This document shows positions 1 through 32,000 of a stretch of DNA of 32,000 bases, piece after piece. Made by a program: the position numbers and the translations under genes. Source of the stretch: Pyrobaculum calidifontis JCM 11548 (GTDB lineage: Archaea > Thermoproteota > Thermoprotei > Thermoproteales > Thermoproteaceae); NCBI RefSeq assembly GCF_000015805.1, contig NC_009073.1, positions 630,001 through 662,000 on the forward strand, in the 5' to 3' direction. Under the pieces are notes generated by a model. That model worked only from the letters and a program-made list of their open reading frames with translations, was not told the origin of the DNA and searched no databases. The first letter of the stretch is position 1. Each line of letters starts with the position of its first letter.

Positions 1-1
1 C

Positions 2-70
2 TACAAGGTGTACACAATGTTGAGAGAGGGCCCCAAGAGGGAAGTGGTATTCATGGGGGTGAGGGTATGA
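2..70 (+). CDS. 3' end of the upstream gene, probably the 2-oxoacid:ferredoxin oxidoreductase alpha subunit (partial)
   Basis: The open frame ...YKVYTMLREGPKREVVFMGVRV ends at TGA 68-70 and overlaps the next ATG (67) as ATGA. A GGTGAGG Shine-Dalgarno-like motif at 58-64 serves the downstream gene. The identity is inferred from operon context only. Confidence 0.35.
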   Translation, partial: YKVYTMLREGPKREVVFMGVRV

Positions 71-1011
71 AGGTCTACTTCAAGACGTTGAGGGACCTCC
101 CCCGCGAGGAGCTCTTTGCGCCTGGCCACAGGATGTGCGCCGGGTGCGGCGCGGCCATCGCCATGAGGTGGATCACCAAGGCCATTGGCGCCAACGCAGT
201 GATAGTCAACGCCACCGGTTGCGTGGAGGTGACAACGACGCCGTATCCAGAGACCGCGTGGCTACACCCCTACCTACACGTGGCCTTTGAAAACGCCGCC
301 GCGGCGGCGTCCGGGGTGGAGACGGCTATAAAGGTGTTGAGCAAGAAGGGGTACTGGGACGCGGGCGATACCAAGGTGGTGGTAATAGCGGGCGACGGGG
401 GCACGTACGACATCGGCCTTCAGTCGCTCAGCGGGATGTTGGAGAGGAGGCACGGCGTACTCTACATACTCTACGACAACGAGGCGTACATGAACACGGG
501 CATCCAGAGGAGCGGCTCTACGCCGAAGTACGCCTGGACTACCACCACGCCTGTGGGCGCGGCGGTGAGGGGGAAGGTGCAGTGGAAGAAGGACATCATG
601 GGAATAGTCATGGCGCACAGAGTGCCCTACGCCGCCACAGCCAGCATCTCACACATATTAGACCTAGTGAACAAGGTTAAAACGGCGCTGGAGTACACCG
701 CCGAGGGGCCCACATTCCTCCACATCTTCGCCCCCTGCGTCCCCGGGTGGCGCTACCCAGAAAACAAGACGGTGGAGGTGGCCAGACTAGCCGTTGAGAC
801 TGGATATTTCCCACTGTACGAGTGGGACCACGGAAAGCTGAGGCTCAACCCGCCCAGCAACACCCACCTCGACAAGTCGAAGAGAAAGCCGCTAAAGGAG
901 TACCTCAGGCTACAGGGCCGCTTCGCCCACCTCACAGACGAGGAAATCGCAGAAATAGAGAAAGAACTCGACGCATACTGGGAATACCTCGGCAAATTGG
1001 CCCAGCTCTAA
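67..1011 (+). CDS. Pyruvate/2-oxoacid:ferredoxin oxidoreductase beta subunit (TPP-binding)
   Basis: 314 aa. It has the N-terminal CAGCG motif, the GDGGTYDIG TPP-binding motif and YDNEAYMNTG, which are typical of the PorB/VorB/KorB beta subunits. I cannot tell por from vor from the sequence alone. Confidence 0.88.
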   Translation: MKVYFKTLRDLPREELFAPGHRMCAGCGAAIAMRWITKAIGANAVIVNATGCVEVTTTPYPETAWLHPYLHVAFENAAAAASGVETAIKVLSKKGYWDAGDTKVVVIAGDGGTYDIGLQSLSGMLERRHGVLYILYDNEAYMNTGIQRSGSTPKYAWTTTTPVGAAVRGKVQWKKDIMGIVMAHRVPYAATASISHILDLVNKVKTALEYTAEGPTFLHIFAPCVPGWRYPENKTVEVARLAVETGYFPLYEWDHGKLRLNPPSNTHLDKSKRKPLKEYLRLQGRFAHLTDEEIAEIEKELDAYWEYLGKLAQL

Positions 1012-1427
1012 CTAAAAGAGCCCAGAAATTCGCCGGCCCTTTTAGCCACGGCAGGGAACTTCCTAAGAAGTTCTCTGTCGTATGTGATAAGTATCCCATT
1101 AACTAACTCTGTCAGCGCTACATAAACTGCGTCGTATACCGTCACGTCGTATTCAAAAGCTAGTTCCACAGCCCTATTCAACACGTGTTCTACATCGACG
1201 ACTATTAGGCGAAGCATTTTCAAGGCCCCTAAGGCATCAAAAACGTCGTTCACAGTCAGTCCCTGGGTGTACCTCAAGGCGTTGGCCAACTCAACAAACA
1301 ACAGAGATGGGGCGTAGATGGAGACGCGCCTCTTCTTATATAGATCGACTATTTGCCGCATCTCGGGCGTTTCCTCCTCTTCTCTGAATAGCTTAACTAC
1401 CGCGCTCGCGTCTAGAACCAGCCTCAC
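1008..1427 (-). CDS. vapC: PIN-domain ribonuclease toxin (VapC family)
   Basis: 139 aa with the PIN pattern LVLDASAVVKL ... YDAVYVALT ... ITYDREL (conserved acidic residues). Its GTG start overlaps the upstream ORF's stop as GTGA (1424-1427). Confidence 0.8.
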   Translation of the reverse strand: MRLVLDASAVVKLFREEEETPEMRQIVDLYKKRRVSIYAPSLLFVELANALRYTQGLTVNDVFDALGALKMLRLIVVDVEHVLNRAVELAFEYDVTVYDAVYVALTELVNGILITYDRELLRKFPAVAKRAGEFLGSFS

Positions 1428-1705
1428 CAGCGCCTTACATCTCTAAACCTCCTCACCAGCTCGGCGGCGTCCTCCCTTGGCCTAGCCTTCTCGGCAATTC
1501 TCTCCATGACTTTCAACGCCTCATCTATTTCCTCCTCCCACGATCTCTCTAATGTTCCTTCTCTTTCGCGCGCTGATATAATATTTAGATAGCCAACAAA
1601 ATTAACATGCGAATGAGGTATGGCGACGCTAATAGGATAAGTGATAACAATGATTGTAACGATAATGCCCTCCCTTGTCTTAGCTAATGCGTTTGGCTTT
1701 TCCAC
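1424..1705 (-). CDS. Putative VapB-type antitoxin (start uncertain)
   Basis: The C-terminal ...EREGTLERSWEEEIDEALKVMERIAEKARPREDAAELVRRFRDVRRW is a charged helical tail, and it is stop/start coupled to vapC. An in-frame GTG at 1705 has an AAAAGTTATTAA TATA-like box about 22-32 nt upstream on the minus strand. The ORF-track extension to 2002 runs through an AT-rich promoter region and into the next gene, so it is unlikely to be coding. An alternative ATG lies at 1783. Confidence 0.45.
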   Translation of the reverse strand: MEKPNALAKTREGIIVTIIVITYPISVAIPHSHVNFVGYLNIISAREREGTLERSWEEEIDEALKVMERIAEKARPREDAAELVRRFRDVRRW

Positions 1706-1818
1706 GTAAAAAAGCCACGTTGATGTTAATAACTTTTGCCCCCGCTGGCCACTTTTTAAAAATGCTCGACATATTCTTCGCATATTTTTCTGGTGTGAGC
1801 TGGTTTTAGGCGACGGCG

Positions 1819-1828
1819 TTAAAATATT
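1819..1828 (+). promoter_or_regulatory. TATA-like box for the surface-protein gene
   Basis: TTAAAATATT lies about 20 nt upstream of ATG 1845. The spacing is compatible with a leaderless or short-leader archaeal promoter. Confidence 0.45.
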
Positions 1829-1844
1829 GGCTCGTAGGGTGGTT

Positions 1845-3725
1845 ATGAACAAAACCATAATACTTACACTGGGGCTAGCGGCGTTGCTGTTCGCCGTAAA
1901 CACGGTGGTGATACCCCCAATGGCTAAGCTGGAGAACATAGCGTACAAGGTTGAGGAAACTGCGCTTAAGATCGACGGCGCTGGCGTTGTCACACTTGCC
2001 AAGCCATATGTGACTCCCGGCGAGGGCTACGTATACGCCGGGATGAAGATCGAGTTCCTAGGCGCCTACCCCTCCATCCAAGTGGGGGCAGACGGCGCTT
2101 TGAGCAAGACCTTTGACCAAAACGGTTTCATCTCCGCAATCTACGTGGGCCCCGACGCCTCCAAGGTCACCATAGTCAACACAGCCAAGAGCCAAGTGGA
2201 GATAAAGGTGAGGATAACCTACACCTACGTAAAGGCTACCTACATACCGCTGACCGGCGACACAGTGCTAGAGGTCAAGGTGCCAGACGGCAAGCTGGCG
2301 CCCGGCTTCAGCGCCATGGCGAGGTTGACCATTGAGCCCTACGCGCCATTTGTGGTAAAAGCCGTGGAGAGGCCAGACGGGACCCCCGCCACTGTGTACA
2401 GAGTAGAGCCCAAGGTGGTGGAAATAGACGCGGCGGGGACCTACAAGATACAGATAGGCCAGGGACAGCCGCTCCCAGCCGCCATGTTGGTGAAGAGTTT
2501 GTCTAAGCAGACGGCCGCAGTGTCTCCCAACGGCGAATTCGCCGTCTCGGGAGCCGAGGTCGGCGTGCCACAGGGCTGGAAGCTGTTGGGCTACGTGGTG
2601 TTTGCCTACACCGGCGACGTCAACGTGGTGGGCAAGGAGCCCACTGGCGACATAGTGATACAGGGCGGGCTCGTGGACACGGTGAGCGACGTCAACCAGA
2701 ACATAATTGTAAGAAGCGTGTCCTACCTAATACCGCCCGTGTGGAACGTCAACATTAGGTACAAGATCGCTCTGGTGTACGGCGACGGGTTCAAAGTCGC
2801 CTCCACTCTGCCCACAACGGTGAACGTGATATACATACCCATAGTCTACAAGGAGGCTCAAGTCAAGTGGCTACAAGACAGAGCCATTGTCAACGTCACG
2901 GAGACCGACGTGGCCGACGGCATGTGGACGGCAATAGTGATGCAGCTGCCCGAGCTGGCCAAGATTGTGTCAATAAAGACGCCCGGCAACGCCGTGTTGT
3001 CCAACGCCACAGACGTGAAGCTGGTGTGGGGCGGCGGCATTAGAGTAGCATCAATATCGCCAGACGGGAGGCAGGCATACCTAGTGGTGCAGATGGGCGA
3101 CACGAGGGAGGTGGGCACGTACACCTTCATGATAAACTGGTCCCCCATGCGGATACCAGTGGTTGACACCAAGGGCAGGCCCGTGTCCCAGCTGTCGGCC
3201 ACCGCGGACAAGTTTGACGCAGCGGCCTCCGCCGGCTACGTAGAGGTCAAGGTGTATAAGCCAGAGCCCTTCAGCCTAGAGATAAGTTACAAGGGTGTGA
3301 AAGCGGCCCAGGTGGCTGTCAACTCGCTGGTGGCCAACCCGCAGCCCATCACTCTGGGCATATACACAGTCAAGGTGACGGTGGTCGGCGCATTCAACCA
3401 GCCCATTGCACAAGCCTCAGTGTCGCTCGAGGGCTTCCCAGCCTCCGGCCAGACCAGCTCCGCTGGCTCTGTCACATTCCCAGACGTGCTCGCGGGGACT
3501 TACAAAGTCAACGTGGACGTGGCCGGCAGAGTTAAGGTAAGCGACACAATAGACGTAAACGGCGACGTTGAGAAAGTGGTGAAGACGCCCATAGTCGCCA
3601 TGGTGGGCGGCGTGCCGATAACCACGCTAGACGCCTTAGCCACAGCCGGCGGCCTCTCAGCGGCGGGCCTCTACTTCGCGCTCTCAAGGAGAAAAGAGCC
3701 AGTGGCTGAGGTAGAACAAATCTAA
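1845..3725 (+). CDS. Predicted secreted or cell-surface protein with an N-terminal signal/anchor and a C-terminal TM anchor
   Basis: ATG 1845 gives MNKTIILTLGLAALLFAVNTVV, a hydrophobic signal-like N-terminus. The body is beta-rich and Val/Thr-rich. The segment SVSLEGFPASGQTSSAGSVTFPDVLAGTYKVNVDV resembles a carboxypeptidase-regulatory/prealbumin-like domain. The C-terminal LSAAGLYFALSRRKEP is a TM helix followed by a basic tail. The ORF-track start at TTG 1827 is less likely. Confidence 0.7.
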   Translation: MNKTIILTLGLAALLFAVNTVVIPPMAKLENIAYKVEETALKIDGAGVVTLAKPYVTPGEGYVYAGMKIEFLGAYPSIQVGADGALSKTFDQNGFISAIYVGPDASKVTIVNTAKSQVEIKVRITYTYVKATYIPLTGDTVLEVKVPDGKLAPGFSAMARLTIEPYAPFVVKAVERPDGTPATVYRVEPKVVEIDAAGTYKIQIGQGQPLPAAMLVKSLSKQTAAVSPNGEFAVSGAEVGVPQGWKLLGYVVFAYTGDVNVVGKEPTGDIVIQGGLVDTVSDVNQNIIVRSVSYLIPPVWNVNIRYKIALVYGDGFKVASTLPTTVNVIYIPIVYKEAQVKWLQDRAIVNVTETDVADGMWTAIVMQLPELAKIVSIKTPGNAVLSNATDVKLVWGGGIRVASISPDGRQAYLVVQMGDTREVGTYTFMINWSPMRIPVVDTKGRPVSQLSATADKFDAAASAGYVEVKVYKPEPFSLEISYKGVKAAQVAVNSLVANPQPITLGIYTVKVTVVGAFNQPIAQASVSLEGFPASGQTSSAGSVTFPDVLAGTYKVNVDVAGRVKVSDTIDVNGDVEKVVKTPIVAMVGGVPITTLDALATAGGLSAAGLYFALSRRKEPVAEVEQI

Positions 3726-3728
3726 ACC

Positions 3729-3800
3729 TCTCTTTTCTTCTCCCCGATTTACCCCAGTTTTTATCGGCGTCTACCCCCCTCTTTTTCTTCTTTTGTAGAA
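3729..3800 (+). terminator. Oligo-T-rich termination region
   Basis: Directly after the stop at 3725 there are several T-runs (CTCTTTTCTTCT, AGTTTTTATC, CTCTTTTTCTTCTTTTGT). Archaeal RNAP terminates at oligo-T tracts. Confidence 0.4.
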
Positions 3801-3870
3801 TCAGGTTTCCCACTTGAGAGACCCTTGTTTGTCGTCGGTCACTGTTATAAATATCTGCGCTGTGTCTCCC

Positions 3871-4281
3871 ATGCCGCTTGCCCGTATATACACTGACGAG
3901 CGTGGGGAGCCCGTGGCGAGGATTGTGGATGAAGACGGCGCCTACGTCGTCTCTCTGGACGTCTTTGCCCAGCTTCCCTCGCCGCCTGTGGACGCAGAGG
4001 TGGTGGAGATAGCCCAGCGGTATAAGGTGTATGTGAAAAGGAGGCCCCTCCTCCGCGGCGTCTGCGAGTTGGTCTACTTCCAGTTCAGCGGCGGCGTCCA
4101 GTTGATAAACGTCAAGTACGTGGGCCCCGACGACCCCGACGCGGTTTTACCTGAGTTGTACAAGGTTTATGAGGAGGAGGCCAAGAAGGAAAAAGAAGAG
4201 CGTCATGGCGGCAACGACGGCGAGGCCTCTGCGGTCGGGCCTCCTACGCGCCGCGCTGAGCAGGGCCAAGTAGGTCAATAA
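3871..4281 (+). CDS. Hypothetical protein (136 aa)
   Basis: ATG 3871 is preceded by TTATAAATAT (3845-3854), about 20 nt upstream. The N-terminal roughly 100 aa look globular and the tail is a low-complexity EEEAKKEKEE stretch. I recognise no motif. Confidence 0.5.
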   Translation: MPLARIYTDERGEPVARIVDEDGAYVVSLDVFAQLPSPPVDAEVVEIAQRYKVYVKRRPLLRGVCELVYFQFSGGVQLINVKYVGPDDPDAVLPELYKVYEEEAKKEKEERHGGNDGEASAVGPPTRRAEQGQVGQ

Positions 4282-4335
4282 CACCACTACCGCGTACACG
4301 GCCGTTGCCGCAAGTAGCGCCACTACGAAGTCCAT
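4147..4335 (-). CDS. Small two-TM membrane protein (62 aa), hypothetical
   Basis: ATG 4335 has CTTAAAAAG about 20-27 nt upstream on the minus strand. Two hydrophobic helices are separated by ARRRPDRRG. The ORF overlaps the 3' end of the 3871..4281 gene by 135 nt. Confidence 0.4.
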   Translation of the reverse strand: MDFVVALLAATAVYAVVVLLTYLALLSAARRRPDRRGLAVVAAMTLFFFLLGLLLINLVQLR

Positions 4336-4407
4336 ATGCCCCGCCGCAATCCCCCTTTTTAAGTGTATAATGCGCAAACTGTTTTAACTACACAGCGGGG
4401 TGTCCAT

Positions 4408-5820
4408 GTGATAGTATTTCACCTACACCTCTACCAGCCCGAGCGCGCAGATCCCTGGCTCGAGATCATCTTCCCCGAGCCCTCTGCCTCGCCCTTTAGG
4501 CACTGGAACGAGCGCGTGTCGCACGAGTGCTACGAGCCCAACGCGGAGTTGGGCAACTACAAGTGGGTCAGCTTCGACGTGGGCCCCACGCTGTTGACCT
4601 GGCTACGGCGGAGTAGGCCGGTGGTGTACAATGCCTTGCTCGAGGGCGACAAGGCGGGGCTGGAAAGGTGGGGCCACGGCAACGCCATAGCGCACCCCTA
4701 CTACCACGTGATCCTGCCCCTAGTCCCCAGGCGAGACCGAGAGGTGTTAATCCACTGGGGCGTGGAGTATTTCAAGAGGCACTTCAAGAGGAGCCCAGAG
4801 GGGATGTGGCTCCCCGAGATGGCCGTGGACCTCGAGACGCTGGAGGTTCTGGCCGACTACGGCATATCTTACACAGTCCTCTCCCAAGGCCAGGTGAAGG
4901 GAGGGAGGGCCGGGGGGCCCTACAAGGTGGTTCTGCCCAGCGGGCGCTCCATCGCCGTCTTTATACGCAACGACGCGGTATCCAACGCCCTGGCCTTCCA
5001 AGGCTTTGAAAAATTCGCCGAGACACTCAGAGGCGTAGAGGGCGACGTAGTAGTGGCCCTAGACGGGGAGACCTTTGGACACCACATAAAAGGCGGCGAC
5101 AAGCTCCTCGCCGACTTCATATCCCGGCACAAGGACCACCTGGCCAACCTCGGCTGGCTCTACGAGAGGGGGGTCAAGGGAGAGGTAGAGATCGTGGAAA
5201 GGACGTCGTGGAGTTGCCCCCACGGGCTGGGCCGCTGGAGCAGAGACTGCGGATGCGACGGGCCTGCGCCCTGGAGAGAGGGACTGAGGAAGCTAGTTGA
5301 CTGGGTTGGGGAGGCGGTGGACAAGGCCTTTGAGGAGAGGCTGGGCCCAGGGGGGTGGGACACGTTGAAGCGCTACATAGACGTGTTGATGGGCGGCGAC
5401 CGCGGGGGATACACCACGGAGCAGTTGAAGCTTTTAGAGGCCCAGCGGGCGAAGCTCGCCGCTAATACGAGCGACGCTTGGTTCTTCGCGAGGGTGGGCA
5501 TAGAGTTCGGGATAGCCGTCAAGTGGGCCCTGAGGGCAGTGGAGTTGCTAGACGACCCAAGCCCCGTCGAAGAGTTCATGCGCCGGCTAGACGAGATTGC
5601 GATAGACGGCAAGACGGCCCTGGCCCTATGCCCCCGCGTGAGGGGCCCCCTCATGGCCGCCATGATGTACGTAGCCAGAGCCACCGCCGGCTTCCAGGAG
5701 GAGAGGGTGGGGCCCTACATAGTGAAGCCCATCAACGACGAATTCGAAATCGTGGACGAGAGGACCCGCGAAGTCTTTAGATTTCGACACGACCTCTTAT
5801 GGGGTTTCGAAAAAATTTAA
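4408..5820 (+). CDS. Glycoside hydrolase family 57 protein with a DUF3536-like C-terminal region
   Basis: It carries the GH57 motifs FHLHLYQP, GMWLPEMAV (nucleophile Glu region) and LDGETFGHH (acid/base Asp region). The Cys/His cluster SWSCPHGLGRWSRDCGCDG is typical of GH57-DUF3536 proteins. The start is either GTG 4408 (VIVFHLH...) or the ORF-track GTG 4363. Confidence 0.8.
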   Translation: MIVFHLHLYQPERADPWLEIIFPEPSASPFRHWNERVSHECYEPNAELGNYKWVSFDVGPTLLTWLRRSRPVVYNALLEGDKAGLERWGHGNAIAHPYYHVILPLVPRRDREVLIHWGVEYFKRHFKRSPEGMWLPEMAVDLETLEVLADYGISYTVLSQGQVKGGRAGGPYKVVLPSGRSIAVFIRNDAVSNALAFQGFEKFAETLRGVEGDVVVALDGETFGHHIKGGDKLLADFISRHKDHLANLGWLYERGVKGEVEIVERTSWSCPHGLGRWSRDCGCDGPAPWREGLRKLVDWVGEAVDKAFEERLGPGGWDTLKRYIDVLMGGDRGGYTTEQLKLLEAQRAKLAANTSDAWFFARVGIEFGIAVKWALRAVELLDDPSPVEEFMRRLDEIAIDGKTALALCPRVRGPLMAAMMYVARATAGFQEERVGPYIVKPINDEFEIVDERTREVFRFRHDLLWGFEKI

Positions 5821-5836
5821 ACACGTCGAATATAGC

Positions 5837-7042
5837 ATGAGACTCGCCGCCTCATATACGCCCATATTTGTGGCTAGGATTGGATCAGGCGCCAGCGCTT
5901 TTCTAGTGGTGAAGTTGGCCAGCGGCGGGGCCTTAGAGGCTGGGGCGGTATTGGCCGCCTATCCATTCTTGGAGGCGATAGGCGCGCTGATTGCGGGGCG
6001 TTGGTCCGACTTGGCGGGCCGTAAGAAGACCCTCCTCGTGGGGTACGTGGTGAGGTCTCTCGCCATGTTGGCGCTTGCGTGGGCCTTCTTTGTCCACGAG
6101 TCGCCGGTCCTAGAGGCCGTGCTCAACGGCATAATAGGCTTCACCACCGCGTTTATACTCACCGCCTCGTTGACCATGGCCACAGACCTCACAGAGGTGC
6201 GCAACAGGGGGCTGGGCATGGGCGGCTTCGAGTTTGTCAACTTGGGTAGCTACGGGGTGGGCTACCTCCTGGGCTCCGCCTTGTATATCATATTTCCTGA
6301 CGCAAGGGCTTACTTAGTCATTGCCGTGTTGACGGCCTTATCCACGCCGCTCTTTGCCATGTTTCTGCAGGAAACTCGCCCAGTCGCCCCGGCGGAGGGC
6401 CGCCTTCTCTTCTCGGTGCTTCCGCCGTCTGCTGTGGCCTTGTTGCCCGTGTGGTTTGCGCTAACTACGATAATAGGGCTTGCGATGTATACGCCGAGGA
6501 TTTTAGATGTGGAGGCAGGCGCCCACGGTGCAGTGCAACAAATAGTGGATAAGCTGGGCGGGAACTTAGTGGTCGGCTTGCTTTTCATAGGCGCGCTAGC
6601 CCTGTTGGGGGCAGGCGCAATTTTCTTCGGAAGGCTGGCGGATAAGTGGGGCAGGCTTAAGGTGTTCTACCTAGGCCTTGTGGGCGGCCTCTCTGCCCTC
6701 GTGGCGTTAAACGCGGCGTTGCACCTCGGCCTAGGCCCAGTGGAGGCCGTCGCCCTCACGGCGCCGCTCCTCTTCCTCACCTCGGCCATAGGCCCCAGCA
6801 TCTTGGCCCTAATAGGCGACGAGGCCGACATAAGGTACAGAGGCACCGTCATGGGGATATACAGCGTAGTGCTCGGTCTCGGGATAGGGTTCGGTAGTTG
6901 GCTAGCTGGCGTCATTTCATGGGCTTTCAGCGGCTACGAGATTAACGGGCTTGCGGCGGCCGCGCTGGGCGTCTACGCGGCGATGACGTCTATACACATA
7001 GCCTTTGCAAAACGGCAGGGGCTGTTAAGCCAGTTGAAATAA
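5837..7042 (+). CDS. MFS transporter
   Basis: 401 aa with about 12 hydrophobic segments and the MFS loop motif GRWSDLAGRKKTLL, repeated as GRLADKWGRLK in the second half. A TATA-like AAAAATTTAAAC (5811-5822) is embedded in the end of the upstream gene. Confidence 0.85.
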   Translation: MRLAASYTPIFVARIGSGASAFLVVKLASGGALEAGAVLAAYPFLEAIGALIAGRWSDLAGRKKTLLVGYVVRSLAMLALAWAFFVHESPVLEAVLNGIIGFTTAFILTASLTMATDLTEVRNRGLGMGGFEFVNLGSYGVGYLLGSALYIIFPDARAYLVIAVLTALSTPLFAMFLQETRPVAPAEGRLLFSVLPPSAVALLPVWFALTTIIGLAMYTPRILDVEAGAHGAVQQIVDKLGGNLVVGLLFIGALALLGAGAIFFGRLADKWGRLKVFYLGLVGGLSALVALNAALHLGLGPVEAVALTAPLLFLTSAIGPSILALIGDEADIRYRGTVMGIYSVVLGLGIGFGSWLAGVISWAFSGYEINGLAAAALGVYAAMTSIHIAFAKRQGLLSQLK

Positions 7043-7086
7043 GTAGGCTGAGGCAACGGCAAGAGTTAAGAGGGAAAGCCCAATTC

Positions 7087-7557
7087 TCAATACTCTCTTT
7101 GGCACATCCCTACGAGGCCGCCTACGCCGAGGGAGAGCCCGAGGGGCCAATTCGGCGGATGTCCCATGGCATAGTAGCTGACCACGCCGAAGGTCGATGA
7201 GATAAATGCCGTAGGGAGGATGGCCCCCGCCGTGGTGTATATCGGCAGGCTGAATACGCTTGCGTATACGGGTGCGAGGGGCGCGCCGCCGCCTATCCCA
7301 TAGGCGCCTCCTATTATGCCCACCGCGAAGGAGGTGGCGACAACCGATATAGCATTAAAGGAGTAAACATGGCCTAGAAATTCGCACTCCACTCTCTTGT
7401 CGACTTTCAACACTTTAACTATGCCAGTTCCGTGTTCGACCAGGCCTTTTCCCTTGCTAAAATGCTGAGACCATAGCAAAAATGCGCCACTGACGCCTGC
7501 CATCGAAGTGAGAAGACTTACGAAGGCCGCCGCCACAACTACAATTACTACCTCCAA
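7087..7557 (-). CDS. TauE/SafE (TSUP) family membrane protein, apparently truncated or a remnant
   Basis: The second-half motif GGAYGIGGGAPLAPV and a degenerate first motif MAGVSGAFLL are present. At 156 aa it is well short of the roughly 250 aa typical for the family, because the TM2-4 equivalent and the last TM are missing. The start is TTG. Confidence 0.5.
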   Translation of the reverse strand: MEVVIVVVAAAFVSLLTSMAGVSGAFLLWSQHFSKGKGLVEHGTGIVKVLKVDKRVECEFLGHVYSFNAISVVATSFAVGIIGGAYGIGGGAPLAPVYASVFSLPIYTTAGAILPTAFISSTFGVVSYYAMGHPPNWPLGLSLGVGGLVGMCQREY

Positions 7558-7603
7558 AAGTCTTAGTGCTCCCCTTTATTCTTTATTGTTTCTATGTTAT
7601 TGA

Positions 7604-8656
7604 GTGACATCAGGGGACAATGTATATATCCCTCTCCTACCTCTGCCCCGTGGGGTGCGCGAATGTCTGCCAATATATGCTAAGCTCATTAGGGAGGGGG
7701 AGATAAGAGCAAGCAACGGCAGTGAGGCCCTCTGCCTGTCGTGGCTCCTCCAGCGCAGGGTTGAGGAGGGCTCTGTGGTGCGCATTGAGGAGCTCTACCC
7801 CGCGCCGAATTTGGCAAGAGTCTACGAGGGCCCGCTTCAGTTGCTCACCGAGGGGTGGCCGACTCCGCTTTTGAAAATTTCGGGGCCGCCCCGGGAGGCC
7901 TACGCCAAGTTGGAGTGGTACAACCCCTTCAGCTTCAGCATAAAGGACAGGACGGTGTACGCCCTCCTGCGGAGCGTGGAGGGGGAGAGGCTGGTGGAGG
8001 TGTCCAGCGGCAACGTGGCAGTGGCCATGGGGGCGCTTGGCAACGTCATGGGGAAGAGGGTGAAGATATACATCCCCTCCGCCGGCTCCTACGTGGCCCC
8101 TCTCCTCGACGTGTTGGGCGTAGAGCACCAAATCCTCGACGTGACGCTCACAGTAGAGGCGTTGGAGCACTTGGAGAAGGACATTAGGGAGGGGGCGGTG
8201 CACCCCAACCAGTTTAACAATGACGCGAACTTCGTCGCCCACGTGAGAACGGCCGCGGAGGCCGACTGGCAGTTGGCCCAGGTGGGGAAGAGGCCTACCC
8301 ACGTGGTGGCGGGGATCGGCACCTCTGGCCATGCCGCTGCTCTCGGCTTCTATTTCGGCGTAAAATACGGCGCGAAGCTAATCGCCGTTGAGCCCAAGGA
8401 CTGGATCCCCGGCATTAGGCGTGTGGAGTCGGGCATGAAGTGGATCCACTGGGTTGACGCCGCAGTTGTAGAGGTGTCGCTGAGAGAGGCCATGGAGGGC
8501 GTCAGAGAGTTCGCCAGGAGGTACGGGCTCCTCATTGGCCCAAGCGCGGGGGCCGTCTACGCGGCCTATAAGCGGATGGAGGAAGAGGGCGTCTACCTAA
8601 TGGTGTTCCCCGACAATCTGCTTAAATACGTCCCCATCCTAGATAAACTGCCATGA
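7604..8656 (+). CDS. PLP-dependent enzyme of the cysteine synthase/Trp-synthase-beta fold (CysK/CysM-like) with an N-terminal extension of about 70 aa
   Basis: KLEWYNPFSFSIKDR contains the PLP-binding Lys (K114). Other family motifs are SSGNVAVAMG, GIGTSGHAAALG (a variant of the GTGGT loop) and LIGPSAGAV. GTG 7604 is preceded by CTTTATTCTTTATTG (7574-7588). Confidence 0.8.
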   Translation: MTSGDNVYIPLLPLPRGVRECLPIYAKLIREGEIRASNGSEALCLSWLLQRRVEEGSVVRIEELYPAPNLARVYEGPLQLLTEGWPTPLLKISGPPREAYAKLEWYNPFSFSIKDRTVYALLRSVEGERLVEVSSGNVAVAMGALGNVMGKRVKIYIPSAGSYVAPLLDVLGVEHQILDVTLTVEALEHLEKDIREGAVHPNQFNNDANFVAHVRTAAEADWQLAQVGKRPTHVVAGIGTSGHAAALGFYFGVKYGAKLIAVEPKDWIPGIRRVESGMKWIHWVDAAVVEVSLREAMEGVREFARRYGLLIGPSAGAVYAAYKRMEEEGVYLMVFPDNLLKYVPILDKLP

Positions 8657-9351
8657 CTGAGCCCAAGCTGACGCCTGCACAGAGGCTCGTGCTGTACTAC
8701 ATGGCGTTTGAGGCGGTTTACCACGGGAAGACGTGGTTCACCTTCGACGAGATTAAGAGGGGCACTGGGCTCGCAGTGAGGACCCTCAGGGCAGCCCTCG
8801 TGGCCCTAAGGCGCCGCGGCTACATAGAGAGCTACCTAGTCCCCGGCGCGGGAAGGCGGCTGTTGCACAGACTCAGGCTCGACAAATTCCTCCCCGAGCC
8901 AGAGCTGGAGGGCGTATACCTAGTCGACATGGCAGGCGACGTACTATCTCCAGACGCAGTCGCCGTAGTCACCAGGGCTGACGTAGTGCTGTACACGGAG
9001 TCAGTCCCACGGAGGAAGCTGGAGGGATTGGCAAAAAGGCTAGAGCCGTTCAACGGCCAACTCCCAGAGGCAAAGTCTGTCGCTATAGTCTTCAACTCGC
9101 TGGCAGACTGGGAGAAGGTGGCCCCTCTGGCAGCCAAGGCCAAGTACATATGCGCCTCAAACGTGTTAGACAAGGCAGTGGGCGTCTGCCTCACCTGCGG
9201 AAACGTGGATATCGACTTGCGCACTATCAGAATCAAGACCCCTGGCCCCGACGTGGAGAAGCTACTAGCTGACTACGACGTATTAGGTACAGTGGTAGTG
9301 GAGAGTTGCGGCGGCCGAAAGGCCGAGCTGTTAATACTGAAGAAGCGTTAG
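8653..9351 (+). CDS. Winged-helix DNA-binding protein fused to an uncharacterised alpha/beta domain
   Basis: The N-terminal LTPAQRLVLYYMAFE...FDEIKRGTGLAVRTLRAALVALRRRGYIE looks MarR/wHTH-like. The C-terminal GVYLVDMAGDVLSPDAVAVVTRADVVLYTE faintly resembles the N-terminal motif of tetrapyrrole-methylase-fold proteins but lacks GPGD. It overlaps the PLP gene as ATGA (8653-8656). Confidence 0.6.
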   Translation: MTEPKLTPAQRLVLYYMAFEAVYHGKTWFTFDEIKRGTGLAVRTLRAALVALRRRGYIESYLVPGAGRRLLHRLRLDKFLPEPELEGVYLVDMAGDVLSPDAVAVVTRADVVLYTESVPRRKLEGLAKRLEPFNGQLPEAKSVAIVFNSLADWEKVAPLAAKAKYICASNVLDKAVGVCLTCGNVDIDLRTIRIKTPGPDVEKLLADYDVLGTVVVESCGGRKAELLILKKR

Positions 9352-9443
9352 TTATCACATCACTTGTCCGTCCCGTTAAGGTCTAACAAGCCAAACGTCG
9401 AACCACTTGGGATTAGTCCGTCTGCAAGATGCCTTCGGATATG

Positions 9444-10166
9444 CTACTGCTGAGGAACGTGTTCGCAATGGCCGGCCAGGGTGATTTCTTCAAAGGCCAT
9501 GTGTTTTAAGTCAACCACTAGTAGTTTCCCCGCCAGCTTTGGCGCCCCAATCGCCGTGTTGAACACCTCTAGGGCCATTAGAGAGGAGACTACGCCCACC
9601 ACGGGCCCCAGCACTGGGCAGACCCCCGCCGCGCATGCTGGAAGCTCTCTAAATTTTCCAAACAGCTCCTCTAGGCAGGGCGTCTTCCCCGGCAGAATAG
9701 TGGTGACGTGGCCGTACCACTCTTGCACGGCGCCGTGGATTAAAGGCCTCCTGAGGACAAGCGCGGCCCCGTTGACGACGTGGCGGCTGGCCCAATTGTC
9801 TAACGCGTCGACCCCAATGTCGGCCCTCTTCAAGACATCTTTGGCCAACTCGGGGCTTATGGCCTCGGCCACGGCCTCTACCTCGACCTCTGGGTTCACC
9901 TCCCGGAGCACTCTAGCCGCCACCTCCGCCTTAGGCTTCCCCACATCGTGTGTGGCATAGAGAATCTGCCTGTGCAAGTCGGGGAGAGACACGGTGTCGA
10001 AGTCCACCAAGATCACGCGCCTAAACCCGCCGCCGACCACGTAGCGTGCAATAAGCGTCCCAAGGCCCCCCACGCCAAATATGGCAACAGACGTATTTCT
10101 AATGGCCCTCTGCCCCTCTTCCCCAATCACGGGCAACTGTCTACTATACCGGTCTAAGACCTTCAC
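9444..10166 (-). CDS. ThiF/MoeB/HesA-family E1-like adenylyltransferase
   Basis: LDRYSRQL, the nucleotide loop FGVGGLGTLIARYVVGGG, VILVDFDTVSLPDLHRQ, and PCLEELF...C...VLGPVVGVV are all present. There is no rhodanese domain. The likely start is GTG 10166, with TTAAATAT 21-28 nt upstream on the minus strand. The ORF-track start is TTG 10175. Confidence 0.85.
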   Translation of the reverse strand: MKVLDRYSRQLPVIGEEGQRAIRNTSVAIFGVGGLGTLIARYVVGGGFRRVILVDFDTVSLPDLHRQILYATHDVGKPKAEVAARVLREVNPEVEVEAVAEAISPELAKDVLKRADIGVDALDNWASRHVVNGAALVLRRPLIHGAVQEWYGHVTTILPGKTPCLEELFGKFRELPACAAGVCPVLGPVVGVVSSLMALEVFNTAIGAPKLAGKLLVVDLKHMAFEEITLAGHCEHVPQQ

Positions 10167-10261
10167 CGTGGACAATTACATGAGCATATTTAATTCCTCC
10201 TCCCCCCGCCGCGTCGCCTTTCCTCATTTTTATACCCCTACCCTTCTGCGGCCATGGGGTC

Positions 10262-11623
10262 GTGGAGTCTCTCGTAGTCTCTTTCCTGGCTTTGCTGGCC
10301 ACTTACGCCCGGATGGCGCTGGGGCTTGTGGTCTCAATAGCCGTGGCGTACGCCCTCGGCTACGCCATGGCCAAGAGCAGGAGGGCCGAGGCCGTGCTCC
10401 TCCCCTTCTTAGACGTGATGCAGTCTGTCCCCATTTTGGGCTTTTTCCCCGTGGCGCTTTTCGTCTTTGTTTCCTTCTTCCCGCGCATCGGCGCCGAGCT
10501 TGCGGCGGTGTTTTTAATATTTACGTCGATGGCTTGGAACATAATCTTCGGCGTCTACCAAGCGCTTAAGACTCTGCCGCGGGAGTATCTGGAGATGGCT
10601 AGGCTATACCTCAACGAGAGGCTGGAGATCGCCCACGTCGTCATACCATTCACTCTGAGGAGCCTCTACTACAACGCGGCGATTTCTTGGGCAAACGCCT
10701 TCTTCTTCATAACCGCCTCCGAGGTCATAACCCTGGGCACCGAGATCCACCTCTTCGGCATCGGCAGTTTGGTCGTCAAAGCCTTTGAAGACGGCGACTT
10801 GGCCACGGCGTATGTGGGAATAGCCGTGGCCTTGTTGGGCAACGTGGCCCTCTACGCGCTGGTATGGAGGAGAGTTTTGACGCGTCTGCCCCAGCTGCCT
10901 TTTGTAGACCTGTGGCGCGTTTGGATGAAGTACGGCGCCTACGTGGTCTACGCGGCCATTCTTCTACTGGCGTATCTATTCGCCGAGTATGTAGCAACGG
11001 CCCCCCTCTCGGCGGGCGGCTTCGCGGCGGCTGTGGCGGAGTCCACGTATTTATCCCTCTTCTCTTTGGCCAGAGTGCTTGCTGTGATCTTAATAAGTGC
11101 CGCGGTGGGCCTGGCGACGACGGCGCTGGTGGTGGAAAAGCCGAGCAGAGAAGTGGCCGTGTTTCCCGCCGTGGCGGTGCTTTCCTCAATCCCGCCCGTG
11201 TTTCTCTACCCCCTACTAGCCGCGTTTATAAAGGGGGAGATTCTCGTCTTGGTGCTCTTGCTCCCCGCCGCGGCGCTGTACACGGTCATAAACACGCTGG
11301 CCGCGTGGAGAGATGTGCCACGAGACTTGGCTAAGGCGTACCAAATATCCGGCTGGCTGTACCTCTGGCACATCCTCATCCCAGCCGCCCTCCCCTATAT
11401 CGCCACAGGTCTCCTCACCACGTGGGGCGGGGCGTGGAACGGGCTCGTCGTGGCCGAACCCTTTGCCGATGTGTCCGGGCTAGGCTCCTACATGGCCCAC
11501 GCCGCAGGTAGAGGCGACGTCAACGCGCTGTTTGCCTCCGTCGCCGTCATGACCGCAATCGTCGTGGCGACGAATAGGCTACTGTGGAGGAGGCTCTACC
11601 GCCTGGCGTCGCAATGGGCCTAA
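10262..11623 (+). CDS. ABC transporter permease, tandem-duplicated (NitT/TauT-type)
   Basis: 453 aa with two permease modules, each with an EAA-like loop (ALKTLPREYLEMARLY and AWRDVPRDLAKAYQISG). GTG 10262 is preceded by CATTTTTATACC (10225-10236). Confidence 0.8.
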   Translation: MESLVVSFLALLATYARMALGLVVSIAVAYALGYAMAKSRRAEAVLLPFLDVMQSVPILGFFPVALFVFVSFFPRIGAELAAVFLIFTSMAWNIIFGVYQALKTLPREYLEMARLYLNERLEIAHVVIPFTLRSLYYNAAISWANAFFFITASEVITLGTEIHLFGIGSLVVKAFEDGDLATAYVGIAVALLGNVALYALVWRRVLTRLPQLPFVDLWRVWMKYGAYVVYAAILLLAYLFAEYVATAPLSAGGFAAAVAESTYLSLFSLARVLAVILISAAVGLATTALVVEKPSREVAVFPAVAVLSSIPPVFLYPLLAAFIKGEILVLVLLLPAAALYTVINTLAAWRDVPRDLAKAYQISGWLYLWHILIPAALPYIATGLLTTWGGAWNGLVVAEPFADVSGLGSYMAHAAGRGDVNALFASVAVMTAIVVATNRLLWRRLYRLASQWA

Positions 11624-12348
11624 TAGACGTCGTCGGGGTAAAAAAGGCGTATGGAAGAGTGGTGGTATTCAACGGGATAGACCTCTCCGTGGAGCAAGGC
11701 GAGGTGGTGGCGTTGCTGGGCCCCTCGGGCTGCGGGAAGTCCACCCTCTTGAGAATGATGGCGGGCTTGGAGAAGCCAGACGCCGGCGTGGTGAAGTTCA
11801 GGGGCGAGCCCGTGGTAAAGCCCAGGCGCGAGATTGCCCTCATGTTTCAAAGCCCCACGCTCCTCCCGTGGAAGACCGCCCTCGACAACGTGGCCCTCCC
11901 GCTGGTGGCCAGAGGCATGGACTGGAAAGAGGCGCGAGAGGTGGCGCAGAGGTACCTCTCCTTCGTGGGGCTCTCGGGCTTTGAAGATGCCTACCCCAAG
12001 CAGCTCTCAGGCGGCATGCAGCAGAGAGTGGCGTTGGCCAGGGCGCTGGCGGTGGAGCCCGAGGTGTTGCTCCTGGACGAGCCCTTCTCCGCGCTGGACC
12101 CACTAACCGCGGAGAGCCTACGCGCCGAGCTCGTAAAGATGTGGCACGACAACTTAATCTCTGTGCACACCATGGTGCTTGTCACACACGCCGTAGACGA
12201 GGCCGTCTATATGGCCACTAGGGCCGTGGTTCTGACGACTAGGCCGGCCAAGGTGGCGGCAGACGTGAGAATAGACCTGCCCTACCCCCGCAACAGGAGG
12301 AGCCCCCAGTTCGAGAAATACGTCGACCTCCTCTACACCTACGTCTAG
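11614..12348 (+). CDS. ABC transporter ATP-binding protein (nitrate/sulfonate/taurine family)
   Basis: Walker A GPSGCGKST, signature LSGGMQQRVALARAL, Walker B LLLDEPFSALD and the H-loop VTHAVDE are all present. ATG 11614 overlaps the end of the permease gene by 10 nt. The ORF-track start at 11584 is less likely. Confidence 0.9.
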   Translation: MGLIDVVGVKKAYGRVVVFNGIDLSVEQGEVVALLGPSGCGKSTLLRMMAGLEKPDAGVVKFRGEPVVKPRREIALMFQSPTLLPWKTALDNVALPLVARGMDWKEAREVAQRYLSFVGLSGFEDAYPKQLSGGMQQRVALARALAVEPEVLLLDEPFSALDPLTAESLRAELVKMWHDNLISVHTMVLVTHAVDEAVYMATRAVVLTTRPAKVAADVRIDLPYPRNRRSPQFEKYVDLLYTYV

Positions 12349-12788
12349 GCCAGCTTTACCTCCTCCCCATCGATTTCAACCAGTTGGGCAAAGACAGCCC
12401 AGTCGAGGATCTTCCTCGCGTCCTCCTCGCCGTAGCCAAGAGACTCTATAAACTCCAACACCTCCTCAACGCTGGCGGATTTTACCTCAGCCACATACTC
12501 CACCAACTGCCTAAAGGGCTCCACAGAGGCAAGCTTACTCTTGAGATACTGCTGGAAGTTTTTCACCGGGCTCTCCACAGCCCTCTTGCCCTCTGGAGTG
12601 AGCTCCACGTCCCCACCAGAGAACTTGACCAAGCCAAGCGCCTCAGCTGCGTCAATTACGTGGGACAGGTCGCCCAAGTCTGCGTCAACTGCGTCGTTTA
12701 TGTACATGACGTCGGCCCGACCACCCAAGTGGTGCACCACTTTGAGAAACCCAAGGACTTGGTCAACCCCCACCGCGGGGAATTTCAC
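12345..12788 (-). CDS. Stand-alone AAA-associated C-terminal domain protein (the domain normally fused to NitT/TauT ABC ATPases)
   Basis: VLGFLKVVHHLGGRADVMYINDAVDADLGDLSHVIDAAEALGLVKFSGGDVELTPEGKRAV matches my recollection of the Pfam AAA_assoc_C pattern. The start is GTG 12788, about 26 nt from the TTATAAA box, or ATG 12809. Its stop overlaps the ATPase stop in the palindrome CTAG (12345-12348). Confidence 0.65.
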   Translation of the reverse strand: MKFPAVGVDQVLGFLKVVHHLGGRADVMYINDAVDADLGDLSHVIDAAEALGLVKFSGGDVELTPEGKRAVESPVKNFQQYLKSKLASVEPFRQLVEYVAEVKSASVEEVLEFIESLGYGEEDARKILDWAVFAQLVEIDGEEVKLA

Positions 12789-12869
12789 AAACGCAAGTGG
12801 GGCATCCATTTATAAGTTTTCAGCATGCCGCCACTCGTCACCACTCAGCACTCCAACCACTTCTTCACC

Positions 12870-13169
12870 CTAGGCGTACCTCTCCAAGTTCTCAATAGCC
12901 TCGGCGAAGCCCCTCCTCTTAAGCTCCTCCACATCCCTCTTGTCGTACTTATGCACTATGTCGCCCTTATCCTTCTCAAAATCCCACAGAGCCACAATAA
13001 CGTAGTCCCCCGCCTTGAGCCAAAGCTTCTTCCTCAGCCTACCCGGCAGACGCGCCACCCTTATCTCGCCGTCGGCACAGATAACCCTAAACCTCCCATC
13101 ACCCAGCATCTCCAACACCTTGCCAAGAACTTCCCCCTCCCCAGGGACTCTAAACTCAGACACGTGCAT
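12870..13169 (-). CDS. eif1A: Translation initiation factor aIF-1A
   Basis: The S1/OB signature GEVLGKVLEMLGDGRFRVICADGEIRVARLPGRLRKKLWLKAGDYVIVALWDF...GDIVHKY is present. In-frame candidate starts are TTG 13172, ATG 13169 and GTG 13163. GTG 13163 has the best spacing to the CTTTATAA box at 13185-13192. Confidence 0.9.
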   Translation of the reverse strand: MHVSEFRVPGEGEVLGKVLEMLGDGRFRVICADGEIRVARLPGRLRKKLWLKAGDYVIVALWDFEKDKGDIVHKYDKRDVEELKRRGFAEAIENLERYA

Positions 13170-13178
13170 CAAACACGC

Positions 13179-13263
13179 GGGGGGTTATAAAGTTGCCGGC
13201 CGACCCCCCAGCAAGGGCGCAGTTTTCCAGTGGGGCCGGCTCCACGGCGCCCCCGCCCCTTGC
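13179..13263. repeat. Nested GC-rich inverted repeats in the spacer between the TnpB-like gene and aIF-1A
   Basis: G6 13179-13184 pairs with C6 13204-13209. GCAAGGG 13211-13217 pairs with CCCTTGC 13257-13263. GGGGC 13232-13236 pairs with GCCCC 13249-13253. All were read directly from the sequence. Confidence 0.6.
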
Positions 13264-13265
13264 CG

Positions 13266-13997
13266 CTAGACGTTGGGGTAGTACAGCCTGAATATCTCCC
13301 TAAGCTCGGCCAATTGCCTCTCTCTTCCAAGCCTCCTCACGATGTTTCTGGCGAGGGCCCACACGGCGTTGACGTCTCGGTTGAGCTGGATTTTGCACTG
13401 GGGGCAGTACACCAGCCTGCCGCGCTTCTCCATCCTCCCCCCGCACAGCGGGCACACGTCGGAGATCATCGTGGTGTGAAGCTCCACGTAGTGCTCTCTC
13501 GCCAGTTCAAACACCTCAGAGAGCAGGTGCTGGAACTTGGGCATGTGCGGCAAATCCACTATGAGGATGTTTACGCCCTTCTTAGGGTGAAACGCCTCCT
13601 TGACGCCGTTTGCCACCCCCTTAGCCGCCAGCTCCACGTATCCCCCCATCCTAAACACCCGGTACATCACCCCGCCCTCGTTCACGTCCATGGCATGTAC
13701 AACCAGCGGAGACCCATCCACCATCTCGGGAAGCCCCACCTTCTCATCCCCCCTAACCAGGCGGACAATCACTCTATCCCCCCTCACCAAGGCCTCCGCC
13801 TTAGCCAGCCCATACGCCTCAACGTCGGTGTACGTGAGGCGCCAGCTCTTATACATGCAGATCGGCACGTCGCCTCCGTAGAGCGCCACAAAGGACTCCA
13901 CTACTTTAACCGCGCCGCCCAGCTCCACCACTGCGTAGTCTCCGCCCAACGCCTCCCTGGCCTTTGCCGCATCGCACTTAAGCGAGTACGTAAACAC
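13266..13997 (-). CDS. TnpB/OrfB-like (IS200/IS605 family) RuvC plus zinc-ribbon protein, N-terminally short (243 aa)
   Basis: The zinc ribbon CPLCGG-x11-CPQC is followed by NRDVNAVWALARN (RuvC-III-type signature). HAMDVNEGG is RuvC-I-like. FQHLLSEVFELAREHYVELHTTMISD matches the segment that precedes the zinc ribbon in TnpB. The start is GTG, and the frame upstream is closed at 14103-14105. Confidence 0.65.
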   Translation of the reverse strand: MFTYSLKCDAAKAREALGGDYAVVELGGAVKVVESFVALYGGDVPICMYKSWRLTYTDVEAYGLAKAEALVRGDRVIVRLVRGDEKVGLPEMVDGSPLVVHAMDVNEGGVMYRVFRMGGYVELAAKGVANGVKEAFHPKKGVNILIVDLPHMPKFQHLLSEVFELAREHYVELHTTMISDVCPLCGGRMEKRGRLVYCPQCKIQLNRDVNAVWALARNIVRRLGRERQLAELREIFRLYYPNV

Positions 13998-14250
13998 GGA
14001 GGTGAATGAGGGTACATTAAATACTATTTCAACGCGTAGCCGCCAAGCAGTTCTAAATCGGCGCTGGCGAACTGCGGTGTATTTGGACTGCGCCGCCTTA
14101 CCTCACTCGTGGCTAGGGCGTTGGTAGTTTCTGCAATCGCCTCGACGTGCCATGGGCACATATTTACCGCTGTAGTGCTGCCGACAGCCTTCTATCATTC
14201 CCCATATAGCCCTGGCTCAAAGCTTGCATAGGATTGTGGCCTTGCCCCTC

Positions 14251-14284
14251 GCCGCCTGTAGCCTCACCTTCTAAGGCAGGCGGC
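14251..14284. repeat. 8-bp perfect inverted repeat (hairpin)
   Basis: GCCGCCTG 14251-14258 pairs with CAGGCGGC 14277-14284, leaving an 18-nt loop. It lies inside a 345-bp non-coding region. Confidence 0.55.
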
Positions 14285-14375
14285 GCACAAGCCGTCAAAT
14301 ACAATACCACATACACATGTACATACAAGATGTCCCATTTAATTGAGGCTGCGCAAGTTGCACGTGACGACGTCC

Positions 14376-15884
14376 ATGTTCTTAAAGCTCTTGAAATACG
14401 ACGTTGGGTACGTCAAAAGGTATTGGGTGTACGCTGTGCCGTTTTACGTGACCTACGTCTTACTCGTCGTTTTTCAACTGCTTTTGAACTACCTGTTGAT
14501 GGTGTTAATCGACACTACTCTCGCGGCGGATTTCCACGCCGCAGTTTTCTACACCGCGGCCTTCCTCTCCACGCTGGGCGCCGCCATGGTCGTCAACTTC
14601 TTCACAGAGTACCTCTCCGACTTGTATAAGAAGGCCGTTGAGCTTGACTTGGCCCTCCGCGTTGTAGAGAGAAGGGTGGAGGACCCCTCTCGCCCGTCGG
14701 GGGAGGTCTTGTCTCGTGTCACCGCCGATTTGGAGAACGCCGTCTACGCAATTGCGACGCCGCTTTGGCTTTTCTTTGTGGTTGGGCGAGTGGCCGCGGT
14801 CGCCCTCTTCGCCTTTTGGCTTCAGCCCCTCTCCCTCCCCCTTATACTCCCCTTCGCCGCGCTCTACGCCGTTTTGATGAAGAGGGTGGGGCCACGCCTA
14901 TTGGACGCTAGGTCTAGGGAGAGGGAGGCCTACGGCGGCTGGTTCAAAAGGCTGAAAGAGGCTGTGGAGGGGGCACACAGCTTACACAGACTAGGCCTCA
15001 GGGGAGCGCCCAAGCTGTTGACAAACGCCACCGCCACATACTTCACCCAATTCAGGAGGTTCACGCTGTACAGCCGCTCCGCCTTCTTTCTCATGGAGAT
15101 ACCAGCCTACGTGGGGCCAAACCTCGTCTTCGTGGTGGCGCTGTTTTTGGCTCTGCAGGGGCAGGGCACTGTGGGCGGAGCCGTGGCTCTTAGAAATGTG
15201 TTAACCGGCCTCTTTGAGCCCATCGGCCACCTCATGTCCACGGTGGGCTCTTTTTACGTTATGGCCTCGTCTTTTCAGCGTATTGAGCCTCTTCTGCGCT
15301 CTGCACAACCCCGCGTTGTGAGGGGGGCCGTGGCGTATCTAAGGGACGCGGTCTTTTCTTACGACAACGGCGTAGTTGTGGAGGTGGTGGGTGAGGTGGC
15401 TGTTGAGGAGGGTGACTTCGTCTGGGTTAGGGGGCCTTCTGGGGCTGGGAAGTCCACCTTGGCTAAGGCGCTGTGTGGCCTTGTGGAGCCCGCCGGCGGC
15501 GTTGCGGTGGCGGCTGTGGACTGCGTCTACGTGGGCAACGACGACTACCTCTTCGACGCCACTGTGTACGAAAACATCGACCTTTGGGAGGGGAGGCCTA
15601 GGGGGGATGTGGAGTGGGCCGCCGCGGCGGCGGGGGTGGACTTCCCCTTGGACAAGAGGTGTGGGGAGGGGGGTAGGGAGCTCTCCGAGGGGCAGAGGCA
15701 GAGGGTCCTCATCGCCAGGGCTCTGCTGCGTAGGCCTAGGCTCCTCGTCCTCGACGAGGCCACCTCCGGCTTAGACAAGGAGCTAGAGGCAAAGGTGCTA
15801 CAAGCTGTGCGGCAGGCGGCAAAGGCGGTGGTAGTAGTGTCGCACAGAGACAGCCCAGCACAGTACAGCAACAAAATAATATGA
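14376..15884 (+). CDS. ABC exporter, fused TMD-NBD half-transporter (MsbA/MDR type)
   Basis: The N-terminus has about 6 TM segments. The NBD has Walker A GPSGAGKST, signature LSEGQRQRVLIARAL, Walker B LLVLDEATSGLD and VVVSHR. The start is ATG 14376, and the ORF-track start is TTG 14343. Confidence 0.85.
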   Translation: MFLKLLKYDVGYVKRYWVYAVPFYVTYVLLVVFQLLLNYLLMVLIDTTLAADFHAAVFYTAAFLSTLGAAMVVNFFTEYLSDLYKKAVELDLALRVVERRVEDPSRPSGEVLSRVTADLENAVYAIATPLWLFFVVGRVAAVALFAFWLQPLSLPLILPFAALYAVLMKRVGPRLLDARSREREAYGGWFKRLKEAVEGAHSLHRLGLRGAPKLLTNATATYFTQFRRFTLYSRSAFFLMEIPAYVGPNLVFVVALFLALQGQGTVGGAVALRNVLTGLFEPIGHLMSTVGSFYVMASSFQRIEPLLRSAQPRVVRGAVAYLRDAVFSYDNGVVVEVVGEVAVEEGDFVWVRGPSGAGKSTLAKALCGLVEPAGGVAVAAVDCVYVGNDDYLFDATVYENIDLWEGRPRGDVEWAAAAAGVDFPLDKRCGEGGRELSEGQRQRVLIARALLRRPRLLVLDEATSGLDKELEAKVLQAVRQAAKAVVVVSHRDSPAQYSNKII

Positions 15885-16302
15885 AGTAAAAGAGGGGAAG
15901 GCGTATATGACGACGGCCCCACCTACTTCAGGGCACGCCGAGGTGTGACCTACACGCCGAGAGGAGGCGGGCTAGGCGCTTGTCCTAGGTCTGCTTAATG
16001 TTGCTAACACCTATTGCTAGTATGCGCCGATAAGCCCTAGAGTACAAGCAAAAGACAATACACGTAGGCGTGCTCATACCCCGCTTTACTATGTAGTGTC
16101 TCATGCTATTTCTACACGTTGTCCCACTGGGCTTGCCACACTTTGTGCAACTCTACGACCGAGCAACTACCTCGCCCTCGTGATATCATATGCGCACATC
16201 AGCGCTCCAGAGACGCCTCCCTTGATATAGAAGTTGTAAGGCCAACTTGTGACGTGTTTGTCCGCGTCTCGGGCCTTTGTTGAGCAGAAAAAGGGCGGTG
16301 TA

Positions 16303-17070
16303 TTAACCTGTATGCCTTATCTCGATACCCATGTCCTTCAACGCGGCGTTGAGCCGCTTGAGCATCGCCTTTACGTCGAGTTCTACCACTCGGCTGTCCA
16401 CGGTCTCGAAGTGGATCCAGTCGTGGGGCACCCTCATCCTCCTGGCCCGCACTATCCTCATCCTCCTCACGTGGAGGCCCATCTCCTCGAGCTGGGGGTC
16501 TACCTCCAGGGCGATGATTACGTCGGCTAAGTGCTCTGCCGCCACCACCATGCCGTATATCTCCTCCACGTCTGTGTGCGCGGTCACCAGCACCACGGAC
16601 TCCGTCCGCTTGGCGAAGATCTTAAACGCGCGGAAGAGGTCAAGCGACGCGCCCGGGCTCCTCATCAAGACCTCGTTCAAAGAGTCAAACACCACGAGGC
16701 CGCCTCTGAACTCGTCCACGAACTCCAACAACTTGTTCACCACGGTGTAGGCGTCGAGAGACTCCAGCCTGTGCCTCGCCGGGGGCTTAAGCTTAGAAAA
16801 GCGCTCGCTGGGCGCCACGAACCCGTCGACGATGGTCACCCGGTCCAGGGGCGCGCCCCGGGCCTTGAGCTCCTCAGCCACTTCATCTGCCATGGAGTCC
16901 ACGGCGAATATTAAGACAGGCGCGCCGGAGATAGCCGCCGTCGCCGCCATAATGGTGGCGAAGAAGGACTTCCCAACGCCCAGCTGGCCCTCCAACAGCA
17001 CTAGGTAGCCAGGCGGAATGCCCTCCGGCAGATTCTCGTCAAGAGGCCCCACCCCAGTCTTTAAACCCAT
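16303..17070 (-). CDS. KaiC/RadA-paralogue-type RecA-superfamily ATPase
   Basis: MGLKTGVGPLDENLPEGIPPGYLVLLEGQLGVGKS contains the Walker A motif and GGLVVFDSL the Walker B motif. ATG 17070 has TTATTATA 19-26 nt upstream on the minus strand. The ORF-track extension to 17220 overlaps the divergent gene and is R/G-rich. Confidence 0.8.
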   Translation of the reverse strand: MGLKTGVGPLDENLPEGIPPGYLVLLEGQLGVGKSFFATIMAATAAISGAPVLIFAVDSMADEVAEELKARGAPLDRVTIVDGFVAPSERFSKLKPPARHRLESLDAYTVVNKLLEFVDEFRGGLVVFDSLNEVLMRSPGASLDLFRAFKIFAKRTESVVLVTAHTDVEEIYGMVVAAEHLADVIIALEVDPQLEEMGLHVRRMRIVRARRMRVPHDWIHFETVDSRVVELDVKAMLKRLNAALKDMGIEIRHTG

Positions 17071-17137
17071 GTGCATAGAGGCGCGGGGTATAATAACATT
17101 CCCCGTAATACAGATAAATACACATCTCCAACCTACC

Positions 17138-18028
17138 GTGCGCGTGACCCTCAGCGTCGTCCGGCCCTTCGACCCCTGGCGCAACCCGCTGTGCACATGT
17201 CCCCCCAAGTACGGCCTCAACCCCTACACGGGGTGCGGCCACGGCTGCCTCTACTGCTACATCACCTCGTACATTCCCAACGCCTTTAACCCAAGGCCCA
17301 AGGAGAGGCTCATGGAGCTAGTCAGGAGAGACCTGGAGAAGATCCCAAGGGGGGCCGTAGTCGCCCTGTCAAACTCCTCAGACCCCTACACCCCGCCCGA
17401 GGCCCAGCTAGGCCTCACGAGGAAGGTCCTGGAAGCCCTCCTAGAAAGGGGGTACAGAGTGCTTATAACCACGAAGTCCCCCCTAGTCCTACGCGACTTA
17501 GACATCCTGGCAAAGCACAGGGAGAGGGTGGCCGTGCAAATCACTATTACAACGCTGAGGGAGGAGCTGGCAGAGAGGCTGGAGCCGCGCGCCCCAAGGC
17601 CCCGCGGCAGACTCGACGCCGTTAAGAAGCTCGCCGAGGCCGGCATCAAAGTCACCGTGAGACTCGACCCCCTCATCCCCTACCTCAACGACGACGAGGA
17701 GAACATCGAAGAAGTCGCCTCCTCCGCGGCCGCCGCCGGCGCTGTACACTTAGTGGCAAGCACGTACAAGGCAAAGCGAGACAACTTCGCGCGACTGGCA
17801 AACGCCTTCCCAGACAAGGCCCCCCTCTGGCGCGACCTGTATTTTGAGAAAGGTCAGTACTTCCACGGCCAGTGGTATGCTCCCGCCGATTACAGGAGGC
17901 GCGTGCTCGCCGCCGCGGCGGAGGCGGCCAGGCGACACGGCCTACAGTTCACAATCTGCCGTGAGGAATTCCTCGACTTGAACACGCCGGGCGCCTACTG
18001 CGACGGCAGCCACCTACTGCAGCGCTGA
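17138..18028 (+). CDS. Radical SAM protein of the SPL / DNA-repair-photolyase-like family (COG1533 type)
   Basis: NPYTGCGHGCLYCY carries the CX3CX2C cluster. The overall layout matches the SPL-like radical SAM family. GTG 17138 lies about 24 nt after GATAAATAC (17112-17120). Alternative starts are ATG 17069 and the ORF-track start 17018. Confidence 0.75.
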   Translation: MRVTLSVVRPFDPWRNPLCTCPPKYGLNPYTGCGHGCLYCYITSYIPNAFNPRPKERLMELVRRDLEKIPRGAVVALSNSSDPYTPPEAQLGLTRKVLEALLERGYRVLITTKSPLVLRDLDILAKHRERVAVQITITTLREELAERLEPRAPRPRGRLDAVKKLAEAGIKVTVRLDPLIPYLNDDEENIEEVASSAAAAGAVHLVASTYKAKRDNFARLANAFPDKAPLWRDLYFEKGQYFHGQWYAPADYRRRVLAAAAEAARRHGLQFTICREEFLDLNTPGAYCDGSHLLQR

Positions 18029-18035
18029 AGTGGGG

Positions 18036-18048
18036 AAAATTTAAAATT
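18036..18048 (+). promoter_or_regulatory. TATA-like box for the rhomboid gene
   Basis: AAAATTTAAAATT is centred about 24 nt upstream of GTG 18066. Confidence 0.5.
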
Positions 18049-18065
18049 GGTGAGGAGAGGTTAGA

Positions 18066-18761
18066 GTGGCTTTACCTATCCGCGATATAAATCCGACGAG
18101 GAGCTTCCCCTTTGTGACTAAGGCTCTCGTCTTTGTAAACATTGCCGTGTTTATATACCAGATACTCGACCCCGCAATCACGGCGAAGTATGCCTTTGTC
18201 CCAGAAAAAGCCTCCTCGGAGCTCTACCGCTGGGTAACACACATGTTTCTCCACAGCGGCATAATGCACATAACTGGAAATATGATTTACCTCTGGGTAT
18301 TCGGCGACAACGTGGAAGACTACTACGGACACCTCCGCTTCCTCTTCCTATACCTCTTCTGGGGAGTGGCGGCTGCCTTCGCCCACTGGGCGTCGACCAT
18401 CGCCCAGGCGTCGATGATCGAGAACCCCTACCTCAAGAGTTACCTCCTAAAGATGCCGGCGGTAGGCGCCTCCGGGGCCATAAGCGGAGTTCTTGGGGCA
18501 TATCTTGTGCTGTATCCCCGTGCCAGAATTCTCACCTTGACCTTCTTCATCGTGATTACGTTGATAGAGGTGCCAGCGTGGGCGTATATAGGCTTCTGGT
18601 TCCTGTATCAGCTTATCTACGGATTCATAGACTTTTTTGCCCTGCAGAAGGTAGAGGTCGCATACTTTGCCCACATAGGGGGATTCGTCGCGGGGGCATT
18701 AACCGCGCTGGCCACGAGGGGCCGTAGGAGGAGGGTTGTGTATTACTACTATTGGCCGTAG
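18066..18761 (+). CDS. Rhomboid-family intramembrane serine protease
   Basis: HMFLHSGIMHITGNMIYLWVFG, the catalytic Ser in GASGAISGVLGAY and the catalytic His in AHIGGFVAG are present. There are about 6 TM segments. Confidence 0.88.
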   Translation: MALPIRDINPTRSFPFVTKALVFVNIAVFIYQILDPAITAKYAFVPEKASSELYRWVTHMFLHSGIMHITGNMIYLWVFGDNVEDYYGHLRFLFLYLFWGVAAAFAHWASTIAQASMIENPYLKSYLLKMPAVGASGAISGVLGAYLVLYPRARILTLTFFIVITLIEVPAWAYIGFWFLYQLIYGFIDFFALQKVEVAYFAHIGGFVAGALTALATRGRRRRVVYYYYWP

Positions 18762-19042
18762 CCCTGGCGGAGCGAGGAGGTCCGTCTCTTATCTGTCGTT
18801 GTTTTGGCCTGCAGAGCCTTCTCTACTGCCTCCAGCTTCCTCATGACGTTTGCGCAGTTCAAGATGTATATCGTGGACTCGCCCACTTTTACAGACTTTA
18901 TGTACCCATTGTTCTCAAGCCAGAAGAGGTGCCACTGCGCCGCGCCCCAGGTTATGCCCAACCTCTTAGTCACATCGCTAGCCGTCGTGTAGCCCTGGGA
19001 GGCGACGATCTTGAGGATTTCCACTTTCACATTATCAAGCAC
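18749..19042 (-). CDS. Winged helix-turn-helix transcriptional regulator (small, ArsR/MarR-like)
   Basis: KVEILKIVASQGYTTASDVTKRLGITWGAAQWHLFWLENNGYIKSVKVGESTIYIL reads as an HTH followed by a wing. The start is GTG 19042 or GTG 19030. The gene overlaps the rhomboid 3' end by 13 nt. Confidence 0.7.
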   Translation of the reverse strand: MLDNVKVEILKIVASQGYTTASDVTKRLGITWGAAQWHLFWLENNGYIKSVKVGESTIYILNCANVMRKLEAVEKALQAKTTTDKRRTSSLRQGYGQ

Positions 19043-19157
19043 GGAGTCTAGATCTCTCTCTTATTTATGGTTTATGGTGAGTAACTTTTTAAACATTGGC
19101 ATAATATTTAGTGCCCCTGGCGTGGGGTGTCGAGCCGCCGCACAGGCGCCGGTGAAC

Positions 19158-19177
19158 ACGCCCCCTCCAAGGGGCGT
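19158..19177 (+). other. Perfect 7-bp GC-rich hairpin followed by ACA
   Basis: ACGCCCC (19158-19164), loop CTCCAA, GGGGCGT (19171-19177), then ACA at 19178-19180. It lies in a 286-bp intergenic region downstream of AT-rich promoter-like sequence. Confidence 0.4.
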
Positions 19178-19328
19178 ACACACGCAAGCCGTTTAGCGCG
19201 TTAGATAAAGCCGCGTGCCACCATTGTAGTCTGGGTATGCGCCTTAGAGGTCGCAATGTCCGTGTTTGTGTCTAAAGGCGGTTTTGGGCGACCCTAGAGA
19301 GGTTATAAACTGGCGAGTGTTGTGAGAC

Positions 19329-19668
19329 GTGGTTCCGCCAGTGTTGATAGGGATTTTGGGCGGGCTTTTCGTGGGACTGTCTCTACTTGACGTTGCGCCG
19401 CCTTGGCTTGGTTATCCCCTTGGCGCGGCCTTTTTAAGCATATACGTGGTAGCCCTCGTCGCGGGGCTTAGGATGGCACGGTCGAAGAGGCCCTCGCCAG
19501 CGGGCCTCGTGGGCAAGAGGGGGGTTGTGGTAGAGGCGTCGGGGGGGGTTTGCCCTAGTGAAGGTGGATGGTGTGTACTGGCGCGCGGCTTGTGTTGGCT
19601 GTGGGCCAGGCGACGTGGTGGAGGTTGTGGGCGTTGGGGATGTGGGGCTTGTCGTTGAGAAGAGATGA
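19329..19668 (+). pseudogene. NfeD-like membrane protein interrupted by a frameshift at a G8 run
   Basis: The frame from GTG 19329 gives two TM helices plus GLVGKRGVVVEASGG. After the G8 run (19541-19548) the +1 frame reads FALVKVDGVYWRAACVGCGPGDVVEVVGVGDVGLVVEKR*, an NfeD-like OB-fold C-terminus. That frame ends at TGA 19666-19668, overlapping the next ATG. The span is 340 nt, which is 3n+1. Confidence 0.7.
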
Positions 19669-20189
19669 CGGCTGTGCTACTCGCCGTAGTGCTGGCGGCG
19701 CTGTTGGCGGTTCTCCACTTTGTGTGGCCATTCTTGGCGAAGAGGGGCGGGGCCTACAGCACTTCCAGCGTTGCGGCGGCTCGGTGGGCGTTTCAAGTGG
19801 TGGGGGTGAGGGGGAAGAGGGTTGTGGACTTGGGTTGCGGCTATGGCCGAGTGCTGGCGTTGGCTAAGTCCATGGGCGCCGCCTCGGTGGCGGGGGTGGA
19901 GATTGACCCAATCCGCTGGCTAATCTGCACGGCGAGGTGTCGGTGTAGGGTGGCTCTGGGGGACATGTTTAAATTCGACGTGTCAAACGCCGACGTCGTC
20001 TACATATTCCAGTGGCCCTCTGTCAACGCCAGGCTCGCCGAGAAGCTAAGGAGGGAGCTGAGACCAGGCGCCTACGTGGTGTCGTACATGTGGGAGGTGC
20101 CCGGCCTAGCCTTGGTCGCCCACAACCCCGCCCTGCGCGTGTACATCTACAAGCGCCCTGAAGAGCCTAGACAAGAGCTCTCTCACTGA
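19665..20189 (+). CDS. Class I SAM-dependent methyltransferase with an N-terminal TM helix
   Basis: Motif I VVDLGCGYGRVLALA, then AGVEID, ADVVYIF and LRPGAYVV. The N-terminus is hydrophobic (MTAVLLAVVLAALLAVLHFVW). Confidence 0.75.
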   Translation: MTAVLLAVVLAALLAVLHFVWPFLAKRGGAYSTSSVAAARWAFQVVGVRGKRVVDLGCGYGRVLALAKSMGAASVAGVEIDPIRWLICTARCRCRVALGDMFKFDVSNADVVYIFQWPSVNARLAEKLRRELRPGAYVVSYMWEVPGLALVAHNPALRVYIYKRPEEPRQELSH

Positions 20190-21050
20190 GAGGCTCTGTA
20201 GCAGTTGGTACAGCTTAATGAGCTGGGCCGCCTCTATCACTGTCACGCGGTTGGCCAGGTCTCTGTACCTCCCCTCCAGAAGCTCCCGCAGCGTGGCCAA
20301 GGTCTCCACGTCGTACCTCGTCAACACGTATACCAAGGCCGCGTCGCTGTTCTCCGCCGCGTCTCTCAGGGCGTTTAAATCTGCGATGACTGACCTATCC
20401 CTCATGGTTACTTGCACAGCCGCGGCTAGGCGGCCGTCCCCGGTGAGGAAGGCCAAGTCCACGCGGTGTAGCCCCACTAGGTGTTTTCTAGCCACGTTAA
20501 ACCCGAGCAGTTCCCCCATGGCCGCGGCGGCTTTTACCACCTCGTCGTAGGTGGCGGCGGGGAGGGGGTTGGAGATCAGCCTAGTCTCAATGAGCTCGCC
20601 TATGCACTGCGGGAGTGCCTCGTCGTCGAAGTATATGCCGTACCCCCCGTCTCTGTAGGCGTTGAGCAAGAGCTCCAGCTTTGGATAAAGACAGCGGAGG
20701 TGCGACAAGTCCACCTCCCCCGTGGTTAAAACCCTCGCCCGCAACATCCAGGGGTACTTCACTCTGCCCGCCGCAATTTCGTCGGGCCAGTAGGGGCCCT
20801 GGGACTCTGTCCACCTGTGCGTCACCTCGGCCACCGCGGCCTGGCTTCCGCACGCCGCGCCGCACCGCTTGTCCACCATAACTGCGATGAGTCTGAAGTA
20901 GGGCTTGATAAACCCCCGCACCCGGGCCTGGTCCATCGGCACGCCGAAGACGCCGTAGGAAACCGCGTGGAGGAAGTGGTCCCTGTCCATCAAGACGAGC
21001 CAGTAGAGGTCCACGGAGAGAGGAGATGAGCTACCTATTAAAGCCGCCAT
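20106..21050 (-). CDS. PUA-like (EVE/YTH-type) domain fused to a restriction-endonuclease-like C-terminal domain (hypothetical)
   Basis: The N-terminal YWLVLMDRDHFLHAVSYGVFGVP...AVAEVTHRWTESQGPYWPDE...KYPWMLRARV fits the EVE/PUA-like pattern. The C-terminal LGFNVARKHLVGLHRVDLAFLTGDGRLAAAVQVTMR resembles a PD-(D/E)xK core but has Q-V-T where E-x-K is expected. Confidence 0.5.
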   Translation of the reverse strand: MAALIGSSSPLSVDLYWLVLMDRDHFLHAVSYGVFGVPMDQARVRGFIKPYFRLIAVMVDKRCGAACGSQAAVAEVTHRWTESQGPYWPDEIAAGRVKYPWMLRARVLTTGEVDLSHLRCLYPKLELLLNAYRDGGYGIYFDDEALPQCIGELIETRLISNPLPAATYDEVVKAAAAMGELLGFNVARKHLVGLHRVDLAFLTGDGRLAAAVQVTMRDRSVIADLNALRDAAENSDAALVYVLTRYDVETLATLRELLEGRYRDLANRVTVIEAAQLIKLYQLLQSLSVRELLSRLFRALVDVHAQGGVVGDQG

Positions 21051-21137
21051 TTGTACTAAAAGACGTGAATATTACAACGCTTTACTTATCCCTTACTTTT
21101 GAGGAAAAGTATTATTAATACTGGGGTTTTGTGGCCT

Positions 21138-23978
21138 GTGAGCGAGCTTGCCAAGTTCTTTATCGAGGTGGCGGAGAAGTGGCAGAGGAGGTGGGCCGAG
21201 GCCAAGGTGTTTGAGCCCTCGCCGCAGCCTGGGAGGCCTAAGTTCTTCATAACGGCGGCGTATCCCTACCCCAACGGGACTATACACATTGGCCACGGCA
21301 GGACATACCTAGTCGCAGACGTAATGGCGCGCTTCCGCCGCCACCTGGGCTACAACGTGCTGTTCCCCATGGCCTTCCACTACACCGGGACCCCCATTTT
21401 GACCATCGCCGAGGTCATCGCCGCTGGGGACAAGGCCGTCATAGAGGAGTACAAGGAGATATACGGCGTGTCAGACGACGACATTAAGAAGATGGGGGAC
21501 CCGCTCTACTTGGCGCAGTACTTCCACCGCAGGTCTAAGGAGGCAATGATCAAGTTCGGCCTCGGCATTGACTGGAGCCGGGAGTTTACCACGATTGACC
21601 CAGAGTACCAGCGCTTTATCCAGTGGCAGTTTGAGAAACTGAGGAAGAGGGGCCTAATTGTGAGAGGGAGGCACCCAGTGGGGTGGTGCCCGCGGCATCA
21701 AATGCCCGTGGGGGCCCACGACACTAAGGACGACAAAGAGCCCGAAATCGGCCAGTGGACTCTCATATACTTCGTTGATGGGGAGGGCTTGGTGTACCCC
21801 ACGGCTACTCTCAGGCCTGAGACTGTGCCCGGCGTGACGAACATCTGGATTAACCCGGACGCGGAGTACGTAGTGGCCGAGTTCGAGGGGAGGAAGATGG
21901 TGTTGAGCAAAGACGCGGCGTATAGGCTCTCCTTCCAAGGCAACGTCAAAGTGATTAGAGAGGCCAGGGGGAGAGAGTTCGTGGGCAGGCGGGTGTTAAA
22001 CCCAGTGACGGGGGAGTGGGTGCCGGTCTACGAGGCCAAGTTCGTGGACCCCAAGGTGGGGACTGGGGTAGTGATGTCCGTGCCCGCCCACGCGCCGTAC
22101 GACTACGCGGCGCTGAGGGACATGGGGGAGGTGAAGCTCATCCCCCTGATAAGGGTGGAGGGGTACGGCGAGTACCCCGCCAAGGAGGTGGTGGAGCGGA
22201 TGGGGATAAAGAGCCAGACCGACCCAGCCCTCGAGGAGGCGACTAGGGAGGTCTACTCCGCGGAGTATACGAGGGGCGTGGTTAGAGAAGACGTGGTTGA
22301 CCGCATAGCGCCTCACCTCCCCGAGCCCGCGAGGTCTATGGTGAGGGCCGTGTTTAAGCTGTACTTCGCCGGGAGGCCTGTGAAAGAGGCGCGGGAGTTC
22401 ATTTCCAAGTGGCTCGCCGAGGCTGGGCTAGGCGGCGTGATGTACGACATAATGAACAAGCCGGTGTACTGCAGATGTGGTACTGAGATCGTGGTGAAGG
22501 TGCTGGAGGACCAGTGGTTTATAAACTACGGGGAGAGGGGCTGGAAGCAGTTGGCGAGGCAGTTGGTAGAGGAGATGGCCATAATTCCGCAGGAGGCCAA
22601 GGCCCAGTTCTTGGCCACCATAGACTGGCTGGATAAGAGGGCCTGCGCCAGGACTAGGGGGCTGGGCACGCCTCTGCCGTGGAGCCAGGGGTGGGTTATC
22701 GAGAGCTTAAGCGACTCCACCATCTACATGGCCTTCTACACGGTCATCAAGAAGATCAGGGCCCTGGGGCTGAGGCCGGAGCAGTTGACAGAGGAGTTTT
22801 GGGACTACGTGTTCCTCGGCCAGGGGAGCGCGGCAGAGGTGGCGAAGAGGATAGGCGTAGACCCCGCGGCCCTTGAGGAGATTAGGCGCGAATTTGACTA
22901 CTGGTACCCCCTGGACTCTAGGAACTCGGGCAAAGACCTCATACCCAACCACCTCACCTTCTTCATATTCAACCACGTGGCCATCTTCCCCAGGGAGAAG
23001 TGGCCAAGGCAGATCGTGGCCAACGGCTGGGTGCTGAGGGAGGGGGAGAAGATGTCTAAGTCTAAGCGGAACGTCTTGCCCTTGGACAAGGCGGTGGCGT
23101 TGTACGGCCCAGACCCGCTCCGCGCCACGTTGGCAATAGCGGCGGAGGTGGAGCAGGACCTAGACTTCAGAGACGCAGAGGCGAGGAGAAACTCTCAGCA
23201 GCTCATGTCTATCTACAACCTCGTGCAGAGGCTGGCGCAGAGCGCCGTGGAGAGAGAGGAGACTTGGCTTGACAAGTGGCTGATCTCCGAGGTGGCGCAC
23301 GTCCTCGAGAGGGCTAGAGAGGCGTATGAGAAAGTGAGGCTGAGGCAGGCCGCCGTGGAGCTGTTGTACAACGCCGAGGCCGTCTTTAGCCAGTACCTCT
23401 CCATGGTGGACAAGCCGTCTAAAAGCGCGGTGGAGGCCGCCAAGGCGTGGGTAGTGGCCCTGGAGCCCATAGTGCCGCACTTCGCCGAGGAGCTCTGGCA
23501 AATTCTCGGTGGCGAGGGGTTTGCCGCGACGGCGCCTTGGCCAAAGCTGAGCCCAGACCCAGCCGCCCTCTTGGCCAAGAGGTATGTGGACATGTTGATT
23601 GAAGATGTGAAAAACATCCCCGCATATAAGGCCGGGGCGAAGAGGGTGGCGATATACGTCAACGGCAACTACCAGTGGCTGAGAGCCGCCGTGGGGAAAG
23701 ACGTCAAGGCGGCCATTGAGGCGGGAGCCCCGCCCCAGTTGGCCAAGAGACTCGTAGACTTCGCCAAGTCCATGGGCGAAGAGGTGAGGGGGCTCGTAGA
23801 GCGCGTGGAACAATTCGACGAATACGCCGCCCTCCAGTCGTACAAGAGGTACGTAGAAAAGGCGCTTGGAGTTCCAGTGGACATATACAAGGCAGACGAC
23901 CCCCAGGCGCCAGACCTAGGCGGAAAGAAGAAGGCGGCGCTACCCCTAAAGCCCGGCATATTCATAGAAGTAGGCTAG
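21138..23978 (+). CDS. leuS: Leucyl-tRNA synthetase
   Basis: The HIGH motif (PYPNGTIHIGHGRTY), the KMSKS motif (KMSKSKRN) and a CP1 editing-domain-sized insertion are present. GTG 21138 lies about 24 nt after ATTATTAATA (21111-21120). The ORF-track start is TTG 21099. Confidence 0.93.
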   Translation: MSELAKFFIEVAEKWQRRWAEAKVFEPSPQPGRPKFFITAAYPYPNGTIHIGHGRTYLVADVMARFRRHLGYNVLFPMAFHYTGTPILTIAEVIAAGDKAVIEEYKEIYGVSDDDIKKMGDPLYLAQYFHRRSKEAMIKFGLGIDWSREFTTIDPEYQRFIQWQFEKLRKRGLIVRGRHPVGWCPRHQMPVGAHDTKDDKEPEIGQWTLIYFVDGEGLVYPTATLRPETVPGVTNIWINPDAEYVVAEFEGRKMVLSKDAAYRLSFQGNVKVIREARGREFVGRRVLNPVTGEWVPVYEAKFVDPKVGTGVVMSVPAHAPYDYAALRDMGEVKLIPLIRVEGYGEYPAKEVVERMGIKSQTDPALEEATREVYSAEYTRGVVREDVVDRIAPHLPEPARSMVRAVFKLYFAGRPVKEAREFISKWLAEAGLGGVMYDIMNKPVYCRCGTEIVVKVLEDQWFINYGERGWKQLARQLVEEMAIIPQEAKAQFLATIDWLDKRACARTRGLGTPLPWSQGWVIESLSDSTIYMAFYTVIKKIRALGLRPEQLTEEFWDYVFLGQGSAAEVAKRIGVDPAALEEIRREFDYWYPLDSRNSGKDLIPNHLTFFIFNHVAIFPREKWPRQIVANGWVLREGEKMSKSKRNVLPLDKAVALYGPDPLRATLAIAAEVEQDLDFRDAEARRNSQQLMSIYNLVQRLAQSAVEREETWLDKWLISEVAHVLERAREAYEKVRLRQAAVELLYNAEAVFSQYLSMVDKPSKSAVEAAKAWVVALEPIVPHFAEELWQILGGEGFAATAPWPKLSPDPAALLAKRYVDMLIEDVKNIPAYKAGAKRVAIYVNGNYQWLRAAVGKDVKAAIEAGAPPQLAKRLVDFAKSMGEEVRGLVERVEQFDEYAALQSYKRYVEKALGVPVDIYKADDPQAPDLGGKKKAALPLKPGIFIEVG

Positions 23979-23980
23979 GG

Positions 23981-26900
23981 CTACGATTTAGGCGAGGCGC
24001 CTGAGAGATTTGGCAGAACTTCGGTCTTAAACTCGTCGAACAGCTCGCCCAGTACCTCCTCGAATTTGGCCTTGCCTTGCTCCACTGCGTCCATGTGTTG
24101 CTCTATTAGCCTAGTCCGGTCTTCGCTTACAAGTTTGCCGAACTTCTGCTCGAGGTAGTGGTACACCTCTATCCCCCTCTTCGTGGGAACCATTAGCCTC
24201 CTCCGGCCCGCCACGTATACGTAGTACCTCTTGGCGAGCACCTGTAGGATGCGGGCGTAGGTGCTGGGCCTGCCAATCCCCCTCTGCCTCATCAAGGCCA
24301 ACACGTCGGCCTCTGAGAGAATTCTCCTAATCACGCGGTACCTCTTCACGGTCACCTCTATGGTGCCCGTGGGGAGGCCGGGCTCGACCGCCGTCACTTG
24401 GTACATCACTTGGAAGCCCTGGCGCTTGATGTCCACGACTCTCTCCACCTGGGCCACGTACCCGTCTATCTCCACCTCGTACCGCTCTACCTCCACCTCG
24501 CTCGGCTCCATTTGGCTAGCCATAAACCGCCTGAACACGAGGTCGTAGAGCTGGTAGTGGCTTCTCGTGAGGCGTATGGCCAACTGCAACACCCCGGCGT
24601 TTACCAGCCCCCTCAGCTCCTCCACGTCTATGGGCCTCGTGGGCCTAATGGCCTCATGGGCCCCCTCTGCCTCCTCGCCCCAAGTCCTCGGCCTAAAAGC
24701 CCCCTCTCCAAACCTCTTCGTTATGTACTCCCGCGCCACGGCGATCCCCGCCGCGGAGACCCTAGTGCTGTCGGTGCGGTGGTAAGTTATAAGCCCGCTC
24801 TCAAAGAGGTCTTGGGCTATCCTCATGGCGTAGTCGGCTGAGAGGCCCAGCCTATTCACGGCGTCTCTCAAAAGCTCGTCGGTGGTATACGGGGGCGGGG
24901 GGTTTACGACCCGCGTCTCGGCGCCAGCCTTCCTAATGGCCACCCTCCGCCTCTCCCTAAGCGCCTTCAGCGCCTCTTGAGGCAGCTGTAGCCTCAGGTC
25001 AACGTCGTCTAGCTGTAGCTCCACGTTGTACATCCTCTGCCGGAGCGACTCCTCGTACGTCGTGACAACCCAGCCTAGCACGGGGGTTTGGACGCGGCCA
25101 GCCGACAAGTTCGGGCTCCCGAACTCCCTCTGAAGAATCTTGCTTAGCCCAAAGCCTATCCACCGGTCCTCAATACGCCTAATGATCTGCGCCTTTACGC
25201 GGGAGTAGTCAATGCCCCTGGGGTTAGCCAAGGCGCTTATAATCGCCCGGCGGGTCACCTCGTGGAATTCCACACGCCTAATGTCGGCCACGTAGGGCCT
25301 AAGGCCGAGGTAGAGATCAAAGGCAATTTTCTCGCCCTCAGAGTCTGGGTCAGTGCCGATGAGCACGGCGTCGACCTCGACGGCGAGGTTCCTAATCGCA
25401 GCCAAGACGTCGAGCGGCCGGCAGTCCGGCGGCACGTCGACGTCGTCCACGTACACGGCCCCCCTACAGCGCCAAATCTTGTTGTACACAGGCACAAAGC
25501 CCCCCTCTGTCGCCAACACGGCGTATTCGCCTCCGTCGTAGTCCCCCCGCCTAAAGTCGCCGAACCACCTCCTGAGGACCTCTCTCTCCTCCTTAGAGAT
25601 TCTATCGAGGGAGGTGGGGAGCTCGTATATGTGGCCCAGCGAGGCCGTCACCATCAATACGGCGTCTCCAGTGGACACCTCGTAGACGGGCACCCCGTCG
25701 ACCAACAACATGCTGGGCCTGCCGAAGAAGTTGGCGATAGTCCTCGCCTTGGTGGGAGACTCCACCACCATTAACAAAGTCCTCATAAGCTCTCTGCCCC
25801 CCGTAACCACCGCCTTCCCCTCCATTATCTCCCTAATAGTCCTCCTGTCCCTGTCCACTTCTGCCAGAACGGCGGAGAGGTCCACCTCGTCCAGGCGCTT
25901 AAACTCAGCCTCGTCAAACCTCAGCTTCAGCTCCCTCTGGAGGGCGGTGAAGACCTTCCAATCGTCCACCACGACCACGCTGAGGCCCTTGGAGAGGCCG
26001 CCCGCGTAGAGCCGAGAGGTCCGCCCACTCCCCTGTATATACGTCGTGACGTCTGGCACTAACACGTACAACTCCCCGCCTATGTACGCCAGGCGCACCT
26101 CCGTGGAGGAGTCAATGGCTCTGCGCAACTCCTCGTCGCTGAGTATGGAGTTGGCGAGCTCAACCGCACCCTTCGCCACGTCCACCGCGTGTTTCTCAAA
26201 GCTGGAGAGCTCTTGGCCCTCCGCCGCCTTCTTCAACGCCTCCTGCACGCTCAACGCGTAGGGGGCCAGGCGCTTCAATTGGCCAATGGCCCTGTCCACC
26301 TTGTACCTCAACTCGCCAGAGAGGACAGCTCTGACGTTGTAGAAGAAGGTCAAGTACGCGGGTATGGAGAACTCCTCCAGCCTAACCCTAAACTTGTACT
26401 TGGGCACTCCCACAAACACCACGTACCTAATCACGTGGGGCAGGTCTATCCCCCTCACCAGCGCCGACCTGGCAGAGGCCAACCCCACCAACGCCGCGAG
26501 CTCCCCTCTCTCAAACCTCTCCAGCACCCCCCTCCTAGGCCGCAGAAAGTGTTCAACTGCGAGGCTCTCCCCCACGGCCCTCTCCACAATGGCAAGCCCA
26601 AGCTCTCTGTCCTGCACGTAGACAATCCCCCCGGGGCCAAGCCTCTTGAGCAACTCCACCACCTGCCCCACCACGTCTTTCCCCTGCTCGACGTACACGT
26701 CGACCACGTTCCGAAGCCCCTCCGCCCTGCCCCCCACGTCGAAGCCCAGAATCTCCCTAAACAAGAGGAGCCGCGTCGTCCTCCTCGCCCTAGCCAATGC
26801 GCCAGAGGCGACGAAGATGCCCAACTTAAGCCTCCTCGCCTCCTCTTGCAACTTGGCCCTAAGCGCCGTCACCTCTGCGTCTAGCCGCTCCACCTCCTTC

Positions 26901-27679
26901 AAATCCCCCGCAATCTCCGCCTTCCGCAACTCCTTCACCGCGTTTATGACGTCCAGGGCGAGCTTCAACACCTCGTCGGAGACGCCGAGGAGTCTCAAAA
27001 TTCTGTCAATGTTCTTACTCGTCGCCCTGAGAATGCTGTCGACGTCGTCCGCCGCCACGAAGTCAAACTTAAACCTCTTCAACAAGTCGAAGTAGCGGGG
27101 GAGGAAGGCAGAGGTGACGATCAACACGTCGAAGTCGCCCCCCTCAACGGCCCCCAAGGCCTCCTTCTTCTCCTTCTCCGTTAGAAGCGAGTGGTAGGCC
27201 ACCGCCCTCACAGACACGCCGGCCTTCTCGGCGTAGCTCAAAAGCCTCTGGTGAACCTGCCTAGCAAGCGCCGAGGTTGGGAAAATGAGGAGCGCCCTCT
27301 TCCCCTCCCGCGCCGCGTATAAGGTGGCCACAAGTATAAACGTGGTCTTGCCAGAGCCCGTAGGCGCCACAATTGCGAAGCTCCTCCCACGGACAAACCG
27401 CCTAGCCCAAAGCCTCTGGGCACCCCACATCTCAAACCCGACCGCCGCCTTGAATAGAGAGGAAAACTCCTCGTACCGCCTCAAGTACTCGTCAACCCAC
27501 GCCAAGCCCTTCAACGCCCTCCTCCTACGGAGGGCTCTAACAACATCGGCAATGCCGCCGGCCTTAACCACCTCAGGCAGACACTCACGGCAGGGGAGGC
27601 CCCCCGCCAGTCTGTCAGAGGTGACGGGCCCCCCGCAGTTTGGACAAGAGTGTAGATACACCACAAGTGGGATATCCAC
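23981..27679 (-). CDS. rgy: Reverse gyrase
   Basis: About 1230 aa. There is an N-terminal zinc finger CPNCGG...CRECL, helicase Walker A APTGSGKTT, and a C-terminal Toprim/topoisomerase IA module (VESPTKARTI, TDPDSEGE, ITYHRTDS with the catalytic Tyr). The start is GTG 27679, 27664 or 27661. Confidence 0.95.
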   Translation of the reverse strand: MDIPLVVYLHSCPNCGGPVTSDRLAGGLPCRECLPEVVKAGGIADVVRALRRRRALKGLAWVDEYLRRYEEFSSLFKAAVGFEMWGAQRLWARRFVRGRSFAIVAPTGSGKTTFILVATLYAAREGKRALLIFPTSALARQVHQRLLSYAEKAGVSVRAVAYHSLLTEKEKKEALGAVEGGDFDVLIVTSAFLPRYFDLLKRFKFDFVAADDVDSILRATSKNIDRILRLLGVSDEVLKLALDVINAVKELRKAEIAGDLKEVERLDAEVTALRAKLQEEARRLKLGIFVASGALARARRTTRLLLFREILGFDVGGRAEGLRNVVDVYVEQGKDVVGQVVELLKRLGPGGIVYVQDRELGLAIVERAVGESLAVEHFLRPRRGVLERFERGELAALVGLASARSALVRGIDLPHVIRYVVFVGVPKYKFRVRLEEFSIPAYLTFFYNVRAVLSGELRYKVDRAIGQLKRLAPYALSVQEALKKAAEGQELSSFEKHAVDVAKGAVELANSILSDEELRRAIDSSTEVRLAYIGGELYVLVPDVTTYIQGSGRTSRLYAGGLSKGLSVVVVDDWKVFTALQRELKLRFDEAEFKRLDEVDLSAVLAEVDRDRRTIREIMEGKAVVTGGRELMRTLLMVVESPTKARTIANFFGRPSMLLVDGVPVYEVSTGDAVLMVTASLGHIYELPTSLDRISKEEREVLRRWFGDFRRGDYDGGEYAVLATEGGFVPVYNKIWRCRGAVYVDDVDVPPDCRPLDVLAAIRNLAVEVDAVLIGTDPDSEGEKIAFDLYLGLRPYVADIRRVEFHEVTRRAIISALANPRGIDYSRVKAQIIRRIEDRWIGFGLSKILQREFGSPNLSAGRVQTPVLGWVVTTYEESLRQRMYNVELQLDDVDLRLQLPQEALKALRERRRVAIRKAGAETRVVNPPPPYTTDELLRDAVNRLGLSADYAMRIAQDLFESGLITYHRTDSTRVSAAGIAVAREYITKRFGEGAFRPRTWGEEAEGAHEAIRPTRPIDVEELRGLVNAGVLQLAIRLTRSHYQLYDLVFRRFMASQMEPSEVEVERYEVEIDGYVAQVERVVDIKRQGFQVMYQVTAVEPGLPTGTIEVTVKRYRVIRRILSEADVLALMRQRGIGRPSTYARILQVLAKRYYVYVAGRRRLMVPTKRGIEVYHYLEQKFGKLVSEDRTRLIEQHMDAVEQGKAKFEEVLGELFDEFKTEVLPNLSGASPKS

Positions 27680-27724
27680 GCCACTGAACAGACACCCTAT
27701 AAAAAGGTGGTGTCCCAGCGTCCC

Positions 27725-27738
27725 AAATATTTAAATAG
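27725..27738 (+). promoter_or_regulatory. TATA-like box for the 27757 gene
   Basis: AAATATTTAAATAG is centred about 26 nt upstream of ATG 27757. Confidence 0.5.
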
Positions 27739-27756
27739 TAGAGGGGTGGGGGGCAA

Positions 27757-28146
27757 ATGGAAAAGTTGGTAGAATGGGTAAACGCCTTCAACACCATAGC
27801 GAAGAACGAGAATAACTTTCACAGCTTCTCAATAGAGAAGGGGGAGGACTTCGTAGACGCGGTTTTTACCATTGAGGACGTGTCGCGTGAGGGAGAGTGC
27901 CGCGTGGGCAACTTCGCCATGGCTACGCTGGCTCTGCGGGGCGGCGCCGCCTCCATGGAGATGGCGAGCGGCACGTACAAGAAGTGTCCAACACCCGCCG
28001 GCTACTCGGCCGAGTACTCCCGGCAGGCGGTGGAGAAGTTCGACTTGGGCAACGACCCCGAGCTGATAAGCTTCATCAAGTCGATGAAAAACGAGGGGGA
28101 CTTCATAGCACTCCTAGAGGCGGTGCTCCAAACTCTAGCCCGCTAA
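27757..28146 (+). CDS. Hypothetical protein (129 aa)
   Basis: The promoter/ATG spacing is clean and the composition looks like a normal protein. I recognise no motif. The 3' end overlaps the convergent macro-domain gene by 12 nt. Confidence 0.55.
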
Positions 28147-28674
28147 CACTTTTTTAAATACGTCTGCGAAGGCTCGGTAGGCCTCTTCGCCGTAGAGGAC
28201 GACCATAATCAGCTTGACGGACTTCAGCTTTGGCGCCGTCTCTCTAATGGCGGCGGCGGTCTGCAGTGCCGCGTCGCGGTAGGGGCATCCAAATATGCCG
28301 GTGGAGATGGCCGGTAGTGCCACGCTCTCTACCCCCAGCTCGTCGGCCTTCAAGAGGGCGTTTTTAACGGCCTCGCCGAGCTTCTCAATGGGCTCAACGC
28401 CGCACCTAGGCCCCACCGCGTGTATCACGTACTTTGCCCTTAGGCGGCCGGCGGAGGTCACCGCCACCCCGCCCACGGGCACTGGGCCGTGGCGCCGGAC
28501 CCACTCCCTGCTCTCCTCTTGAATCACCCACCCGCCCTTTCTCACAATAGCCCCAGCCACGCCCCCGCCATGCTCTAGGTACGAGTTTGCCGCGTTGACG
28601 ATGGCCCCCGCCTCCACCTCGGTAATATCCCCCTGCAACAGACGCACCACCACGCCACCCACCACAAACTCCAT
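28135..28674 (-). CDS. Macro-domain protein (ADP-ribose binding/hydrolase, MacroD/AF1521 type)
   Basis: [40 protein letters not shown] and [15 protein letters not shown] are present. ATG 28674 is preceded by a GGTGA SD-like motif. An alternative GTG 28680 overlaps the PaREP1 stop as GTGA. Confidence 0.88.
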
Positions 28675-28676
28675 AC

Positions 28677-29222
28677 TCACCCAAGCCCCCCAACTAGGGC
28701 TGAGTAGGCCCTCTCATGCTCCTCTGTCCACGCGACGCGGTTCTTTAGCTTCTCGGCGTACTCTGCCACCACCTCTATGAGACTCTTAATGAAGTAGGCC
28801 GCCTCCTCCCTCGTCCTGTACTTGCTAAGAGCCATGTCAGGGTCGGGGCCGTGGTACTGATAGTCATGGAGGTTTAGAGCGCGGTCAGTGATGTACGTCA
28901 AACGCTCATACCCCAGCTCCTCGAGGAGCCTAGACAGAGACATCATCCTGCTGGTGGGCACCCTAGGCACTGCCCTCTCCTCAAGCCACCTTCTCTCCTC
29001 CTCAGACTTGGCCAAGGCCTTTAGCCGCTCTAGCTCTAGCTTCAGCAACGCGGCAAGGACGGCTCTCCACGCTTGAAAGGCCTTACCAGCCGCGTTTCGT
29101 GTCAAGCCTCGGCGTAGGAACTCCAACGCCAGCTCAGCCTCCACCAGCGCCTCCAAAAGACGGGCAGAGGCGTAGTCCGCAGAGGAGGGCTTTGGAAGCG
29201 GCCTCTCAATTACCTGTTCCAT
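28677..29222 (-). CDS. PaREP1-family protein (Thermoproteales-expanded helical protein of unknown function)
   Basis: [32 protein letters not shown] matches my recollection of the PaREP1 signature ([15 protein letters not shown]). ATG 29222 has CATTTAAAAC 20-29 nt upstream on the minus strand. The ORF-track start is GTG 29240. Confidence 0.7.
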
Positions 29223-29454
29223 GGCTCTTTGTTGCACCACGTTTTAAATGCTTGTTGGTGTTGTGGCGCATTTCTTTTGAGGGTGCGTGCGGGTTTATTT
29301 TCAGTTAACTCTCCCCCGAAATCTGTGTATACGTGGTAGATATATGTCTGTGGTGTTTCTGCTCTGTGTCATTTGTCAGTTTTACAGTTGGGGTGAGTAG
29401 TTTGGCAGGTTGGGGATTCGCCACAGCGGGGCCTAGGGGGCGTGGAGAGGCGCT

Positions 29455-31683
29455 ATGAGGGGTCTCTGGTACTTTGGGAAGGGGGCGTGGGTGGTGAGAG
29501 ACGGCGCCGTTGTGCACGTCTCTCCCTACTTCTACGCCGTGGGGAAGAGCCGGCCTAGGCTTAAGTCTGCGTCGTGGGTTGAGGAGGCCGACTTGACGCC
29601 CATGGAATTCGACGGACTGCGGTACGTGCCCGCGGACGGCAGAGTTTGGGCTGTGTACGTGGAAAGACCCGGCCTAGTCCCCAGGGCTAGGGAGGAGCTC
29701 CTGGGGATGGGGTACGGAGTGTCTCAGAGCTATATTAAGTTCGCATTGAGGGCCGCTGGCGACCTCAGCCTCAAGTCGGGGCCGCCTGACATCTCAGCCG
29801 CGGTGGTAGAGTCGATGTACGCCAGGCCTAGGGTGCTGGCCTTCGACGTAGAGGTGGCAGGGGGCCGGGTCTACGTGGGCTACACAGTAGACGGAGAAGA
29901 CGTCGCCATCGTCGAGCTGGAGAGGGGGAAAAGAGTTGGGGAGGCCGACTTGCCCGGCGACATTGACTACGCCGTGGGGTACAACTCTTGGCAGTTCGAC
30001 TGGCTCTACCTCCCCTCAGCCACGAAGTACACGCTGAAGACGGTCCATGGGTATAAGCCGCACATCGACTTGTTTCCGCTGTTCTCCGGGGGCTTTGGCC
30101 CCTCTCTGGGGCTCGCCGAGAGGTCGTATGGGCTATACGACGTGGCCCGCCAGCTGGGCGTCCACAGAGAGCTGGGGCTCGCGGACGTGGAGCTCCTTAG
30201 GATAAAGCGGCTGAGGAGCAGGCTTGCCCACCTCTCGGCGGCCGAGGCCGAGGAGTACTTAGCCACAGACGTCAAAGTCACATACCGCCTAGCCGCCAGA
30301 GTAGTGCCCATCTTGGAGGGCTTGGGGGCCGCTGTGGGCGGCAACGCCATGGTGGTGGCCCAGGTGGGGGAGACCGCCTCGCCGGGCCACCTCTTCGAAT
30401 TTCTAATCCACAAGGAGATGGAGCGCTTGGGCTACGTCCTCGTGGATAGGCGGAAGGAGGCTGAATACGCCGCAGGGGACAAGGTCAGGGTGAGGGCCGC
30501 GGGGGTCTTCTGCAACGTGGCCGAGTACGACTTCTCGGCCATGTACCCGTCGCTGATTGTCCAAGACGGGGTGGACCCCACCTCCGTGCGGGAGTGCTCC
30601 GACGGCTTCGAGGTAAAGACCACCGGCGGATCGAGGAGGGTGTGCTTTGAGGGCGGGCCTATTTGGCGTCTCCACGTGGCCGTGCTTGAGGCCAGGAGGG
30701 CTGTGAAGGCGGTGGGCAAGGCGGCGGATCAAGCGGTCAAGATCCTCGCGAACTCCGGCTTCGGCATATATGGCAAAAGGGCGGGGTGGGGCGTGGTGAA
30801 CGAGTGGGTGGCGGCCTACATTGTGCAAAAGACAGACGCGATTCACGCCGACCTCTGGCAACGCTACAAGCCGGTGTACGGGGACACCGACTCCCTGTAC
30901 GTGCAAGTGAGAGACCCCGAGGCCTTCCTCGAGGAGATAAACGCCTACGTGGCCGACAAGTGGAGGGGGCCCTTCGGCGCGAGGCTGGGGCTCAAGCTGG
31001 AGGGGGTCTGGGACTACCTGTGGATACCCGTCACCGAGAAAGGCACCCCGGCGGAGAAGAACTACGTAAAGGTGGGGAGCGGCGAGGTGGCGGTGAGGGG
31101 GGCCGCCCTGAGGCCCCGAGGCCTGCCGGTCTTCTTGCGCTACGGCGAGTTCTACCAGTGGGCAAAGGCGCTCATCACAGGGACGGCCTCTGTGTCAGAG
31201 CTGTTGGCCAAGATGGAAGAGCTCCCGCTGGAGGACTTGTTCATAGAGGCCTCGGCGACGCTTAGGGAGGTCTTGTTCACTAGGGAGGGGAAGCCGCCCA
31301 AGGCTCTAGACGCCTCTCGCCAGCCCTGGCTGGCCCTACTTGCGGCAAGACACGCAAAGTTCACCGCCAAGTACAACAGCCGCGGCGTGGAGACGTCCCC
31401 AGACGAGGACTTAGACGCAGTGGAGAACTTGTGGTACCTCCCAGTGTCCACCAGAGGCGACGCCAAGGCCTACATACTCCTCATAGACGGCTCCCCCGTG
31501 GCCGTGGAATACACGGCGGCCATAGACCCGGTGCGCGGAAGGCTTGAGGTTAAGAGGCGCATGGCAGTGCCCATGGCCCCAGAGCAGGTGAGGAAGAGGG
31601 CGAAGGCGGTGGTGCTGAGCCACCCCCTCTTCGCGCAACTGTCCCAAAGGCCGCTGGTGGACGCACCGCGTCTCACAGGCTGA
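29455..31683 (+). CDS. polB: Family B DNA polymerase (crenarchaeal PolB3/Dpo3 size class) with catalytic motifs intact
   Basis: Exo I FDVEV, Exo II GYNSWQFDWLYL, Exo III YLATDVKVTY. Pol motif A DFSAMYPSLI, motif B KILANSGFGIYG, motif C VYGDTDSLYV. Confidence 0.9.
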   Translation: MRGLWYFGKGAWVVRDGAVVHVSPYFYAVGKSRPRLKSASWVEEADLTPMEFDGLRYVPADGRVWAVYVERPGLVPRAREELLGMGYGVSQSYIKFALRAAGDLSLKSGPPDISAAVVESMYARPRVLAFDVEVAGGRVYVGYTVDGEDVAIVELERGKRVGEADLPGDIDYAVGYNSWQFDWLYLPSATKYTLKTVHGYKPHIDLFPLFSGGFGPSLGLAERSYGLYDVARQLGVHRELGLADVELLRIKRLRSRLAHLSAAEAEEYLATDVKVTYRLAARVVPILEGLGAAVGGNAMVVAQVGETASPGHLFEFLIHKEMERLGYVLVDRRKEAEYAAGDKVRVRAAGVFCNVAEYDFSAMYPSLIVQDGVDPTSVRECSDGFEVKTTGGSRRVCFEGGPIWRLHVAVLEARRAVKAVGKAADQAVKILANSGFGIYGKRAGWGVVNEWVAAYIVQKTDAIHADLWQRYKPVYGDTDSLYVQVRDPEAFLEEINAYVADKWRGPFGARLGLKLEGVWDYLWIPVTEKGTPAEKNYVKVGSGEVAVRGAALRPRGLPVFLRYGEFYQWAKALITGTASVSELLAKMEELPLEDLFIEASATLREVLFTREGKPPKALDASRQPWLALLAARHAKFTAKYNSRGVETSPDEDLDAVENLWYLPVSTRGDAKAYILLIDGSPVAVEYTAAIDPVRGRLEVKRRMAVPMAPEQVRKRAKAVVLSHPLFAQLSQRPLVDAPRLTG

Positions 31684-31686
31684 AGC

Positions 31687-32000
31687 CTACTCTATTAGGT
31701 CTAGGGCGTATTTCGTGATCTTCCACGGGTCCCACGTCCCCTGCGGCAGGGTGGGTCGGCCTCGGGGGACTTCCACTTTGTCCAGGGCATCTCTCGGCGC
31801 CAGCGCTGCACATATGGCCTTTTTCCGCCCGGCGGCTGAGGCGCCCAGCGCGTCTTTTATCTGGGTGCTCTGGGTTAGGAACATTAAGGCTGAGATGTTG
31901 GGGTTCCTGGCGGGGCCCTTCCAGTGGTAGGCGTAGTACATGGCCTGCGCGAGGGCCAGCCAGTGGCCCACGGCCTCGGGAGCCACGCACACCGCCACTG
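31687..32000 (-). CDS. Hypothetical protein, 3' part (the gene continues beyond the window)
   Basis: The frame is open to the window edge: ...APEAVGHWLALAQAMYYAYHWKGPARNPNISALMFLTQSTQIKDAL...WDPWKITKYALDLIE*. The composition is more protein-like than the overlapping R/P/G-rich frame 31673..31990. I recognise no motif. Confidence 0.4.
   Translation of the reverse strand, partial: VAVCVAPEAVGHWLALAQAMYYAYHWKGPARNPNISALMFLTQSTQIKDALGASAAGRKKAICAALAPRDALDKVEVPRGRPTLPQGTWDPWKITKYALDLIE

Follow-up and report, generated by a model that had tools for sequence, protein, structure and literature searches.

The window, a 32,000-nucleotide stretch of DNA from Pyrobaculum calidifontis, contains, as the initial annotation of this DNA had stated, a minus-strand open reading frame (13266–13997) that encodes 243 amino acids; it begins with GTG, and its product is WP_011849366.1 (UniProt A3MTZ1). 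UniProt labels A3MTZ1 'Transposase, IS605 OrfB', and the current annotation across Pyrobaculum and Thermoproteus is 'transposase' or 'zinc ribbon protein'. We found no literature on PAE1076, the P. aerophilum protein, or on TnpB in Pyrobaculum. The features of the locus and of the encoded protein are as follows.

12870–13172, minus strand: aIF-1A gene, a conserved neighbour (Pfam PF01176; synteny)
13173–13265, no strand: 93-nt spacer between the gene and aIF-1A, unconserved in relatives (comparison of loci)
13266–13997, minus strand: complete gene of the TnpB-derived 243-aa protein (open reading frame, orthologue alignment, dN/dS)
13269–13385, minus strand: residues 205–243, RuvC-III helix (R207-D208-V-N-A...ARNI) and C-terminal helix (alignment, AF2, hhalign)
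13386–13463, minus strand: residues 179–204, C4 zinc ribbon C182/C185/C198/C201, the equivalent of TNB (PF07282, hhalign)
13464–13712, minus strand: residues 96–178, minimal RNase H/RuvC core (AF2, invariant residues, Foldseek)
13713–13997, minus strand: residues 1–95, beta-rich N-terminal domain, possibly a WED remnant (AF2)
13998–14342, no strand: upstream intergenic region of 345 nt with no detectable feature (Rfam, folding, BLAST)
14016–14023, minus strand: TATA-like A/T-rich element TATTTAAT, 19–26 nt upstream of the GTG (read from the sequence)
16303–17220, minus strand: KaiC-like ATPase gene, a recurrent neighbour (Pfam PF06745)
17018–18028, plus strand: radical-SAM protein gene, a recurrent neighbour (related to PA0069/Rv2578c, below NCBIfam cutoffs)

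The reading frame is closed upstream of the GTG by an in-frame TGA (14105–14103), and the listing of open reading frames holds no start codon between this TGA and position 13997; sequence and listing thus agree with what had been noted at the outset. The orthologues begin at the same codon, either ATG or GTG, so no N-terminal extension is hidden upstream. TATA-like elements were read from the orthologous sequences at the same distance from the start, a recurrence that points to a promoter belonging to the gene itself, with a short or absent leader.

The gene was correctly placed directly upstream of aIF-1A, which lies 93 nt downstream of it. The two genes are in tandem in P. calidifontis but point away from each other in the distant P0026 lineage and most other Pyrobaculum; at many of the divergent loci 51–149 nt separate the start codons. 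In Thermoproteus, the adjacency to aIF-1A is lost, and the gene immediately upstream, on the same strand, is KaiC-like. A second KaiC paralogue occupies the directly upstream position at loci L006, L007 and L011. The KaiC-like open reading frame of the window probably has its true start further inside. The radical-SAM gene is found within a few kb at most loci and directly downstream in the P0026 lineage, and a metallophosphoesterase gene abuts in about eight genomes, in either order. LeuRS is also encoded in the conserved chromosome region around the gene. Since the neighbours are rearranged between lineages and form no fixed operon, an apparent functional partnership with them may be mere slowly decaying synteny.

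Judged by profile comparison, homology to the zinc-ribbon and RuvC-III region of TnpB and Cas12f covers the C-terminal ~90 residues. The Pfam profile PF07282 (Cas12f1-like_TNB, formerly OrfB_Zn_ribbon) matched above its cutoff (29.6 versus 26.3 bits; E = 8e-7), which bears out the zinc ribbon and RuvC-III signature of TnpB recognized in the initial annotation. Alignment by hhalign to a haloarchaeal TnpB gave a probability of 96% (E = 2e-9) over residues 154–240, and further matches to the C termini of Cas12f and TnpB came from NCBIfam, PADLOC and PHROGs. By these scores, the likeness exceeds chance. As in TnpB, the zinc ribbon sits between RuvC-II and the D.NA motif of RuvC-III. The protein lacks REC and does not match curated full-length TnpB models: the scores were 16.9 bits for NF040570 (cutoff 100) and 13.7 for NF038281 (cutoff 425). 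Genuine haloarchaeal TnpBs carry PF07282, PF01385 and PF12323; the latter two did not match the 243-aa protein. PADLOC returned weak Cas12f C-terminal matches only and no system-level match among the neighbours. Sequence searches of the PDB with the single sequence and with a profile gave no significant match (the TnpB-like chains 9j09 and LaTranC had E values of 0.2–1.3), and a homologue search started from the TnpB-like fragment P0031 returned 2 proteins only. In a profile–profile comparison with a 20-sequence haloarchaeal TnpB alignment, only residues 155–225 aligned; RuvC-I and RuvC-II can therefore not be mapped by sequence. Demonstrable sequence homology to TnpB thus covers only residues ~154–240, and the remainder would be related through Foldseek matches with a TM of about 0.33.

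The full-length AlphaFold2 (AF2) model had a pLDDT of 92.8; three of five models were poorer (79.7, 61.2 and 59.6). The top PDB matches in Foldseek were AsCas12f, ISDra2 TnpB, Cas12g, ISFba1 TnpB and Fanzor2 (E of 3e-5 to 2e-2), with RuvX and RuvC also among the matches (RuvX-family structures 1vhx and 7ess). Nineteen matches at E ≤ 1e-3 were obtained from a library of viral structures, and the named ones are TnpB/Fanzor-type transposases. Residues 1–95 were modelled as seven strands and two short helices. Modelled alone, this domain had a pLDDT of 87.4 and a secondary structure identical to that in the full-length model. Foldseek gave no significant match for the isolated domain; five Cas12n, Cas12f, TnpB and CasLambda chains stood in the top 20 at non-significant E values of 0.5–0.9. 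The domain may be a WED remnant. The domain has no REC insertion in the model, just one helix at residues 10–17. Of the earlier claim that a WED/REC-like N-terminal half is missing, the absence of REC stands, and the absence of a domain does not, as residues 1–95 are confidently beta-rich.

In the modelled RuvC core, beta1 carries the AMDVNE motif with D104 and E107, beta4 ends in IVDLP and beta5 reads YVELH with E172, and the helix between beta3 and beta4 is cut to four residues. The four cysteines of the zinc ribbon are invariant across the orthologues. So are R207-D208-V209 and A211 of RuvC-III, and N210 is present in all members but one; the helix that follows, RRLGRE.QLAELREIFRLYYPNV, is nearly invariant. 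The C terminus, HAMDVNEGG (D104) and ILIVDL (D148) quoted in the initial annotation are all present, as is RDVNA (D208).

Of the canonical D-E-D triad of TnpB, D104 and D208 are present and the Glu is missing. V147 stands at the canonical RuvC-II Glu position, directly before D148, and this position is V, A or I in every member; the loss of the usual Glu at ILIVDL had been suspected from the window and extends throughout the family. Because the Glu is replaced everywhere and the beta3–beta4 helix is almost gone, the RuvC domain may be catalytically dead. On the other hand, D104, E107, D148, E172 and D208 are found in every member, including those at 43–45% identity, so that a rearranged, RuvX-like active site appears as plausible as an inactive one. 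Of the catalytic residues, whose degradation marks TldR-like proteins, only the Glu is lost. By hhalign, E172 aligns with a non-acidic residue of canonical TnpB. Compensated loss of the RuvC-II Glu has been described, as has the beta5 Glu of RuvX, and TnpB branches with all catalytic residues mutated also exist (PMC10691335). The invariant acidic residues fit the 'RuvC-II rearranged' TnpB clades and RuvX of that study.

If the domain were dead, the protein could be a regulator that binds nucleic acid without cutting it, analogous to bacterial TldR or Cas12f-sigma and either guide-less or trans-guided; it would bind DNA or RNA through the zinc ribbon and the beta-domain and regulate neighbours such as aIF-1A. 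The loss of the RuvC-II Glu in all members, the trimmed RuvC core and the 50–150 bp divergent promoter region held in common with aIF-1A in most genomes are in keeping with such a role, and exapted inactive TnpBs that act as regulators provide a precedent (PMC10691335; PMC10705468). However, D104, D208 and three more acidic residues stay unchanged down to 43% identity, no guide-RNA locus is present, and REC, which holds the guide–target duplex in TnpB, is absent. Moreover, aIF-1A is no longer adjacent in Thermoproteus, and in the lineage of the window its orientation is reversed. We regard a dead regulator as rather doubtful.

It had been suggested that the protein might be RNA-guided. No omega-RNA was found over the 3' end or downstream of the gene. 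The 345-nt upstream region is unconserved in the related loci and had no Rfam match, and its folding z-scores were −0.46 and +0.18. When both intergenic flanks were compared with all loci by BLAST, no conserved sequence emerged. Downstream, the lineages have unrelated sequence; L011 and L013 have a spacer of only about 30 nt, and in several genomes the next gene overlaps the stop codon or begins a few nucleotides away. Rfam at gathering and E-value thresholds and a tRNA scan detected no RNA. Synonymous diversity was flat (0.42–0.59), including the 3' end. An adjacent guide RNA of the TldR kind is missing as well, as none of the lineages has a conserved candidate for a non-coding RNA next to the gene. 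The suggestion of RNA guidance therefore finds no support, because the flanks offer neither conservation nor room for an omega-RNA and the synonymous sites are unconstrained. A nuclease that is still guided by an RNA encoded in trans would agree with the whole-protein fold, which is closest to the RNA-guided TnpB and Cas12f, and with the possible retention of the WED-like beta domain, the binder of the RNA scaffold in TnpB. We nevertheless consider it quite improbable: the REC lobe is absent, there is neither conserved non-coding sequence beside the gene in any lineage nor overlapping RNA constraint, and short RuvC-only archaeal TnpBs have been judged unlikely to bind guides (PMC10691335).

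The gene is under strong purifying selection and diverges about as slowly as aIF-1A. Pairwise identity tracks that of aIF-1A (rho 0.93) and of the radical-SAM gene (rho 0.82), with a mean of 0.70 versus 0.75 for aIF-1A. The full-length orthologues (n = 22), spread across Pyrobaculum and Thermoproteus, share 69–98% identity and measure 237–243 aa, 20 of them exactly 243. Sixteen loci were found in 15 species genomes, among them one each in the two complete genomes, and 29 in metagenomes; the full length is kept in about 45 loci, and all contigs with the exact protein have the same context. A longer copy (L019) contains an assembly gap of Ns, and a split copy (L021) on a MAG contig has an internal duplication. 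We took these two anomalies for artefacts or strain-level defects. Between P. oguniense and P. aerophilum, a near-identical block begins 72 nt ahead of the stop codon; it may be an integrative element with its attachment site at the 3' end of the gene. Copy number, synteny and dN/dS, which the initial annotation had proposed to examine, came out as one syntenic locus per genome with dN/dS of 0.04–0.11 among orthologues.

An exhaustive profile search of 1.8 billion representatives recovered three full-length clusters only (229–245 aa), no longer relatives and no proteins of the ~220-aa type of Halobacteria. The family is limited to one archaeal family and two close lineages. Sequence homology to TnpB at residues 154–240 only, and the presence of RuvX and RuvC among the structural neighbours, could be explained if the protein were a relic of a stand-alone RuvC and zinc-ribbon ancestor of TnpB, or an independent fusion. 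This narrow distribution, set against the ubiquity of TnpB, makes such an origin very unlikely in our view, as do the best full-length structural matches, which point to TnpB and Cas12f and not to RuvC or RuvX, the position of the zinc ribbon at a TnpB-specific insertion point, and the tail past RuvC-III, which aligns with TnpB.

The marks of residence in a transposon (ends, TnpA or a serine recombinase, multiple copies or contexts) were not found. As had been reported for tnpA, neither a Y1 nor a serine recombinase was present among the open reading frames annotated from 9444 to 18761; no transposases occurred among the neighbour genes of related loci, and no flanking inverted repeats were detected. 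Phage records and viral contigs contained no relatives, and the only match in a plasmid search was the C terminus of a haloarchaeal TnpB pseudogene. The other option in the initial annotation, a decaying, truncated IS200/IS605 (IS1341-type) tnpB pseudogene, draws on a length about 150 aa short of TnpB, the missing canonical Glu and the UniProt label, and it is hardly credible, refuted by length and start codon conserved in about 45 loci, dN/dS of 0.04–0.11, a syntenic single copy without longer relatives, and evolution about as slow as that of aIF-1A.

The gene is an immobilised, exapted TnpB derivative that is vertically inherited as a single-copy host gene of Thermoproteaceae; conservation, selection and the single locus uphold the earlier proposal of a domesticated, minimal TnpB-like protein. 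What it retains is an N-terminal domain rich in beta strands, possibly the WED barrel, together with the C4 zinc ribbon and a pared RuvC/RNase H core. The REC lobe has gone, as have the transposon ends, a cis omega-RNA and much of the helical insert of RuvC. Taken as a whole, the explanation that we favour, and hold on balance to be probable, is an exapted TnpB that probably serves as a guide-independent small nuclease or nucleic-acid-binding module. A TnpB (IS200/IS605 OrfB) nuclease would have been the ancestor, subsequently fixed in the host, and RNA-guided action has most likely gone. What remains would be a small metal-dependent nuclease acting without a guide, or a module that binds nucleic acid. 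Its putative site, rearranged in the manner of RuvX and the 'RuvC-II rearranged' TnpB clades, would consist of D104 (beta1), D208 (RuvC-III helix) and a Glu, either E172 (beta5) or E107 (beta1–beta2 turn), in place of the beta4 Glu. The protein is probably partnered with the KaiC-like ATPase, and perhaps also with the metallophosphoesterase and the radical-SAM protein, presumably in DNA or RNA processing or repair. More far-reaching versions, in which this slowly evolving WED–RuvC–zinc-ribbon housekeeping gene encodes the smallest natural member of TnpB/Cas12 with an RNA in trans, or in which its product is a new crenarchaeal nuclease that works with a KaiC-family ATPase in repair or RNA processing, seem unlikely to us.

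The exaptation of TnpB to host functions is a recent theme, with Cas12, TldR and the sigma-associated Cas12f as examples. The characterised cases that we located in the literature are bacterial and still RNA-guided. The Thermoproteaceae family shows how far trimming can go in a hyperthermophilic archaeon while selection remains strong: the protein has 243 aa and neither REC nor a cis guide, and the Glu is rearranged or lost. If catalytically active, the protein would be a minimal RuvC and zinc-ribbon nuclease, and a gene annotated as 'transposase' or 'zinc ribbon protein' would gain a function; if inactive, the dead-TnpB regulators would have in it a guide-less counterpart from archaea. The recurrent position behind KaiC-like ATPases suggests a testable output module for these poorly understood archaeal ATPases.

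With TnpB (ISDra2, PDB 8h1j) and Cas12f (PDB 8j12), the protein shares the C4 TNB ribbon before the RuvC-III helix, the RD.NA...N motif, an RNase H-like core with the beta1 Asp, a beta-rich domain at the N terminus and, past RuvC-III, a similar tail. It differs in size (243 versus about 400 aa), in the absence of the REC lobe and near absence of the RuvC helical insert, and in the replaced canonical Glu; the gene, in contrast to theirs, is single-copy and vertically inherited and has no omega-RNA, transposon ends or TnpA. The initial annotation had been aware of no domesticated form in Crenarchaeota. This has to be softened, since non-mobile archaeal TnpB clades have been reported, including ~220-aa RuvC-only proteins of Halobacteria (Altae-Tran et al. 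2023, PMC10691335). That branch belongs to another lineage and was described with an apparently active RuvC (PMC10691335), whereas in the Thermoproteaceae family the canonical Glu is missing and a beta domain of 95 aa is present in addition. Exapted inactive TnpBs such as TldR are likewise domesticated at a fixed chromosomal locus with an altered RuvC site, but they are bacterial and keep REC and an adjacent guide RNA (PMC10705468; PMC10691335); for the Thermoproteaceae family no guide locus was found, and the majority of its candidate catalytic residues do not vary. RuvX/YqgF and the 'RuvC-II rearranged' (RIIr) TnpBs resemble it in the RNase H fold and the missing beta4 Glu, although RuvX has neither a zinc ribbon nor an N-terminal beta domain, and the RIIr TnpBs are full-length and mostly mobile. 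In these proteins a Glu from elsewhere completes the site, from beta5 in RuvX and from a loop in RIIr-5, and in the Thermoproteaceae family E172 (beta5) and E107 (beta1–beta2 turn) are invariant and may play such a part.

The sequence confirmed the 243-aa ORF, together with every motif quoted for it in the initial annotation. The upstream frame is indeed shut by a TGA (14105-14103), with no intervening start codon.

13266..13997, minus strand: TnpB-like gene, GTG start, 243 aa

The exact protein is recorded for P. calidifontis as ABO08108.1, WP_011849366.1 and UniProt A3MTZ1, and databases annotate it as 'Transposase, IS605 OrfB' or 'zinc ribbon domain-containing protein'. Its orthologues have ATG or GTG at the identical start codon, and the protein is therefore truly of this length. 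Some 19-26 nt 5' of the start in the window there is an A/T-rich TATA-like element, with comparable spacing in the orthologues, as would be expected if the gene were transcribed from a promoter of its own with little or no leader.

The ORF is clearly a gene and not a remnant. A homology search gave 22 full-length orthologues (69-98% identity), all from Pyrobaculum and Thermoproteus; 20 of them are exactly 243 aa long and the other two 242 and 237 aa. The species-representative genome collection held 16 loci in 15 genomes, with a single locus in each complete genome matched (P. oguniense TE7 and Pyrobaculum sp. WP30), and metagenomes added 29 loci, each at 68-98% identity. The two apparent exceptions look like assembly problems: Ns interrupt L019, and L021, from a MAG, is internally duplicated. 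An exhaustive HMM search through 1.84 billion cluster representatives recovered just three full-length clusters (243, 245 and 229 aa) and no longer protein resembling the family over its full length; the other hits were short pieces, a few belonging to the family and a few to TnpB C-termini, plus short partial matches to long proteins that are unrelated.

The dN/dS ratio was 0.04-0.11 (Nei-Gojobori, unsaturated pairs), for example 0.044 for L006-L007 and 0.072 for L009-L010. Pairwise identities of the gene correlated with those of three neighbours: the Spearman coefficient was 0.93 with aIF-1A, 0.82 with the radical-SAM gene and 0.75 with the KaiC-like gene. The mean pairwise identity was 0.70; the KaiC-like protein has a mean of 0.59 and aIF-1A one of 0.75. 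The neighbourhood is identical on every contig with the exact protein. No inverted repeats flank the gene, phage records and viral contigs yielded no relatives and, in line with the initial annotation, no transposase is among the neighbour genes. Full-length orthologues, purifying dN/dS, one locus per genome and the lack of longer relatives and transposon features rule out a decaying IS1341-type remnant, one of the two readings first offered. Conservation, dN/dS and the absence of transposon features support the other, a domesticated minimal TnpB derivative, and the profile match, the lack of longer copies and the presence of the gene in relatives likewise come out for domestication.

The protein is TnpB-like, but as judged by sequence comparison the likeness is confined to the C-terminal third. 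The expected TnpB zinc-ribbon/RuvC-III profile match was obtained: PF07282 (Cas12f1-like_TNB, formerly OrfB_Zn_ribbon) covers residues 154-213 with 29.6 bits (E=8e-7; Pfam cutoff 26.3). The same region gave weak matches to the TnpB and Cas12f models of NCBIfam, to Cas12f models from PADLOC and to one PHROGs transposase family. Using hhalign, the family profile aligned with haloarchaeal TnpB over residues 154-240, including the tail after RuvC-III (probability 96%, E=2e-9); a 20-sequence TnpB profile did not extend the alignment. Full-length TnpB models scored far under threshold (NF040570, 16.9 bits versus 100), and the Pfam search did not detect PF01385 or PF12323, both of which occur in genuine TnpBs.

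The best of five AlphaFold2 models, built on a 23-sequence alignment, reached pLDDT 92.8 and pTM 0.90; the four remaining models were poorer (88.6, 79.7, 61.2 and 59.6). The best model contains no helical REC lobe and is predicted to consist of:

Residues 1-95: beta-rich domain
Residues 98-174: five strands of an RNase H-like core, with a beta3-beta4 helix of just 4 residues
Residues 182-201: C4 zinc ribbon
Residues 207-239: two helices, the first opened by R207-D208

The top Foldseek matches in the PDB were AsCas12f (E=3e-5), ISDra2 TnpB (2.8e-4), Cas12g, ISFba1 TnpB and more Cas12f chains, followed by Fanzor2. These alignments span ~270-300 columns, implying that they take in most of the query, with a gap where REC would be. 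Lower, core-sized matches were the RuvX-family structures 1vhx and 7ess and RuvC 6s16. A viral structure library gave 19 matches at E<=1e-3, and those with names were TnpB/Fanzor-type 'transposases'. Modelled alone, the N-terminal domain kept its secondary structure (pLDDT 87.4). Foldseek returned nothing significant for it, and five Cas12n/Cas12f/TnpB/CasLambda chains stood in the top 20 at E 0.5-0.9. Descent of residues 1-95 from WED is thus plausible but unproven.

The AlphaFold2 strands and an alignment to TnpB fragments (P0034, 'KIEDP', is one) place position 147 opposite the catalytic Glu in the RuvC-II motif '.E-D-L'. This residue is V, A or I in all family members. The suspected absence of the canonical Glu was thus borne out; D148 is the counterpart of the conserved non-catalytic Asp directly after it. 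When the divergent P0026 and P0027 lineages (43-45% identity) were included, 59 invariant positions remained, among them D104 and E107 (beta1 and turn), D148 (end of beta4), E172 (beta5), D208 (RuvC-III) and the four Cys. E172 is a family-specific acidic residue, since canonical TnpB has Thr there (hhalign). Entire TnpB clades have lost the RuvC-II Glu, apparently replaced by a Glu elsewhere, and in RuvX the Glu sits on beta5 (Altae-Tran et al., PMC10691335). Given these precedents and the invariance of E172, E107 and the other residues, a rearranged, still functional active site seems somewhat more likely than a dead one.

We found no evidence of a guide RNA, and the proposal that the protein is RNA-guided is unsupported by any conserved flank, Rfam match, stable fold or synonymous-site constraint. 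In L008, L009, L010 and L014 the gene 3' of the stop codon either overlaps or begins 3-5 nt further on; ~30 nt separate the stop from the aIF-1A start in L011 and L013, and in Thermoproteus a convergent gene overlaps the 3' end. Downstream sequences are unrelated from lineage to lineage. The 345-nt upstream and 93-nt downstream intergenic regions of the window matched no related locus, folding z-scores for the upstream region were -0.46 and +0.18, and Rfam gave no match in 13000-14450 even at E<=1. Amino-acid conservation peaks at the 3' end of the gene. Synonymous diversity is flat (0.42-0.59 per 15-codon window), 3' end included, so no overlapping RNA structure constrains it. The sole gathering-level Rfam match in the window was the H/ACA-box sRNA PyrR201 (RF02801) at 19113-19180 on the plus strand (86.6 bits, E=2.4e-15).

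Gene order around the TnpB-like gene is rearranged across lineages, but the same set of genes recurs; the neighbours remain clustered despite repeated local rearrangement. aIF-1A is tandem downstream in the window (the two genes together span 12870-13997), L007, L011 and L013 and divergent in most other Pyrobaculum, with start codons 51-149 nt apart (L001, L005, L008-L010, L012, L014, L020, L022). It is also divergent in the P0026 lineage, with RIO1 between, and absent within 6 kb in Thermoproteus. There, the KaiC-like gene (16303-17220 in the window) immediately precedes the TnpB-like gene, co-oriented and 22-49 nt away; in L006, L007 and L011 a second paralogue of KaiC is the one directly upstream. 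A ~210-aa metallophosphoesterase (Metallophos_2/3), absent from the window, adjoins the gene on either side in ~8 genomes, the order of the two swapping across lineages. The radical-SAM protein (17018-18028), related to the PA0069/Rv2578c families (under NCBIfam cutoffs), is encoded directly downstream in the P0026 lineage. LeuRS is close by in several lineages, including the window, Thermoproteus and the P0026 lineage. That the same neighbours keep reappearing is suggestive, though not proof, of a functional tie to KaiC-family ATPases and to nucleic-acid/nucleotide-processing enzymes.

As mechanically called, the KaiC-like (minus) and radical-SAM (plus) ORFs of the window share ~200 nt where their 5' ends overlap. 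With a KaiC domain that begins near residue 52 and orthologues of ~254 aa, the true start of the KaiC-like gene is probably internal, which would leave a short promoter region between the two divergent genes. Only in this genome's arrangement does a fused ABC transporter (membrane and ATPase; 14343-15884, plus) lie between the TnpB-like and KaiC-like genes. In L025 (2036-3127), the gene for P0027, the most divergent member (229 aa), follows a same-strand Mut7-C RNase-domain gene by 27 nt, a further nuclease-type neighbour. In the window, LeuRS (21099-23978, plus) adjoins reverse gyrase (23981-27679, minus); as LeuRS is also near the gene in Thermoproteus and the P0026 lineage, the region belongs to the conserved core of the chromosome.

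Between a P. aerophilum-like MAG (L001:5661-10732) and P. oguniense TE7 (L012:6661-12728), and also in L021, nucleotide identity jumps from ~75% to ~99.7% exactly 72 nt 5' of the TnpB-like stop codon and remains at that level over at least the next 6.4 kb, where the loci end. The block encodes proteins of 717, 186, 773 and 198 aa, none with a Pfam match. It could be an integrative element attached at the conserved 3' end, or a tract of recent recombination whose crossover fell at that point. P. oguniense also has two extra genes between aIF-1A and the TnpB-like gene (L012:4806-5910, minus); their products are a 199-aa protein and one of 181 aa that resembles SocA/Panacea antitoxins. Accessory DNA is thus accepted on both flanks.

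With no REC lobe, canonical Glu, omega-RNA or transposon context and with low curated-model scores, the protein is a TnpB homologue and derivative, not a TnpB by family-defining features, and its classification as an immobilised or exapted derivative is supported. A literature search returned nothing on this family of Pyrobaculum and Thermoproteus. The importance of the family would rise sharply if the protein were an active minimal nuclease or a user of trans-encoded RNA. Among its closest precedents are the non-mobile ~220-aa RuvC-only TnpBs of Halobacteria (one sentence in PMC10691335), the RuvC-II-rearranged TnpB clades (PMC10691335) and exapted dead TnpBs such as TldR.
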